This document shows positions 1-64,000 of a stretch of 64,000 bases of DNA, one piece after another. Position 1 is the stretch's first letter; each line of letters opens with the position of its first letter. The stretch lies in contig CAMCTJ010000007.1 in the NCBI GenBank assembly GCA_945878405.1, positions 74,779 through 138,778 on the forward strand, given 5' to 3'. Position numbers and translations under genes: made by a program. Source of the DNA: Bdellovibrio sp. ZAP7 (GTDB lineage Bacteria > Bdellovibrionota > FAC87 > UBA2466). Below the pieces are notes generated by a model, which saw only the letters and a program-made list of their open reading frames with translations, searched no databases and was not told where the DNA came from.

Positions 1-2
1 AA

Positions 3-719
3 TTGCTCCACTACGCGGAACAAGACGTGGCTCACTTGGTTTCCCTCGGTACAAAAATGAAAGAAATTTTGGATGGGCACGAACGCTGGGAGTGGGCTCT
101 GGAAGAGAGTGAAACAGAACCCTCGCATTTTGATATCTCGCCCAAGGATTTAGCCACAAAAATGGCTAAAGGAGCACATCTTGAAAAAGAGCAACCAGTT
201 CTCACCGAATTGGTGAGTTGGCGTGAAAGTCGAGCTAAAGAAGCCAACTTGCCGCGCGGGTGGATTGCAGACAATGAAGTGTTGATTGCCCTGGCTAGGA
301 GCCAACCTAAGAGCTTAGAAGAGCTAAAAACATTCCGTGGCATTCATTCTAAAGAAGTTGAACGAAGCGGAGGAGTTATTCTGGAGGCGATCAAAAAGGG
401 GCAGAAAGTAGAGGTTGAAAAAGCTCCTGAGCCGCGAAAAGAGATTCCACGAATCGATTCACACGCCGTAAACCTGATTGAAACCTACCTGACTTTTTTA
501 GCTTCTCGAGCAGAAATCATGCCTCGATTTTTGATGAATAACCACCAGACGACTCAGATCCTTTATCATCTTGATAAATCAAAAGAGCAGTGGGTCGAGA
601 TGGGGATTCTGACTGCACAGGCTGCTAAGCTTATCGGGGATGATTTGAAAGCCCTTTTTTCCGGTAAAAGAGCTCTTCGGATTGAAAACAAGCGTTTATC
701 TATCGTTGATTTAGACTAA
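3..719 (+). CDS. rnd: Ribonuclease D, C-terminal part (5' end lies outside the window); exonuclease motif III-like YAEQDV..L followed by an HRDC domain
   Basis: ORF runs off the left edge. 'HYAEQDVAHL' resembles the DEDDy exonuclease motif III. 'LVSWRESRAKEANLPRGWIADNEVLIALARSQP..LEELKTFRGI' is a typical HRDC helicase/RNaseD C-terminal domain. Confidence 0.6.
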   Translation: MLHYAEQDVAHLVSLGTKMKEILDGHERWEWALEESETEPSHFDISPKDLATKMAKGAHLEKEQPVLTELVSWRESRAKEANLPRGWIADNEVLIALARSQPKSLEELKTFRGIHSKEVERSGGVILEAIKKGQKVEVEKAPEPRKEIPRIDSHAVNLIETYLTFLASRAEIMPRFLMNNHQTTQILYHLDKSKEQWVEMGILTAQAAKLIGDDLKALFSGKRALRIENKRLSIVDLD

Positions 720-783
720 GCGAAACCCTCTTCGATGTCGCTTGGCGATAAGTTTTTTTCGCATTTGTGTCGAAAATAAGAAT

Positions 784-1293
784 GTGAAAAAACTCTTATT
801 ATCCTTTTTCTTCATTTTTCCTTTAGTCGGCCATACGACTGATTTTCAATTCCCTGAGGATTTAGGGGGCGCTAAGTCGGAAATCACGGTAATGGAGGCT
901 CTCGAATTCGCAAATCCCGATAATTCTTCCAAAGAAGAATCTGGACCTGTTGATCCGGCTGAGGAAGCTAATGAACCGGAGAGCTACGTATTAAGTCAAA
1001 AATTGGTGGAAGGCGTTGGGGATCCCACTCGCATTGATGCCTTTGAAAAGGGACTCTATGTAGAAGAAAACCTGCTTGAGGGAGATTTTGAGAAAAGAAC
1101 CGGGGAAGAAAAAGATAAAGAGAAGAAACAAAAAGAAAATGACCTATGGTTTGGTAGTGCCGCGAGCTCTGATGTTTTGAGTATTCCCGATCCGCTTGCA
1201 GAAAATGATTCCCTTCTCAGTAACTCTCCTTTCGATGAAGAAGCTACAGAGACTTGGGGAGATGAGTCCTCTTTTGAAGAAAGCCCTCTTTGA
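784..1293 (+). CDS. Acidic secreted hypothetical protein (likely GTG start giving signal peptide MKKLLLSFFFIFPLVG)
   Basis: ORF 742-1293. An in-frame GTG at 784 yields a classic signal peptide. The mature part is highly acidic (E/D-rich). No recognisable family. Confidence 0.35.
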   Translation: MKKLLLSFFFIFPLVGHTTDFQFPEDLGGAKSEITVMEALEFANPDNSSKEESGPVDPAEEANEPESYVLSQKLVEGVGDPTRIDAFEKGLYVEENLLEGDFEKRTGEEKDKEKKQKENDLWFGSAASSDVLSIPDPLAENDSLLSNSPFDEEATETWGDESSFEESPL

Positions 1294-2053
1294 AAAGACA
1301 GACAACTGGGGCGTGGTCTGAGGGCTGAGTCCCCTTTCTTTCATTCCTGTCGACATAAGCATCTTCAATAAAAGAAACCGCTTTCGACGAGCCCAAAATA
1401 AAATCAATTCGTAATCCATGATTTTTAGGAAAAGAAATGTTGCGGTAGTCCCACCAAGTAAATGCCTCCCCTGTAGGATGTATTTCTCGATAAAGGTCCG
1501 TTAACCCCAGTCCCATTATCGTTTTAAGTGATTCTTTCTCAGGATCAGAAAAGAGAACTTGATTTTCCCAAGCCTTAGGATCGAATACATCTTCTTCCGT
1601 GGGCGCGATGTTAAAGTCACCACAGACGAGAACTGGAGAATTTAAATCCACTTCTTCTTTCAAAAACGCTCGGAGATGTTCAAGCCATTTAAGTTTATAG
1701 CGGTACTTATCTGATCCGACTTCCTGGCCATTGGGAACATAAACGCAGATAACCGTAACCCCATCAATTTGCGCTCCAATCAATCGGGCTTCAGTGTCTG
1801 TTGGAGCAGTTTCAAAGCCTTTCCAGATTTTGCTTGGTTTAACTTTTGAAAGAATGGCGACCCCATTATAGGTTTTTTGACCTAAGACGATTGATTCAAA
1901 TCCCTTTTCCCGTAGTGCCTCAAAAGGAAATTTGTCTTCAGTGCATTTAAGTTCCTGTAAACAAACGACGTCAGGATCTTCTCTTTTTAGGAGTTTGCTC
2001 AGACGGTCGAGCCGCACATTGATTGAGTTTACGTTCCAGGTAACAACTTTCAT
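1244..2053 (-). CDS. xthA: Exodeoxyribonuclease III (AP endonuclease, EEP family)
   Basis: 269 aa. Starts 'MKVVTWNVNSINVRLDRL..' and contains 'VVCLQELK', 'VCGDFNIAP' and C-terminal 'SDHAPV', the canonical Xth/APE1 motifs. Confidence 0.85.
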   Translation of the reverse strand: MKVVTWNVNSINVRLDRLSKLLKREDPDVVCLQELKCTEDKFPFEALREKGFESIVLGQKTYNGVAILSKVKPSKIWKGFETAPTDTEARLIGAQIDGVTVICVYVPNGQEVGSDKYRYKLKWLEHLRAFLKEEVDLNSPVLVCGDFNIAPTEEDVFDPKAWENQVLFSDPEKESLKTIMGLGLTDLYREIHPTGEAFTWWDYRNISFPKNHGLRIDFILGSSKAVSFIEDAYVDRNERKGTQPSDHAPVVCLFKEGFLQKRTHLPKSL

Positions 2054-2068
2054 TTAAAAATCCAGGTT

Positions 2069-2422
2069 ATGATAAAATGTTCAGTCATGGAGATGGTTTT
2101 AGCCTACGTGACAGCCAAAGACAAAGCCGAAGCCCAAAGACTAGCTCAGGGCCTTTTGGAGCAGCGTCTGGTGGCCTGTGTCAACGTTTTAGAGGGAATG
2201 AATTCTTTCTACTGGTGGAAGGGAAGGATTGAGCAGGGGCAAGAAACTGTGTTGTTACTTAAAACTCGATCCGACAAGACCCAACACATCAATGAATGGA
2301 TAAAATCATTTCATAGCTATGAAACCCCCTGTGTGCTTTTTTTGCCAATCACGGGAGGTAATCCAGCTTATCTTCAGTGGTTGAATTCGGAACTGAGTTT
2401 GAAAACAAGTGAGGAACTATGA
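2069..2422 (+). CDS. cutA: Divalent-cation tolerance protein CutA
   Basis: 117 aa with 'AQRLAQGLLEQRLVACVN...FYWWKGRIEQGQE..LLLKT', the conserved CutA1 core. Overlaps the next gene by 4 nt. Confidence 0.75.
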   Translation: MIKCSVMEMVLAYVTAKDKAEAQRLAQGLLEQRLVACVNVLEGMNSFYWWKGRIEQGQETVLLLKTRSDKTQHINEWIKSFHSYETPCVLFLPITGGNPAYLQWLNSELSLKTSEEL

Positions 2423-4149
2423 GTAAAACAAACGGAAGCTTTATGCGCGCTTTGTGCATGGGAAAAATTGCTGAAGACATCATTTTCCCGTATCCAAAAA
2501 TGAAAACGGATGAGAAGGAAACTTTAAAAACCATCTTTTCGTCATTTTCCTCGTGGCTAAAAGGGAAAGATTCAGATTTTCGAAAGTGGGACAAACAAGG
2601 GGAAATGCCTAAAGAGTTTCTCCAAGAAATGAAAGAGTTCGGTCTTTTTAGCTTCATAGTTCCCGAAGAGTTTGGAGGCTTGGGACTTTCGGTGACTGGA
2701 TATTCGCGGGTTTTGCAGGAGTTAAGTCGATATGAGGCTTCAGTCGCAATCACCGCAGGAGCCCATAGTTCGATCGGAATGAAAGGCCTCATCTTATTCG
2801 GAACCGACGAGCAGAAGAAAAAATATCTTCCAAAATTAGCTACTGGTGAAATGGTCGCCTGTTTCTGTCTGACGGAGCCCAGTGCAGGCTCAGATGCCGC
2901 GGGAATCAAATGCAAAGCCGTGAGAGAGGGAGATTCCTGGGTACTCAACGGAGAGAAAATTTGGATCACCAATGGAGGTCTAGCTGATTTTTTCACCGTC
3001 TTCGCTAGAACAGACTCCCCTGAGGGACAAATTACTGCTTTCATTGTTACTCGAGAGATGGCGGGAGTATCAACGGGTCCTCATGAAGATAAAATGGGGT
3101 TAAGAGCAAGTTCAACGGTTACGGTCAGCTTCGAAAATGTCCGCGTCCCCAATGACCATGTGCTTGGGGAAGTAGGAAAGGGTTTTAAAGTTGCGATGAA
3201 AATCCTAAACAGTGGTCGTAGTGGCCTGGGCGGGGGCTGCATTGGAGGAATGAAGCGAGCTATCGCTCTGAGTACCCATCAGGCAAAAAGTCGCCAGCAA
3301 TTTGGAAAACCGATCGCTGACTTCGGGCTCGTTAAACAGAAAATCGGGCACATGGTAGTCGAATGTTACGCAACTGAATCCGTGGTCAATTTAGTGGCCG
3401 GACTAGTGGATCAAGGACACGAGGACTATGCAGTAGAAGCTGCGATTAGTAAGGTGTTTGGAACGGAATGTCTCTGGCGAACTCTCGATGAAGCTCTTCA
3501 AATTGCAGGAGGAGGGGGCTATATGTGCGAGCTTCCCTATGAGCGAATGCTTCGAGATGCCAGAATTAATCGGATTTACGAGGGAACTAACGATATTTTA
3601 AGACTCTTCATTGCACTCACAGCAATGCACGATGTGGGGCAACAGTTAAAAGAATTGGCTGGAAGTCTGGGGAAAGTATTTCTAGATCCCATCAAGGGAT
3701 TTGGCATCTTCTCGGATTACGCCAAAAAACAAGTTTCTCTTACGACGGGACTGGGGAAAGCCACCTTCACAATGGCACATCCGAGTCTCAAGGAAGAAAC
3801 AGAGATTTTTGAGGAGTGCGCTAAAGATCTCGCTAGTTTTGCAGACCGAATCCTTCGCAAACACGGAAAAAAGATTGTGGACTTACAATTTCCCACAAGA
3901 CGTCTTGCGGATGCCATGATCGATCTGTTTGCACTTGCTTGTGTGATCTCCCGAGTGACCTCCAGCATCGAGGAAAAGGGGCCAGAAAAAGCCGCTAAAG
4001 AGAAAGAAATCCTCCATGTTTTTGCGGGACAGGTTCGAAGACGGGTTAAAAGTAATTTTGGCAAAATCGACGAAAATGATGACGAGCAAATTATTTCGCT
4101 GGCCGATTATGCATTAGAGACTGAAGGGTTTGGTTGGGATAATCTTTAG
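2419..4149 (+). CDS. Acyl-CoA dehydrogenase, long form with C-terminal extension
   Basis: 576 aa. Contains '[18 protein letters not shown]', 'WITNGG' and 'YEGTNDI', the hallmark ACAD motifs. ATGA overlap with cutA. Confidence 0.85.
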
Positions 4150-5743
4150 AGTAAATCCTTTGGTACCAAAAATAATTGTTCAAAACAAAACCGGTATAAT
4201 CTCTCGTTTCTCGATAAGGGATAAGATCCAAGAAAAGCAAGGGGTCTGATACTGGATAACGCTTTAGCCAACGACTAACCACTTCATCCCCGGCATTGTA
4301 GGCAGCTATTGCTAAGGGAAGACGATCATCAAAACGAGACAAATCCATTTGAATATGTCTTGCTCCTAATTCGATGCTTGTCTGGGGATTAAAAAGATCC
4401 GTCTGGTCTTTTCCCATCATTCGTTTTGCAGTGTTTGGATTAATCTGCATGAGTCCTTGTGCATCAGCCCACGATACTGCTTTTGGATTAAAACGACTTT
4501 CCTTTCTCGCAATCGCCATCAGCAGATAGGCGTCTACGCCTTCATTATTGCGAACAAAGAGTTCAAAAAATGGCCGCGGATACATTTGTTCGAGAGTCAT
4601 CTTATTCGCTAGGTGAGGTTGTGCTAATAAGACAGCAGGAATTTGGGTAATGGCGGTAGGGGGATCTGCAAGCGAAGCGAGATGCAACCTTACTTCACCT
4701 TCGAGACGTTGGTATTTTTTAAAACTCCATTCCGCAATAATGGCTGCCGAAAAATCAAACCCAAACTGCTTTAATATTTCAGCTTGTTTAATAAACGCAT
4801 TTGCTTTGGGGGATCGTGCACTTCGTGATTTTTTAATGGGAACTGTGTTCTGCCATCCAATCAAGGGCTCTGTTCCGACCTCCTGAGATGCTATGAGGGA
4901 ATGAAATGAGAGCGGGTGTTTAGCTAAAAGACGAGTGAGGGTTAATTCCGCTGCAACTTTATTTCCAGACAATTTCTGCGCTTGCGCAAGCCAGTAGAAA
5001 GCTCTTCCAGAAAAAGCGTCCATCGGCTGCACTTTTCTCAAAACCGACGCCGCTTTTTTGTATTCAGTGGCCCAAAACAAAAACAGTCCAGCTCGAGTGT
5101 AATAATGTTCCTGATCGATAGGATCGCGACGCGCACATTTTGCTCCCGCCTGGTACAAATCTGAAATTAAAACCTGGTGATTTCGTGTGGGCAGAAAGTC
5201 TTCGAGCATGGCAGCGACCGCTACTGCAAATCTGTTTGGGCATTTAGATTCTTTTAGGGTTTTCTCAGCAAGTAACAAGAGGTCTTGTTCGGAAGAGCCC
5301 GAGAGGCCTTTAAGAAGAGGTTCCATCTCAGAATGACGGAGTGCTTTTAAATTTACGATTTGGCCGCTCTCAATTTGGGGACGCACAGGAATAACCTCTC
5401 GTCTAGGAGGGGCAGTCGGGGTAATCGTTTTGTCCGCTACCAAGCGCAGCAGTTTTTGTCTTTGAAAAAAACCAGAACAAAAGGGGTTTGCTTTTTCCGC
5501 GTTTAAGCAATTCTTCACAATAGTCTTTTGTTCGTCCTCGGTTAGTTTTCCTCGAAGCATTCGATCAAAATTTTGTGCCTGACTAAAAAGAAGACTGCCA
5601 TCTCCCAAAATTGAGTCGGGGGGGCGATCACTGAAAAATTCATCCGCTGGGAGAACTGGGGAAGAGGGGACAGATATCGTTGAACACTGAGCCAAAACCA
5701 AAAAAAGGCAGATGCCCAAAACGAATTGGTGAAAAAGATTCAT
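4091..5743 (-). CDS. slt: Soluble lytic murein transglycosylase (Slt70-like; superhelical N-domain plus SLT catalytic domain)
   Basis: 550 aa with N-terminal signal peptide. Catalytic signature '[28 protein letters not shown]' and 'AYNAG'. Confidence 0.8.
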
Positions 5744-6219
5744 ACTTCGTTGCCTCTTTGAGGATCTTCTCTGTCCTCCTGCTCTTCTTCATCTTCCTGT
5801 TCTTCTTCGGTAGACACTGAATCGGGCTCACCATGTCGGATAAGCGCGCCATAATGGTTGGTTAGGGACAGTGAAAACAAGGTTAAAAGAGCTGTAATGA
5901 GCCCAAGCTTTTTAGTCCAACTTGAAACCTGGGTTTGACGAAAGGTAAGTGAAATAATCAGAAGAATAGAGGTCAGAATCGCAATAATGATAGAAATCTT
6001 AGCTAATTTTTCATGTTCCGACGAAAAAGATGCCTCGAGTAAACTTCCAGATAAATAAGTTGGGATGACTAGGAGGCACGCGATAATAGTCCAGATAAGA
6101 CCGATAGTTTCCCAATCCTTCTGTTTTTTTTTCCAGGCTAATCCAAAAAGAATCAAGGCAGCTAAGAGAAACAAGAGAGGAGAACGACTCAAGAATAGGT
6201 GGATTTGCGTTCCGGTCAT
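5740..6219 (-). CDS. Small polytopic membrane protein with acidic C-terminal tail, co-oriented with and overlapping slt
   Basis: 159 aa with about 4 predicted TM helices. C-terminus '[15 protein letters not shown]'. ATGA overlap with the slt start. Confidence 0.4.
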
Positions 6220-6337
6220 TAATCTTAAAATATGGGTTTAGGAGCGGGCTGTAAACCCCTAAAATTACATAAAAATAGCGCTAAACGTTCTCGTTGCCAT
6301 GAGAGGGATGGTTCGGTAGGTTTAGAGGCTAAATTTC

Positions 6338-7516
6338 ATGCAGCATTTTGATTACGACATTTTGTTAGTTGGGGGCGGGTTAGTTAACGGGTTACTAGCC
6401 TGGCAACTAAAGCGGATAAAACCGTGGTTGAAGTTTTTAGTAATTGAGCGAGGGATTTCTTTTGGGGGAAGAAGTACGTGGTCTTTTCATGAGAAGGACC
6501 TTACTCCTGAGAGCCTGAATTGGATCCGGCCACTGGTGTCAGCTTCTTGGCCGTTTTACCAGGTGGTGTTTCCGGAATACGAACGCCAATTGGATAGTCG
6601 GTACTACAGTATTCGATCACGGAAATTCCATGAAGTGCTCTTTCAAGAGTTATCTGAGAATGTGAGATTTAATACGGATGTTCTTGCGGTTTCTGAGAAC
6701 CAAGTTGTTTTAAAAGATGGTAACATTCTTTCCGCTAAGGTGGTCATTGACGGGCGCGGAAAGCTTGAGCTCGAAGAAGGCGCTTGTGGATTTCAAAAAT
6801 TCTTTGGTCTGGAAATAGAACTGAATCATCCTCATGGCCTGAAGGCTCCGATTTTGATGGATGCTACTGTTGAGCAAAAAGAGGGTTACCGCTTTTTGTA
6901 CTGTCTCCCTTGGAGCGAAAACCGACTTCTCATTGAAGATACTCGATATAGTGAGACTCCCGAGGTTGATTCCGAGCAGTTCCGAAAAGAAATTTTGGAA
7001 TATAGTGCAGAAAAAAATTGGCAAGTCAGAGAAGTGTTTTACGAAGAGACAGGCTGCTTGCCCCTCCCACTAAAAAAACAGTTTTGTTTAGGGGGGCGAT
7101 CTCCGGAAAGCCTGAGAGAAACGCCACTGACCGTGGGAATGAGAGCGGGATTGTTTCATCCGACCACCGGATATAGTTTGCCGATGGCAGTTCAAACGGT
7201 TGACCTGTTGTTAAAAACACATGATGAGTCGAGTTGGGCTCAGACGTTAGAACATTTTTCCGAGAGTATCTATCGTCGTCAGTGGTTTTTTATTTTGCTT
7301 AATCGGGTAATGTTTTTATCCAAATGTCCAGAACAACGTTTTCAATTTTTGCAGCATTTTTACCGGTTACCGATTGACTTAATAGAAAGTTTTTACGCAA
7401 ATCGATTGAGTCTTTTTGAAAAAGCTCGATTTTTTCTTCGAACACCCCCAGTGCCAGTGAGAGCCGCTTTGTCAGCACTGAGAAAGGAGCTAGCACATGA
7501 ACTCTCATCAGAGTAA
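6338..7516 (+). CDS. crtY: Lycopene beta-cyclase (CrtY/CrtL family flavoprotein)
   Basis: 392 aa. N-terminal FAD fold 'YDILLVGGGLVNGLLAWQL'. Overall layout matches the CrtY family. First gene of the overlapping crt operon. Confidence 0.7.
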   Translation: MQHFDYDILLVGGGLVNGLLAWQLKRIKPWLKFLVIERGISFGGRSTWSFHEKDLTPESLNWIRPLVSASWPFYQVVFPEYERQLDSRYYSIRSRKFHEVLFQELSENVRFNTDVLAVSENQVVLKDGNILSAKVVIDGRGKLELEEGACGFQKFFGLEIELNHPHGLKAPILMDATVEQKEGYRFLYCLPWSENRLLIEDTRYSETPEVDSEQFRKEILEYSAEKNWQVREVFYEETGCLPLPLKKQFCLGGRSPESLRETPLTVGMRAGLFHPTTGYSLPMAVQTVDLLLKTHDESSWAQTLEHFSESIYRRQWFFILLNRVMFLSKCPEQRFQFLQHFYRLPIDLIESFYANRLSLFEKARFFLRTPPVPVRAALSALRKELAHELSSE

Positions 7517-8501
7517 TTGGCTACCGACTGCTAGGGCACTTGAAGAGTGGCTCGATCTGACGGAAAAAAGAGGCATTGAGGATCTTATTGGTAAGAGTCT
7601 TCTCGCGCCTCTCAATGAGTTTTTAAATCGGCCCAGTAAACACTTTCGTGGGCAACTAGTCAGAAGTGGTTTTGATCTGGTGAGTAACGGCGAAAGCCCC
7701 GGAAAATACGTTGAAGAGGCTATGCAGGTTCTCGAAGCCATTCATGCAGCTTCGCTAGTAGTGGATGATATTCAGGACAATAGCGAATTACGTCGAGGGC
7801 AGCCGGCACTTCATAGAACCTACGGTCTTGCCGTTGCCTTAAACAGTGCCAACTGGCTTTATTTTTGGCCTTTGGAAACGATTGAGCAATGGAGTGTTTC
7901 CGCTCAAACCAAGTTCGAATTAACGCGGGTTTGTCACCGCGCCCTTATTAGAGCTCATTCGGGTCAAGCGCTAGATGTGGGAACTCCGGTTTCTGAGTTG
8001 CCTCAAGAGCGAGTGAAATCAGTTTGTCTTGCTTCCCTTGAATTAAAGACCGGAGCCTTAACAGCTCTTGCGTTCGAGTTGGGAGCTGTGCTTGCTGGAG
8101 CGACTTCTGAACAAGTTTCTGAACTGTCTCGGGTAGGATGCGACTTTGGAACGGCTCTTCAAATGTTTGATGACTTAGGCAACATCAAGGAAAAGACTCC
8201 CCCAGATCCAAAACGGTTTGAAGATTTAAAAGGGAAACGTCCCTCGTGGGTTTGGGCTTCAGCAGCGGAGCTCCTCTCGAGCGACGAATACAGTCGGTTT
8301 AAAGAGGTGGTAAGCAGGCTGCCTGAAGAAGTAGAACTGAATCATTACTTTCAGAAAGCAGAGTGGATAGGTAAGGCGAAAAGGAACGCTCAGGAGTTTT
8401 TAGATGGGACTCTGGCGAGACTTGATCGCAAAATATGGAATGCAGCTGCAGTAGATAAAATGTTTATAATGGGTGAAACCCTAAAGAGGTCTTATGAGTA
8501 A
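7497..8501 (+). CDS. crtE: Polyprenyl diphosphate synthase (GGPP synthase-like, CrtE)
   Basis: 334 aa. First Asp-rich motif 'VVDDIQDNSELRRG' and second 'QMFDDLGN'. Overlaps crtY by 20 nt. Confidence 0.7.
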   Translation: MNSHQSNWLPTARALEEWLDLTEKRGIEDLIGKSLLAPLNEFLNRPSKHFRGQLVRSGFDLVSNGESPGKYVEEAMQVLEAIHAASLVVDDIQDNSELRRGQPALHRTYGLAVALNSANWLYFWPLETIEQWSVSAQTKFELTRVCHRALIRAHSGQALDVGTPVSELPQERVKSVCLASLELKTGALTALAFELGAVLAGATSEQVSELSRVGCDFGTALQMFDDLGNIKEKTPPDPKRFEDLKGKRPSWVWASAAELLSSDEYSRFKEVVSRLPEEVELNHYFQKAEWIGKAKRNAQEFLDGTLARLDRKIWNAAAVDKMFIMGETLKRSYE

Positions 8502-10941
8502 AAAAACACAGGCAATCGTCATCGGAAGTGGCTTTGGAGGTCTTGCTTGCGCCATTCGGCTGCAATCAGCTGGAGTCCAAGTCACCCTCTTGGAAAAACG
8601 TGATAAACCCGGGGGCCGAGCTTACGTTTATAAAGATAATGGATTTACTTTCGATGCTGGTCCAACGGTGATCACCGCCCCGCCTTGTTTAGAAGAACTG
8701 TTTGAACTGTCCACTCGAAACATTAAGGACTATGTCGAATTGGTTCCTGTTACCCCCCTCTATAAGCTGTTCTGGGAAGATGGATATGTTTTTGATTACA
8801 CCAACGACCATGAAAAAACTCTTGAGCAAATCCAAAAGCTCAATCCAGAAGATGCTAAAAATTACACCGAGTTTTTAAAGTACACGGAAGAGGTTTTCGA
8901 AGAGGGCTACACCAAATTGGCTCATGTTCCGTTTTTGGATTGGTGGAGCATGATTCGGGTGTCGCCTCAACTGATGCGTCTTGAGGCCTATCGTTCTGTG
9001 TACGGGATAGTGTCCAAGTACATCCAAGATCCCCATCTTCGTCAGGCTTTTAGCTTTCATTCACTCTTGGTGGGAGGCAATCCGTTTAGTACCTCCAGCA
9101 TCTACACGCTGATACATTTTCTTGAGAGAAAATGGGGGGTCTACTTTCCTATAGGGGGAACGGGAGCTCTCATTCAGGGGCTCGTTAAGCTTTTTGAGGA
9201 TTTAGGCGGCAAGTTGGAGTGCAATACAGAGGTGCATGAAATTGTAACTGAAAACGATCGCGTAAAAGGTGTCGTCACTAAAAAAGGGGAGACGCTCTTG
9301 GCCGATTTGGTTGTCAGTAACGCGGATGTCTTTCACACCTATCACCATCTCCTTAAACGAGAACCGAAGCTAGATAGTTCTCGAAAGAAGCTTGAGCGTA
9401 GTCGCTTTAGCATGTCTTTGTTCGTGATTTATTTTGGCACCAATAAACAGTTTCCACAGTTTGAGCATCACAACATCGTGTTTGGGCCTCGATACAAAGA
9501 GCATCTGGCGGATATTTTCAAACGAGGTGAACTGGCAGAGGATTTCTCACTCTATGTACACCGACCAACAGTGACGGATCCCAGCTTGGCGCCCGAGGGG
9601 TGCGATGCCTTCTACGCGCTTTCACCGGTCCCACATCTAGAAAAATGTGATGTTGATTGGACCGTAGAAGGTCCCCGTTATGCCAAGTCAATCATTGATT
9701 ACCTGGATGAGAGATACTTGCCGGGCCTTTCGGAATCTATTGTTACCCAACGAATCTTTACGCCACTAGACTTTGAAAGCGAACTCAATGCACGTTGGGG
9801 ATCGGCATTTTCATTGGAGCCAGTCCTTCATCAAAGTGCCTATTTTAGAACCCATAACCGAGACGACCAGTTTTCTAACCTCTATTTTGTGGGGGCCGGA
9901 ACCCACCCCGGAGCAGGGATTCCTGGAGTAGTCGGCTCGGCAAAAGCAACAGCTGGTTTAGTACTTGAGGATATAAAAAAAAAAAGATCTGTAACGACCG
10001 AGAGCCAGACCGAAGACCTAGCGAAACAGTGTCAGACCATCATTGAGAAAGGGTCTAAGAGCTTTTCGTTAGCCAGTCGTCTGTTTGATGAAAAAACTCG
10101 AGATGCCGCTTGTTTTCTCTATGGCTGGTGTCGTTACGTGGATGACGCAATCGATGAAGTTGAAGATCCCTCAAAACAAAAAACAGTTCTGGAGCAATTA
10201 AAAACCGAGACGCAACAAGCTTTTGACGGAACGCCTACTGATAATGTTGTTTTTCAGGCGCTCGGCAAAGTTGCAAAGGATTATGAAATTCCCAGCTACT
10301 ATGCTTTGGAACTTCTCAAAGGCATGGAGATGGATGTAGAAAATAAGCGCTATCCTGAAATGAAAGACCTCAGCCTCTATTGTTACCGTGTTGCCGGTTG
10401 CGTGGGCCTTATGATGAGTCACATCATGGGTGTTTCCGAAGAGGGAGCGCTTAAACACGCTTCTGACTTAGGAATTGCAATGCAGCTTACCAATATTTCA
10501 AGAGATGTGATGACAGATGCGAGAATGGGAAGAGTTTATTTGCCTCTCGGCTGGCTTCAAGAAATGGGGATGGAAGAAAAAGACGTTTTGAATCCTGCCT
10601 TTCGTACTTCAATAGCTTATTTTGTTCGAAAGCTTTTGAGAGAGGCTGAAGCCCGTTATGAATTGGGGATTCAGGGGCTTAAATTTCTCCCTTGGAGATC
10701 GGCTTTGGCAGTTTCAATGGCCATCTGTGTCTACCGAAAGATTGGAAGAAAAGTTGAGGAGCGACGGGAAAAAGCCTGGGATTCTCGCACAGTAGTCACA
10801 AAAACGGAGAAGCTACTTTGTGTCTTTAAAGCGGTTGGGTATGTCGCTCGAACGTTACGATATCGACTTTTAAAGCCGTGGAAAAAAGTAGATAATTTAC
10901 AACTCTGGAGACATCAGTGGAACACAGCCGAACTTTCTTAG
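8494..10941 (+). CDS. crtIB: Fused phytoene desaturase (CrtI, N-terminal ~495 aa) and phytoene synthase (CrtB, C-terminal ~310 aa)
   Basis: 815 aa. N-terminus 'AIVIGSGFGGLACAIRL..GGRAYVY' is the CrtI Rossmann fold. The C-terminal half has 'SKSFSLASRLF..YGWCRYVDDAIDE..ARMGRVYLP', the squalene/phytoene synthase motifs. The linker contains an A11 run at 9975-9985. Confidence 0.8.
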   Translation: MSKKTQAIVIGSGFGGLACAIRLQSAGVQVTLLEKRDKPGGRAYVYKDNGFTFDAGPTVITAPPCLEELFELSTRNIKDYVELVPVTPLYKLFWEDGYVFDYTNDHEKTLEQIQKLNPEDAKNYTEFLKYTEEVFEEGYTKLAHVPFLDWWSMIRVSPQLMRLEAYRSVYGIVSKYIQDPHLRQAFSFHSLLVGGNPFSTSSIYTLIHFLERKWGVYFPIGGTGALIQGLVKLFEDLGGKLECNTEVHEIVTENDRVKGVVTKKGETLLADLVVSNADVFHTYHHLLKREPKLDSSRKKLERSRFSMSLFVIYFGTNKQFPQFEHHNIVFGPRYKEHLADIFKRGELAEDFSLYVHRPTVTDPSLAPEGCDAFYALSPVPHLEKCDVDWTVEGPRYAKSIIDYLDERYLPGLSESIVTQRIFTPLDFESELNARWGSAFSLEPVLHQSAYFRTHNRDDQFSNLYFVGAGTHPGAGIPGVVGSAKATAGLVLEDIKKKRSVTTESQTEDLAKQCQTIIEKGSKSFSLASRLFDEKTRDAACFLYGWCRYVDDAIDEVEDPSKQKTVLEQLKTETQQAFDGTPTDNVVFQALGKVAKDYEIPSYYALELLKGMEMDVENKRYPEMKDLSLYCYRVAGCVGLMMSHIMGVSEEGALKHASDLGIAMQLTNISRDVMTDARMGRVYLPLGWLQEMGMEEKDVLNPAFRTSIAYFVRKLLREAEARYELGIQGLKFLPWRSALAVSMAICVYRKIGRKVEERREKAWDSRTVVTKTEKLLCVFKAVGYVARTLRYRLLKPWKKVDNLQLWRHQWNTAELS

Positions 10942-11501
10942 AAGACACAGTTCACTACGCTAGCCGGATGAAGCTCTTCAATCGTGAGGATTGGAAGGTT
11001 TATTTCGCTTGGATTGGGTTGATGCTTGGGCTCTTGGGATCTGTTACCGGATTTCTCGTATTTGGTTTTCTGAGTGGCGTGCAATACCCCGCCTATGTGT
11101 GGAATGTACCTATTGGGATTTTTATTTTCGTTGGAGCTATCGCTTTCGATACCATTGGCCACCGAACCGCCTACAAGCAAGCCTTGAAGACCGGAGAAGA
11201 TCTGGTTCACCACATTACGATTTTTGCCGGCATCACCAGTGTCTTCACGCTTTGTCTGGCCTATTCTCACCGGGAGTTTTTAAGAATTCCGGCCCTCGTT
11301 CTGACGGTCCTCTCTGTGTTTTACAGCGTTATTGACGAAGCAATGCATTGGGTTCGGTACATGGCCGGAAACTCCGATCGGATTGAAATGTGGAGCCATT
11401 TTTTCATTTTTGTGGGGCACCTTATCATGGTGATCGGTTGGTGGCATTGGTTCGAACAGGGGTACCCTGGAGTTTTTGAAACCCTTAAATTAATAAAATG
11501 A
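10917..11501 (+). CDS. Hypothetical polytopic membrane protein, translationally coupled to crtIB
   Basis: 194 aa with about 5-6 TM segments and several His/Trp clusters (HHITIF, HWVRYM, GWWHW). Overlaps the crtIB end by 25 nt and the next gene by 4 nt. Family not recognised. Confidence 0.45.
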   Translation: MEHSRTFLEDTVHYASRMKLFNREDWKVYFAWIGLMLGLLGSVTGFLVFGFLSGVQYPAYVWNVPIGIFIFVGAIAFDTIGHRTAYKQALKTGEDLVHHITIFAGITSVFTLCLAYSHREFLRIPALVLTVLSVFYSVIDEAMHWVRYMAGNSDRIEMWSHFFIFVGHLIMVIGWWHWFEQGYPGVFETLKLIK

Positions 11502-13603
11502 AAAAACTTACTTTCGGTCTCTTGGCGGTTCTTTTAGTCCTCCTCCTGGGAATAGTAACTATTCCGTTTTTTGTCGATGTAGATCGGTTTCGACCCGAAA
11601 TATTGGAATTGGTAAACTCGAAAATCAATGGGCATTTCAACCTGGGTAAGCTCAAGCTGACTCTTTGGGGGGAACTAGCAGTTGAAGCGGATGAAGCTAT
11701 CTTGACCGATTCGAATAAGGCTCAAATTTTATCAGTGGGAAAATTCAAGTTGCGAGTACCCCTTCGGTCATTACTCGCCATGAAACCGGAAATTCAAGTT
11801 GTGATGCAGAAGCCCAGGGTGCAGGTCAAAAGAGACCAACGGGGGGAATGGAATGTACTCACTCTTATAAAGCAAGAGAAAGCTCAGGGAGTGGTCGGGG
11901 CTCAAGTCCCAGAAGCCAAAAGCCCTGAAGTTCCCAAAGCCGCGATAGAGGCAAAAGCTCCAGTGACAGAAGTCGGTCCTTCTTGGGCCCAGCAGGCTAC
12001 CGTTTCAATTTCAATCGAAGAGGCGGCTCTTAAGGTTGAGGATTCGAAATCACATTCTCACTATGAATTGGATCGGTTGAATTTAAAAACCGGATCCTTG
12101 TCCCTTGATTCTCTTCCCATGTTTAAGCTTTCTGGAATTTTAGGGGCTTTAACTGAAGGGCAAGGAGAGATTACTGGTCCGTTCGAAATTAACGGCGAGA
12201 GCAAAGATAAGGCCCTTAATCTTTCAGCGAACTTTGACAAGGTTTCTTTGGCCCTGGGTGCTTTTCAAAAAAAGAGTGGTTCTCCCGCTCGCCTTCGCAT
12301 GTCCATTAAAAAGACGAACGATACCTACTTGGCTGAAGGTGAGTTAGAGCCAGTCAAAGTAGGAGGAAACTATCTTAAGCAAGACGTTGAAGTAACGGCC
12401 CAATGGAAGGCTACAACTGATGCAGTTGAAAAGGCAGTTCTAAAATTAAAGGCAAAGGCTTTTGATTGCGAAGTCTCCACTCAAGTTAAATCCTTTGAAA
12501 ATCCTAAAATCATGGTGAATGTCCTTTCGAATGAAATGAACCTAGATGAGTTAGTGGATTGGGTAAAAATGAAAAACGCTTCTCCACCAGCCCGAAAAAC
12601 AATCGATAAGGGGGAGGCGCCGGTCCCGGTTATGCCACAATCGACAAAGGCGGCCTCGGCAACTCCAGCGACCACGGCCCCATCAACTCCCAGTGCACCC
12701 GCTAAGACTGCCTCTGGGGAAATTGTTTTCAATGCAAGGGTTATAAAACTTTATCAAATGCAGCTTGAACCAGTCAGAGGAAAGTTCCTTTTGAGAGACC
12801 AAAAACTCGCTGGTACTTTCGATGAGATTCGCCTGTGGGGCGGGAAAATCAAGGGAACAACTCAAGTAGATCTAACAATGAAAGCTCCTAAATATGCTTT
12901 TCAAGTGCAATTGGATGGATTGAGCCTTGGAGAGGCCGTCGCTTCGAAAATGGAGTTTTTCAAAAATACGATCAGGGGATCACTCAGCGGGGAAATGTCT
13001 GGCAAAGGAGAGGGAGCGGACGCTAACTCGGCAAAAAAGAGTTTAAACGCGAATGGAAAAATGTTTATCGCCGGAGCAAAGCTGAACACGTTTGATATTC
13101 ATAAAATGGTGGCCGGAGGGATTAAAGGAGCTTACGAAAAAGTCTCGGAAAAAATTCCTGCTCTTAAAGGGAAAGAGCTGAAGATGGGAGATGTTTCATC
13201 AGAGTTTAAAAAAATTACCGCTACCTTCACCATAAAAGAGGGGGAATTTCAGTCGCCCGATTTTTTTGCTGAGGCCATTCCCCAAAAAGGAGTGGACATC
13301 AAAGGAAATATGAAAGTTGGACTTTTGGATTTTGCGCTCAAAGCAGATTGGGAAGTTTACGATACTTATAATCTTTTGCATGTCGACCCGATTTTAATCG
13401 AGCGTGGAAAGCCCTTCCGAATTCCTATTTCAGTCGGGGGAACGTTGCTCAGTCCGGAATACAGTTACCTCCAGATTCCAGAAGCTTTGGTTCAAGTCGC
13501 GCTAAAAAACCTGGGAGCTGCAGCTCAAGAAAAAGCCACTCAGGAAATAAAGAAGCAGGCCGAAGGACAAATCAAAAATATTCTCAAAGGGATTTTTAAG
13601 TAA
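11498..13603 (+). CDS. AsmA-family outer-membrane biogenesis/lipid-transport protein
   Basis: 701 aa. N-terminal TM anchor 'MKKLTFGLLAVLLVLLLGIVTIPFFVDVDRFRPEI' is typical of AsmA/TamB-like proteins. Long beta-rich periplasmic region. Confidence 0.65.
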   Translation: MKKLTFGLLAVLLVLLLGIVTIPFFVDVDRFRPEILELVNSKINGHFNLGKLKLTLWGELAVEADEAILTDSNKAQILSVGKFKLRVPLRSLLAMKPEIQVVMQKPRVQVKRDQRGEWNVLTLIKQEKAQGVVGAQVPEAKSPEVPKAAIEAKAPVTEVGPSWAQQATVSISIEEAALKVEDSKSHSHYELDRLNLKTGSLSLDSLPMFKLSGILGALTEGQGEITGPFEINGESKDKALNLSANFDKVSLALGAFQKKSGSPARLRMSIKKTNDTYLAEGELEPVKVGGNYLKQDVEVTAQWKATTDAVEKAVLKLKAKAFDCEVSTQVKSFENPKIMVNVLSNEMNLDELVDWVKMKNASPPARKTIDKGEAPVPVMPQSTKAASATPATTAPSTPSAPAKTASGEIVFNARVIKLYQMQLEPVRGKFLLRDQKLAGTFDEIRLWGGKIKGTTQVDLTMKAPKYAFQVQLDGLSLGEAVASKMEFFKNTIRGSLSGEMSGKGEGADANSAKKSLNANGKMFIAGAKLNTFDIHKMVAGGIKGAYEKVSEKIPALKGKELKMGDVSSEFKKITATFTIKEGEFQSPDFFAEAIPQKGVDIKGNMKVGLLDFALKADWEVYDTYNLLHVDPILIERGKPFRIPISVGGTLLSPEYSYLQIPEALVQVALKNLGAAAQEKATQEIKKQAEGQIKNILKGIFK

Positions 13604-13608
13604 GAATT

Positions 13609-13683
13609 TGGTTGGGGCGCCAGGATTCGAACCTGGGAATGCTGGAATCAAAATCCAGTGACTTACCGCTTGTCTACGCCCCA
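13609..13683 (-). tRNA. tRNA-Gln (anticodon UUG)
   Basis: Reverse complement reads UGGGGCGUAGACAAGCGGUAAGUCACUGGAUUUUGAUUCCAGCAUUCCCAGGUUCGAAUCCUGGCGCCCCAACCA. It has a cloverleaf with a GGUUCGAAUCC T-loop and anticodon loop UUUUGAU. Very close to the E. coli tRNA-Gln sequence as I recall it. Confidence 0.85.
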
Positions 13684-13743
13684 CCAGGGACAAGCCCGGA
13701 AAACACTATTTCTAACGAAATTTCTGCTGTTTGTCTCTGAGAT

Positions 13744-15540
13744 TTAAAGAGATTTCTGTGGTGCGGCGAGTCGCAACCCTTCATGGATGAGTTTCGCGAT
13801 ATCGGAGGGGCTCTGTTTTGCTTGGACAAGAAGCCTTTCTTGTAAGTGTTCTCCCAAGGCCCGGCTTCCCTCAGCTTGAAGCAGAGAGGAGTTCAGGAGC
13901 TCTAAAATTTCCACATTTAAAAGCCATTCTTCAGGAGTTTGCGAAAGGATTTGGCCGCTCATCTTCTTTAGCTCGGTCACAGAGGCTTTGGCTTCATCTC
14001 GCATTTTTCGAAGGCTGTCGTAGAAAACGGACACTTTATTTTCTAAAGCAGAGTAGGGAGAAGCCCTTCCCGGAGAGGTACTGACTTTTCCCAGCTCGTA
14101 CTCACCATAAAGTTCTCTCTCGGCGGGGCCTGCATGAACCGAAACTGCTTTTTCACCTACGACTTGATCAAAGTCTCCCCATTCGGGCTGATAAAATACT
14201 TCACTGCCTCGGCTCACCCGACAGTTTTTCCATTGAATCAAAACTAGTTTGGCTTCAGAGCGGACCCAATCCATTAACTCGCCTTCAATCACAAATCCCG
14301 ACACAAACTCCAATCGGCAGCGAGCCCCTTTTTTAAGTCCGATTCGTGTGAGTTCATCATCATTCAACTCACTTGCGGGTTTTTGGGGAGCCGCCTTCCA
14401 TCTTCCCACTGGGGAACTAAATCCTTCAGGGTGTCTCTCCCGGCCTTGACCGGGGAGTTCTTTTTCAGCACAAGCAATCTGAACAGGGCCTTGATACTTT
14501 ACGAAATGCAGCTCATTTTTCTCTTCAATGAGTTGACAGAGATCTCCGCTGATAGAAGCCCCTTGCTCAAAGACACAAGTTGTAATCGTTCCCGAGCGCA
14601 GTGCTTTTTTCACAGACTCCACGCCGCCCACACGATAGCTTAAAGTTTCTTCGAGCTCGACCAATACAGCCGGCAGGTGCTCGAGAGATTCCGCCACAAA
14701 AAGTTGGGGTTGGGGCTCTGTAATATCATAGGTCTGATGCACGCAATCGATTGATAGCCGAATTTTTTTAACTTCCGGGCTCAAGCAATGTTTACTTTCA
14801 GCCACCGAAGAAAGAAGTCCAGCCCCGTAAATTTTGGGGTGTTTTAAATCTCCCACCAGCCCATATTCGGCAGTCCACCAATTCATGCGGGCAACCCTAT
14901 TGAGCTCGCTGATTTCAGAAATAGCTTTGATTTTTAGTTCTAAGTTATTTTCAGCTTCTTTTAGTTGCTCTTGCGTAGTGTCGGGATTTTCTTTGATATC
15001 CGACATCACTCGCACAGCTTCGTAGAGTGAAATATCTTCTTTGGTTTGCAGGGCCTTTTTTGCCATCCTTGCATACTGCTTGAAATAATCTCGGTAGAGG
15101 GGATCGGCCAAAATCGGTAAGTGGCCAGCAGCTTCATGAACAATATCGGGAGCCGGAGTATAACCAACATGTTCTAGCGTGCGCATATCCATCGCAATGG
15201 GCATGATCCCGCGAGCTTGAAAATCCAGAAATGCCGATGGGGGAATAAATCCGCTCACGCCGACTGCGCCCCACCCGAAATCTCGTAAACATTTATCAAT
15301 GTCATCAATTTTCGGAATTTTCTCTAAGCTAATCCCCGTTTTCTTGAGACCTTCCCTATAAATCGGAACCGCATGGTCTTTAAAAAAATCTCGGGCTTGT
15401 CTTAAGATATATCTCCAAGTGGATTGTTCGCGGGCAGTATAGCGAGCATAGTCTTGCCCTTTACAATACTTTTTTAAATAACCCGGAATGCGTTCTGAGG
15501 CTGGCATGGGTCCAATATACAATGACCTTTTCCTTTTCAC
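13744..15540 (-). CDS. Aromatic amino-acid (phenylalanine-4-) hydroxylase-like protein with ~300-aa C-terminal extension
   Basis: 598 aa. 'FGWGAVGVSGF...YTPAPDIVHEAAGHLPILADP' matches the biopterin-dependent hydroxylase iron-binding core (PDIxHExxGHxP). The C-terminal half is unassigned. Confidence 0.65.
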   Translation of the reverse strand: MKRKRSLYIGPMPASERIPGYLKKYCKGQDYARYTAREQSTWRYILRQARDFFKDHAVPIYREGLKKTGISLEKIPKIDDIDKCLRDFGWGAVGVSGFIPPSAFLDFQARGIMPIAMDMRTLEHVGYTPAPDIVHEAAGHLPILADPLYRDYFKQYARMAKKALQTKEDISLYEAVRVMSDIKENPDTTQEQLKEAENNLELKIKAISEISELNRVARMNWWTAEYGLVGDLKHPKIYGAGLLSSVAESKHCLSPEVKKIRLSIDCVHQTYDITEPQPQLFVAESLEHLPAVLVELEETLSYRVGGVESVKKALRSGTITTCVFEQGASISGDLCQLIEEKNELHFVKYQGPVQIACAEKELPGQGRERHPEGFSSPVGRWKAAPQKPASELNDDELTRIGLKKGARCRLEFVSGFVIEGELMDWVRSEAKLVLIQWKNCRVSRGSEVFYQPEWGDFDQVVGEKAVSVHAGPAERELYGEYELGKVSTSPGRASPYSALENKVSVFYDSLRKMRDEAKASVTELKKMSGQILSQTPEEWLLNVEILELLNSSLLQAEGSRALGEHLQERLLVQAKQSPSDIAKLIHEGLRLAAPQKSL

Positions 15541-15568
15541 CAGGACTGAACTGGGTTACACCCCTGGT

Positions 15569-15958
15569 ATGTTTCCGCAAAAGATTTGGACCCTGGTCGT
15601 TCTACCGAATTTGCTTTTGGTCATGAGCCACGCTTTTCCGAGAACAGATCGGAAGCAATTTGATGAGGGATATTTAGCAAAAGACCAACAGCTGTGGATC
15701 AAATATGAGGGTCCAGGAACTTCCCGATTTCAGGGTGTCTGGGCGAACTCTCTCAATCAAAAAAACATCACTGGGATTCGGGAAGGAAATGAATGGGTGT
15801 TTCAATCAGGACACACTTGGTGGAAAGCCCAACTCAGTGAGGGCGGCTCACGGTGCGAGCCAGTGCTGCAGATTCAAAACATTACCAGTCAAGAAAAACC
15901 TATCCAGTTAAGAGCCAATTATTGTGGTCGCAACTCAAAAAGGAACGTCTTTTTTTGA
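15569..15958 (+). CDS. Small secreted hypothetical protein
   Basis: ORF 15488-15958. The internal Met at 15569 gives signal peptide MFPQKIWTLVVLPNLLLVMSHA. The 5' part overlaps the divergent hydroxylase start. No homology recognised. Confidence 0.3.
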   Translation: MFPQKIWTLVVLPNLLLVMSHAFPRTDRKQFDEGYLAKDQQLWIKYEGPGTSRFQGVWANSLNQKNITGIREGNEWVFQSGHTWWKAQLSEGGSRCEPVLQIQNITSQEKPIQLRANYCGRNSKRNVFF

Positions 15959-16081
15959 GTTGGCAACTTGTTTTTTGAAAAATAAAAAAGATTTTTGTTT
16001 GACCCTTTGTGGTGGGATTTGCTAAAAATCGTGCTCTTGTTAAACATGTAGTTTTGTCCCTATTGAGGAGGAAAAGAAGTC

Positions 16082-16354
16082 ATGAATAAAGCGCAACTTG
16101 TTGAACAACTAGCAACTGAATTGGAAATGACCAAAGCAGATTGCGAAAGAGTTATTGATGGAACCTTAGACATCATTCGCAAATCAGTAAAAAAAGGTGA
16201 CGATGTGACTATGGTTGGTTTTGGAACATTCACTCGTTCCAAAAGAAAAGCTCGTACAGGACGAAATCCTCAAACTGGCGCAAGCATCAAAATTCCTGCT
16301 TGCACAGTACCTAAATTCCGTCCTGGAAAAGCATTCAAAGATTATCTGAACTAA
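16082..16354 (+). CDS. hup: HU/IHF-family nucleoid DNA-binding protein
   Basis: 90 aa. 'MNKAQLVEQLA...GFGTF..R..R.GRNPQTG..I.IPA...P.F.PGKA' is the canonical HU fold signature. A GGAGG RBS lies about 8 nt upstream. Confidence 0.9.
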   Translation: MNKAQLVEQLATELEMTKADCERVIDGTLDIIRKSVKKGDDVTMVGFGTFTRSKRKARTGRNPQTGASIKIPACTVPKFRPGKAFKDYLN

Positions 16355-16387
16355 GAGATCTTTGGTTTATAGCTTTTTATATAAAGA

Positions 16388-16429
16388 CCCTGCTTGTTTA
16401 AGAATCTTCTTAGCAAGCAGGGTTTTTTA
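16388..16429 (+). terminator. Rho-independent terminator after hup
   Basis: Perfect 9-bp stem CCCTGCTTG / CAAGCAGGG (16388-16396 and 16414-16422) followed by TTTTTTA. Confidence 0.6.
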
Positions 16430-16583
16430 TTGACGGAGGAGTCACGATGTTGACGCTTCTGTCTTGAGACTTCTGGTTACTCAGGCAGTGAGAAACCATA
16501 CTGAGGAAATAATTTCCTGCTAGAAAAGGAAAAAATAGGTCCTTAACTCACCCAGTCTGCCGGAGCACCGCCTCTCAAATCTT

Positions 16584-16598
16584 TGGCACAAGAGATGC
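16584..16598 (+). promoter_or_regulatory. Candidate sigma-54 (-24/-12) promoter TGGCAC-N5-aTGCt immediately upstream of flgF
   Basis: TGGCACaagagATGCT with GG/GC spacing of 12. The -12 element ends only about 14 nt before the flgF ATG, which implies a leaderless or very short leader. Low confidence. Confidence 0.25.
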
Positions 16599-16611
16599 TT
16601 CTTCTACCTTT

Positions 16612-17487
16612 ATGGACAAAGGTATATACACAGCATTATCGGGCGGATTAGCCAAATCTCGCGAAGTAGAACTGATCGCCAATAATTTAGCTAATGCAAC
16701 CACACCGGGTTTCAAAAGAGACACCGGAACCTTCAACGAGTACCTCACTGAGTTGCGCCGAGGGGATTCGGTAGATGGCCTTCAAAGAGAAATTCAAAGC
16801 CTTTCTGATCCTGATGCACGTCCCACCGGTGATAAAAGTTTTGTGGAATTAGACGGGGTTTACACCGATTTTAAACAAGGGACGCTTCAAAAATCGGGTC
16901 GGGCACTCGATGTTGCGATTGAAGGAACAGGTTTTTTTGAGGTCCTCACTCCAGCTGGGATTCGTTACTCGCGCCAGGGAAATTTTAGCATCGATAGCGA
17001 GGGCAGACTCGTAACGACAAGTGGCTTTCCGGTTTTAAGCAAGGCAACTCAAGGTCAAGCAGCAGTTTCCCAACTTGAGGTACGAGGAGCGCCTCCCGTG
17101 ACGGGACAAGTTCCTGATCGGCAGCCGGATGCTCAAGCCAGAGTCATTCAACTGGGGCAGGGCCCTATTCAAATTACTGAAGACGGAAGAATTTTGCAGA
17201 ATGGAGCTGAAGTAGCTTCTCTGAGTGTTGAAGAATTTCAAGAATCACAGTGGTTAGAAAAAATGGGGAACAGTTATTATCGAAACACCCATCCTGGAAA
17301 TCTTAAAAACGGAGTGACTACAAGCAAGCTCCACCAAGGCTTTATTGAAGGATCAAACGTAAATCCCGTGACGGAGATGACAAGACTCATTGAAGCCACG
17401 CGTGCCTATGAGTCTCATATGCAGGCCGTAAAAACGTATCAGGATATTGATAGCAAAAGCGTAAACGACATCGTCAAAGATAGATAA
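16612..17487 (+). CDS. flgF: Flagellar basal-body rod protein FlgF
   Basis: 291 aa. 'MDKGIYTALSGGLAKSREVELIANNLANATTPGFKRD' is the rod-protein N-terminal motif, with a conserved C-terminal rod domain. Confidence 0.85.
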   Translation: MDKGIYTALSGGLAKSREVELIANNLANATTPGFKRDTGTFNEYLTELRRGDSVDGLQREIQSLSDPDARPTGDKSFVELDGVYTDFKQGTLQKSGRALDVAIEGTGFFEVLTPAGIRYSRQGNFSIDSEGRLVTTSGFPVLSKATQGQAAVSQLEVRGAPPVTGQVPDRQPDAQARVIQLGQGPIQITEDGRILQNGAEVASLSVEEFQESQWLEKMGNSYYRNTHPGNLKNGVTTSKLHQGFIEGSNVNPVTEMTRLIEATRAYESHMQAVKTYQDIDSKSVNDIVKDR

Positions 17488-17498
17488 AGGAGCGAACC

Positions 17499-18281
17499 AT
17501 GATTAGCGCCCTCAATAGTGCAGCATCAGGTATGGAAGCCCAGATGGCACAGATCGATAGCATTTCAAACAATCTCGCTAACGTAAATACAACTGGATAC
17601 AAAAAGAGCCGAGCTGAATTTCAAGACCTGCTTTATGAAACGCTTCAAGAACCAGGAGCTAATACTTCTGCCCAAACCCAAGCGCCCGTTGGGATTCAAA
17701 GAGGAATGGGAGTCAAGGTTTCGGGAACTCAAAGAAACTTTGAAATCGGAAGCCCCGTATCTACTTCTCGAGACCTAGATATGATGGTCCGGGGAGAAGG
17801 TTTTTTTATGGTTCAACTCCCTACAGGTGAAACCGGCTACAAAAGAGATGGATCTTTCTATCAATCTTCCGTGGGCCGTGTTGAAACCATTGATGGATAT
17901 CCCCTTCAACCAGAAATAACGGTGCCTCAGAGCGCAAAAAGAATTGAAATCACAGATGATGGAGTCGTCTGGGCGATCATGAGTGAAACGGAAAGGCAAC
18001 AGCTTGGCCAGCTTCAATTAGCTACTTTTCTGAACAATGGTGGTTTGAAAGCAATGGGGAAAAATATTTTCCTCGCAACAGAAGGCAGTGGTCCGGCTAA
18101 CATTTCTGTCCCCAATCAAGCTCCCGTGGGCGGAATCATGCAAAGGTATTTGGAGTCATCCAATGTCGACGTCGTGAAAGAGATGACAGATATGATTTCT
18201 ACTCAGAGAGCTTTTGAAATGAATTCGAAAGTAATCCAAACCGTAGATCAAATGCTCCAGAACACGACTGGGATAAGGTAA
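17499..18281 (+). CDS. flgG: Flagellar distal rod protein FlgG
   Basis: 260 aa. 'MISALNSAASGMEAQMAQIDSISNNLANVNTTGYKKSRAEFQDLLY' and C-terminal 'SNVDVVKEMTDMISTQRAFEMNSKVIQT'. Confidence 0.9.
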   Translation: MISALNSAASGMEAQMAQIDSISNNLANVNTTGYKKSRAEFQDLLYETLQEPGANTSAQTQAPVGIQRGMGVKVSGTQRNFEIGSPVSTSRDLDMMVRGEGFFMVQLPTGETGYKRDGSFYQSSVGRVETIDGYPLQPEITVPQSAKRIEITDDGVVWAIMSETERQQLGQLQLATFLNNGGLKAMGKNIFLATEGSGPANISVPNQAPVGGIMQRYLESSNVDVVKEMTDMISTQRAFEMNSKVIQTVDQMLQNTTGIR

Positions 18282-18285
18282 CCAA

Positions 18286-18966
18286 GTGAAAAAAATATTT
18301 GTTTCATTTCTCTTCGGTAGCTTGTTAGGGGCAGCACCCGGTCCGATAAGATCTCAGGTTCCCTCAAAGCTCGAGCAGGCCATTCAAGAAAGTGCACGAC
18401 GGGATTGGCCAAATGCTAGTCGAGTTGAAGTGAGCCAAATCAATAATCGAGGAAAAGTACCGGAAAAAGCTGCGCTCATGAGTTTACAGCCTCGTCCCGC
18501 ACTGGGAGCAGTAAGTTTTGAGCTTGCTTGGGAAGAGAAGGGCGAACCCAAGAGCACGTTTGGTACTGCAATCATCCGAGTCGAAGAGCCCGTGGCAATT
18601 GCAACTAAAAATCTGAACCCCGGTGATCCCCTAGATGAAGAAGGGATTCGATTTGAAAACCGAGAAGTCTCTCGTTTCTCAAAGAACGGTATTTTTACCC
18701 AGACTCATGAGCTAGAGAATAAGATAGCAAGAACCTTCATTCGGTCAGGCAGCATTGTGAATCCGACTCAAGTCGAAACCCCGTCTGAAATCAAGCGAGG
18801 GGAAATGGTGGATTTACTCTTCGAGAACACACAACTGTCGATTAAGGCTCGAATGAAAGCTTTGGATAATGGTCGAACAGGGCAGTGGATTCGAGTTGAA
18901 AATCAGAACAACAAAAGAATTGTTCGAGCTAAAGTAATTGATCAAGGTCGAGTAGCACTTAAGTAA
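18286..18966 (+). CDS. flgA: Flagellar P-ring assembly chaperone FlgA
   Basis: 226 aa with signal peptide and a C-terminal SAF-like region. Sits between flgG and flgH as in many flg operons. Confidence 0.6.
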   Translation: MKKIFVSFLFGSLLGAAPGPIRSQVPSKLEQAIQESARRDWPNASRVEVSQINNRGKVPEKAALMSLQPRPALGAVSFELAWEEKGEPKSTFGTAIIRVEEPVAIATKNLNPGDPLDEEGIRFENREVSRFSKNGIFTQTHELENKIARTFIRSGSIVNPTQVETPSEIKRGEMVDLLFENTQLSIKARMKALDNGRTGQWIRVENQNNKRIVRAKVIDQGRVALK

Positions 18967-18980
18967 GTCAAGGAGAGAGA

Positions 18981-19673
18981 ATGAGAATCGCTTTTTACGG
19001 AATCGTTCTGGTTTTATTAGGGGGATGTTCTTGGTTTACCCCTTCCAAAAATGAAGTGGAAATTCAACCTCCGCCAAAAGTAACTCACTATCCTCAACAA
19101 AAACCGAAGAAAATCCAAAGAGAGTTAGGTTCTCTTTGGAGTGAAGATTCCAGCTGGAACCAAATGTATTCCCCCACGCAAACGCGAGCTCCAGGCGATA
19201 TCGTAACAATCAAACTTGATAAAAAATTTATGGCCCGTTTAGAGCAGGCTATCAAACGACCTATTCCTGAGCCACTGGCTGAAACGGAAAATAAAGACGG
19301 TAAGAAGGATAATAAAAAGGATGCAAAAGGAGCGAAGGCCACGCCCGCAGAAGTGGCTAGCGCTCCTGTTGCTCCAGCGGAAGCTGCCTCCGAGGGTCGC
19401 GGACCGGCCTCTGCCAAAGCGCCTTTAAAAATTCCTGAAACAGTTGAAGTCACTATCATCGAGGCTTTGCCCAGAGGAGGCTACCGGGTCGCAGCTAATC
19501 ATGGGTTTAAACCAGCTGATGACTCACCCTTCGTTTACATTCAAGGCGTCTTAAGAGAGCGAGAAATTGCATCTGATGATACAGCCACCTCTGATGCTCT
19601 GTTAGATCTTAAATTTGAAAGTATTAAGCGAGACATGAAAGTGACTACCTACGATGAAGGGGATGCGCAATGA
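18981..19673 (+). CDS. flgH: Flagellar L-ring lipoprotein FlgH
   Basis: 230 aa. Lipobox 'LLGGCS', 'SLWSEDS' and the conserved 'GDIVTIKL' motif of FlgH. Confidence 0.8.
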   Translation: MRIAFYGIVLVLLGGCSWFTPSKNEVEIQPPPKVTHYPQQKPKKIQRELGSLWSEDSSWNQMYSPTQTRAPGDIVTIKLDKKFMARLEQAIKRPIPEPLAETENKDGKKDNKKDAKGAKATPAEVASAPVAPAEAASEGRGPASAKAPLKIPETVEVTIIEALPRGGYRVAANHGFKPADDSPFVYIQGVLREREIASDDTATSDALLDLKFESIKRDMKVTTYDEGDAQ

Positions 19674-20746
19674 AGAAAGTCTTTTTAACTCTGCTAGTAT
19701 TAGGCGCCTCTGCTCCTAGCTTTGGTGCGCGCTTAAAAGACATTGCGACTTTAAAAGGGGCAAGAGCAAATCAGTTGTTTGGATATGGCATTGTCGTCGG
19801 TCTCGCCGGTTCGGGAGATAAATCCAATGAATTAACGGAAAACTCACTTGGCCTTGTCTTAAGAGGGCTGGGAGTAGATGTTAAAAACCAAAAGATGGAA
19901 ACCAAAAACGCCGCTGCGGTTATTGTAACGGCAACTCTTCCCCCTTACGCAAAAGGTGGGACACGATTAGACGTTCAAGTTTCGAGTGTAGGCAGTGCGA
20001 GTTCATTGGAAGGGGGGACACTGATGATGTCTTCGCTCAGAGGCGCTGATGGAAAAGTATACGCGATGGCAAGTGGTAAAGTCCTTGCGCTTAAAAAGAT
20101 GGCTGCTTCTGGAGGAGCAGGAGGCGGTGGAGGTTCTAATTCACAAAACTTGGTGACTGGACTGATTCCAGGAGGCGCTTCTCTTGAAAGAGAAATCCCC
20201 CAAAATTTTGCGTCCATGAAAGAGTTTCGATATCAGTTGTTGAATCCAGATTTCACAACTTCTGTAAGAATGGCCAGAAGAATCAACGAAGAGCTAGGAG
20301 GAAAATATGCCACTGCTGTTGATGCAGGAACCGTTGATGTTTTGCCGCCCTACCATTACGAAGCAAATCCAGTGGAGTTATTAGCTCAAATCGAAGTGAT
20401 AGATGTAGAAGCGGATACTCGATCCAAAGTAGTTATTAACGCTAAAACGGGAACAGTTGTTTTGGGAGATCAAGTTCGCATCGCACCCGTTGCGATAGCA
20501 CAAGGAAATCTCAAGATTGAAATTCGAGACGAAAGAGCCCCCGCAGCTGAAGGTGGTGCCGCAGCGGCTGCTGAAGGCGAATCAACTAAAAAAGATCAAA
20601 AACTGATTGTCATGAAAAAAGGCGCCAGCATTGCGGATATTGCTTCGTCGCTTAACGAGATGGGAGCCAGCTCTGAGGATCTCATTTCACTTCTCCAGGC
20701 GTTAAAAGCTTCAGGAGCTTTAATGGCCGAAATAGAAATGCAATAA
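19670..20746 (+). CDS. flgI: Flagellar P-ring protein FlgI
   Basis: 358 aa. Signal peptide, 'RLKDIATLKGARANQLFGYGIVVGLAGSGD', conserved C-terminus. Confidence 0.85.
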   Translation: MKKVFLTLLVLGASAPSFGARLKDIATLKGARANQLFGYGIVVGLAGSGDKSNELTENSLGLVLRGLGVDVKNQKMETKNAAAVIVTATLPPYAKGGTRLDVQVSSVGSASSLEGGTLMMSSLRGADGKVYAMASGKVLALKKMAASGGAGGGGGSNSQNLVTGLIPGGASLEREIPQNFASMKEFRYQLLNPDFTTSVRMARRINEELGGKYATAVDAGTVDVLPPYHYEANPVELLAQIEVIDVEADTRSKVVINAKTGTVVLGDQVRIAPVAIAQGNLKIEIRDERAPAAEGGAAAAAEGESTKKDQKLIVMKKGASIADIASSLNEMGASSEDLISLLQALKASGALMAEIEMQ

Positions 20747-20749
20747 AAT

Positions 20750-21046
20750 ATGAAAATTAATCCAAATCCAAATCCTGTGCTTCCTTCGCAGGGGGAAAAT
20801 CAGCCTCCCGAAAATAAGGAATTGAAAAAAGTCGCAAAGCAGTTTGAAGCGGTTTTTATAAATCAAATGATAGGCGCGATGCGCAAGACGGTTACTCCTG
20901 GTGGATTAATTCCCGAGAGCAACGCAGAGCGTGTTTTTAAGGGAATGCTAGATAGTGAAAATGCTGAGAGAATGGCTGACAGCGAGCAGCTAGGCCTCTC
21001 GAATATCGTCTATGAGCATTTATTGCGCACTTCTCAGGGAAGATGA
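20750..21046 (+). CDS. flgJ: FlgJ-like rod-binding protein (N-terminal rod-binding domain only; no glucosaminidase domain)
   Basis: 98 aa. 'QFEAVFINQMIGAMRKT' is the Rod-binding domain motif. Position after flgI. Confidence 0.6.
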   Translation: MKINPNPNPVLPSQGENQPPENKELKKVAKQFEAVFINQMIGAMRKTVTPGGLIPESNAERVFKGMLDSENAERMADSEQLGLSNIVYEHLLRTSQGR

Positions 21047-21074
21047 TAAACTATATTTAAACGAGGAGTGGATT

Positions 21075-21401
21075 ATGAAAGTTTCAAACCAAGTTCCGAT
21101 GCAGCCCACCGTGGTTGATAAATCAAAAGAATCCACCCCTTCGTCAAGGGCCACCACCGATACTTCAAATTTACAGGTAGGTCGGGGCAGTAGTGGTGCC
21201 TCCGTGGAAATTTCTGAACACGCTCAACTGATGAAGCAAGCGAGTGAAATTGCCAGAAACACTCCAGATATCAGACGAGATAAAGTCGAAATGCTTAAAA
21301 AGAGCATCAAAGACGGAACTTACCAAGTTGAAAGTTCAAAGATCGCTGATCGATTAGTGGATGAGCATATGCGAACTGATTTTGGTAAGAATCTTCTTTA
21401 G
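21075..21401 (+). CDS. flgM: Anti-sigma-28 factor FlgM
   Basis: ORF 21012-21401. The internal ATG at 21075 is preceded by GAGGAG. The C-terminus 'RRDKVEMLKKSIKDGTYQVESSKIADRLVDEHM' matches the FlgM sigma-28-binding region. Confidence 0.6.
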   Translation: MKVSNQVPMQPTVVDKSKESTPSSRATTDTSNLQVGRGSSGASVEISEHAQLMKQASEIARNTPDIRRDKVEMLKKSIKDGTYQVESSKIADRLVDEHMRTDFGKNLL

Positions 21402-21437
21402 TTTTTTAGTGTCATTCACACTTAATTCGGGGCCTCA

Positions 21438-21917
21438 ATGTCTATCCGTTCCCAGGAACTTTTGCTTACTTGGAGCCAGGAGTGTATCGAATTGGCTGAA
21501 CAAGTTTTGAAAGTATTAGAAAAAGAACGACAAGGGCTGATTGCTTTCGATATTGAAAAGATTACCAGCAGTACTATCGAAAAAACGGCCTTAGTAAATC
21601 AGCTCAAAGAAAAACGAGAATCTCTCAAAAGACTTTCGCAAGTTCGCTTTGGAAAAAGTGTAGCAGAAGTAGAATCTGAATTTTCCGAAGCATTGATTGA
21701 TAAGTGGAGAGCTCAAGAGTCTAAATGGAGAATGTCTTGGATGCATCTTTCAAAAAGAGCTCAGTCCAATCAAAGTCTTTTGAAGCACTCACTTAAGAAT
21801 GTTGATCTTTTACTGGGAAATTTAAAAAGCCTTTTCGGAAATCCAGGTGTCTACAATCAATCTGGTAAACGTCAGGATCTTTCTACGTCAGGAAAAGTCT
21901 TGGAAGGAAGGTTTTAA
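21438..21917 (+). CDS. flgN: FlgN-like flagellar export chaperone (candidate)
   Basis: 159-aa helical protein immediately upstream of and abutting flgK, the position FlgN usually occupies. Sequence similarity is weak. Confidence 0.4.
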   Translation: MSIRSQELLLTWSQECIELAEQVLKVLEKERQGLIAFDIEKITSSTIEKTALVNQLKEKRESLKRLSQVRFGKSVAEVESEFSEALIDKWRAQESKWRMSWMHLSKRAQSNQSLLKHSLKNVDLLLGNLKSLFGNPGVYNQSGKRQDLSTSGKVLEGRF

Positions 21918-23344
21918 TGGCCGTCAACGATATTTTAGATGTTGGACAGCGCGGGCTTCAAGCCCAGAGGCAAGCTCTCACCACCACTTCCAGTAACATC
22001 GCAAACGCAAACACTCCAGGTTACAGCAGACAAAGAGCCCAATTAGCAAACCAGCCCCCTCAGACAGTTCACGGTCTTCCTACTGGCACAGGAGTAGAAG
22101 TAAAAAAAGTTATCCGCGTTCACGACGATTTTGTTCAAAAGCAATTAGTCGATGAAAATCAAAGTCTCGGAAATGTTAAAATTAAAGCAGAGACCCTCTC
22201 CCGATTCGAAGCTCTTGCTACACAGGAGGGATCAAACCTCAACGAGTCATTGAATCGATTTTTCAATGACTTTCGAGAGCTATCTACAAACGCAGAAAAT
22301 CCATCACTGAGAAATGTAGTCAAGGGCTCAGCAGAAAGTCTTGCTCGAGCTTTCAATCAGATGAGCAGTTCGCTTGAAAATGGAAGACGAGAGTTGGATC
22401 TGAGAGTAGGGGATGCCGTTAATCAGATCAATATAGATGCAAAAGAAATTGCGGAACTCAATAACTCTATCGTTCAGGCCCAATCTCGTGGAGAAGCACC
22501 AAACGAACTCATGGATAGAAGAGATATGCTGGTGCGGGATTTATCACAAAAAGTGGATCTCCAAGTTACTGAAGATCAACGCGGGCAAGTGACCTTAGTT
22601 GCAGGAAATGCCGTCGTAGTACAGGGATCAGACCATTTCGATTTGAGCGTGAGAAGGTCTGCAGCTGAAGGAGAAAAAGCTGCTGGCAGTATGAGTATCT
22701 TTGTGAACTCAACTGGTGTACCTCGCGAAATAACTAAAAGTATCAAGAACGGAGAGCTAGCGGGTCTGATGCAGGCTCGCGATAAAGTCATTAATCCAGC
22801 GATGCAGCATTTGGACAAAATCGCCTTTAGCGTAGCTCAGAAAGTAAATGAAGCTCACAGCGAAGGAACGGGTCTGGATGGAGTTTCAAACCGAAAGTTT
22901 TTTAAGGAGCTTGGGGATAAAGAAGAGCATGCTGCTTTCCAGTTTGGTTTGAGTGACGACATTAAACAAAACCACGAGCTAATTGCTGCCGGCCAATCAG
23001 ATGCTCCGGGAGACAATCGAGTTGCTCTTGCGATATCAGAAATTCAAAATGAAAAGATATTACCAGCCAATGAGCTAGGCGGATCTGTTAATTTTACGGT
23101 GAACGAATCGGTAAACAATCTTGTTTCGCAGGTCGGAATTAATACCCAGCATGAGACCCAGATGTTTGAGCATCAACGAGCTATTGTAGATCAACTGGAA
23201 AACTATCGGCAGTCTTTTTCAGGAGTGAACCTCGAAGAAGAAGCTCTTGATATGATCAAGTACCAAACAGTTTTTAATGCCTCGGCCAAAGCTATGAAAG
23301 TAGGAGAGAGCCTTTTAGAAACCATCCTGACTCTAAAGGACTAA
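21917..23344 (+). CDS. flgK: Flagellar hook-associated protein 1 FlgK
   Basis: 475 aa. N-terminal 'LQAQRQALTTTSSNIANANTPGYSRQ' and the C-terminal flagellin-like rod domain. Confidence 0.8.
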   Translation: MAVNDILDVGQRGLQAQRQALTTTSSNIANANTPGYSRQRAQLANQPPQTVHGLPTGTGVEVKKVIRVHDDFVQKQLVDENQSLGNVKIKAETLSRFEALATQEGSNLNESLNRFFNDFRELSTNAENPSLRNVVKGSAESLARAFNQMSSSLENGRRELDLRVGDAVNQINIDAKEIAELNNSIVQAQSRGEAPNELMDRRDMLVRDLSQKVDLQVTEDQRGQVTLVAGNAVVVQGSDHFDLSVRRSAAEGEKAAGSMSIFVNSTGVPREITKSIKNGELAGLMQARDKVINPAMQHLDKIAFSVAQKVNEAHSEGTGLDGVSNRKFFKELGDKEEHAAFQFGLSDDIKQNHELIAAGQSDAPGDNRVALAISEIQNEKILPANELGGSVNFTVNESVNNLVSQVGINTQHETQMFEHQRAIVDQLENYRQSFSGVNLEEEALDMIKYQTVFNASAKAMKVGESLLETILTLKD

Positions 23345-23347
23345 TTT

Positions 23348-24250
23348 ATGCCTAGCCGAATTTCTACATCGCAATTATTTTCGAATGCACAAAATCATAT
23401 TGCGACCGCAAGAGAGCGCGAAGTGAGTTCGGCTACGAAAGCCGCTACTCAAAAAGAAGTAACCAAGCCTTCTCAAGCTCCAGCGCAATGGACGGTTGCC
23501 GCTAATCTCAAAGATGATTTATCTATCAGAGAAACCATTGCTAAGAATGCCAAATTTGCGAATAGTTTTTTAACAGCCTCAGATAATACGTTAGCCCAGT
23601 TGCAAGAATTGGTCGGAAGGACTCATGAGCTTGCGATTGAAGCCAGTGGAAGTGCCTCGGTGAATCCTGAGCAATACTATCGTGTGCTTCCTGAAGTTGA
23701 GGGTTTATTTCAGAACGTGCTTCAAGCCCTCAATACAGAGTTTGGCCATAGGCCTGTCTTCGGAGGATATCAGAGCCATCAAAAAGCTTTCGATGCTGAC
23801 GGCCGTTTCATGGGCGATAACGGAAAAATTGAAGTCGAAATCGATCGCAATCTCAAAGTGCCTGTGAACTTATCGGGCTCCCAGATCGTCCTCGGCGAAG
23901 GACTGCAACGAGGGGTAAATTTGATTGATACTTATCAATCCCTTCTTTCCGGACTGAGAGAGGGAGATGTCGAACAGGTTCGTGCAAGCTTGGAAGGTTT
24001 GACTGGGGTAGTCGACCAATTTTCATTGGGTCGAACTCAAATAGCTGGAGCAATGACCGAAATTCAGAAGGCTCTAGATTCCCATCAAATTCAACAGGAG
24101 CAGGGCCTGAAAGTGATTTCCGAGTTAGAGGATGCTGACCCCATAAAAGTGTTTTCCGACCTCACCAGAGACCAAACAGTCCTCCGCGCAGCTATCGAGA
24201 CCAACCGTAAAGTGCTGAATGAAGATCCAGTCGGCACGCTGCTAAAGTAG
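23348..24250 (+). CDS. flgL: Flagellar hook-associated protein 3 FlgL
   Basis: 300 aa with the 'RISTSQLF' N-terminal flagellin-like motif. Position after flgK. Confidence 0.65.
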   Translation: MPSRISTSQLFSNAQNHIATAREREVSSATKAATQKEVTKPSQAPAQWTVAANLKDDLSIRETIAKNAKFANSFLTASDNTLAQLQELVGRTHELAIEASGSASVNPEQYYRVLPEVEGLFQNVLQALNTEFGHRPVFGGYQSHQKAFDADGRFMGDNGKIEVEIDRNLKVPVNLSGSQIVLGEGLQRGVNLIDTYQSLLSGLREGDVEQVRASLEGLTGVVDQFSLGRTQIAGAMTEIQKALDSHQIQQEQGLKVISELEDADPIKVFSDLTRDQTVLRAAIETNRKVLNEDPVGTLLK

Positions 24251-24335
24251 CCCCGCGTCAAAAACTTCACAATTCCTCTTTCAAGTTATCATCGCCTAGA
24301 ACCGAAAGTATCTTTGAAGCAGGTGCCGACGTTCT

Positions 24336-24566
24336 ATGCTCGTATTAACTAGAAAATTAGGTGAAAGCATCGCGATCGACGACGATATCAAAATCGTTGT
24401 TGTTCAAATCAAAGGCAAACAAGTCCGATTGGGAATTGAAGCGCCGCGCGATACAAAAATCCACCGAGAAGAAGTCTACATCGCTATCCAAGACTCCAAT
24501 AAAGCAGCTGCAGAGAGCTCTATTCCTGTCCTAAAAACTCTTGCTAAGACATCCCGAGCCAGTTAG
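24336..24566 (+). CDS. csrA: Carbon storage regulator CsrA
   Basis: 76 aa. '[48 protein letters not shown]' is near-canonical. Confidence 0.9.
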
Positions 24567-24622
24567 CATTTTGATATAACAGGTTTTCCCAATAAAATCA
24601 TTTTCCTAGGAGCGATGAGCCC

Positions 24623-25171
24623 ATGATGATTGAAACATCACGCTTTGGTAGCATTGCTGTATCTGAAAACGACATCATCACTTTCCCAGAAGGGATGTTG
24701 GGGTTTTCTAAAATTGACCAGTATGTCTTAGTAGAAAGAGCGGATGATTCTTTGTTCATCTGGTTACAAGCTCTCAAAAAGCCAACGGTTGCGTTTCCAC
24801 TTCTTGAGCCACAGATTCTTGAAAGAAATTATCGAGTAGAGATGATTGATGAAGATCTGAAGACGATCCGCATGAAGGATTTAAAGCACTCTAAAGTGTT
24901 TTCAATTATCACTATCCCGACGGATCCCACAAAGATGACAGCTAATTTGAAAGCACCAGTGGTCATTAACGTAAAAGATAAATTGGCTAAACAAGTTATT
25001 CTTCATAATCAGGATTATCCGATTCGCAAGGCGATCTTCTCTGAGCTGCAACAGTATTGTTTAAGTTCTGAAAGAACCATTTTTCCGACTGAGGATAATT
25101 CAACCTACCATGCGATTCCTATTTCAGAGCAAGGAATCAGTCAGGCGAGAAAACTTACCGAGAATCTGTAA
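24623..25171 (+). CDS. fliW: Flagellar assembly factor FliW (CsrA antagonist)
   Basis: 182 aa. 'ETSRFGSIAVSENDIITFPEGMLGF' and 'LKAPVVIN' are FliW motifs. Confidence 0.8.
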   Translation: MMIETSRFGSIAVSENDIITFPEGMLGFSKIDQYVLVERADDSLFIWLQALKKPTVAFPLLEPQILERNYRVEMIDEDLKTIRMKDLKHSKVFSIITIPTDPTKMTANLKAPVVINVKDKLAKQVILHNQDYPIRKAIFSELQQYCLSSERTIFPTEDNSTYHAIPISEQGISQARKLTENL

Positions 25172-25622
25172 CAGATTCTTGGGACCCTTTCTTGAGTCTT
25201 TGGTAGATATTTAAAACCTTCTTAACGTACAGTTGAGTTTCCTTGAATGGCGGGATCCCGCCATATCGATCTACATTGCCAGGGCCAGCATTATAAGCGG
25301 CTAAAGCCCATTTTATATTGCCTCGGTAACGGTTAATCAAAGTCCTTAGATAATCACAGGCCCCCATTAAATTTTCAGTCGCATGGTAAGGTTGGCGGAT
25401 CCCTTGAGCTTCCGCTGTTTTGGGCATTACTTGCATTAATCCCATCGCTCCCTTAAGTGAAGTCGCATGGGATTCAAAATTGGATTCTACTTGTACCATA
25501 GCCTTGATCAGAGAGGGATCGAGTGATGAGCGTAAAGCGGCATCTTTAATTCGTTGATTAAGGTCGTGAGGCGCAGAAAAAAGGGGAGTGCCCAAAAGGA
25601 ATAAAAGAATAATGGAAAACAT
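25155..25622 (-). CDS. Small SLT-domain lytic transglycosylase (candidate flagellar SltF-like enzyme)
   Basis: 155 aa. Signal peptide, 'AMVQVESNFESHATSLKGAMGLMQVMPKTAEAQGI' and 'AAYNAGPGNVDRYGGIPP'. Convergent with the flagellar operon. Confidence 0.7.
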   Translation of the reverse strand: MFSIILLFLLGTPLFSAPHDLNQRIKDAALRSSLDPSLIKAMVQVESNFESHATSLKGAMGLMQVMPKTAEAQGIRQPYHATENLMGACDYLRTLINRYRGNIKWALAAYNAGPGNVDRYGGIPPFKETQLYVKKVLNIYQRLKKGSQESVTDSR

Positions 25623-25624
25623 GA

Positions 25625-26650
25625 TTAGAGATAATAAACTAAACCGTACGTCCCCACGATGATGGTTCCCGTACCCGTGTAGAAACGTAAATCTCCTCGG
25701 AGAGTTGCTCCTAGGAGAGGAATATCAAAAAATATCCCGGGACCAACAAAGAATGTTCCTCTCGTCAGTGGAGGGGAGTTGTAAGTGAGATTAGGTGAGC
25801 CGTAGCCATAATTTTGAGTGATTGAAAAAAGAACAGAAGCGACATCCAGTCCAACCGAAAGTTTTACAAATTCTTCTTTAAAGGGAAGGGCGTAACGACC
25901 CCCAATACTTCCAATCAAATAGGTTGAAGCTGAGAGACCGCCTTCAATTGAAACACGAGGCTTGATCTGATAACCGGCTGAAAGACCAAAAGTCACGGTG
26001 CTTGCGGAAGTGCCATCACTACCAAAGCGAGACATTCCTAGACTTGCGCCAATATAGGTATTGGAATCGGTGAGACTGGAGAGCTCTCTAAACAATACTC
26101 GAGACTCTTCGGCGACTCTGGGATCTCGATTGGCTCTTTGTGAGGAACTTGCCAACTTCTCAGATCTCGCTCCAGGAAGCTCCTGATACTTTTCTTCCTT
26201 ATGCGAAACAATAACCTCATTAAAAGCAGATCTAAATTTAGATTCTATAAAAGTGGAATTAAGAGCAGTTCGTGGAGCGTCGTTGAAGTTTTTTGAGCTC
26301 ACAATAAATTCAAGAGGGTGATTTTTATCAAAGAGAAAAACGGAAATACGTTCTTGTTCTAACAAAACAAAAGACACCGCATCCACGCTGGAATTTCGCA
26401 TCGCGCGGCTGATTTCGATTGGAGTGAAGCCGGGAAGGGCTTCCTCAGAAGTAGAAGGTGCGTACGACCCAGTCTCTTTGTAAAGTCTAACCAGAGCTTG
26501 TTGCAGCGGGTTTCCCAAATTGTAATTGGAGGAATCAGTGGACGGGAGTACCGACACTTTAACCGGTTGCTCTTCGGCCTGAATTAAAGCGGGAAAGAGC
26601 GACATCCCGAGAATCAAAGAAGCTAAAAGGCCAAAGGATATGTTTTTCAT
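25625..26650 (-). CDS. Secreted/outer-membrane hypothetical protein (possible beta-barrel)
   Basis: 341 aa. Signal peptide MKNISFGLLASLILGMSLFPALIQA and a Gly/Tyr/Thr-rich C-terminal half with alternating hydrophobics. 2-nt spacing to the SLT gene. Confidence 0.4.
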   Translation of the reverse strand: MKNISFGLLASLILGMSLFPALIQAEEQPVKVSVLPSTDSSNYNLGNPLQQALVRLYKETGSYAPSTSEEALPGFTPIEISRAMRNSSVDAVSFVLLEQERISVFLFDKNHPLEFIVSSKNFNDAPRTALNSTFIESKFRSAFNEVIVSHKEEKYQELPGARSEKLASSSQRANRDPRVAEESRVLFRELSSLTDSNTYIGASLGMSRFGSDGTSASTVTFGLSAGYQIKPRVSIEGGLSASTYLIGSIGGRYALPFKEEFVKLSVGLDVASVLFSITQNYGYGSPNLTYNSPPLTRGTFFVGPGIFFDIPLLGATLRGDLRFYTGTGTIIVGTYGLVYYL

Positions 26651-26678
26651 GGATACCCTTATTTTAACACAAGAGTTA

Positions 26679-28814
26679 TTAAGCTGCTAATCGGGGAGGC
26701 ACTACTTTCTTTTTGGAGAAGTAGTAGTTCGATGCACGTTTATTTGCGCCGCTCAATCGGACACAGTTAAGTGCAATCCCCACTGGTGCTTTAGAGAAAA
26801 CCTTACAGGTTTGAATAGCTTCTTGAATATCTTTTGGCCGCGTTGAGAAAATTCTGGCCACAAGAATAATCAGATCTCCTAATCCAGCCCATTGGTGAGC
26901 CAAATTAGAGGCAAAGAGAGGAGGCGTATCAATAAAGATCATGTCGTATTCACTTCGAAGCTCTTTCAGAAGCTGTTCCATGGGCTTTAAGAAATGGGGA
27001 AGAGCTACAGTTTCCATACGTTGACCACGAGGCATGAAGTCAATTCCGCCATATTCCGTCTTCAAAATAAGGTCACGCCAATTGGATAAACTTGTAGAGC
27101 CTTGTAAGAAGCTTCCCAGACCTTTGGTCGCATCTTCGGAGAAACCAAAGAATTTGTTGGGGTGCGCAGTTAACAAGTCACCGTCAATGAGCAGGGTCTT
27201 GCGCTCTGGATTTTGAGAGGCAATAGACAAGAAGTGAGTCAGCGTGCTCTTTCCTTCGCGAGCATGAGGAGAGCTAACAATTACCACCGGACACTTTAAG
27301 TCCTTTGTCTCTCTCACAATTCGGTAAATCATGATCTTTAAGTGTTCGAGACCATAACCGGGGATATCATCTTGAACCGTTCTGAATCGTTTCACCAAGG
27401 GTACTTTTCCCAAGACAGGGAGACTCAGTCTATGAACTTCAGCTTCCGAGTCAAGTCGTGGGAAGATAGCCATGAGAAGGACTGAAGTGATCGCTATCAC
27501 AAAAAGACTCATCGAAAAAGCGCCATACAAGTACTTAGTGAACTGCGGCGAACTTCGGTGATTTGGGAGCGAAGGATTTGCAAGTTTGAAGATTTCAGCA
27601 CTACCAGCTGATAACTCAACTTCTGTTTCTTGTTCTTTTTGATACAAATTAGTCATGAGCTTTTTACGATGAGAAAGCTCGGCGAGCATTCTCTCATAGT
27701 CTAGCTTCATTTGACCAAAACGGCGTTCTTTGCCTTGAAGTTCTTCGATCTGAGTTTCAAGATTTTTCAATTGAAGTTTGCTGCTGCGGTATTCAATTTC
27801 TAAATTTGCTAGCTTTTTACTGACTTCAGCTGGAGGAATTGGCGTCTTCATAGAGGCCATGACTTCCTCTTCATTTACTTTTGCAAGTTGTTCTGAGGCT
27901 TCTAAAAGTTGTAGTTTTATCGATTCGGCACGTTCTTTAGCATCAGCTGCAGCGGAAGCTTCTACGAGCTCTAATTGATATTGGAGTTCGCCTACTTTTT
28001 GAGTAAGAGCTGCAATCGTACCCGTTCTCGCAGTGAGCTCACCTTTGGCAGCTCGAGGGACTTCCAAAAGAAGAGAGCGGATAGCGCGATTATTAGCAAT
28101 CTTTTGCATCAATGAATGGCGACGCAATCGAAGTCTTTGAAGACCTTTTTCTTCCACGCTCTGTACAATGTAATTGAAGAATTCTTCATTGTTTTGTTGG
28201 AAATCAACGATCTGCTTTTCTCTTTCTTTAATTTGGGAAAGGAAACTTGAAATTTGGCGGGAGAGAAAATCACGTTTCATCATGATGTCTCGTTGACCAA
28301 TTTCAGGGTAGTACTGCTCTATAGTGTTCATGTAAACCAAGCAAAGATCATGGGCGGCTTGGGCTACTTGAGAAGTACAATGAATATTGTAGATATCGCT
28401 GTTTTTATCGTATCCTAGATTAACAAACGCACGGAATCGCTCGGCTGGCAGTGGGCTACCACCAGGGAAGTAAGGTCGTAAATGGGGAGGACGGCCTTCA
28501 TTACTATAAAACTCAGTTAGAGCGATCTGAAATCGCTCCATCATTTCAGCGCTGCTAAGTAAGTTAGCTAAATTTTGTTTTCTCGATAAACTATTGTTAG
28601 AGAGCCCAGGAACGATTGCTTGATAGAGACTTCTTTTAGATGAGTCGATCAAGATACGTGCGTGAGAATCAAAAACTGGGGGAGATTTACTGAAATTATG
28701 AATGGCAACAGAATAGATCGCAGCGATTTCGAGAATAAAGAGCCACCAATGCGTTCTGAAATAGGTGAGCGCCTTATAAAGAATCTGAAATTCATTTACA
28801 GGATTTTGAATCAT
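26679..28814 (-). CDS. Polysaccharide co-polymerase / tyrosine autokinase (Wzc/GumC/EpsB-like)
   Basis: 711 aa. Two TM segments flank a long coiled-coil periplasmic domain. The C-terminus has Walker A 'SSPHAREGKSTLTHFLS' and Walker B 'LLIDGDL'. Confidence 0.7.
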   Translation of the reverse strand: MIQNPVNEFQILYKALTYFRTHWWLFILEIAAIYSVAIHNFSKSPPVFDSHARILIDSSKRSLYQAIVPGLSNNSLSRKQNLANLLSSAEMMERFQIALTEFYSNEGRPPHLRPYFPGGSPLPAERFRAFVNLGYDKNSDIYNIHCTSQVAQAAHDLCLVYMNTIEQYYPEIGQRDIMMKRDFLSRQISSFLSQIKEREKQIVDFQQNNEEFFNYIVQSVEEKGLQRLRLRRHSLMQKIANNRAIRSLLLEVPRAAKGELTARTGTIAALTQKVGELQYQLELVEASAAADAKERAESIKLQLLEASEQLAKVNEEEVMASMKTPIPPAEVSKKLANLEIEYRSSKLQLKNLETQIEELQGKERRFGQMKLDYERMLAELSHRKKLMTNLYQKEQETEVELSAGSAEIFKLANPSLPNHRSSPQFTKYLYGAFSMSLFVIAITSVLLMAIFPRLDSEAEVHRLSLPVLGKVPLVKRFRTVQDDIPGYGLEHLKIMIYRIVRETKDLKCPVVIVSSPHAREGKSTLTHFLSIASQNPERKTLLIDGDLLTAHPNKFFGFSEDATKGLGSFLQGSTSLSNWRDLILKTEYGGIDFMPRGQRMETVALPHFLKPMEQLLKELRSEYDMIFIDTPPLFASNLAHQWAGLGDLIILVARIFSTRPKDIQEAIQTCKVFSKAPVGIALNCVRLSGANKRASNYYFSKKKVVPPRLAA

Positions 28815-28929
28815 AAGTTGCCAGCTTCAAGATGCTTAACGGTAAAAGTTGGATAAAGCATGAAGGAAAAATGAACTTTTCTTCATTTTTTTTAAGGGCA
28901 CCGAGTCAGATCTGAAAGGGAGCGTCTCT

Positions 28930-29262
28930 ATGGGCAGGGTTAAATTAGACGATGTTGTTATTTCCCACCTTAAAGGGAGTGGCCCAGGGGGCCAGAATCG
29001 GAATAAACGAATGAGCGGGGTGAGAGTCCAACATTTGCCCACGGGATTAACAGTTACAGCAACGGAGAGGCGATCTCAAAAGCAAAACTTAGAGGCCGCC
29101 CTAATAAGGTTAGAGGAGAAGCTCCAGAAGTTGTTCCATCGACCGGCTCCCAGAAAAAAAACAGCGCCTTCTAGGGGCAGCGTACGAGAGCGTCTTTCGG
29201 TAAAGCGAGCTCAAAGCTCTAAAAAGAAGCTTCGCAGCAATAAAAACAATGAATGGGATTAA
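28930..29262 (+). CDS. arfB: Release-factor-like GGQ protein (ArfB/YaeJ-type peptidyl-tRNA hydrolase)
   Basis: 110 aa. 'SGPGGQNRNKRMSGVRVQH' contains the GGQ motif. Basic C-terminal tail 'KRAQSSKKKLRSNK'. Confidence 0.55.
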   Translation: MGRVKLDDVVISHLKGSGPGGQNRNKRMSGVRVQHLPTGLTVTATERRSQKQNLEAALIRLEEKLQKLFHRPAPRKKTAPSRGSVRERLSVKRAQSSKKKLRSNKNNEWD

Positions 29263-29299
29263 GCTGGGTGCCGATAGAAAGAGCAAAGGATATACTTAA

Positions 29300-29869
29300 A
29301 TGATGGAACCGGTTTCATCGCCTCTTCAGGGGGCACTAGGCTACTTACTGATTGGAGAGATTGTCGGTGTTACTTCTTTGTCATGGGCTTGTATTGGAAT
29401 GATGTTGAGAAAGCTTCGTCATGAGGCAGTAGAGATTTCTGAGCCCGTCGCTGAAGCGCCTCCCCTGGTAAAAGTGGAAGAAAGCCCGGAATACATGGCT
29501 TTGTTGGAAAAAATCAGCCAACTGGAAGCTGAAAAGTTGAAGGTTCAAGAAGCACAATCAGGAACAGCTGAATTAGAAAAACTGCAGAAGACGATTGCAT
29601 ATTTAGAGAACAAATTACTGGAATATGAAATTGTTCAAGAAGAGATCAGTATTCTAGGCGAACTTAAAGCAGAGAATGAAAAACTGAAATTAGAATTGAA
29701 TTCCTTGCGGAGTGCGCAAGGAGTCGCCCCTGGGGCAGAGGAGTTGATTAAAAAGCAGTTTTCAGAGTTCTCAGAGGCAGAGCCCAAAAAAGATGCGATG
29801 CCCGAAGACATCCAAACCCTATTATCTGATATAGAATCTCTTTCTAAAGATAAACCGGCAAAACCTTAG
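29300..29869 (+). CDS. Membrane-anchored coiled-coil hypothetical protein
   Basis: 189 aa. One N-terminal hydrophobic segment, then heptad-rich 'LEAEKLKVQE..LEKLQKTIAYLENKLLEYE'. Confidence 0.3.
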   Translation: MMEPVSSPLQGALGYLLIGEIVGVTSLSWACIGMMLRKLRHEAVEISEPVAEAPPLVKVEESPEYMALLEKISQLEAEKLKVQEAQSGTAELEKLQKTIAYLENKLLEYEIVQEEISILGELKAENEKLKLELNSLRSAQGVAPGAEELIKKQFSEFSEAEPKKDAMPEDIQTLLSDIESLSKDKPAKP

Positions 29870-30396
29870 TCTTGGCCTTTTCGCTTGCCTCTTTTTTCAA
29901 GAGCTTTGGTGAGTGCTTTTTCCATGCCCAAAACCTGTTCAATCCGATAGAGCAGAATCTTTTCTTCGATACCGTCAGCTGGATAGCTTAGCCACCCCGT
30001 GTAAAAATCCTGAAATTGCTCCAACTCCTTAATTATCCGAACTCTGACTAGCGGCTTATTCGTTCTTTCTGAAACAAGCCTCGCAAAACTCAATTTTAAG
30101 CTATACCGAAATCTTTCTGGCTGCTCCAAAGGTCCTGGATAGGTGAGGACCAATTCGTTGTAAGGCCCGTTTACCGTCTCCGTGATGATTCGGCCCGAGT
30201 CTTTATTTGAAACCCGTAACGGGTAGTCATTCAAAGATTTTAGTGCAGCGAGCCATACGTCGTCATAAGTTCCTTCGTAAAGCCGAGTCCGAAAAGCCTC
30301 ATCTGCTGGATGTTGTGACGCGCACCCACCAAACAGAAAAGCAGTGCCGACAAAAACCCCAAAAACCATTGAATTTAAAGACTTCCAAAACGCCAT
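29866..30396 (-). CDS. Hypothetical lipoprotein
   Basis: 176 aa. Signal peptide with lipobox 'LFGGCAS'. No family recognised. Confidence 0.4.
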   Translation of the reverse strand: MAFWKSLNSMVFGVFVGTAFLFGGCASQHPADEAFRTRLYEGTYDDVWLAALKSLNDYPLRVSNKDSGRIITETVNGPYNELVLTYPGPLEQPERFRYSLKLSFARLVSERTNKPLVRVRIIKELEQFQDFYTGWLSYPADGIEEKILLYRIEQVLGMEKALTKALEKRGKRKGQD

Positions 30397-30469
30397 TTGT
30401 TGTTTATAATTTTAGTTATCAATAATAATATTAGCCAATAAACGGTTAAAATCAGGAGCGTCGCAGCAA

Positions 30470-31672
30470 ATGTTAACGCAGCAGGTAAACAAAGCTCTTT
30501 TTTGGGTCCTTTTTCAGCTTTCGAAATCGCTAAAAAAGCGTTCTCAAAAAGACTGGGAAAAGTTCGTGCATCGCTCGATTGATTTAGAACCCTCTAGGGT
30601 CCATCGGCAGAATCCAAACGTTTATAAAGCATTTAAACAGACGACCCCGGAAAGCCTTGCTGGAAAGGGCTCTTGGGTGGAGGCGCTGCAGCCAGAAAAA
30701 CCGCAGGTTTCGTTGCCTCGATGGGCTCAAGAAATTCAGCCGTTTCTTCAGAATCAATTAAGTGACCACACGCGGCGAGCTTATGAAGGAGATCTGAAGC
30801 AGTTCTTTTTGTTTTTAGAAGGTCGGATTAGCCCAGAGGATCTCAAAGCACTCAAGCCGGAACACATTATTTTATTTAGAAAGTCCCTGGAAGAGGGCCG
30901 GCTTACGGGAAAAGTACTTGAGAAAACGACCGTGAATCGAAAGCTGGCCGTCGTGAAGAGCTTTTTAAGCTGGCTTAAACTTAACCAGTTGATTTCAGAG
31001 AATCCGGCTGAACTAGTAAAAGGCTTTCCGCAAAATCAGGAATCGAGTCTGAAGGGTTTTTCAGATGAAGAAGCGAGAAGGATCCTCTTGTTGCCCAAAT
31101 TAAACTCAAAAGCGGGAGCTCTTCATTCGGCTATTCTTCATATGCTTTTTTATATGGGGCTTCGGAAAGCTGAGCTGATGTCCCTTCGCATGGGGGATAT
31201 CAGTGAAGAGCGGGGAGTTCCGGTTTTAAAAGTAAGAGGGAAGGGGCATCGAATTAGAACGCTGCCGTTAGTACCCATAGTGAGAGCAAGCCTTGAACAT
31301 TATTTTAATGTTTGTAGACGAAATCTGACCCAAACTGAGAGCTTCGTATTCGCTCCAACTAAGAATCCTCTAAATGGAAACTTAGAAAAGCCTTTGGGGC
31401 CAAATGCCATTACTTATATTGTTACCCATTACGCCAAAAAAGCAGGAGTCTTGCAGAAAGTATCTCCCCATTCTTGCCGAGCGACTTGTATTTCAAACGC
31501 CCTCGATAAAAAAGCCACTCATCGCAGCGTTCAGTACTTAGCAGGTTGGTCCACACCCCTTATGATCCAGCGGTATGATAAACGCCGAGAAGAGCTGAAA
31601 AACTCAGCGGCTTTTGTTGTAGATTATTCTAGCGAGGAAGCAAAAAGTACTTCATCTGATTTTCGAAGTTAG
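30470..31672 (+). CDS. Tyrosine site-specific recombinase/integrase with ~100-aa N-terminal extension
   Basis: 400 aa. SAM-like core-binding region 'RRAYEGDLKQF', catalytic region 'LRKAEL..HSCRATCISNALD...VQYLAGWSTPLMIQRYDKR' (R..HxxR..Y). Confidence 0.7.
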   Translation: MLTQQVNKALFWVLFQLSKSLKKRSQKDWEKFVHRSIDLEPSRVHRQNPNVYKAFKQTTPESLAGKGSWVEALQPEKPQVSLPRWAQEIQPFLQNQLSDHTRRAYEGDLKQFFLFLEGRISPEDLKALKPEHIILFRKSLEEGRLTGKVLEKTTVNRKLAVVKSFLSWLKLNQLISENPAELVKGFPQNQESSLKGFSDEEARRILLLPKLNSKAGALHSAILHMLFYMGLRKAELMSLRMGDISEERGVPVLKVRGKGHRIRTLPLVPIVRASLEHYFNVCRRNLTQTESFVFAPTKNPLNGNLEKPLGPNAITYIVTHYAKKAGVLQKVSPHSCRATCISNALDKKATHRSVQYLAGWSTPLMIQRYDKRREELKNSAAFVVDYSSEEAKSTSSDFRS

Positions 31673-32840
31673 CGTTGCTCAACTTAGCACCTGCAGGAGC
31701 ATAGGAGATTGAAACCAAGCAATCGCCGGCTTCTAGATTTACAGAAGACTTGAGTTCTTGACTGACTGTTTCTTGAATAAGTCCGGCGAAGCCATGTGAA
31801 GTTTTTTTATCGATGGTATGAACAAGTTGTGTATCGGCAGGGAGGTAGCGTAATAAGGTTGCTCTCGAACCTTGATGCTTGAGAACGCGGGCCGCTTGTT
31901 TTTGGGGAAATGTGCCACATCCCCCTTTTGCAACATAAAATTCTGTGATCGAATGATTTGCTCCTAAGTTACTATAGTTGCCATAAATGGATTTTAATTC
32001 ACTCTTAAAACCAATGGGTTGCAGATAGGCCATCGCTGTCCCAATTGATGGAGCTGGAAAGAACTCGTGGCCGGTGCTCAAGAGAACTGGTGCTCGTGTA
32101 TGCTTTGCAGATTCGCTTTGATCAAACTCCAGCGTTACGTCCGCGGACATGGTGAAAGTAGAGGTGCCAGAAAGGGGTCCCCCGTCAAAAATAAAGACGA
32201 GACATCCACTTACTGGAATGGGGGACGGAAAAGAATAGTTCAGATTAGCATCACTTGTTCCCCTTAAAATAAATTGCGCTAAATTGTGTCTTACTGGACC
32301 GAGGAAATCGTAAAACTGTTTGTCGTAGTAGAGAAAAGGGCCATGATTTTCATTAGGGCATTTATCAGCCACCATTAGGGAATTGAGAGAAAGAGTATAA
32401 TCTCCACTTTGAAGAAGTCGGACTTTTCCGGAGAGTTTCGAAAGGTAACTTGTTCCTGCGGGAAGAGGAGCGGTTTTAATAAACTTGTAATAACGAATAG
32501 AGCTGGAAGCTGTGTAGGTAACGGCTTTTTTTACCGTCATTTTAGAGCCGTCGGCCGAAAACTCTGGCGCTTGGGTGTGTTGGGGACGTCTGTTCCGGCA
32601 AGCTTCTAAATCACTTGTATCAACTACCGGAAGGCCAAGCTTAGCCCCAGCGGGTTGTCTAACTCCTTGGACGAGGGGATTAATACAATGGGCCCATAAA
32701 CCAATCCCTTTAGCCCAAGCCCCTGATATAAAACCAGCATTAAGACAGGCTCTCTTGATTTTCGCACAGCTACCAGCAAAAGAGGGGACGCTGAAAAAGG
32801 TGATGAGAAGAATGTTTAAGTATAAAAATGTTTTGTTCAT
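31629..32840 (-). CDS. Secreted hypothetical protein
   Basis: ORF 31629-32870. The Met at 32840 gives signal peptide MNKTFLYLNILLITFFSVPSFA. Cys-containing, no family recognised. Confidence 0.4.
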   Translation of the reverse strand: MNKTFLYLNILLITFFSVPSFAGSCAKIKRACLNAGFISGAWAKGIGLWAHCINPLVQGVRQPAGAKLGLPVVDTSDLEACRNRRPQHTQAPEFSADGSKMTVKKAVTYTASSSIRYYKFIKTAPLPAGTSYLSKLSGKVRLLQSGDYTLSLNSLMVADKCPNENHGPFLYYDKQFYDFLGPVRHNLAQFILRGTSDANLNYSFPSPIPVSGCLVFIFDGGPLSGTSTFTMSADVTLEFDQSESAKHTRAPVLLSTGHEFFPAPSIGTAMAYLQPIGFKSELKSIYGNYSNLGANHSITEFYVAKGGCGTFPQKQAARVLKHQGSRATLLRYLPADTQLVHTIDKKTSHGFAGLIQETVSQELKSSVNLEAGDCLVSISYAPAGAKLSNANFENQMKYFLLPR

Positions 32841-33162
32841 GGGCTTTTCCTTAAGCAAAACCCAATCCAAATCTAGACAGCCGTAAACTCGATAAGCAGG
32901 TGTCTAACTTTTTTGGGACTACACCAGGAAGATTAAAAAACCACAATGAGAGCAGCCTCTTAGAATGTCTAATTCCTATACACCATTAAGTTCCTACAAA
33001 TTCCAATGCACAAACGAGGGCTTAGCCAAAAGGTACGGCTTTACTTTAGGCGGTTTTTTAATATCCTAGAAGATATCCCAAGGAGCGCTGCGAGGCACCT
33101 TCTGCCCTAGGCTTGGAATTTATAACGGCGCTCAATCCAATAAAATTTTTAAGGAGCCAGAC

Positions 33163-34563
33163 ATGCACAGCGTAAGAGATTTTGTCGTTGCCGATATGGG
33201 ATTAGCCGATTGGGGTCACAAAGAAATAAAAATTGCGGAAACAGAAATGCCTGGCCTTATGGCAATTCGCGAAGAGTATGCAGCTTCTCAGCCCCTCAAA
33301 GGAGCTCGGATTACTGGCTCCCTTCACATGACGATTCAAACGGCGGTTCTGATTGAAACGCTTACTGCCCTGGGAGCAAAAGTTCGTTGGGCTTCTTGTA
33401 ACATTTTCTCAACGCAAGATCATGCGGCAGCAGCAGTTGCCGATTGGGGAGTGCCGGTATTTGCAGTGAAAGGCGAAACTTTAGCTGACTACTGGGAATA
33501 TACCCATCGAATTTTTGAGTGGACTGATGGCGGGTACACCAACATGATTTTGGATGATGGCGGGGACGCTACTCTTTTACTTCACTTAGGTGCCAAAGCT
33601 GAAAAAGATATCTCTGTGCTAGCGAAACCCACTTCAGAAGAAGAAACTGTTTTATTTGCAGCGATTAAGAAAAAACTATCTACAGACCCCAAGTGGTATT
33701 CTACTCGCCTGTCTCATGTAAAAGGCGTGACGGAAGAAACCACCACGGGAGTGAATCGCCTCATTCGTATGCATGAGCGAGGTGAATTAAAGTTCCCCGC
33801 GATCAATGTGAATGATTCAGTAACGAAATCCAAATTTGATAATCTCTATGGATGCCGTGAATCTCTCGTCGACGGAATTAAGCGCGCTACCGATGTGATG
33901 GTGGCTGGAAAAGTAGCTGTCGTCGCTGGCTACGGAGATGTAGGAAAAGGCTCAGCTCAAGCTTTAAGAGCGTTATCGGCTCAAGTATGGGTGACGGAAA
34001 TCGATCCCATCTGCGCACTTCAGGCAGCGATGGAAGGTTACCGAGTGGTCACAATGGATTATGCGGCTGATCAAGCCGATATCTTTGTGACTGCCACTGG
34101 GAATTTCAATGTAATCACTCATGAGCACATGGCTAAAATGAAAGACCAAGCGATTGTCTGTAATATCGGACACTTTGATAATGAAATCGATGTGGCTTCG
34201 CTTGAAAAATATAAGTGGGAAGAGATTAAGCCCCAAGTCGATCATGTGATTTTCCCCAATGGAAAAAGAATTATTCTTCTCGCAAAGGGCCGGTTAGTTA
34301 ACTTAGGTTGCGGGACAGGCCATCCTAGTTATGTGATGTCTTCTTCTTTTGCGAATCAAACGATTGCTCAAATTGAGCTATTTACGCAAACGGCGAAATA
34401 TCCAGTGGGCGTCTACACATTGCCAAAACACCTTGATGAAAAAGTCGCTCGGTTGCAGCTTAAGAAGCTCAATGCTGAATTGACAGTACTAAGAGACGAT
34501 CAAGCGAAGTACCTGGGAGTTTCCTTGCAAGGTCCCTACAAGCCGAATACTTATCGGTACTAG
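33163..34563 (+). CDS. ahcY: Adenosylhomocysteinase
   Basis: 466 aa. '[10 protein letters not shown]', '[20 protein letters not shown]' (NAD fold) and C-terminal '[21 protein letters not shown]'. Confidence 0.9.
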
Positions 34564-34564
34564 A

Positions 34565-36439
34565 ATGGCTATTCACCAGCTTACTGAAGAACAGATCCGA
34601 TCCATGACCCTTGAGGAAAAGGATCGCTGGTGGCTCAAAAACTGTTTTAAAGGCGATATGCCTCAGCTGACTATCCGTTCGGCTCTCACTGGTATGCTCA
34701 TTGGTGGCATTTTGAGCATTACCAACATTTACGTGGGAGTGAAAACGGGTTGGACTCTGGGAGTGGGTATTACGTCAGTTGTGTTGGCTTTTGCTGTGTT
34801 TAAAGTGTTTTCAAGGTTTGGCATCGGCTCGGAAATAAGCGTTCTTGAAAACAATGCCATGCAATCCATCGCTACTTCTGCTGGCTACATGACGGCACCT
34901 TTGGTGTCTTCCATTGCCGCCTACATGGTCATTACGGGAACCATGATTCCCCAATACCAGACGATGGTGTGGATCTCTCTTCTTTCGTTGCTGGGAGTGT
35001 TCTTTGCTTTTCCTCTGAAGAAAAGATTTATTAATGACGAACAACTGCCTTTTCCAGAAGGGCGAGCGGCTGGTGTTGTCATGGATAGTCTTCACTCTGA
35101 TGTCGGCGGAAAAGAAGGGGTTTTAAAAGCCAAGATTCTCGTTTTTGGGGCAGCACTGAGCGCACTGGTTGAGTTTTTTCGAAGCGACAAACTTCTCAGT
35201 CATCTCAAATTAGACAAGGTTCGACTCCCTGAGCACTGGGATGACTTTATTTATTCATTTAATGGCTTTGTTCCCAAAATTATGGGGACACCGCTTAAAG
35301 ATCTGTCAGTCCGTTGGGATTCCTCTTTAGTGATGGTGGCCACCGGGGGCCTCATGGGAACCAAAGTTGGGTGCAGTCTTTTGCTCGGAGCTATTTTTAA
35401 TTACTGTTTTCTGGTGCCGTGGGCTATTTCCGATGGACTCATTGGCAAAGTAGCTTGGAAAGAAATCAACATGTGGCTTCTCTGGGGAGGGGTGGCCATG
35501 ATGACGACCTCATCGCTGTACTCATTTTTTGCTAAGCCTGAATTTATTTTGGCGGCCTTTAAGAAGCGAAAAGAACCCAAACAAAAAGATATTCTTTCCC
35601 ACATTGAAGTCCCTTTGTGGTGTTCGTTGGTTGGTATTCCCGTCACGGGTCTGCTCCTCTTAGTTCTAGGAAAAGCTTGGTTTAATATCGAGTGGTGGGT
35701 CACTGTGGTGGCGATTCCTTTGGTTTTTGTCTTTACTTTGATTGCTGTAACTTCCACGGGATTAACCGCGATTACTCCTGGGGGAGCTTTGGGGAAATTA
35801 ACCCAATTGACGTTTGCTATTTTAAAGCCCGGTGACATGGGAACCAATATTATGACAGCCGGGATTAACGGCGAAGTGGCTCTGAACGCTTCCAATTTGT
35901 TGATGGATATAAAGCCAGGATACATGTTGGGGGGGAAGCCCAGACATCAAGCGATTGGCCATTGCCTCGGAATCATTGCGGGGGCCTTAGTTTCGGTGCC
36001 CATTTTTTATCTGTTAATCCAAAATGATATTTCTAAAATTACTTCGGAAGAGTTACCGATGCCGGGAGCACAAATTTGGATTGCAGTGGCAAAAGTATTA
36101 TCCTCAGGACTCAGTGTTTTGCCTCAGTCCACACGTGTGGCGGTCTTGATTGGCGGCTTTCTGGGAGTTTTGATTGAGTTTATGAATCGAAGAACGCGCG
36201 GGAAGTTTCCTGTTTCTGCGATGGGATTAGGCCTATCTTTTGTTTTGAAATTTTCTGATTGCTGGTCGATGGCGTTAGGCAGTTTGATCTTTTGGGCGCT
36301 CGGCCGAAGTTTAAAGAACCGAGAAACTACTGCTTCCAAAATATTTGTAGATAATCAGGAAACTGCATGCGCTGGGGTGATTGCCGGCGGTTCCATCATG
36401 GGAATTGTTATCATTATTATTGAGCAAATCGTATTGTAG
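34565..36439 (+). CDS. OPT-family oligopeptide transporter
   Basis: 624 aa. About 15 TM segments. N-terminus 'LTIRSALTGMLIGGILSITNIYVGVKTGWT' is typical of OPT/YSL transporters. Confidence 0.75.
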   Translation: MAIHQLTEEQIRSMTLEEKDRWWLKNCFKGDMPQLTIRSALTGMLIGGILSITNIYVGVKTGWTLGVGITSVVLAFAVFKVFSRFGIGSEISVLENNAMQSIATSAGYMTAPLVSSIAAYMVITGTMIPQYQTMVWISLLSLLGVFFAFPLKKRFINDEQLPFPEGRAAGVVMDSLHSDVGGKEGVLKAKILVFGAALSALVEFFRSDKLLSHLKLDKVRLPEHWDDFIYSFNGFVPKIMGTPLKDLSVRWDSSLVMVATGGLMGTKVGCSLLLGAIFNYCFLVPWAISDGLIGKVAWKEINMWLLWGGVAMMTTSSLYSFFAKPEFILAAFKKRKEPKQKDILSHIEVPLWCSLVGIPVTGLLLLVLGKAWFNIEWWVTVVAIPLVFVFTLIAVTSTGLTAITPGGALGKLTQLTFAILKPGDMGTNIMTAGINGEVALNASNLLMDIKPGYMLGGKPRHQAIGHCLGIIAGALVSVPIFYLLIQNDISKITSEELPMPGAQIWIAVAKVLSSGLSVLPQSTRVAVLIGGFLGVLIEFMNRRTRGKFPVSAMGLGLSFVLKFSDCWSMALGSLIFWALGRSLKNRETTASKIFVDNQETACAGVIAGGSIMGIVIIIIEQIVL

Positions 36440-36459
36440 GTCTGAGACTGAGAAAAAGA

Positions 36460-36535
36460 GTGGTAGCTGGGGAGGGATTCGAACCCCCGACCAAAGGATT
36501 ATGATTCCCTTGCTCTACCGACTGAGCTACCCAGC
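36460..36535 (-). tRNA. tRNA-Met elongator-type (anticodon CAU; could alternatively be tRNA-Ile2 if C34 is lysidinylated)
   Basis: Reverse complement reads GGCUGGGUAGCUCAGUCGGUAGAGCAAGGAAUCAUAAUCCUUUGGUCGGGGGUUCGAAUCCCUCCCCAGCUACCA. The G1 pairing excludes initiator tRNA. Confidence 0.8.
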
Positions 36536-36653
36536 CACAAAGAAACGACTCTAATCAGAGCCCCTAACCCTATAAAACCTTAAGGGATTTGTCTAGGGGT
36601 CCTTTCGTAATCAACCGCTTAGAATTTGGAGAAAATAAGCCGAAAAGAGGCTT

Positions 36654-38717
36654 ATGGAAAAGAAAAAAGACTGGGCTTACCAGCTCTTAGGACTTTTGCT
36701 CATTGTGGGGTTGGGGATAGCTCTGCATCTCACGTGGCACCACGAAAATAGCTATTACGGCGACTCTCAAGCCAAGCTTGGGTTTTGTCCTGAGAACGCA
36801 GTGATTAACTGCGATGTCGTCAATACCAGTCGGTTTTCGGAAGTTTTGGGAATTCCCATCGCCGTCTTTGCCATTCCCACTTATCTTTTTCTTTTGATTC
36901 TTCTCTTGGTTAGAAGACGCTTCTCACAGGTCCCGTTGGCCATTTTCCTGATTGGCCTCGCAACCACTGCGTATTCCGTTTTTTTAGCAGGGGTGTCCTA
37001 TTTCGAAATTGGTTATGGATGTCTTTGGTGCATGGGGCTTTACGCAATCAACGGATTAACTGCAGTTATCGGCTACAGTGCCTATAAACAGAGTCAGGCA
37101 GTTCCTCCTGCCATCTCTGGGGCCTTCTATCGATTTGCTATTCCGAGTTTTTTAGTATTAGCCGCACTCTCACTTTCAGGACAAAGAATCTATCGAGTCA
37201 TGTTGCAAAAACGTTTTGTGGCACAAAATGATTTGAGAAAGAGGACTGCAGCGGAGCTTTGGAAACCAAAGGCGTTTCGATTTGCCACAAGCTTTTACAA
37301 GCCGGACTTTACAGCAGACAAACGGGTAAGAGTAGACCCACAAGATCTGCAGCCGCTGGTCGGGAATGGAAAGCCTGTGGCGCTTATCTACCACATCCCC
37401 GGACTTTTCCAGTCTGATACGTTTGCGCCTCAGATTTTAAAGGTAATTCAGAAGCAACTTCCCGAAGCCCAAGTATTTCTGGTAATCGCCGTAAGAGATG
37501 CCAATCGATTGGAAGGGATTATAGAAGATGTCGCTAACTCTCATGAGCTGAAGAAGATTCCTCTCTTGTTTGACCTCGATTCGGCAAACTTACGAATGCT
37601 AGGTTTCCCTCCCAACCAAGGGGCCTTGCTTTTGATCGGAAAAGAGGGGTCCTTATTATCTAACCAACTAACGGACGTCGCTCGAAAGATCACTCTGGGC
37701 AATCAAGAGATAGCTATTTCAGAATATCTTTCCCGTGTTGCTCGAGGGGATTCCGATTTGTCACTTTCACAGATGCAATCCTCTTTAGGAGGCGAAAATC
37801 TGATTGGAAAATGTGCTCCCGCCTTTAACTTAAAAGATTTAGCAGGGCATAAAACGTTTTCTTTCAACCCCAGCAAACTCAAAAAACCTACGCTCCTAGT
37901 TTTCTGGAGTCCGACGTGTTCTCATTGTCGTGAGGAACTTCCAAAACTTGTGAAGTATCACAACACACGAAAAAAAGAATTAGACATTGTCAGCATCACT
38001 CGAACTCGACCTCAAAGATATGTCAGCGGAAAAGACCCAGTGGTTTTCACTCTGGACTATGCGAAAAGCATCGGTCTTAATTGGCCTATTTTGAGTGATT
38101 CTGGCCTTGCTTCCAATCTCTATCGAGCAGACTCAACCCCGACGTCTATTCTCATTTCCTCCTCAGGGAAAGTGGAGCGCTTCTGGAAGGGATCGGTGCC
38201 GGGCCTGGAGACAGTGTATGACAATGCTCTTCGAGGGGTTTCGTTACCTTCAAAAGAGTCCTGTGAGCCTTTGGGAACGATTGAAAAGCCTCAACTAACT
38301 TTGTCTTTGAGCACTTCAGATTCTCGAAAAGTTCTGAGCAGTGAAATAATTAAAAAGCCTACCTTGGTTCATTTCTGGGCGACTTGGTGCTTGCCTTGTC
38401 AGGAAGAGCTTCCTCACTTTATAAAATTTGCAAAAGAAATAAAATCTCAGGGAGTTGACACGCTTCTTGTAACTGTGGAATCAGTGAGCGATAAAGGCAA
38501 AGTTACCGACTTTCTAAAGCCCTATGGGTGGGCAGGGGCGGTCTATTATTCGCCCAGGGGTGGTATTTACGATATGATCAATACTGCTTACAGTGTGCCG
38601 AGAACTTATTTGGTGAATGCTAAAGGCGAAGTACTTAAAAAGTACCTCGGGTCCCAAGAATGGCAAAACGAAAATTTTCAGGAGTTAGTAAACACATGGT
38701 TTCAAAACACTCTCTAA
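36654..38717 (+). CDS. VKOR (vitamin K epoxide reductase)-domain membrane protein fused to two thioredoxin/TlpA-like domains
   Basis: 687 aa. N-terminal 4-5 TM with loop Cys pair 'CPENAVINCD' and TM CxxC 'GCLWCMG'. Two periplasmic Trx folds with 'WSPTCSHCREELP' and 'WATWCLPCQEELP'. Confidence 0.7.
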   Translation: MEKKKDWAYQLLGLLLIVGLGIALHLTWHHENSYYGDSQAKLGFCPENAVINCDVVNTSRFSEVLGIPIAVFAIPTYLFLLILLLVRRRFSQVPLAIFLIGLATTAYSVFLAGVSYFEIGYGCLWCMGLYAINGLTAVIGYSAYKQSQAVPPAISGAFYRFAIPSFLVLAALSLSGQRIYRVMLQKRFVAQNDLRKRTAAELWKPKAFRFATSFYKPDFTADKRVRVDPQDLQPLVGNGKPVALIYHIPGLFQSDTFAPQILKVIQKQLPEAQVFLVIAVRDANRLEGIIEDVANSHELKKIPLLFDLDSANLRMLGFPPNQGALLLIGKEGSLLSNQLTDVARKITLGNQEIAISEYLSRVARGDSDLSLSQMQSSLGGENLIGKCAPAFNLKDLAGHKTFSFNPSKLKKPTLLVFWSPTCSHCREELPKLVKYHNTRKKELDIVSITRTRPQRYVSGKDPVVFTLDYAKSIGLNWPILSDSGLASNLYRADSTPTSILISSSGKVERFWKGSVPGLETVYDNALRGVSLPSKESCEPLGTIEKPQLTLSLSTSDSRKVLSSEIIKKPTLVHFWATWCLPCQEELPHFIKFAKEIKSQGVDTLLVTVESVSDKGKVTDFLKPYGWAGAVYYSPRGGIYDMINTAYSVPRTYLVNAKGEVLKKYLGSQEWQNENFQELVNTWFQNTL

Positions 38718-39193
38718 TTATTTTGTCATTGATGCTTGTTACGAATTTGGCCATGGCCACTGGGAGAGGTCACCGGGGGGTTGGCGAAGTTGAGCCAATC
38801 AAGAGAAAAAAAGTATTCGGTTCCGACCGAGAGCCAGCCATTCTCAACCTAAACGATGAACTGGAAGCTTTAAGTGAATTGAATGTTGCTCCTCAAGAAA
38901 TCTTCTTTAATAAGTTTCTGGTCGTAGATGACAAAATACTTCTTTTTGGCGAGAAGCTAACCGGTGTCTTAACGTGTTCTGGAAGGGCTGGGGCAAGTCT
39001 GGTGATTAGTGAGTCCCGTCAGATCAATACGAAATCTCTTAAGATGCCACCGGGGGCACGTTCATTAAGTTTTAAAGACGGTGAGCTCTGTCAATCAGCT
39101 CTCACCGTCTTTAAGAACGATCCGAAGGGAGAAAGTCGCCTTATCGTCGCCGAAGTTCTTTCTGAAAAAGTCGTTCGGCTCGATATTCGCTAG
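38696..39193 (+). CDS. Secreted hypothetical protein
   Basis: ORF 38660-39193. The Met at 38696 gives signal peptide MVSKHSLIILSLMLVTNLAMA. No family recognised. Confidence 0.3.
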   Translation: MVSKHSLIILSLMLVTNLAMATGRGHRGVGEVEPIKRKKVFGSDREPAILNLNDELEALSELNVAPQEIFFNKFLVVDDKILLFGEKLTGVLTCSGRAGASLVISESRQINTKSLKMPPGARSLSFKDGELCQSALTVFKNDPKGESRLIVAEVLSEKVVRLDIR

Positions 39194-39194
39194 A

Positions 39195-40112
39195 CTATTC
39201 TCGTCTTAAATCTGGACCTTGATGTCTGGTGCAATTAGCAGTGAACTGATTCTTTGAACTGGGGGAAGAATCAATCAAATCAAAGTACCTGGCGATCGCC
39301 GGGACTGTTCCCGCTACATCTTTTGCAGAACCGTTTCGAAGTTCCAACAAGAGCGACCAGCTTCCGTGTTTCCAATAGACATAGTCTTCATATGTGCCGT
39401 TTGCGGGATAAATCGCATCTCCGGCATTTCCATAAGAGTAACCATTTACTTCAGCTACTTTTTTAAAGACTTCGCGATATCGGTTTTCATCTAAGGTGTT
39501 ATTGTTATCGGTGTAGAAACCCCAGGGATAAGTGAAATTACCGATATAGCCGTGAGCAGTAACCGCAGCAGCGAAGGGACGAGTTCCCATGAACTCCATC
39601 AGCGTACGAATACTTTTTAGTTTGCCAGTCGATTTATCTTGGCAAGGACCTGGGTAGTCTCGGTTAGGGTCTTGGCCATGTTCGTAACGGCTGTTTCGAT
39701 TAAATCCAGAGACGTTCAAAACAGGGAGAACCGTAAATTCCATTTGAGCTAAATTAGATTTATAAAGCTCATCTGTTTGATATCTCTTGAGGAGATCTTT
39801 TAAAAATTCCATCGCAAACAGAGTAGAGCCACCTTCGTTTCCATGGTGTGTGGCCACGACGAAATGGCCGACTTTAGAAGGATCCATTGATTGAGGGGAG
39901 GTGCTTACTCGTAAAGCGTAGAGTTCAGTCCCTTCATCGTTTGTCCCAATAGAGAAAAATTTTGCCAAACCGGGATGGTTGGTCTCCATGGCTTTTAGTT
40001 CTTTTACGATTTTTGAATACCGGCTTGCATCTTCATCCGAATTTGCTGCTAAACTCACAGAAGACAAAGCGACTAGAAGTAGTCCTAAAACAAGTTTCAT
40101 AAGCTCCCCCAA
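39195..40112 (-). CDS. Zinc carboxypeptidase, M14 family
   Basis: 305 aa. Signal peptide. 'ATHHGNEGGS' (HxxE zinc ligands) and 'AAVTAHGY' (third His). Confidence 0.65.
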   Translation of the reverse strand: MGELMKLVLGLLLVALSSVSLAANSDEDASRYSKIVKELKAMETNHPGLAKFFSIGTNDEGTELYALRVSTSPQSMDPSKVGHFVVATHHGNEGGSTLFAMEFLKDLLKRYQTDELYKSNLAQMEFTVLPVLNVSGFNRNSRYEHGQDPNRDYPGPCQDKSTGKLKSIRTLMEFMGTRPFAAAVTAHGYIGNFTYPWGFYTDNNNTLDENRYREVFKKVAEVNGYSYGNAGDAIYPANGTYEDYVYWKHGSWSLLLELRNGSAKDVAGTVPAIARYFDLIDSSPSSKNQFTANCTRHQGPDLRRE

Positions 40113-40256
40113 AGTTAGTTAGACGCTCGGCGCCAAAAGGTTTCCGAACTTTTTATATTGTAAAAGAAAAACAGGCATCCGCCTTGTAAAAACTGTGTGC
40201 CTCTTAACAATTGTGCCGAAAGAGGGTAGGGTTTCGTCCTTTGAAGGAGAAAAACT

Positions 40257-40799
40257 ATGCGCCTGATGGTTCTAGTCGCCCTTTTTGGAGTCTTCCTGTC
40301 TCAAAGTTTTGCAGTGACCTTTCATGAGCCGGTGAGCAAAATCAGTTTTACTTATGACGAAAATCTGTGGGAGGTCGTTCCTACCAAGGCGAATGAAAAA
40401 GAAACACTCGTGAATCTTCAAAGAAAAGTTGCCGACAAAGACGGCGACACGACTTATTTTTCTCGAATCAGTATTGTAAAAGAAGACACAACCCAAGTGA
40501 AAAAAGTTAAATCCAGCAAACTGCCAAAACTCCAAGCTTACCAAATTCATGCAGTCGAATTTTTAAGAAGCCAGCGTTTCGATATTCTTTCTTCTGAAAT
40601 GAAGAAAGTTGAGGGAATTACCGCAGGTGCTTTTGAGATTTTAGCGAATCAAAGAGATTTCGGACTATCATTTCAACAGCTGGGCTTTTTAGATGGAGAT
40701 ACGGCTTACCTAATGACGGCTACGGTCCGAACCAAGAAGCTTGGTGAATACAAAGTTGAGCTGGAAAAAATGTTTCAATCGGTTCGGCTTGCTCCGTAA
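40257..40799 (+). CDS. Secreted hypothetical protein
   Basis: 180 aa. Signal peptide MRLMVLVALFGVFLSQSFA. Its 3' end overlaps a convergent gene. Confidence 0.35.
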   Translation: MRLMVLVALFGVFLSQSFAVTFHEPVSKISFTYDENLWEVVPTKANEKETLVNLQRKVADKDGDTTYFSRISIVKEDTTQVKKVKSSKLPKLQAYQIHAVEFLRSQRFDILSSEMKKVEGITAGAFEILANQRDFGLSFQQLGFLDGDTAYLMTATVRTKKLGEYKVELEKMFQSVRLAP

Positions 40800-42014
40800 T
40801 CCCAGGAAATCTTCCTGACATTTTAAGTAAGCGCGTAAAGTCTGTTGCAGATGTTGAGCTGGAGAGTAGGATCGTTCCATCTTCTCAGGTCCTTTTTCTC
40901 CCAAGCGTTTTGACAGTTCAGGCTTTTCTAAAATCTCTCGAATAATTTCGGATAATCCCGTTTCGGGATGAAGAGGGACGAGAAGTCCATTTTCCCCAGA
41001 TGTGATGAGATCATTCAAAGCTGGTACATCATAGGCAAGAACGGGAACCCCTAACGCAGAAGCCTCGGCTACCGCCATTCCAAAGCCCTCGGGGCCGCGG
41101 TTGGGTTGGATTAAAGCTTTTGCACTCAAGAGCGCTCTTTGAATATCCAACGAACCCGTTTTTCCCTTAAATAAAACTCGCTGGGTGAGGTTTAACTTCG
41201 CAGTGAGAGCTTGAAGCTCTTCTCGTTGGGGTCCATCTCCAAAAATCCAACACGTCCAAGTGAGATCTCGCAGATGGTTTAAGCAAAGAAGAAGAGAAGC
41301 GATGCCTTTTAAAGACACGAGCCGTGAAGCAACTACTAAAAGATTTTCAGGAGCGTTGCTGAGGGAAAGGACGGCATGTTTTCTGACCAATACTGGGTTG
41401 TAGATAGGGACTATTTGGTTTTCTGAGTACCCGTCTGATTTTAAGCATTTTTCCATGTAAGGGCTAATAGCACCTATCACGGGAAAGCGCTTGAGCGCTT
41501 GTTTTTTTCGGTAGAATTCAAAGAGCGCGTGGGCTCGATGAAAAACACTTTTAAAATGCCCGAGACAACCTTCTTGTTGATGAACTTTTAAACAGGACCA
41601 ACCGCTTTTAAATTGGCAGACGCCGCCTCCCTGGGGAAAAAAACGTTGGCTCGAAGGACAAGTCGGAGCAACGGTGTGCGCAGTGAGAAGACAAGGATAA
41701 AGCCGAGAGATAAATCGCATGATTCGCGCATCGAACTGATCTATCAAATGAATCACATCGGGATCGATTTCGCGGAGTGTGTGCTTTAGTTTTCTCTTAA
41801 CTTGAAAAACTTTCCAAGGAGAACTCAAAGAATTGATTTCGGAAAGCCCGGGCAACGTAAATGAAGCGTCGCAGGCCGGTAAAGCGCCCACTAAATGATC
41901 TGCTAGAAAAAAAGTTTGGTGGCTGCTGGACCGCAGCAGCGTGTTGGTATCACGGACGATTCGTTCTTGTCCGTATGCATCACCCAAAGTGGGACTCAAA
42001 AACAAAATTCTCAT
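40710..42014 (-). CDS. Glycosyltransferase family 1 (GT4-type)
   Basis: ORF 40710-42038. Likely start MRILFLSP. C-terminal 'EGFGMAVAEASALGVPVLAYDVPALNDLI..GENGLLV' is the GT-B E-x7-E sugar-donor motif. Confidence 0.7.
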   Translation of the reverse strand: MRILFLSPTLGDAYGQERIVRDTNTLLRSSSHQTFFLADHLVGALPACDASFTLPGLSEINSLSSPWKVFQVKRKLKHTLREIDPDVIHLIDQFDARIMRFISRLYPCLLTAHTVAPTCPSSQRFFPQGGGVCQFKSGWSCLKVHQQEGCLGHFKSVFHRAHALFEFYRKKQALKRFPVIGAISPYMEKCLKSDGYSENQIVPIYNPVLVRKHAVLSLSNAPENLLVVASRLVSLKGIASLLLCLNHLRDLTWTCWIFGDGPQREELQALTAKLNLTQRVLFKGKTGSLDIQRALLSAKALIQPNRGPEGFGMAVAEASALGVPVLAYDVPALNDLITSGENGLLVPLHPETGLSEIIREILEKPELSKRLGEKGPEKMERSYSPAQHLQQTLRAYLKCQEDFLGLRSKPNRLKHFFQLNFVFTKLLGSDRSRH

Positions 42015-42024
42015 GTTAGAATAA

Positions 42025-43269
42025 GTGTACCACCTCATGATTCAAACAAAAGATTCAGTTTTAGTTTTGCGGGTCTCCCGCCTAGGGAGAATTCCACCTG
42101 CTTTATTCTCAACGGAGTTGATCCAGGAATCTGGACTGCCTACACTCGTCGTTGAGTTTGGGAATCTCAAAGAACAACAAAAAATCGTCAAAGAGAAAAT
42201 TACTAAACTTCGCATCGATGCCCCTTGGGCAAAGTGGCTTCCCAAAAAAGCACAGTTCCCCGCAATGACTGCCTGGACTCTCTTGAAACTTTCCTTCCTG
42301 TTTATGACTCGGGGAAGGCCCAAGATTTTAATTGCTCACGGATTGGTTGAGCAATTTGTTTCCTGGGTGCTTTCAAAGTTGTTTTGGGTGCCTGTGGTTA
42401 TTCACGCTCACGAAATTTATAATCCAGAAGATGTTCAAGGCCCCTTTAGTCAGTTTCTTCTAAGAAGGGAAAAATCAGTCTTTCGGTCTTCAGCTTTTTC
42501 CATTTTCCCTGAAAAAAAACGAGCGCAGATCTATCGAGAGCGGTATCAATTCAACAGTCCAATTTTTATTTCGGCCAATGCCCCCAGAATGGTTCCTCCT
42601 CCCAAGCCAAGAGATTTAAGAAAAGCTTATCAGTTAAGCTCCGGAAGCATGATTATGGGTTATATCGGTGGCATTGGGCCTACCAATCTTTTTGAAATAG
42701 CGATTCAAGCGTTGAGTTTTAATCCTTCAGTTGTATTTTTAGTTTGGGGCTGGGGTGAGCGAGATTATCTTGATCAATTGAATTCATTAGCTCATTGCTT
42801 GGGAGTCTCGGAGCGTTTTATTCATTTAGGGCAACTCAGCGACGAAAAATTAGAAACTCTGGCTGGCTGTGATTTTAGTTACTGCATGTACCAGACAAAT
42901 CTTCTTCGAGCTCAACACGAAGCCACTGCTTCGAACAAGTTTTTTGAAGCGATGGCAGCAGGCATTCCCAGCCTGATTTCATCGCACCCTGATTTTTACC
43001 AATTCAATCGAAAGCATCCCGTCGGCATCTGTGCTCCTAGCCCTACTACAGAAGGGGTAAGCGCCGCTATGAAGGCTTTGGTTGAAAACCCAGTGCTGCG
43101 AAAGAATCTGGGGAAGAATGGTCGAAAACTTTTTGAATCTCAATTCAACTACGAGCAACAGTTTTTCAAGCCTGCTCAAGCTTATCAGGACCTGTACTTT
43201 GGCTATCCTGAGATTTGGTCTTTCAACGAAGTCTACCTGCCTCCCGAAGAGCTTCCCAAAGCCGCCTAG
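42025..43269 (+). CDS. Glycosyltransferase family 1-like
   Basis: 414 aa. C-terminal 'NKFFEAMAAGIPSLIS' resembles the GT-B donor-binding helix. Divergent from the previous GT. Confidence 0.55.
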   Translation: MYHLMIQTKDSVLVLRVSRLGRIPPALFSTELIQESGLPTLVVEFGNLKEQQKIVKEKITKLRIDAPWAKWLPKKAQFPAMTAWTLLKLSFLFMTRGRPKILIAHGLVEQFVSWVLSKLFWVPVVIHAHEIYNPEDVQGPFSQFLLRREKSVFRSSAFSIFPEKKRAQIYRERYQFNSPIFISANAPRMVPPPKPRDLRKAYQLSSGSMIMGYIGGIGPTNLFEIAIQALSFNPSVVFLVWGWGERDYLDQLNSLAHCLGVSERFIHLGQLSDEKLETLAGCDFSYCMYQTNLLRAQHEATASNKFFEAMAAGIPSLISSHPDFYQFNRKHPVGICAPSPTTEGVSAAMKALVENPVLRKNLGKNGRKLFESQFNYEQQFFKPAQAYQDLYFGYPEIWSFNEVYLPPEELPKAA

Positions 43270-43375
43270 TTTCGTATCTCCCCAAAATCTGTTAAGTCTG
43301 TCTGCATAACCCAGGGATAAAAGGCCCCCCAAAAAGGGACCTGCTAAAAAACCCAATAATATAGGCTGGTTGTGT

Positions 43376-43993
43376 GTGTTTACGGGGATAGTACAAGAAG
43401 TCGGTCAAGTGAAGGCCATTAAGGCTCTGAAGGCTGGTTTGAGTTTAGAGATCAGCTGCCAAATGGGCTCTCTCGAATTAGGTGAGAGTATTGCCGTGGA
43501 TGGAGTCTGTCTGACCGTGACCGAAGCCCACCCCCAGGCATTCTCCTGTGAGCTCTCTCCAGAGACCTTGGCCCTGACTTTAGCAAACCAGTACCAAGTC
43601 GGATCTCCTGTAAATTTAGAACGAGCCCTCGCGCTTGGGGATCGCATGGGGGGCCATTGGGTCACTGGCCATGTGGACACTCTGATTCAGCTGACCAAAA
43701 AAGAAATACTCAAAGAATTCTGGAAACTCGAGTTTTCGAAAGTGCCTGATGCTGTTTTGAATCATTTGGTGCATAAAGGAAGCATTGCTCTCAACGGAGT
43801 GAGTTTGACGTTAAATGCCGTCTCGCCTTTGGGTTTTGAAGTGATGATCATTCCGCATACTTTGGAAAAAACGAATTTAAAACTCCTTGAAGAGGGCGAT
43901 TCGGTGAACGTGGAAGTCGACTGGATGAGTAAGCTCATCGTCCAAACCGTTGATCGAATCATGAAAGGGAAATATGAACCCACACTGGCTTAA
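43376..43993 (+). CDS. ribE: Riboflavin synthase alpha subunit
   Basis: The GTG at 43376 gives the canonical '[10 protein letters not shown]'. Two lumazine-binding repeats. The ORF track's TTG at 43370 would add Cys-Val. Confidence 0.85.
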
Positions 43994-45182
43994 AATTGAA
44001 GCAGCTTTGGAAGATCTTCGTCAGGGAAAAATGATCATTCTCGTTGACGATGAAGATCGCGAAAATGAAGGCGACCTGGTCATGGCTGCTGAAAAAGTAA
44101 CTGAGCAGGCCATTAATTTTATGGCGAAGCACGGACGAGGTCTGATTTGCCTTACCATGACAGGAAAAGATCTCGATCGCATGAAAATTCCCATGATGGT
44201 GGAAAAAAATGGGACGCGAATGGGAACTGCTTTTACGGCTTCTATTGAAGCCGCTACGGGTGTGACGACTGGTATTTCTGCAGCCGATCGCGCACGGACC
44301 ATTCAAGTGGCAGTTTCTCCAAACTCTGGTCCATCCGACCTCGTGATGCCGGGGCATATTTTTCCGTTGAGAGCCAGGGACGGAGGGGTTCTGGTGAGAG
44401 CGGGGCAAACAGAAGGCAGCGTTGATTTAGCGAAGCTCGCGGGCCTTAATCCCAGTGGGGTTATTTGTGAAATCATGAATGACGATGGCACTATGTCTCG
44501 CATGAACGACTTGGTCCCATTTGCAGAACAGCATGGTCTTCGAATCGTGAGTATTGCCGATCTCATTGCTTATCGAATGCAACAGGAATTATTGGTTACG
44601 GAAGTGGCAGCGGCTGAACTTCCCCTCAAACCTTTTGGCGATTTTGAAATTAAAGTATTTGAGAGCAAAATAGACGGCACCCAACACATTGCTTTGGTTC
44701 GTGGAGAAATTAATTCGGAAACCCCTACGCTGGTGCGGGCACATTCGGAGTGTTTAACCGGAGATGCGTTTGGTTCGGCTCGTTGTGATTGCGGAGCTCA
44801 ACTGCAAGCAAGTCTGAAGCAAATCGGCAGAGAGGGCGGCGTGCTTTTATACATGCGGCAAGAAGGAAGAGGCATTGGACTCGCCAATAAAATCAAAGCC
44901 TATGCACTTCAAGATACTGATGGACTGGATACGGTAGAAGCAAATCATAAACTAGGTTTTAAGGCAGACCAGCGCGATTACGGAATTGGAGCGCAGATCC
45001 TCCGGAGTTTAGGGGTTCGGAAAATGCGGCTTCTTACGAATAATCCCAAGAAGATTTACGGGCTCGATGGCTTTGGCATTGAGATAGTAGAGAGAGTTTC
45101 CATTGAAAGTGAGCCGCACTCTGAAAACCTGCACTATCTGATGACGAAAAAAGAAAAAATGGGGCACTGGTTAAAGCTGTAG
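43974..45182 (+). CDS. ribBA: Bifunctional 3,4-dihydroxy-2-butanone-4-phosphate synthase / GTP cyclohydrolase II
   Basis: 402 aa. '[11 protein letters not shown]' (RibB) and '[18 protein letters not shown]' (RibA zinc site). Confidence 0.9.
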
Positions 45183-45194
45183 GAGACGATATTC

Positions 45195-45656
45195 ATGCGA
45201 CGGTTTAATGCAAAAGATAAGAAAGTAACTTTTCCAGTGGCTCTAGTGGTGAGTCGCTTTAATGAAGAAGTCACTTCAAAACTTCTGGAAGGAGCTCATG
45301 CCCGTCTTCAGGAGCTGGGGTTTGACGAAGGGCAAATCACAGTGGTGGATGTACCCGGGGCAGTTGAGATTCCCCTCGCCTTGCAGCGTCTCGCAGGACT
45401 CAAAGAGTTTGATGCTTTGATTGCCTTGGGAGCTGTCATTCGCGGCGAGACGAGCCACTATGATTATGTTTGCAATCTGGTAAGCCAAGGTTGCCAGGAG
45501 ATAAGTCTACAATTCAAATTACCCGTGATTTTCGGAGTGCTCACAACGGAAAATGAGGAACAGGCCTTTGACCGATGTGGGGGAAAACACGGCCACAAAG
45601 GGAAAGATGCGGTAGATGCCGCTTGTGAGATGGTGGCTCTTCTTCGTTCATTGTGA
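45195..45656 (+). CDS. ribH: 6,7-dimethyl-8-ribityllumazine synthase
   Basis: 153 aa. 'FPVALVVSRFNEEVT', 'GAVEIPLA', 'ALGAVIRGETSHYDYV'. Confidence 0.9.
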   Translation: MRRFNAKDKKVTFPVALVVSRFNEEVTSKLLEGAHARLQELGFDEGQITVVDVPGAVEIPLALQRLAGLKEFDALIALGAVIRGETSHYDYVCNLVSQGCQEISLQFKLPVIFGVLTTENEEQAFDRCGGKHGHKGKDAVDAACEMVALLRSL

Positions 45657-45670
45657 AGAAATCTTCACAA
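45651..45670. repeat. 20-bp 8-4-8 palindrome TTGTGAAGaaatCTTCACAA (copy 1), overlapping the ribH stop codon
   Basis: Perfect 8-bp inverted arms. Two further copies at 46084 and 50422, all followed by ...T(n)TCT. Confidence 0.7.
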
Positions 45671-45750
45671 TCTCTGCAAAAACGCATGCGTGAGGCCCCG
45701 TAGATTCGGGCAGGGAGCCTATGTTAAGATGTTTGTATAAGGTGGTACGT

Positions 45751-46083
45751 ATGCGGTTAAGTCTCTCAAGGAAAGCTCTGCGTGGTTTTCTCTGCGCTGT
45801 GGTTGGATTAAACCTAGTTGCTTGCAACGCAACTAAATCATCGTCAGTCAGTTCTCCTTCAGTAATCATTGGCGGGAGTAGCTCTACAAATTCCCAAACG
45901 AGTAGTAGTTCCCAAAGTTCTTCTAGTTCAGGTAGCGGCTCTTCCAGTAATACTCCAGCAGTTGCGAGTGTGGCTCCTGCTTCTCAGGCTCTTCCTCCAC
46001 TCACAGTCTCTGGAATAAAAGTTTCATCCGTCTATTCTGGAATTGAAGCTAGCGGAGTTACGTACAACGGCATGTCAGACTGA
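45751..46083 (+). CDS. Small Ser-rich hypothetical lipoprotein bracketed by palindrome copies 1 and 2
   Basis: ORF 45721-46083. The internal Met gives 'MRLSLSRKALRGFLCAVVGLNLVAC' (lipobox LVAC). The rest is poly-Ser 'SSSTNSQTSSSSQSSSSSGSGSSS'. Confidence 0.35.
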   Translation: MRLSLSRKALRGFLCAVVGLNLVACNATKSSSVSSPSVIIGGSSSTNSQTSSSSQSSSSSGSGSSSNTPAVASVAPASQALPPLTVSGIKVSSVYSGIEASGVTYNGMSD

Positions 46084-46103
46084 TTGTGAAGAAACCTTCA
46101 CAA
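46084..46103. repeat. 20-bp palindrome TTGTGAAGaaacCTTCACAA (copy 2), starting immediately after the stop of the small lipoprotein ORF
   Basis: Same arms as copy 1. The central 4 nt differ by 1. Confidence 0.7.
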
Positions 46104-46154
46104 TGTCTTTATAATCTCTTACGCCTAAGAGCACATTGATTGAAGTATTGAAGC

Positions 46155-47348
46155 TTAGGTGGGCGTCTTTGGTATTAAAGCTTTGGTTTTTTCCCAAAAG
46201 CGATTCAACCCAACTGTCGGGTTTAGCTCACCTTGATAGTAGCGGTACGCGTTTTCGCTAAAAAGCGAATAAGAAGAATCAATTTGAGCAATAGCAGAGC
46301 CGATATCAGTCCACTCGTTGAGAGCTATTCCAAATGAGTAATTTGAAAGAGCTTCCTGCAGGCTAGGTAAAGGAGTCGTGATCACCGGTTTTTTTCGAGA
46401 GCAATAGTAAGCTATTTTGGTGGAAGCTTTCCCGATATGAAAAAGCGTTTGATTCACCATCCAAGAGGAAGGCTGAGGAAAATAAGGAGCAAGGCCGATA
46501 TAACTCTCATCTATTAAATCCACTAAGCCCTTCTCATCTAGAAAATCAAAAGTGAAATGGAGCCCCTGATTTTTTTCAAGGCGTCGAATCCTCTTCAGTA
46601 GTTTCGAAGGGGGTTTAAAATGTGTGTGTACTCTTAAGTAAAATGTTGGCGGGATATTCAAAGCAATTGTGTCGAGCATTTCCTCCAAGTTCCATTTTTC
46701 TAAGTTCCCGCAATAGAGAATCATTTTCCCGGTTTTATTAGGGGAGACGTTTGAGGGGAGAGGAAAGCGCTCTTCTGGAGCTACTGCAATGCAATCAATC
46801 GGTTTTCTCCCAATATTTAGTTCTTTTGAGATTAAATCCTTTCTGTTTTTATCCTGACTCAAAACTAAGACAACGGAAGGTAAGCTAGCGGTTTCTTTTC
46901 GAGCAAGCGCCCTCTCATTAGCGGTTCTTAATTCAGTTCTAAATAAAATATGAAAAGATAAGTAAACTACCGGAACCTTTTTGGGAATCTCCATGCGACT
47001 TAAAAGACTCAACCCAGTGGCATCGCAGGTTACTATCAATGAATAATGGCTTTGATGAATGAGGTCTTTCAGTCGGAAAAAATGAATCACACTCCGCCAA
47101 ATCGTTTTTAATTTCCAGGGGCGCCGAAAACTTTGTTTAAAAGCTGAAGGAATGATTCGCCTCACCAACCATACCCACTCAGCAATTTCTTTTCCTTCGC
47201 CTAGACAATTGGAGCGGCTCGGGCAAACCAGATCAAAAGAGAGGTTGTCCGCTTGGCACCTCTCGACCAGAGAATCACAATTAGGATTGGCTCGCCAATA
47301 GCCGTAGGGATATAAAAAAAGAATCTTTTTTTGAGCGCTCAGGTCCAT
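46155..47348 (-). CDS. Hypothetical protein, possibly GT-B-fold glycosyltransferase-like
   Basis: 397 aa with no strong motif. First of a run of co-oriented, overlapping genes in a glycosyltransferase cluster. Confidence 0.35.
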   Translation of the reverse strand: MDLSAQKKILFLYPYGYWRANPNCDSLVERCQADNLSFDLVCPSRSNCLGEGKEIAEWVWLVRRIIPSAFKQSFRRPWKLKTIWRSVIHFFRLKDLIHQSHYSLIVTCDATGLSLLSRMEIPKKVPVVYLSFHILFRTELRTANERALARKETASLPSVVLVLSQDKNRKDLISKELNIGRKPIDCIAVAPEERFPLPSNVSPNKTGKMILYCGNLEKWNLEEMLDTIALNIPPTFYLRVHTHFKPPSKLLKRIRRLEKNQGLHFTFDFLDEKGLVDLIDESYIGLAPYFPQPSSWMVNQTLFHIGKASTKIAYYCSRKKPVITTPLPSLQEALSNYSFGIALNEWTDIGSAIAQIDSSYSLFSENAYRYYQGELNPTVGLNRFWEKTKALIPKTPT

Positions 47349-48052
47349 TTTTTTAATTTGCCTAACAGTTGTTCGTCGAAGTCCCGATGGGAGCGTCGAA
47401 GCATTTCATGATTGAGATGGAGTCCGAGAGCTTTTTGAGGGGGCCGCCATAAGCTTTCAGAATTTGTGAGGAGTTCTGTTTCATCCCATCCCAAAGCGCA
47501 AAACTCCCAGGACGGACGAATATATGAAGCGAGACCAAATCGCTGTACTGCTTGATTGAGAAGCCTCGGCCCGATCTGGCCCCATTCCAAATGATCCGGT
47601 GAGATCTTAATAGACTCTTCCCAACAATATTTCATAACTGGAGACTGGGGGGGAGTTTTGATGACACAGCTAGCAGTGATTCTATCTGTTTCTGTAGTGA
47701 GTGTTTCGCTCGCAAAAACATATGGGACAGAATCAAAATTCCACTCAGCGAGACAAAAAACATCCGTGTCTATCCAAACCCCCCCTTTTTTTAAAAGAAG
47801 AGCATAACGAAAGATATTAGAAAAAGCCGAAAAGCTTCCCTTTCCGGGCCCCTTTTTATATTGGAAAATGTTTTCTTTGGGAAGGATCTCGGTGGCATCC
47901 TTAATAACGACGCCCTCCGGCACCGCTTCTACCAACTCATAGCAATAAAGCTCAACCTGGTGATGGTATTTCACAAAGCTTTTTAATGCCTCTGTGTGTA
48001 GGGGTTTTAATTGCGGGCCAACCCATAAAGTCTGTAAAGCTGTAGCTGACAT
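47339..48052 (-). CDS. DXD-motif glycosyltransferase (sugar-binding region, GT32-like)
   Basis: 237 aa. 'KKGGVWIDTDVFCL' matches the Gly_transf_sug DxD region. 10-nt overlap with the downstream gene. Confidence 0.5.
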   Translation of the reverse strand: MSATALQTLWVGPQLKPLHTEALKSFVKYHHQVELYCYELVEAVPEGVVIKDATEILPKENIFQYKKGPGKGSFSAFSNIFRYALLLKKGGVWIDTDVFCLAEWNFDSVPYVFASETLTTETDRITASCVIKTPPQSPVMKYCWEESIKISPDHLEWGQIGPRLLNQAVQRFGLASYIRPSWEFCALGWDETELLTNSESLWRPPQKALGLHLNHEMLRRSHRDFDEQLLGKLKKWT

Positions 48053-48084
48053 AAAACAGACTTTATCCTACACTTAGAACTTCG

Positions 48085-48200
48085 ATGAAAAAACTCATAA
48101 TTCAAATACCCTGTTGGAATGAGGCGGAGACGGTTAGTGAGACCATTTTAGCGCTCCCCACCAGGGTAGAGGGTTTTGATTCAGTTGAGGTCTTAGTCAT
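48085..48200 (+). pseudogene. Remnant of a GT2 polyprenol-phosphate glycosyltransferase (N-terminal ~38 codons only)
   Basis: 'MKKLIIQIPCWNEAETVSETILALPTRVEGFDSVEVLVI' aligns with 'LKLIIQIPCFNEEKSLPLALAALPREVPGFETVEWLVVDDGS' of the intact GT2 at 60795-61736. Homology is lost after about 38 codons. Confidence 0.5.
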
Positions 48201-48205
48201 TATTT

Positions 48206-49174
48206 TTAAAACGACTCGGGCTTTAGCGCTGTCTTATTTCCGATATGCAATAAAGCCAAAACTCCTCCCCAAATTCGCCCCAACAAGAGCTGGCCTTGAA
48301 GAGCAAGCTTGAATTTACCAGGGCCGCGACAAGGTCTAAAGGCCATCCAGATTAAAATCGGGTTTTTTAAAATAGCGTAAACATTCGGCCAAATAACTTT
48401 GTGAAAAATGGAGTTTTTCCCTGATAAGTAGAGTTCCATTTCAGCGTCAGAACGCCCCTGCCACCAGGCTCTTCTTCTAAAGTAGCCTTGTGTTAATCTA
48501 TCAGTGCTAATCTGATGAAAACCTTTTATTGCGGGGTCATAAAAAAACCTAGCTCCCAGAGCTTCTAGTTTAAGTAGAGTCAGAGTTTCATCATTACTTC
48601 TCAAGTTGCCCGTTTGTCGGTTAATACGTTCGTCAAAGCCACCGATTTTTCTTAGTAAATGAGCTGGGAGAACCAAATTCGCAGAACAAAGTGCCTTAGC
48701 TTGCACAGGAATAAAATCAGGTCCTAACTGAATAGAGCTGAGATAGTTTTCAAGAAAAGGGCCATACCAACGGGGAAGAGGACTGTGAAAGTTTAGTTGT
48801 ACTTTTCCGCCCAAACAATCCGTTGACGTATCGAGAGTTAAATATCTTTCAAAAATTCGTTCTAGCCATTGGGGATGAGGTAACGTGTCATCATCAAGAA
48901 AGGCGATCAAACTACCTGCAGCCGCTTTAAACCCTCTGTTTCTCGAAAAATTTGAGCCCACTCTCAATTCTTTAAGCATTCTCAGGTTCGGCAATCGGCC
49001 TTTCCATTTTTCCAAAACATCTTGAGTGTTATCGGAGGAAGCATTGTTGACTATGATAGCCTCCCAAAACTGAGAGGGTAAACTTTGAGAGGCTAGCTCC
49101 ATTAAAAGTCTTTCCAGTTGGTTTTGTCGATCCCTCGTGGGAACGACTACTGAAATGAAACGATCGGAAATCAC
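48206..49174 (-). CDS. Glycosyltransferase family 2
   Basis: 322 aa. 'ISVVVPTRDRQNQLERLL', 'AFLDDDTLPHPQWL' (DxD). Confidence 0.7.
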   Translation of the reverse strand: MISDRFISVVVPTRDRQNQLERLLMELASQSLPSQFWEAIIVNNASSDNTQDVLEKWKGRLPNLRMLKELRVGSNFSRNRGFKAAAGSLIAFLDDDTLPHPQWLERIFERYLTLDTSTDCLGGKVQLNFHSPLPRWYGPFLENYLSSIQLGPDFIPVQAKALCSANLVLPAHLLRKIGGFDERINRQTGNLRSNDETLTLLKLEALGARFFYDPAIKGFHQISTDRLTQGYFRRRAWWQGRSDAEMELYLSGKNSIFHKVIWPNVYAILKNPILIWMAFRPCRGPGKFKLALQGQLLLGRIWGGVLALLHIGNKTALKPESF

Positions 49175-50310
49175 ACCATCTTCCCCTTGGTTTGGAGTGA
49201 AGACTTTAAGAGCTCAAACAGCCGATTTCCCAATTGCCCCCATTCGTAACTAGCAAGTTCTTTGGAGTCGGGGTGGCTCCATTTATCTTGGTCCATTAAT
49301 CGATTTCTAAAAAGCTCGAGCGGGGCGATATGAAGTCCCTTTAGATTCTGGTTAAATCCCCGAACTCCAAAGGGAGTAGTGAGAACAGCGAGCCCATTTC
49401 CCAAACATTCTATGAGCTTTACATTACTTCCGGAACCCGAACAAACGGGGTTCAGCGCCACGTCACTTTCCTTAAAAAACGGGAATAAATGATTCTGAAC
49501 ACCGCAGGAAATGATGTTTTCCGGAAGAGACTCTGATAATTGAACATTTCCAACAACGAGTAATGACCATCGATGTTTTATTTCTGGATGAACAAAAAGA
49601 TGGGCGAGGGCTTGCAACCCCCTTTGATTGTGAATTGAGTCGCTAGCAACATACAACGCAATACGGTGGTTTTCAGCAATGCCCCATGCTTTTTTAAACT
49701 TTGGGGTGCTCTCTCTCGAATTGAGATGTTCTGTTGAGGTGTTGTGAAATCCATTGGGGAGGCTCTGTATCAATTTTCCGGGCCTTAGTTTTTCAAAAAT
49801 AAGTTTATCTTCTTCTGAAACACAAACGACTAAATCTGCTTCTTTAATTGCTCTTTGTTCATTTCTTTTTAAAAGTGCAACTGCCCGAGGTGAAAAACCG
49901 TCGTGATACATGGCTTCGTGGTTATGTGCTGAGAGCACTTTGACTTTACCTGTGACACGCTTTGCAATTTGCCAGAGAAAGGGAGACTCAGAAATGACGA
50001 TATCAAAAGTTTCTTTTAAAGGGCGTGGAAGCGGCAGAAAAGTATTGAGACTGCTGGTAAGTGAATAAGAGGGGAAACCCAAACGTGAACTCAGGCCATC
50101 TAACCATTGTATTTGATTTTGTGACTCATAATGGCTACAGCGAGGAACAAGCTCTTGGGATTCAAGAGGTGAGAGCCTGGGTGAGATAAAAGACCAAACG
50201 GTGACTTGAGCCCCCTGATGGGCCAATTGCTCTGCCAAACTACGAATTCGGGTCACCGCTCCATTGAAATTATTGATAAGACGATGGTGAGTGAGAACCA
50301 GAACCTTCAT
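49171..50310 (-). CDS. Glycosyltransferase family 1 (GT4-type)
   Basis: 379 aa. 'MKVLVLTHHRLINNFNGAVTRIRSLAEQL' and C-terminal GT-B donor region. Confidence 0.65.
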   Translation of the reverse strand: MKVLVLTHHRLINNFNGAVTRIRSLAEQLAHQGAQVTVWSFISPRLSPLESQELVPRCSHYESQNQIQWLDGLSSRLGFPSYSLTSSLNTFLPLPRPLKETFDIVISESPFLWQIAKRVTGKVKVLSAHNHEAMYHDGFSPRAVALLKRNEQRAIKEADLVVCVSEEDKLIFEKLRPGKLIQSLPNGFHNTSTEHLNSRESTPKFKKAWGIAENHRIALYVASDSIHNQRGLQALAHLFVHPEIKHRWSLLVVGNVQLSESLPENIISCGVQNHLFPFFKESDVALNPVCSGSGSNVKLIECLGNGLAVLTTPFGVRGFNQNLKGLHIAPLELFRNRLMDQDKWSHPDSKELASYEWGQLGNRLFELLKSSLQTKGKMV

Positions 50311-50421
50311 GAAAGCCTATTTCAAGTCGTAAAACATAAAAAGTAAAGTTTGATATATTGGATGCCCATCACCCATGATCTCAGATTAAAAAAGTGAGCG
50401 GTCTTGGTTAGCCCCAATCAA

Positions 50422-50441
50422 TTGTGAAGATATCTTCACAA
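50422..50441. repeat. 20-bp palindrome TTGTGAAGatatCTTCACAA (copy 3), in the divergent intergenic region about 180 nt upstream of the giant ORF
   Basis: Same 8-bp arms as copies 1 and 2. Sits between the GT cluster start (50310, minus strand) and the giant gene start (50621, plus strand). Confidence 0.7.
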
Positions 50442-50620
50442 TTTCTCCACAATGTTCAAGCTGAGCCCCCAATAATTGCGTCAAGTTAAAATGATACCCT
50501 GAAAGGTAAGGCGGAACGTATGTGTATTTGGAAACCACATTTAGCTTCGATGAGGAATCTTGCGCCACGCGTAAACATCAAGAGTAAAAGGAAAAAAACC
50601 GAAAAGGAGCGTGAAACCAA

Positions 50621-53600
50621 GTGAAACGCTTCCTTCCATTTCATGCTGTCCTTTTATTCTTCGCGGTTTGCTTTGCTTCTTTTGCAGAAGAAAAAGGTCG
50701 GCTGAGTGCGAGTGATTTGGCGCCTGGTGCATCGGATGGTTTCGTCTTTAGTAATTCCGCAACTCCAGATACTCAGTGCGATGAGGGCAGTGGGGGTGAC
50801 TGCTGCGATGGAACTCTTCAAGAAACGTTTGCCGGGGTAACGAAATTCACAACAAGTTACTGCAAAGGCCGATATGCCGGAAAAGCAAGCTCCACTCGTT
50901 ACGGAATTCGGTTTGATACGTTTCACGCTTTTCGAAGTATCCTCAACGAAAATCAGTTAGTACTTGTGAATTCGAATGCTGGATGCACGAGCGGCGACTG
51001 CTGCCCCACCGGCGGAAGTAAGACCTATAACTGGCTCCTAGTAAGAGCGAGACCTTTTGATAATTACAGCTCGCCGATGGATATGTCGCTGGATACGACT
51101 TACGTTGGGGGAACCATCACCTATGACCATTCGCAAACTGTAAAGTGGTCCGGATCTTCAAAATTTAGTTTAAATGCCCTAGATGCTGAAACGAAGACTA
51201 ACTCCTCTGCTTATGGAGCCCGGCTTTTTGGAACTTCTACCTGCAGCGCGGGAGAATTTAAAGCAAGCGCAGTCACAGATTTTACTGCCGCCAATAGGCC
51301 TCTTGGAAATTATGGGTACTGGCTCTTTGGTAAGAACGTAGCTTTCTACCGACAGGTAAGTGCAGATCCTGTCATTGCCGTTGCTTTTCCAAGGCCAGCG
51401 CAGAGTCTGAGTTCTTCTGGAGTAATGGCTAGTAAGAACAAACAAGTTTTTACTGGAAATTATACCGGCTTCACGACGAGGGGAGTTCAGGTTCAAAGAA
51501 ATGTCATGCTGATTCCTGATGTCGCGGGAACAACTTTTACGATTTCGGAAGTAGCAGATCCCTCCAATCCCTTCTCAGTCAGCACTCTGGGGACTTTAGC
51601 TTGCACGAATTTAGATGAGCCGAGCCAAGGTTTCTGCCGAGGCACCCTGACCCTGACTGCAGTTCCTGGATTTTCAGGAAAAGCCACTTGCATGATGGCT
51701 TACGATATCGGTAATCGGGATCTTGTTTTTTGTAGCGCGCAGAATCCCTCCGCTGATAGCAATCACCAACGAGCGCTCGTCACCATTGCGGCAGTTTCAT
51801 CGCACAAGAGCGTTCTTGCGATGACTGCGTCGCCAGTACACTTAGATGCCAATACCTCCAGTGGGCAAATGTGTGCAACCGTGGAAAATATGACGTCGCG
51901 AGCAGTCGACACATTAACGCTTACTGGAAACTTAAGTGGTGACTTCTCGGCGGTTTCTCTCTCAGGTTCTGTCACAGCGCCGTTCAGTGGCCTTACTGGT
52001 TCAGTGTCAGCTTGTGGCACTTCTTTGCCAGCTTTTTCAAAATGTAAATTGTGTTCGAATGTTACTTTAACGACTCAAAAAGTAAGTGCCCACGCTTTAA
52101 CCCTGACTTTTGGAGATACACCGAGTTCGACAAAAAGCATGTCAGACACAGCGGTTGCGACTCGTGGGGTTTCGAACCTTCAATATGAAGTGGGGAAAGT
52201 AACCCAGAACAAGACTCCCTCGGTTAAAGCCGTCTTTGCCAATGGCACTACCCAAAACATTGATGCAATTAAGGAAAAGCTACAGTGTTCAGGAGTTTGT
52301 ACTTCAGCCACTGGAACCCGATCGCTTGCCTATACCTTGGAAGGCCTTGAGAGCGCTCCCGCAGTGGGCGATGTGCTCGTAAGCACTGAAGAAGAGCTTT
52401 GTTACAACGAAGAAGACGACGACAACGACGGAACCACCGACTGCCAAGATAACGACTGCGATTCCGAAAGAGCAGATATCAGTCACACCGATATTCTATG
52501 TAATTATAATAGCGAGCGAGATTGTGCAGACTCTTTTGATAATGATCGAGATGGGAATACCGATTGTGATGATGGAGATTGTGCCCTTGCATGTAATGTT
52601 TGGGAAACCGCTTGTAACAATAGTCTCGACGATGATTCTGACGGAAACACAGATTGTGCCGATTCAGATTGCAACGGACAAGTAAATGCTGACTTTAGAT
52701 ACTGTGGTCTCGAGACTCACTCCTATGGTGGGTGTGTGCTCGATGGAGTTGACGATGACAGCGACGGTTATACCGATTGCGCCGATCCGGATTGTTACGG
52801 CGGTTATGTTGGTTGGGGACCCTATGGAGGAACTTGTGACTCTGGAACTGAAACTAATTGCAGCGATGGATACGATTTCGACGGCGATGGTTTAACTGAC
52901 GCCAATGATCCAGATTGTGTGGTCTGCCTTGATTCTGACGGCGATACGTTTGGTGACGGTTGCTCTGCTGGCTCCGATTGCGATGATAACTTCAGCGACG
53001 CTTCCAACAATTGCTCCGACAACGTGGTTTTAGATTTGCGTTTCGATACAGATACGAGCGATTCCTCGAACTATCATCACGCGGTTGGAGCTAATGGAAG
53101 CCCCGCTATTTCCACGAGCAACGCGAAGTTTGGTGGAGGGAGTGCAAACTTTAATGGTAACGGCGACAGAATCGATATTTCCTCAAGCACAGATTTTGAT
53201 CTGGAAGACGGGGACTACACTATTGAGTTCTGGACTTTTGTACGAAGCGTAGCAGGGTCAGATGCTGCTAGATTGTTTACTTTAGAAAATAACGATGAGG
53301 CGTGGGGAATAATTCTTGCCAACGATGGTAGCAACAGTCTTTACGTGAATCATTATGGAATTGGTGAGGGTTTTGAAGTCAGTGGCGCACTCAACGGGAA
53401 ATTGAACCAGTGGGTGCATCTGGCCTTGGTGAAGAACGGCACAACTAGAACTCTTTATATTGATGGGGTAGCTGGAGGCTCGACCAACTCAAGAGTGTTG
53501 CCGGCTAATGCTGCGCAATTATCAATTGGTGGCAGTACCATTTGGTATCCTTATACACAGTTTGACGGTCTTATCGACGAACTGAAAATCACCAAAGGCT

Positions 53601-56600
53601 ATGCACGCTACACCACAAACTTCACACCTCCCACTTGCGCATCGATGAGCGAATCCGATGCCGATAGCGATGGTATCTGTAATAGCGCGGATACTGAAAG
53701 CTGCAGTGATTCGATTGATAACAACGGTAATGGCCAGACGGATGAAGAATGTTCTTCTTGCAACAGTAGCGATTCCTCCTCGGCAATTTGTAACCAAACT
53801 GGCACTTGCTGGAATCAAAGCGGTTGTCAGTGTGGAGTCTATGATTCAGTTAGCTACGGGCAATCCTGTACGATGGGCGGTGGCGGATCAACCGAAAACT
53901 GTTCTGATTCATTAGATAATGATTCCGATGCTTCAACCGATTGCCAAGATGCGGATTGTGATGGGGTGTCAGGCGGTAGCGGTATCTGTCACAACAATTC
54001 TGAAACTTGTAGTGATAGCTTTGATAATAATGGCAATGGCCAGACAGATGAAAATTGTTATCCCTGCATGGACAACGACGGCGATGGATATGGTTATTAT
54101 TGTGCGATCGGTGAAGATTGCGACGATTGGGCTAATTGGATAAACCCCGGTGCTTCAGAAATCTGGAATGGGTACGATGACAACTGTAACGGCCAGGCCG
54201 ATGAAGGACTTGGCAATCCCTTTGACTGGGACGGAGATGGGTGGCTATCTTACATGGGAGATTGGTTTGATTGCAATGATGCCGATGGGTCCATAAACCC
54301 CGGTGCTTCCGAAACCTGCAGCGACTCAGTCGACAACAACTGCGATGGCCAGACAGATGAAAATTGTTATCCCTGCATGGACTACGACGGTGACGGGTAT
54401 GGTTACTACTGTGTTCCCGGCGAAGATTGTCAGTGGAATATGGGAGAGGGGAATTCCGCTATTCACCCCGGAGCTGCAGATGACCAAAGCGATGGTACCG
54501 ACAATGATTGCGACGGTCAGATCGATGAAGATTATACAGTTCCGTGCACAGATTCGGACACTGATGGCGTGTGCAGTGGATCTGACTGTGACGACAGCAA
54601 CGCAATCTTCAGCACAGATTGCAGCAGCAACGTGGTTTTAGATTTGCATTTTAATAGCGACTTCAGTGATTCTTCGGGTCACAATCACAATGGGACTCCA
54701 AATGGAAATGCGGAAATCAGCTCTGATGTTGCCAAGTTCGGGGGAGGCAGTGCGCATTTTGATGGAAGTTCTTGGTTAACAGTAACGGCGTCTTCAGCTC
54801 TCGCTGTGGGAACGGGTGATTTTACCTTGGAAGCCTGGGCTTATCCGACACAAGTTAATGACTTTAGCGATTTGGCTGCCGTACTAGATACACGGCCCTA
54901 TGGCGCGGGAACTGGCTTACTGATTTGGTTGGATTCTGCTTCTGGAAAATGGGTAGGGTATACCTCTACAAACGGAAATGAGGATCAACTTGTTATTAGT
55001 TCCCCTACAACAGCAACCCTCAATGCGTGGACTCATTTAGCATTGGTGCGTTCCGGAACAAGTCTTAGGTTCTTTGTAAATGGAGAACTTGCCGGAACCG
55101 AAACTTTAAATGCTAACTGGAATTTTACTCAGGACACTACGGCACCGGGTTTTGTGGGAACTGCAGCCGATGCCCCTGGATACTTCCGCAACTTCTATGG
55201 CTATATCGATTCAGTAAAAATCACCAAAGGCGCAGCGCTCTACACAACCACCTTCACGCCCGCTACTTGCGCATCGATGAGCGAATCTGATGTCGATAGC
55301 GATGGCATCTGTGATAGCGCGGATACTGAAAGCTGCAGTGATTCAATTGATAACGATGGCGATAGTCAGACAGATGAAGAATGTTCTTCTTGCAACAGTA
55401 GCGATTCCTCCTCGGCAATTTGTAACCAAACTGGCACTTGCTGGAATCAAAGCGGTTGTCAGTGTGGAGTCTTTGATTCAGTTAGCTACGGGCAATCCTG
55501 TACGATGGGCGGTGGCGGATCAACCGAAAACTGTTCTGATTCAGTAGATAATGATTCCGATGCTTCAACCGATTGCCAAGATGCGGATTGTGATGGGGTG
55601 TCAGGCGGTAGCGGTATCTGTCACTACAGTTCAGAAACGTGCAGTGATAGCTTTGATAATAATGGCAATGGTCAAACAGATGAGAACTGCAATTCTGACG
55701 TAAGCGGCGGCGATCCGTACTTTGATGATGTGAGAGTGCTTGTTCATGCGGACGAAAACATTACGAATCATGCAAACGGGGGAACGCCCACAGTAACTTT
55801 CGTTGGCGGAGCGAATTACTCGACCTCCGACAAGAAGTTTGGATCAGCTTCCGCGCAGTTCTCACCGCAGATAACCCAGTACTGCGATGGGTGGTGGGGT
55901 TGTTATGACCAGTTAGTAGTTCCCAATTATTTAAAGATAAACGACACCTCAAGAACGATTCCTGCGAATTACACTGCTGAGTTCTGGGTAAAACCCGATT
56001 CCGATTGGAGTGGCGCAGTCTCAAGAAGATTATATCAACGAGGCGTTAGCGATATGGGGATGTATGGTATCGATGTTTATTACAATAACAATCGAATCTA
56101 TTTTAGTTTTTACAATAGCAATTATTACTATGATGGGTCTGGTGAGGGGGGGTGCGATCAATCGGGTAGCACTTATGGAGATGTTGGTACTTTGAGTGCG
56201 AACACTTGGTACCACGTAGCGATTGTGAGAGAGGGTAGTGCGATCAGAATTTATTTCAACGGAAACCGAATTGGGACGGGCACACTAAGCGCTAATTCCT
56301 ACACGTATTGGGGCACAATTCCCTCATGTACTGCCACAGAAGCTATCACACTTAGCGATTGGGGAAATGTAAACGAAGGTTTCGGAGTATCTTTTGACTA
56401 CGGTGACAATATTTACGATAACGTCACCGCTAAGTTTGACGAAATCCGAATCAGCAACAGAGCTCGTTACTCAGATACAAGCTTTACTCTTCCCACTTCG
56501 CCGTATCCCAATACCAAGCAAGCGGTAGCTCCCGAAATCAGTATTTCGCCCTCGAGCTACACGTTAACAGCTGGCACAGCGATGACAGCGATTGTTCCAA

Positions 56601-59299
56601 GCCTCACCATGGGCACGATTGATTCTTGCGTTGTATCGCCTTCGCTCCCCGCAGGATTGTCGTTAAATAGTTCCACTTGCGGTATTTCTGGAACTCCGAC
56701 TTATGGTGGAGGCTCGCAGTCTTATACGATTACTCCTTCGAACTCGGTCGGTACTGGTAATAGTGTCACCGTATCATTGACCATTAACGGTGCGGATGCT
56801 GGCGGCAATTATTACACCGGTGGTTCATTGGCTAGTGGAGTTGTTAATAACGCCGCGGGGCTTTCTGTCGAGTTCAGTAATTCAAATGATTTCACATCAA
56901 ACTTCGCAATCACAACACCAGCTGACGGAACGGCAACTGTCACGAACGGACAACTAGAATTTAGAAACCCAAATCCCGACAGACTTCCTGGTTATCATTT
57001 CAAGAACCCCGTATCTGCTTCGGCTATCGAAATCAAATTTACTCATCCAAGCCTCTATCCAAATTGGCATTGCCCAACTATTGCATTCTCCAATGGACTG
57101 GGTACTTTCACTGTTGCTTATGATCCGAAATATTCGGATGGCGGTTGGTGCGATGCAAACTCAATCAAGACTTCATTTGGCAGCTTCCCCATGGGTCATT
57201 TAGCCGGTGGCCAAGCTCATATCATTAAGCTTGAGGTCAATACACAAACACAAACTGCTACCCTCACGATTGATGGAACCTCACAGACCTATACGAATGC
57301 GATGTTTGCACAAAAACTCACCAACTTTGAACATGTACCAAATTATTCGTGGTACTGCGGCAGTTACACTACTTACATTGATTATGTCAGAGCCTACGAT
57401 TATGGTTGCTACTCAAATGGCTCGGCTGACAGTAGTTTCAACGCAAACGGAACGGGTTTCTGCAGCGGCACTTACTACATCGGTGGAGTAGCCTACGCAG
57501 GATTAGATTCCAACGGAAATGGAACGTCTGGTGGATTGCTTTACTCAAGTGGTTCACTCTTTACCGGAATGTACTCGGATTGGAACTGCTACGTTAATGG
57601 CGCCAATACTGGTGGCGTCGTGAGTGGTACCGGCTGGTGTAGTGCGGATAGTGTTTATTACGTAAGCTACAGCGGAACGAGTCTTCCCTCCAGCGGCACT
57701 GGAAACTACATGGGCAACTATTACAGTAGCGGCACATTGGTAGGCACAACGGCTTCGATATCGATTATGAGTCAGCCGTCCGATCAAACGGCTTCAAGCG
57801 GCAGCGCTACTTTCAGTATTGGTGCAAACATCACGGCTCCCGCTTCACTGAGTTACCAATGGCAGAAACAAGAAAGCGGCACGGGAAGCTTTAGCGATAT
57901 CAGCGGGGCAACGAGTGATTCACTTGTGCTTTCAAATCTGACCTATTCTTCAGATAATGGAGATGTGTATCAAGTCGTGTTGAGCGGAACACAAGGGGCC
58001 TCGAGTATTACCAGTAGCTCTGCAACGTTGAGTGTTCCTGTTTACGCTCCCGATGTACCGACTTCTGTAAGTGGAGCCGCTGGCAATGCCGAAGTGGAAG
58101 TAACGTGGACTGCCCCTAGCAATAATGGTGGAAGCGCGATTACGGATTATGTGATTCAGATTTCATCTGATAGCGGAAGCTCTTGGACAACTTACAGTGA
58201 TAGCGCTTCTACTTCAACGAGTGCTTCAGTAACCGGATTAACCAATGGCACAAGCTATGTCTTCCGAGTTGCCGCAGTAAATATTGGAGGTACAGGAGAT
58301 TTCAGTCTTGCTTCGACTTCAGTCTCTCCGAGTGCCAATGCAGGGGATCCTTATTTCAGTGACGTAAGAGTACTTGTGAACGCGGACGAAAACATTACGA
58401 ATCATGCAAACGGGGGAACGCCCACAGTAACTTTCGTTGGCGGAGCGAATTACTCGACGTCCGACAAGAAGTTTGGATCAGCTTCTGCACAGCTCTCACC
58501 GCAGATAACCCAGTACTGCGATGGTTGGGGTTGTTATGACCAGTTAGTAGTTCCCAATTATTTAAAGATAAACGACACCTCAAGAACGATTCCTGCAAAT
58601 TACACTGCTGAGTTCTGGGTAAAACCCGATTCCGATTGGAGTGGCGAAACCTCAAGAATGTTATATCAAGGGGGCGTGTTTGATCCTGGAGTAAGCGGGC
58701 TTCAGCTTTATCATTACAACGGTCGTCTGTACCTCAGTCTGAATAGCTATAACTATGGCTATTATTCGGGTCAGGGCGACTGGAGTTGCAATCATTCTGG
58801 TTACAACTATGCGGATGTGGGTACTTTGAGCGCGAGTACTTGGCACCACATAGCGATTGTGAGAGAGGGCAATGCACTCAGACTTTATTTCAACGGAAAC
58901 CGAGTCGGTAATTCAACGATTAGCGCCAGCTTCGAATCTTATGATGGCTCTTCGCCTGCCGGTGGATGTACAGCTTCGGGCGCTATCTCTTTGAGTAGTT
59001 GGGGTGAAACAAAGGCGGTCTTCGGCGTGGAGTCGGACTACAGTGATTATGTTTTCAGCAACGTCACCGCTAAGTTTGACGAAATCCGAATCAGCAACAG
59101 AGCTCGTTACTCCAGCGCTACTTATACTGTTCCAACCGCAGCATTCCCAAAAAGTGCAGCGCCTGTCTCTTGCAATAGTGAGACTTATGCGGGAGATACT
59201 TGTAACCAGGTTGGAACCTGTTACAGCCCTACGGGCTGTTCGTGTGGCATTTACAGTACTATCTCCTATGGAGATACCTGCTCCAATCCCGGCCAGTAA
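50621..59299 (+). CDS. Giant secreted multidomain surface protein (2892 aa)
   Basis: Domains in order: signal peptide (MKRFLPFHAVLLFFAVCFASFA), TSP3-like Asp/Cys Ca-binding repeats, MopE-like Cys/Asp repeats, four concanavalin-A/LamG-like modules, a He_PIG-type Ig domain, an Ig-like domain, FN3, and a C-terminal Cys-rich knot. It is a single uninterrupted 8.7-kb ORF, and all large opposite-strand ORFs lie inside it. Domain motifs include 'DNDxDGxTDCxDxDC', 'INPGASExC.D.VDNNCDGQTDE', 'DFTIEAW...WHHVAIVREG..LRLYFNG', 'LPAGLSLNSSTCGISGTP' and the FN3 'VEVTWTAPSNNGGSAITDYVIQ'. Confidence 0.85.
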   Translation: MKRFLPFHAVLLFFAVCFASFAEEKGRLSASDLAPGASDGFVFSNSATPDTQCDEGSGGDCCDGTLQETFAGVTKFTTSYCKGRYAGKASSTRYGIRFDTFHAFRSILNENQLVLVNSNAGCTSGDCCPTGGSKTYNWLLVRARPFDNYSSPMDMSLDTTYVGGTITYDHSQTVKWSGSSKFSLNALDAETKTNSSAYGARLFGTSTCSAGEFKASAVTDFTAANRPLGNYGYWLFGKNVAFYRQVSADPVIAVAFPRPAQSLSSSGVMASKNKQVFTGNYTGFTTRGVQVQRNVMLIPDVAGTTFTISEVADPSNPFSVSTLGTLACTNLDEPSQGFCRGTLTLTAVPGFSGKATCMMAYDIGNRDLVFCSAQNPSADSNHQRALVTIAAVSSHKSVLAMTASPVHLDANTSSGQMCATVENMTSRAVDTLTLTGNLSGDFSAVSLSGSVTAPFSGLTGSVSACGTSLPAFSKCKLCSNVTLTTQKVSAHALTLTFGDTPSSTKSMSDTAVATRGVSNLQYEVGKVTQNKTPSVKAVFANGTTQNIDAIKEKLQCSGVCTSATGTRSLAYTLEGLESAPAVGDVLVSTEEELCYNEEDDDNDGTTDCQDNDCDSERADISHTDILCNYNSERDCADSFDNDRDGNTDCDDGDCALACNVWETACNNSLDDDSDGNTDCADSDCNGQVNADFRYCGLETHSYGGCVLDGVDDDSDGYTDCADPDCYGGYVGWGPYGGTCDSGTETNCSDGYDFDGDGLTDANDPDCVVCLDSDGDTFGDGCSAGSDCDDNFSDASNNCSDNVVLDLRFDTDTSDSSNYHHAVGANGSPAISTSNAKFGGGSANFNGNGDRIDISSSTDFDLEDGDYTIEFWTFVRSVAGSDAARLFTLENNDEAWGIILANDGSNSLYVNHYGIGEGFEVSGALNGKLNQWVHLALVKNGTTRTLYIDGVAGGSTNSRVLPANAAQLSIGGSTIWYPYTQFDGLIDELKITKGYARYTTNFTPPTCASMSESDADSDGICNSADTESCSDSIDNNGNGQTDEECSSCNSSDSSSAICNQTGTCWNQSGCQCGVYDSVSYGQSCTMGGGGSTENCSDSLDNDSDASTDCQDADCDGVSGGSGICHNNSETCSDSFDNNGNGQTDENCYPCMDNDGDGYGYYCAIGEDCDDWANWINPGASEIWNGYDDNCNGQADEGLGNPFDWDGDGWLSYMGDWFDCNDADGSINPGASETCSDSVDNNCDGQTDENCYPCMDYDGDGYGYYCVPGEDCQWNMGEGNSAIHPGAADDQSDGTDNDCDGQIDEDYTVPCTDSDTDGVCSGSDCDDSNAIFSTDCSSNVVLDLHFNSDFSDSSGHNHNGTPNGNAEISSDVAKFGGGSAHFDGSSWLTVTASSALAVGTGDFTLEAWAYPTQVNDFSDLAAVLDTRPYGAGTGLLIWLDSASGKWVGYTSTNGNEDQLVISSPTTATLNAWTHLALVRSGTSLRFFVNGELAGTETLNANWNFTQDTTAPGFVGTAADAPGYFRNFYGYIDSVKITKGAALYTTTFTPATCASMSESDVDSDGICDSADTESCSDSIDNDGDSQTDEECSSCNSSDSSSAICNQTGTCWNQSGCQCGVFDSVSYGQSCTMGGGGSTENCSDSVDNDSDASTDCQDADCDGVSGGSGICHYSSETCSDSFDNNGNGQTDENCNSDVSGGDPYFDDVRVLVHADENITNHANGGTPTVTFVGGANYSTSDKKFGSASAQFSPQITQYCDGWWGCYDQLVVPNYLKINDTSRTIPANYTAEFWVKPDSDWSGAVSRRLYQRGVSDMGMYGIDVYYNNNRIYFSFYNSNYYYDGSGEGGCDQSGSTYGDVGTLSANTWYHVAIVREGSAIRIYFNGNRIGTGTLSANSYTYWGTIPSCTATEAITLSDWGNVNEGFGVSFDYGDNIYDNVTAKFDEIRISNRARYSDTSFTLPTSPYPNTKQAVAPEISISPSSYTLTAGTAMTAIVPSLTMGTIDSCVVSPSLPAGLSLNSSTCGISGTPTYGGGSQSYTITPSNSVGTGNSVTVSLTINGADAGGNYYTGGSLASGVVNNAAGLSVEFSNSNDFTSNFAITTPADGTATVTNGQLEFRNPNPDRLPGYHFKNPVSASAIEIKFTHPSLYPNWHCPTIAFSNGLGTFTVAYDPKYSDGGWCDANSIKTSFGSFPMGHLAGGQAHIIKLEVNTQTQTATLTIDGTSQTYTNAMFAQKLTNFEHVPNYSWYCGSYTTYIDYVRAYDYGCYSNGSADSSFNANGTGFCSGTYYIGGVAYAGLDSNGNGTSGGLLYSSGSLFTGMYSDWNCYVNGANTGGVVSGTGWCSADSVYYVSYSGTSLPSSGTGNYMGNYYSSGTLVGTTASISIMSQPSDQTASSGSATFSIGANITAPASLSYQWQKQESGTGSFSDISGATSDSLVLSNLTYSSDNGDVYQVVLSGTQGASSITSSSATLSVPVYAPDVPTSVSGAAGNAEVEVTWTAPSNNGGSAITDYVIQISSDSGSSWTTYSDSASTSTSASVTGLTNGTSYVFRVAAVNIGGTGDFSLASTSVSPSANAGDPYFSDVRVLVNADENITNHANGGTPTVTFVGGANYSTSDKKFGSASAQLSPQITQYCDGWGCYDQLVVPNYLKINDTSRTIPANYTAEFWVKPDSDWSGETSRMLYQGGVFDPGVSGLQLYHYNGRLYLSLNSYNYGYYSGQGDWSCNHSGYNYADVGTLSASTWHHIAIVREGNALRLYFNGNRVGNSTISASFESYDGSSPAGGCTASGAISLSSWGETKAVFGVESDYSDYVFSNVTAKFDEIRISNRARYSSATYTVPTAAFPKSAAPVSCNSETYAGDTCNQVGTCYSPTGCSCGIYSTISYGDTCSNPGQ
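53581..54061 (+). repeat. Intragenic direct repeat A, copy 1 (~480 bp; second copy at 55211-55690, ~95% identical with >100-bp exact runs)
   Basis: Both copies encode 'TCASMSESD.DSDGIC.SADTESCSDSIDN.G..QTDEECSSCNSSDSSSAICNQTGTCWNQSGCQCGV.DSVSYGQSCTMGGGGSTENCSDS.DNDSDASTDCQDADCDGVSGGSGICH..SETCSDSFDNNGNGQTDENC'. Confidence 0.85.
55211..55690 (+). repeat. Intragenic direct repeat A, copy 2
   Basis: See copy 1. The two copies are about 1.63 kb apart. Confidence 0.85.
55701..56480 (+). repeat. Intragenic direct repeat B, copy 1 (~780 bp LamG-like module; second copy at 58341-59115)
   Basis: The first ~300 bp and last ~60 bp are near-identical between copies: 'GDPYF.DVRVLV.ADENITNHANGGTPTVTFVGGANYSTSDKKFGSASAQ.SPQITQYCDGW' and '..NVTAKFDEIRISNRARYS'. 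The middle is diverged but homologous. A 3-nt indel distinguishes WWG from WG. Confidence 0.8.
58341..59115 (+). repeat. Intragenic direct repeat B, copy 2
   Basis: See copy 1. The two copies are about 2.64 kb apart. Confidence 0.8.
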
Positions 59300-59317
59300 T
59301 TCCGCAAGTACAGATAC

Positions 59318-60805
59318 TCAGTGTGTCCGCGTCCACAAACAAAGATCCTGAGCAAACCCTTCCTTGAGGTAATTGCGTTCCACAGTGCTCAGTTTTGTAA
59401 AAAAGAAGTCATCAATTGCAACGTAGAGGATGTTTTCTTCCTCAAGGCGATTCTTTTCAAACAAGCGACTCTCCTGTGCTCTACTGCCAGACACAGGAAA
59501 CCCGGGGAGAACCTGATCCACTTCATCCATGCTTCGGGGAGACCGCAGCCATTGCGCTTGGGAGTCTTCGTTGAACACATAAGCAGGGCATCGACTAAAC
59601 CAAACGTAAAAGACAGGATCGGTTCTCCTAAGCTTGTATAAGGCTGTGCTCAAAACTTCAATTTGTTCTCTTCTCTTTTGGGTTTCGTTTCTCATTTCTA
59701 AGGGCAGTGCCAAAGCGGTATTGAGGAGTGCTACCGCTAAAAGCCCCCCCAGGACGACGGGTTCAAATTTTCCCCAGGGAATCTCAAGTAGTATCTGAAA
59801 AACAAAAACCACCATCAGGGGGAGAATCAGCAACAGAGCATATTCGTGAATGGGGCTCAGGAGAAACAATCCACAGCTGAGAGCTGCAATTAACAATAAG
59901 TATCTCAGAGGTGTTCGCGTTTTTTTATTGAGGATTGCCGAGACGATACTCCCCACGAAGAGGGCCAGAAACAACAACAAAAGAACAGGGTCGCTCTTCC
60001 AGAGCTTAAAAAACAAGTCGGCAACGACTTCCGTTTTTTCAACCACTCGTTTTGAGATGAGGTTGAGGTTCATCAAGAACATATGATCAATCGCAGCGTA
60101 AAGGGCTCCTTGAATAGCCAGCACAAGCCCGATAATACCCAAAGAGATTATCTCTCCCCAAACCAGTGAAAACCGTCTTTTGATTGGTACCTTAAATCCT
60201 AAAGCCACTTGATCAGCTATTAGGAATCCTAAATTTAAAGGCAAAAACTTAGGGTGAAACCCAAGCGCAAGCCCCAAACACATTCCGGCGAGCAGTCTTT
60301 TTTCCCGAGATAGAAGAAATAGAAAAAGGACACATAAGAAACCAACCGTGATATCCGGGCGTGTCTGAAATGCAGTTCCTTGAACTATCCTGAGACTCAG
60401 AAAGAGGGCCCCGGCCACAGTCCCCTTGGCTATCTTTCGAGAGCCCTGAGTTAACGTCGAAACTGTGATGCCTACCATCATGGCAGTTACTCCTGCCATC
60501 AGAAGGGGAAACAAACGTAAATAAGTCAGGGTTTCAGCAGACTCAACCGCTCCGGGCTTTATCCAGAGCAACAAAGCATTCAGCCACGCAAAGACAGGTC
60601 CGTGGTGTTCAAAAAAGTCTTTGAAAATAATTTTGCCTCTAAAAACATTCCAAGCAATATGCGTGTGCTGGAGGTCGTCCTGGCCAAAAGAATAGGCAAA
60701 GGCTCTCGCTCCCAAGGCATATAAGTGGTACCCGAACACCAAGACAGATCCGAGGATCAAAAGTACTCCCCACCACTCAACCGTTTTTTTCTTTTTAGAA
60801 TCCAT
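59318..60805 (-). CDS. Polytopic membrane glycosyltransferase of the PMT/ArnT (GT39/GT83-like) family (candidate)
   Basis: ORF 59318-60868. Likely start 'MDSKKKK'. About 12 TM helices. The first loop 'YHLYALGARAFAYSFGQDDLQH' resembles the 'LRLYGLG..DE' loop of GT39/83 enzymes. Overlaps the upstream GT2 by 11 nt. Confidence 0.5.
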   Translation of the reverse strand: MDSKKKKTVEWWGVLLILGSVLVFGYHLYALGARAFAYSFGQDDLQHTHIAWNVFRGKIIFKDFFEHHGPVFAWLNALLLWIKPGAVESAETLTYLRLFPLLMAGVTAMMVGITVSTLTQGSRKIAKGTVAGALFLSLRIVQGTAFQTRPDITVGFLCVLFLFLLSREKRLLAGMCLGLALGFHPKFLPLNLGFLIADQVALGFKVPIKRRFSLVWGEIISLGIIGLVLAIQGALYAAIDHMFLMNLNLISKRVVEKTEVVADLFFKLWKSDPVLLLLFLALFVGSIVSAILNKKTRTPLRYLLLIAALSCGLFLLSPIHEYALLLILPLMVVFVFQILLEIPWGKFEPVVLGGLLAVALLNTALALPLEMRNETQKRREQIEVLSTALYKLRRTDPVFYVWFSRCPAYVFNEDSQAQWLRSPRSMDEVDQVLPGFPVSGSRAQESRLFEKNRLEEENILYVAIDDFFFTKLSTVERNYLKEGFAQDLCLWTRTH

Positions 60806-61736
60806 GAGAGGAAAGTCGATAACGAATGTCTTCTGCGAGTTTTCTATTCGCTGCCAGGACTTCAGCAATCAGTGCTAACAATAAAGTGCCAAACCCAAAG
60901 AGTAATAACACGGCAGCTAAGATCAAACTCTGAATATGGCCTGCATTTTCGTCTCCGCTTTGGAGGTAGTAGTACAAAAAGCGCAATCCAAGCACCGTTC
61001 CTAGTACTAAAAAAACGCTCGCAATCGAGCTGAGAAACTTAAACGGTCGGTAGATAAGAAAGATGCGAAAAAGGGTGATGATACTTTGTCTGATGTAGTT
61101 GGGAATGCTTTTAACCAACCGGGAGGGCCGTAACTCACCATTGGTTTGAATAGGCACTGAGGCAATTGCCATGTTCAACTGACCCGCTTGAATGATTGTT
61201 TCTAGAGTATAAGTATAATCATTGTAAACCATGAGGTGACTCGCCATGGTTTTACTAAAAGCCCGAAATCCACTGGGGGCATCTGGAATGTCTGTGCCGC
61301 TCACAACGCGAACCACCCAACTCCCCAGCCTTTGAAGTTTTTTCTTCAGAAACGAGAAGTGGGCGATGTTATCAATGGGTCGAGCCCCCACGACTAAGTC
61401 CGCTTTTCGTTTAATAATTGGTTCTGTTAGCTGAGGGATATAAGAAGCATCATACTGATTATCAGCATCCGTATTTAAAATAACATCCGCGCCTTCTCTT
61501 AAGCAGGCTGAGATGCCCGTCATAAAAGCTCGAGCAAGTCCCTGGTTGCGAATATGGCGTACGACATGATCTACGCCATGCGCTTTAGCAACCGCCGAAG
61601 TACCGTCTGTGCTTCCATCGTCAACTACCAACCACTCAACCGTCTCAAATCCTGGGACCTCTCGCGGAAGTGCAGCCAAAGCTAAGGGCAGACTTTTTTC
61701 TTCATTAAAACAAGGTATTTGAATAATGAGTTTCAA
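60795..61736 (-). CDS. GT2 polyprenol-phosphate sugar synthase (DPM1/ArnC-like) with C-terminal TM helices
   Basis: 'KLIIQIPCFNEEKS', 'VVDDGSTDGT', 'DADNQYD'. Two C-terminal TM helices. A probable TTG start at 61736 avoids the head-to-head overlap of the ATG at 61802 with the methyltransferase gene. Confidence 0.65.
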   Translation of the reverse strand: MKLIIQIPCFNEEKSLPLALAALPREVPGFETVEWLVVDDGSTDGTSAVAKAHGVDHVVRHIRNQGLARAFMTGISACLREGADVILNTDADNQYDASYIPQLTEPIIKRKADLVVGARPIDNIAHFSFLKKKLQRLGSWVVRVVSGTDIPDAPSGFRAFSKTMASHLMVYNDYTYTLETIIQAGQLNMAIASVPIQTNGELRPSRLVKSIPNYIRQSIITLFRIFLIYRPFKFLSSIASVFLVLGTVLGLRFLYYYLQSGDENAGHIQSLILAAVLLLFGFGTLLLALIAEVLAANRKLAEDIRYRLSSHGF

Positions 61737-61766
61737 TGTAAAATAGTTTAGGTCAAAAGAAGAAAT

Positions 61767-62414
61767 ATGAAAATAAAATTGTCGCGCGGCGCCCAGCAAC
61801 AAGGAGTGGTTTTTGGAAATGCCTATCCAAAGTACACTTCAAAAAATCCCCTTGTGAAATGGCTCATGAAGAACTTCGAATCTCATATCGAGGATCTCTT
61901 AAAACAAATTTCTCCTGAGACGATTCATGAAGTCGGCTGCGGGGAAGGGTTTTGGGTTCTTCATTGGAGAAAAAAGGGATTTAAGATCAGAGGCTCGGAT
62001 TTCTCTTCGCTCGTTATCGATATTGCAAAAAAAAATGCTGAGCAAATGGGAGCAGATCCAAACCTGTTCTCTGTTCGCTCTATTGAAGAACTCAATACCA
62101 CAGAGGATAGCGCTGAGTGTATCTTATGCTTAGAAGTGTTAGAGCACTTAGAAAAGCCCCAATTCGCTCTTGAAAAATTAAAGGCCCTTGAAGCTCGGCA
62201 CTACGTTTTCAGTGTGCCTCAAGAGCCGGTGTGGCGAATATTAAATGTTCTTCGAGGCAAGTACCTTACGAGCTTTGGAAATACCCCTGGACATCTCCAA
62301 CACTGGTCTCGCGGTCAATTTGTTAAGTTTATTTCTGAGCATTTCAGAGTAGAAAAAACGGTGGGGCCGTTTCCCTGGACTGTTGTCTTGTGTTCGCCAA
62401 AGTCACAAACCTAA
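61767..62414 (+). CDS. Class I SAM-dependent methyltransferase
   Basis: 215 aa. 'IHEVGCGEGFWVLH' (motif I), 'ILCLEVLEHLEKP' (motif III-like). Confidence 0.6.
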   Translation: MKIKLSRGAQQQGVVFGNAYPKYTSKNPLVKWLMKNFESHIEDLLKQISPETIHEVGCGEGFWVLHWRKKGFKIRGSDFSSLVIDIAKKNAEQMGADPNLFSVRSIEELNTTEDSAECILCLEVLEHLEKPQFALEKLKALEARHYVFSVPQEPVWRILNVLRGKYLTSFGNTPGHLQHWSRGQFVKFISEHFRVEKTVGPFPWTVVLCSPKSQT

Positions 62415-62534
62415 CAGCTATTCGGTGAGAATACGGCTTCTGCCAGGCACCTTCAGGCACCTTCTGAGGGGGTCTAATCCTTGCACCTTTAACCTCCTGT
62501 AACAGGAACCGAAGGCTTGTATTCTGGTGGTGTA

Positions 62535-63596
62535 ATGCACTTAAAGTTCTCCAAAAACAGGGTTTATGTAACTCTCGGAGGCCTTCTTTTATCTTTTGGT
62601 TCCGCAGCCACTTTTGCCTTTGAAAAAGACGACTCCAAGAATATTTCCTCACTCAGTGACCTGATCTCTTTTACTGAACTAACAAAAGATTTAAACCGAC
62701 TCTCCCAATATCAAAAAGTGTCGTTCCAAATTCGAGGACTCGATCAAAAACTGATTTTAGTCGCCCAGCCCCAGTTGCCGCTGAGCCCTCAAGTAAAGAC
62801 TAAATCGAAACAGGCTCTGCTACCTGAGCTCAGCACGGATCCGACGAGAATAAATCCGGTTGATCTGGGAGCGTTTGGATTTGCAGCTACAGCTGCGCCC
62901 AAGGAAGCTCAAAGTTCTGGTTTGTTGCCCATTCCACAAGCCCGTGTGGTTTCTCCGCTGGGGGAACAAGACTCAAATAGTCGAGCTGCTCTGGATGCCC
63001 CTATAAAAACTCAGGAACAAGTCAGTAACCCCGATGTTATCACTGGGCTCACGCCTCAGAACACCCGCTTTGGTAAAGACCGATACGATACAAGTCTCTT
63101 TCCCATTAACCCAGGCTCTGGAAGCAACTTGAGTAATTCAGTGGGGGTTGAGACAAGTAATGGGCAGGCGAACAACTCGCTTCAAGCGGGTCTTCCTTTG
63201 AACCCAGCGCCAGAGGATGAAGAGCAAAAGAAAAACAAAGAACAAGAGGCCAGAGAAAACTTTCAAAAAACCATGAAAGAGTTTGCCGAGAGAACAGAGG
63301 AGAAAGAAGCTTTCCAATTAGTGGATTATTACGATCTTAAAAATGTTCTCGCTAAACACGAATCCATTCTTCCTTCCTTTGAGAACGATGAATTTGACGA
63401 TCGGTTCATTCAAAATGCCCAAACTATTTTTGAGCGCTTTTCCGATAAAGATAATGCAGACGATAAAAAGCCCTTTGAGAGATTTCTGAAACGGATGCAG
63501 CCGTCGGAAGTCATCTTTCGCTCTCAAGACCTAAGAAAGAGCGCATTCCCCAAAGCACAAACAGGGCAAACTCACCGGCAACGCACATCAGAGTAA
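62535..63596 (+). CDS. Secreted hypothetical protein (low complexity, Pro/Ser/Gln-rich N-half, acidic/Lys-rich C-half)
   Basis: ORF 62517-63596. The Met at 62535 gives signal peptide 'MHLKFSKNRVYVTLGGLLLSFGSAATFA'. Confidence 0.35.
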   Translation: MHLKFSKNRVYVTLGGLLLSFGSAATFAFEKDDSKNISSLSDLISFTELTKDLNRLSQYQKVSFQIRGLDQKLILVAQPQLPLSPQVKTKSKQALLPELSTDPTRINPVDLGAFGFAATAAPKEAQSSGLLPIPQARVVSPLGEQDSNSRAALDAPIKTQEQVSNPDVITGLTPQNTRFGKDRYDTSLFPINPGSGSNLSNSVGVETSNGQANNSLQAGLPLNPAPEDEEQKKNKEQEARENFQKTMKEFAERTEEKEAFQLVDYYDLKNVLAKHESILPSFENDEFDDRFIQNAQTIFERFSDKDNADDKKPFERFLKRMQPSEVIFRSQDLRKSAFPKAQTGQTHRQRTSE

Positions 63597-63950
63597 AAAC
63601 ACTAAAGACGCAAAGATGTCTGGTGACGAATAGGCAAAGGGATAAGAAGTAACCAGAACATCATTCTTGTTCTGCCATTGTTTATCCAGGAAAATTCGAA
63701 AAGGCATTGCAAACCGAGCCACAAAAGCAGGTGCGCTATATTCAACCCAAGGACTTGCTGCAAAGATCATGTGTTCAGATCTCAAAAACTTATCTGACAA
63801 TGCATTCACTTCGCTTAATCCTTGTTCTTGAGAAAGATGGTAAGTCCACCCAAACATGAGACCGAGTTTTAAAGAAGTTAGATTTCCCTTGGTCACTACA
63901 TGGCCAACATCAATCGAGGAAGTGATGCGGGTATCCGAGTCGCTTTGCAT
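63588..63950 (-). CDS. Hypothetical protein (gene may extend beyond the window's right edge)
   Basis: 120-aa ORF on the minus strand with aromatic-rich composition. No family recognised. Confidence 0.25.
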   Translation of the reverse strand: MQSDSDTRITSSIDVGHVVTKGNLTSLKLGLMFGWTYHLSQEQGLSEVNALSDKFLRSEHMIFAASPWVEYSAPAFVARFAMPFRIFLDKQWQNKNDVLVTSYPFAYSSPDIFASLVFLL

Positions 63951-64000
63951 AGGACGGAATAAATGAAACGACAGTTTGAGTGTCCCAGGCTCAGAGGGGG

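Follow-up and report, generated by a model that had tools for sequence, protein, structure and literature searches.

What does a pair of membrane-associated glycosyltransferases modify when it is encoded beside a giant secreted protein? The question is raised by a 64,000-nucleotide stretch of DNA from Bdellovibrio sp. ZAP7 (herein the window), in which a GT2 glycosyltransferase, a polytopic GT-C glycosyltransferase, and a SAM-dependent methyltransferase (MT) lie next to the gene for a protein of 2,892 residues. An earlier interpretation, based on the nucleotide sequence (herein the sequence-only reading), had proposed that the giant protein is O-glycosylated, possibly with a methylated sugar, and had offered LPS modification as the alternative. 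Our analysis describes a Gtr/Arn-type periplasmic (“extracytoplasmic”) glycosylation module. We give about an even chance to this view, in which the acceptor is most probably an envelope glycan (the LPS core, an O-polysaccharide, or some other polysaccharide of the surface) and less likely the giant protein.

Organization of the Locus

The features of the locus are collected in Table 1. All four ORFs on which the proposal was built (GT2, GT-C, MT, and the giant protein) were found, and they are genes rather than chance ORFs because each has conserved homologs (E values from 1e-46 to <1e-200). According to Pfam, six cytoplasmic glycosyltransferase genes flank the module within the window. The presence of FlgH/FlgI and AsmA marks the organism as a diderm, and in a contig that is 96% identical, a Kdo transferase gene and a GT9 heptosyltransferase gene lie ∼4 to 7 kb further on, beyond the MT. 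A promoter and terminator scan of positions 59,000 through 62,700 returned nothing beyond the shuffled expectation.

Table 1. Coordinates of the features discussed, numbered from the first nucleotide of the window
Feature	Position	Strand	Basis
Four cytoplasmic glycosyltransferase genes (GT4-like, DXD “Gly_transf_sug”, GT2, GT4)	46155..50310	−	Pfam; divergent from the giant gene
2892-aa secreted multidomain protein	50621..59299	+	Pfam: Laminin_G_3 (×4), MopE-like Asp/Cys repeats, FN3, He_PIG
GT-C fold membrane glycosyltransferase	59318..60805	−	∼11 TM helices, AF2 fold, loop motifs
Polyprenyl-phosphate glycosyltransferase GT2, DPM1/ArnC/AglJ type	60795..61736	−	Pfam, PDB alignment, TM helices
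Soluble class-I SAM-dependent methyltransferase (MT)	61767..62414	+	Pfam, conserved partner of GT2
Conserved 359-aa secreted or membrane-anchored protein	62517..63596	+	Downstream of MT, same strand

The GT2 Resembles Polyprenyl-Phosphate Sugar Synthases

The GT2 (313 residues, start codon TTG) matches Glycos_transf_2 (PF00535; E = 3.9e-23). Its DXD motif, DAD in the translation, aligns with those of DPMS and ArnC, and the catalytic domain is followed by two C-terminal hydrophobic helices (approximately residues 233 through 251 and 272 through 290). A GT-A domain with DXD followed by C-terminal TM helices is the arrangement that defines DPM1/GtrB/ArnC-type GT2s, and the architecture assigned by the sequence-only reading therefore holds. 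Among known structures, Dol-P-Man synthase from P. furiosus (PDB: 5mlz; E = 1.3e-10) aligns over the full length and ArnC (PDB: 9bhc; E = 3.8e-7) over residues 2 through 294, including the TM part. The best NCBIfam matches are all sub-threshold: AglJ (E = 1.2e-25; 90 bits against a cut-off of 325), PpgS (1.3e-17; 64 against 370), and ArnC (1e-11; 44 against 529), with PgfS at 34 bits against 500. No equivalog-level NCBIfam match, which would assign the sugar, was obtained, all scores lying far under the cut-offs. Together these features suggest that the GT2 makes a lipid-linked sugar donor. Its homologs number more than 8,000, with 65 to 70% identity across phyla; none was found on a phage in this search. 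One match, on a Phyllobacterium plasmid, came without annotation.

The Membrane Protein Is a GT-C Outside the Named Families

The GT-C (495 residues) had been described as a 12-TM, GT39/83-like transferase. The polytopic GT-C fold is borne out; counting on the AF2 model with the positive-inside rule gives 11 TM helices, and direct membership of PMT or PMT_2 is not seen. The topology is N-in and C-out, and the last ∼100 residues (approximately 392 through 495) form a periplasmic domain. Loop 1 is placed in the periplasm because the positive-inside rule gives an N-in topology; it holds D43-D44 and H47/H49, the first of these being the DE-type loop motif whose presence had been proposed as a check. 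An R149-P150-D151 motif and K186 follow. Near-invariant positions in the alignment (D43, H47, H49, W52, D63, H68, R97, R149-P150-D151, and K186) all fall in periplasmic loops or at helix ends of the predicted model, and conservation of D43 reaches 90% or more across 102 sequences. The acidic pair after TM1 is D43-D44 in the window and DE in most relatives, and a D[DE]xQH-type motif, ∼100 residues before the RPD motif, is seen in 51 of 60 displayed members of the family. The protein thus combines a polytopic GT-C fold with conserved acidic residues in the first extracytoplasmic loop, the features by which the GT-C superfamily is defined.

The predicted fold, modeled from 102 sequences (replacing a six-sequence run with a pLDDT of 65.9), is a GT-C fold at high confidence and matches the structures of Pmt4, ArnT, ALG, and OST proteins; ArnT is the best full-length match by TM-score. 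A transporter was considered and rejected: all strong structural matches have the GT-C fold, and the transporter-family assignment that would have spoken against the sequence-only reading is thereby set aside. At the level of sequence the protein stands apart. Neither PMT (PF02366) nor PMT_2 (PF13231) matches it at E ≤ 0.01, so that of the HMM searches proposed earlier only Glycos_transf_2, for the GT2, gave the expected result. Its only Pfam match is to GT87, NCBIfam gives nothing, a PDB sequence search yields a borderline PIG-M match only, and a PDB search with a deep GT-C profile gives nothing significant. Both the GT87 (PimE-type) and the GT50 (PIG-M) matches, to polyprenyl-P-mannose-dependent mannosyltransferases, lie below curated thresholds; enzymes of these families use phosphatidylinositol glycolipids as substrates, and such lipids would not be expected here.

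An exhaustive HMM search, used in place of a word-indexed search that gave 5 relatives, finds more than 1,300. Among 75 relatives at 15 to 30% identity, PMT_2 matches 54 at E ≤ 0.01 (best E = 7.6e-14), and PMT matches 12 of 75 distant relatives at the same threshold. The relationship of the window protein to PMT_2 is transitive only, since the matches arise through these relatives. The protein falls under every Pfam cut-off and would, if characterized, probably found a new CAZy family. From its modeled fold, it would transfer a sugar from a lipid donor to an acceptor.

The GT2 and GT-C Genes Overlap and Are Joined by a Methyltransferase

The two glycosyltransferase genes share 11 nt, from the GT-C ATG to the GT2 stop (ATGGATTCTAA), and the MT is divergent, 30 nt from the GT2 start; the overlap and the neighboring methyltransferase had been recognized from the outset. 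The same 11-nt overlap is shared by the whole clade of four, namely the window, the 96%-identical contig, L007, and L005 (for the latter three, from called genes), which suggests translational coupling of GT2 and GT-C. Genetic linkage of synthase and GT-C, as known from three-component systems, is therefore present. The lipid-carrier logic invoked by the sequence-only reading is supported by this pairing of a DPM1/ArnC/AglJ-type GT2 with a GT-C fold enzyme bearing a loop-1 D-D/E motif.

The MT matches five Pfam Methyltransf_* families (E = 2.6e-11 to 2.2e-9) and has no predicted TM segment. Its homologs run to thousands, with ∼50% identity among the matches listed. Over its full length it is 48 to 52% identical to the GT2-adjacent MTs of Ottowia, Desulfobulbus, and Rahnella and 59% identical to that of L005; the 96%-identical contig also has, beside its GT2, an MT whose Pfam profile is the same. 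Downstream, the 359-residue protein has a long low-complexity middle and no match in Pfam or NCBIfam. A gene at the equivalent place in L005 encodes a protein 56% identical to it over the full length, and the 96%-identical contig has a 353-residue gene there; the protein may belong to the module in this clade.

A GT2-MT Cassette Spans Phyla

The GT2 and MT are kept together across phyla (GT2, 61 to 70% identity; MT, 48 to 52%). An orthologous MT (48 to 59% identity) adjoins the GT2 in the window, L005, Ottowia, Desulfobulbus, and Rahnella, making it a conserved partner from Enterobacteriaceae to Desulfobacterota and strengthening the earlier suggestion of a methylated sugar. Literature searches found no description of such a cassette. 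The GT-C families paired with it vary between loci. Four of five sampled GT2 orthologs (66 to 69% identical) are housed in ABC-transporter O-antigen-type clusters, which contain Wzt with Wzt_C (plus Wzm where the locus reaches), terminator MTs, and giant GT4 polymerases, with gmd/rmd in two of the four. These clusters also hold a flippase-like protein and a large polytopic membrane protein, whose TM1 is followed in three of the four by a DE/DDE or GQDQG motif; the fifth ortholog lies in a pyruvylated-polysaccharide cluster. The flippase-like (LPG_synthase_TM-like) protein is present in five orthologous cassettes (L091, L092, L094, L095, and L096). Rahnella has a stand-alone GT2-MT-flippase-like-GT-C operon, which gave no DNA match among 5,426 E. 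coli genomes and whose GT-C shows weak DUF2142/PMT matches. GT-Cs of the DUF2142 type decorate streptococcal and lactococcal cell-wall polysaccharides. DUF2142 proteins appear, in the portions available, in papers on the corresponding polysaccharide loci.

The setting of the GT2 does not extend to the GT-C. Acceptor specificity cannot be transferred from the O-antigen loci because the window GT-C belongs to a different family from theirs. Around the wider GT-C family, 100 immediate neighbors give a flat distribution (VTT/DedA, 7; MT, 5; radical SAM/B12, 4; GT2, 2), and no conserved neighborhood pointing to any acceptor was seen in ∼70 nonredundant loci.

Taken together, we propose the following sequence of events. 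At the cytoplasmic face, the GT2 would move a monosaccharide from a nucleotide sugar onto undecaprenyl phosphate. The MT would most likely methylate the donor or its precursor while this faces the cytoplasm, a placement chosen because SAM is unavailable in the periplasm; the sugar would then possibly be a methylated one. The lipid-linked sugar would be flipped, a role that the LPG_synthase_TM-like protein may play in the orthologous cassettes but for which the window has no gene. The ∼11-TM GT-C, with its conserved Asp, His, Arg, and Lys on the periplasmic side, would pass the sugar to an acceptor lying beyond the cytoplasmic membrane.

Comparison with Known Glycosylation Systems

Among the closest known systems is the three-component Gtr type of O-antigen glycosylation, in which a GtrA flippase and the Und-P-Glc synthase GtrB work with a serotype-specific Gtr GT-C; the GT136 system (PMC11127046) is one of its counterparts in ABC-transporter O-antigen pathways. 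As in Gtr systems, a GT2 polyprenyl-phosphate sugar synthase accompanies a GT-C whose active site is periplasmic, the donor enzyme is the constant element and its GT-C partner the variable one, and GT2 orthologs occur in O-antigen loci. Unlike them, the window has no GtrA, SMR or MATE flippase, or LPG_synthase_TM-like protein: the flippase-like profile from the five orthologous cassettes found nothing among the six-frame ORFs of the window, leaving the module there without a dedicated flippase gene. Nor were Wzm/Wzt, Wzx/Wzy, an O-antigen ligase, or a flippase-like gene found beside the GT2/GT-C pair, O-antigen export genes thus not being adjacent; homologs of the large membrane proteins of the O-antigen cassettes were likewise absent from the window. 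The GT2 sequence is also nearer to DPMS, ArnC, and AglJ, with no GtrB structure among PDB matches at E ≤ 1e-3, and the conserved MT is an additional component.

Both enzymes match in architecture those of ArnC/ArnT (GT2 plus GT83, lipid A L-Ara4N) and of Francisella FlmF1/FlmF2/FlmK (PMC2233673), and, as for Arn, the module lies in a diderm, close to genes for the LPS core. Of the marks of an ArnT, structural similarity is present, whereas identity is ∼10% and both a PMT_2 match and an arn gene context are missing; the MT is a further difference. GT39 Ppm1/Pmt systems of actinobacteria and eukaryotes differ in that the window GT-C has no PMT/PMT_2 match at E ≤ 0.01, no MIR domain, and no PMT_4TMC match. 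To our knowledge, protein O-glycosylation of the PMT/Pgf type has not been described in diderms. In streptococcal PgfS/PgfM1 and GtrB/PgtC2, the PgfM and PgtC2 proteins are YfhO-type GT-Cs, another family (PMC12041528, PMC11727336).

Candidate Acceptors

Protein O-glycosylation would have a PMT- or PgfM1/PgtC2-like GT-C put a (possibly methylated) sugar on Ser/Thr of the giant protein, or else of another secreted protein such as the 359-residue one, during or after export; even counting both acceptors together, we consider this unlikely. The GT-C has the loop-1 D-D/E motif of PMTs, and the giant protein is secreted (its N terminus is Sec-type signal peptide-like). It had been called extraordinarily Ser/Thr-rich, which overstates a genuine enrichment: Ser plus Thr amount to 22.3%, about twice the 10.5 to 13.2% of nine ordinary window ORFs, but three others reach up to 19.1%. 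The enrichment is diffuse (longest run, 5; the richest 30-residue window, 60%, lies inside an FN3 domain), and the poly-Ser/Thr or disordered tracts seen in PMT/Pgf systems are lacking. Precedent exists in the S. mutans pgf operon (GT-A PgfS plus GT-C PgfM1/M2), encoded with adhesin substrates, and in Ser/Thr-rich regions glycosylated by GtrB/PgtC2 (PMC12041528). The giant gene is indeed convergent with the GT pair, its stop lying 18 nt (not 19) from that of the GT-C, and the two are therefore not cotranscribed. A convergent ORF with MopE repeats and the identical 18-nt gap recurs in the 96%-identical contig and in a second lineage (L005, GT-C 51% identical), an arrangement that counts against a glycan acceptor; orthology of the L005 fragment is unproven because the match is to the giant's internal repeats and not its C terminus. 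In L007 (79% identical), by contrast, two AAA_14/DUF4143 genes and a different ORF take the giant's place. None of the ∼70 other GT-C family loci has a homolog of the giant, and just six other GT-C loci have ORFs of at least 1,000 residues, the one in L001 being an unrelated helical, coiled-coil-like protein. With the missing PMT and PMT_2 matches and donor-module orthologs sitting in polysaccharide loci, these points leave the giant protein a candidate acceptor only, weakly linked to the module.

That the module glycosylates the lipid A head group in the manner of ArnC/ArnT or FlmF/FlmK, at the 1 or 4′ position (or on Kdo) and thereby altering surface charge, appears improbable to us. It would fit the full-length alignment of ArnC to the GT2, the Kdo transferase and heptosyltransferase genes a few kilobases past the MT in the near-identical contig, and the origin of the closest genome-derived GT-C relative, a Bdellovibrionales MAG. 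In Bdellovibrio lipid A, mannose replaces the phosphates. In Francisella, DPM-synthase-like FlmF1/FlmF2 and FlmK place mannose and galactosamine on lipid A (PMC2233673). Against it, no ArnA/B/D/E/F or deacetylase was detected among the window ORFs scanned with Pfam, the GT2 orthologs occur in O-polysaccharide and not lipid A loci, and GT-C relatives L001 through L010 have no lipid A genes nearby. We know of no precedent for a methylated sugar on lipid A. Least probable of all is that GT2 and GT-C are adjacent and uncoupled, or that the GT-C uses a diphosphate-linked donor, with the GT2 perhaps feeding a GT-C elsewhere. A GT2-related gene occurs (by phmmer) in 9 of 89 GT-C family loci besides the window, the GT2 is directly upstream of the GT-C in the close clade only, and its orthologs partner other GT-C families; against this, the overlap is kept by four of four clade members, even where GT-C identity falls to 51%. 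The envelope-glycan reading draws on the placement of the donor-gene orthologs in O-antigen and polysaccharide loci, on the Rahnella operon, on the six flanking cytoplasmic glycosyltransferase genes, on the Kdo transferase and heptosyltransferase genes of the 96%-identical contig, and on the diderm envelope of the organism. LPS modification, the earlier alternative, is at least as well supported as the protein acceptor.

Significance

Periplasmic sugar additions alter surface antigenicity, phage receptors, and antimicrobial peptide resistance. Were the lipid-linked sugar made by the GT2-MT pair truly methylated, the three-component paradigm would gain a tailoring step, and the pair could account for some of the methylated side-chain sugars in many Gram-negative O-antigens. 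A bolder version, which we hold to be a long shot, is that an undescribed phylum-spanning cassette, O-methylating a monosaccharide on its carrier before flipping, has here joined a new GT-C family and taken on the O-glycosylation of a giant surface protein; PMT-like, lipid-monophosphate-dependent protein O-glycosylation would then extend to diderm bacteria, for the first time. The cassette itself is directly testable because its Rahnella, Leclercia, and Buttiauxella orthologs have culturable hosts.

The GT-C Protein of the Window Is Divergent

ORF listing and translation placed all four genes called in an earlier sequence-only reading at the same coordinates as that reading. GT2, the putative donor synthase, matches the Glycos_transf_2 family, bearing out its assignment; it carries a DAD motif, its N terminus aligns from residue 1 (on the coordinates first called) with Dol-P-Man synthase and ArnC, and two hydrophobic helices (∼233 through 251 and 272 through 290) lie toward its C-terminal end. 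At its stop, GT2 shares 11 nt (ATGGATTCTAA) with the next gene downstream, counted from the ATG, which encodes a 495-aa membrane protein (herein GT-C); the three related contigs all show an identical overlap between their called genes, evidence for translational coupling. The methyltransferase gene (MT) is divergent from GT2, with 30 nt separating the two starts, and neither a signal peptide nor a transmembrane (TM) segment was found in its product.

GT-C had been labeled GT39/83-like, with 12 TM helices. No match to Pfam PMT or PMT_2, or to NCBIfam, was found for it; GT87 is its sole Pfam match (E = 1.4e-3, under the gathering score). A word-indexed search of 5.8 billion proteins returned only five relatives, and an exhaustive search with an HMM of those aligned sequences returned 1341 (239 at E ≤ 1e-10), mostly full length at ∼500 aa. 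Among 75 relatives compared with Pfam at E ≤ 0.01, 54 match PMT_2, 12 PMT, and 3 GT87; the label therefore holds transitively but not by direct match, and the window GT-C is, by transitive homology only, a divergent branch within the GT-C clan, on its PMT_2/ArnT-like side. Near-invariant positions in a 102-sequence alignment are D43, H47, H49, W52, D63, F64, H68, R97, R149-P150-D151, G174, K186, P329, and F411; a D[DE]xQH-type motif lies ∼100 residues ahead of the RPD motif in 51 of the 60 family members displayed. Model helices and the positive-inside rule give ∼11 TM helices rather than 12 and a cytoplasmic N terminus, with a periplasmic D-D/E loop and a periplasmic C-terminal domain of ∼100 residues; the conserved polar residues are almost all on the periplasmic side. 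The fold does not single out an acceptor: enzymes that modify proteins (Pmt, OST) and those that modify lipids or glycans (ArnT, ALG, Aft, PIG-M) have similar fold scores.

The more distant GT-C relatives (∼25 to 36% identity) have diverse surroundings. In four loci (L001 through L004) the relative adjoins a cluster of EPS type (Wzy_C, Polysacc_synt_3, Bac_transf, GT4, WecG) and a helical 1916-aa protein unrelated to the giant protein of the window; in a Bdellovibrionales MAG (L006) it lies between recN-like and clp genes. In L008, L009, and L010, genes for a 642-aa TPR protein and a 682-aa TMEM260_N-like GT-C come after a 32%-identical relative on the same strand. TMEM260 is a second GT-C, which in animals acts as a protein O-mannosyltransferase. 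Upstream is an RDD-family gene. Across 70 nonredundant loci among L001 through L090, no family dominates the 100 immediate neighbors of the GT-C gene; VTT/DedA domain proteins are the most frequent (7), ahead of class-I methyltransferases (5) and B12-binding radical SAM enzymes (4). DedA proteins have been linked to the recycling of polyprenyl phosphate. By phmmer, 9 of the 89 fetched loci with a GT-C relative hold a GT2-related gene, which is directly upstream of GT-C in the close clade only. L005 is the only one of the 89 with a homolog of the giant protein, and six of the loci contain ORFs of at least 1000 aa. A Lake Baikal Bdellovibrionales MAG holds the sole genome-derived GT-C relative in the GTDB species set.

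GT2 and MT Recur Beside Dissimilar GT-C Enzymes

Homologs of GT2 number more than 8000; the best 120 include proteins of 65 to 70% identity from Thiobacillus, Hydrogenophilales, Methylococcales, Ottowia, Burkholderiales, Desulfobulbus, and Trueperaceae, and one is annotated "DPM/DPG synthase family". Of the five orthologs whose surroundings we examined (L091 through L095), four (Ottowia L091, Desulfobulbus L092, metagenomic L094 and L095) are embedded in O-antigen clusters of the ABC-transporter type. Encoded there are Wzt carrying the Wzt_C carbohydrate-binding domain (and Wzm where the locus extends that far), WbdD-like methyltransferases, and giant multidomain GT4 polymerases; two of these clusters also have gmd/rmd-type genes. 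Around the fifth (Trueperaceae, L093) is a polysaccharide cluster that includes GT4s and a pyruvyl transferase. Each of the four O-antigen clusters contains GT2, a class-I MT, an LPG_synthase_TM-like ("flippase-like") membrane protein, and a large polytopic membrane protein (619 to 826 aa) without a Pfam match. Three of these four large proteins have DE, DDE, or GQDQG right behind TM1, as in GT-C enzymes; they form mutually dissimilar families, unrelated to the window GT-C.

The 211-aa MT adjoining GT2 in Ottowia and Desulfobulbus is 48 to 50% identical to the window MT over its full length, and homologs listed at ∼50% identity come from Leclercia, Rahnella, Buttiauxella, Massilia, Desulfosalsimonas, and others. 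Two stand-alone cassettes lie outside O-antigen loci. The Rahnella operon (GT2 61%, MT 51% identity to the window) encodes a flippase-like protein 39% identical to its Ottowia counterpart and a 590-aa GT-C that matches DUF2142 and PMT weakly; a related cassette is on the Sulfitobacter plasmid pTHAF37_b. Both hosts are culturable, making the function of the module testable there. GT2 and MT, recurring beside dissimilar GT-Cs, therefore constitute a conserved donor module joined to differing GT-C enzymes. Gtr systems work alike, with interchangeable GtrA and GtrB and an acceptor-specific GT-C (PMC11127046).

As MT has neither signal peptide nor TM segment and SAM is cytoplasmic, MT must act before flipping; on the simplest reading, it would methylate the lipid-linked sugar or its precursor. 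Systems of this kind are already known (Gtr, Arn, Flm, Pgf, CsbB/YfhO, GT136). In the literature searched we found no description of a conserved methyltransferase partner of GT2, of the four-gene cassette GT2-MT-flippase-like-GT-C, or of the GT-C family, whose window member falls under every Pfam cut-off.

Conservation and Genomic Setting of the Module

Four members with GT-C identity of at least 51% make up the close clade. In the window, MT and then the gene for a 359-aa protein lead away from GT2, and on the other side GT2 and GT-C converge on the giant ORF, with 18 nt between the stops of GT-C and the giant ORF. The near-identical contig (GT-C 96%) has the same order, its convergent ORF being truncated at 1231 aa. 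L005 (GT-C 51%) has MT, GT2, GT-C, and, across an identical 18-nt gap, a convergent ORF with MopE-like Asp/Cys repeats as its C-terminal 184 aa; this fragment aligns to giant residues 1094 through 1270 (42% identity), leaving the C terminus of the giant protein unmatched. In L007 (GT-C 79%), GT2 and GT-C are followed, at the position of the giant ORF, by two tandem AAA_14/DUF4143 ATPase genes, which may be an insertion that disrupted synteny, and by the C terminus of an unrelated ORF ending ...IGFRCVYSP. No Pfam or NCBIfam match was found for the 359-aa protein; a full-length counterpart (56% identity) lies downstream of MT in L005, and it is also present in the 96% contig. It is a fourth conserved gene in the module of the close clade; the protein may take part as a further component or even serve as a substrate.

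Coordinates of features in the window and in compared loci
Feature	Sequence	Position	Strand	Description
Carotenoid cluster	Window	6338-10941	+	Lycopene cyclase, polyprenyl synthetase, 815-aa fusion of phytoene desaturase (Amino_oxidase) and phytoene/squalene synthase (SQS_PSY)
Flagellar cluster	Window	16612-24250	+	Two FlgE/F/G-type basal-body rod proteins, FlgA, FlgH, FlgI, FlgN, FlgK, flagellin-like
Phage-type integrase	Window	30470-31672
tRNA-Met	Window	36461-36536		Adjoins VKOR fusion gene
VKOR fusion	Window	36654-38717	+	687 aa; VKOR membrane domain, two thioredoxin-fold (AhpC/TSA, Redoxin) domains
Two further GT4 genes	Window	40710-43269		Flank riboflavin operon
Four cytoplasmic GT genes	Window	46155-50310		Upstream of giant gene
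Giant ORF	Window	50621-59299	+	2892 aa; Sec-type signal peptide
Antisense ORFs	Window	55761-56024, 58395-58655		Near-identical
GT-C	Window	59318-60805	-	495 aa
GT2	Window	60795-61736	-	313 aa, TTG start; PF00535, E 3.9e-23
MT	Window	61767-62414	+	Soluble class-I SAM methyltransferase
359-aa protein	Window	62517-63596	+	Signal peptide or anchor; long low-complexity Pro/Gln/Ser/Asn-rich middle
AAA_14/DUF4143 pair	L007	2516-5160	-	Downstream of GT-C
GT-C relative, TPR, TMEM260_N-like	L008	1459-6964
Rahnella operon	L096	8984-13291		GT2-MT-flippase-like-GT-C
Sulfitobacter cassette	L097	9001-14603		GT2, hypothetical 565-aa protein, GT, MT, hypothetical 301-aa protein, PAP2

The host is a flagellated diderm (FlgH L-ring, FlgI P-ring, AsmA). 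Beyond MT, the 96% contig continues with two unknown genes, a sigma-54 activator, DUF218, a Kdo transferase (Glycos_transf_N), a GT9 heptosyltransferase, and argS. This order places the module in an envelope-glycan/LPS region. Searches of the window turned up no gene for Wzm/Wzt, Wzx/Wzy, an O-antigen ligase, Arn accessory proteins, or a flippase-like protein.

Mechanism and Acceptor

GT2 would make a polyprenyl-phosphate sugar, and GT-C would transfer the sugar so borne in the periplasm. We consider this core mechanism very probable; the gene calls and the lipid-carrier logic of the sequence-only reading were right. That the two enzymes, whose genes overlap, are functionally uncoupled is highly improbable. 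Because of the contexts of donor-module orthologs and the local GT/LPS-core setting, we give an envelope glycan (LPS core, O-PS, or another polysaccharide) roughly an even chance of being the acceptor.

Protein O-glycosylation, of the giant or another secreted protein, draws on the partly conserved synteny with the convergent giant ORF, on Pmt4 as the top match of GT-C, and on the Pgf precedent (PMC12041528), but that synteny is lost in L007, the giant protein has no poly-Ser/Thr tracts, and no association with it holds across the GT-C family; we regard this acceptor as unlikely. "Extraordinarily Ser/Thr-rich", as the giant protein had been described, overstates its composition: S+T is 22.3%, against 10.5 to 13.2% in nine ordinary window ORFs and up to 19.1% in three others, and the excess is spread diffusely, with five residues as the longest S/T run and the richest 30-residue stretch (60%) falling within the FN3 domain. 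The giant-protein link is possible but the less likely of the two alternatives originally offered, the other being LPS lipid A or core modification. The resemblance to ArnC/ArnT, a waaA gene close by, and the precedent of Francisella FlmF/FlmK (PMC2233673) speak for glycosylation of the lipid A head group, which seems to us improbable.

The Pfam domains of the giant protein are four Laminin_G_3, MopE-like Asp/Cys-rich repeats, FN3, and He_PIG. It contains long near-identical internal duplications, including two copies each of a ∼150-aa segment (CASMSESD...GNGQTDENC) and of another segment (GDPYF.DVRVLV.ADENITNHANGGTPTVTFVGG...), which the antisense ORFs mirror; recent intragenic duplication or assembly collapse is a possible origin.
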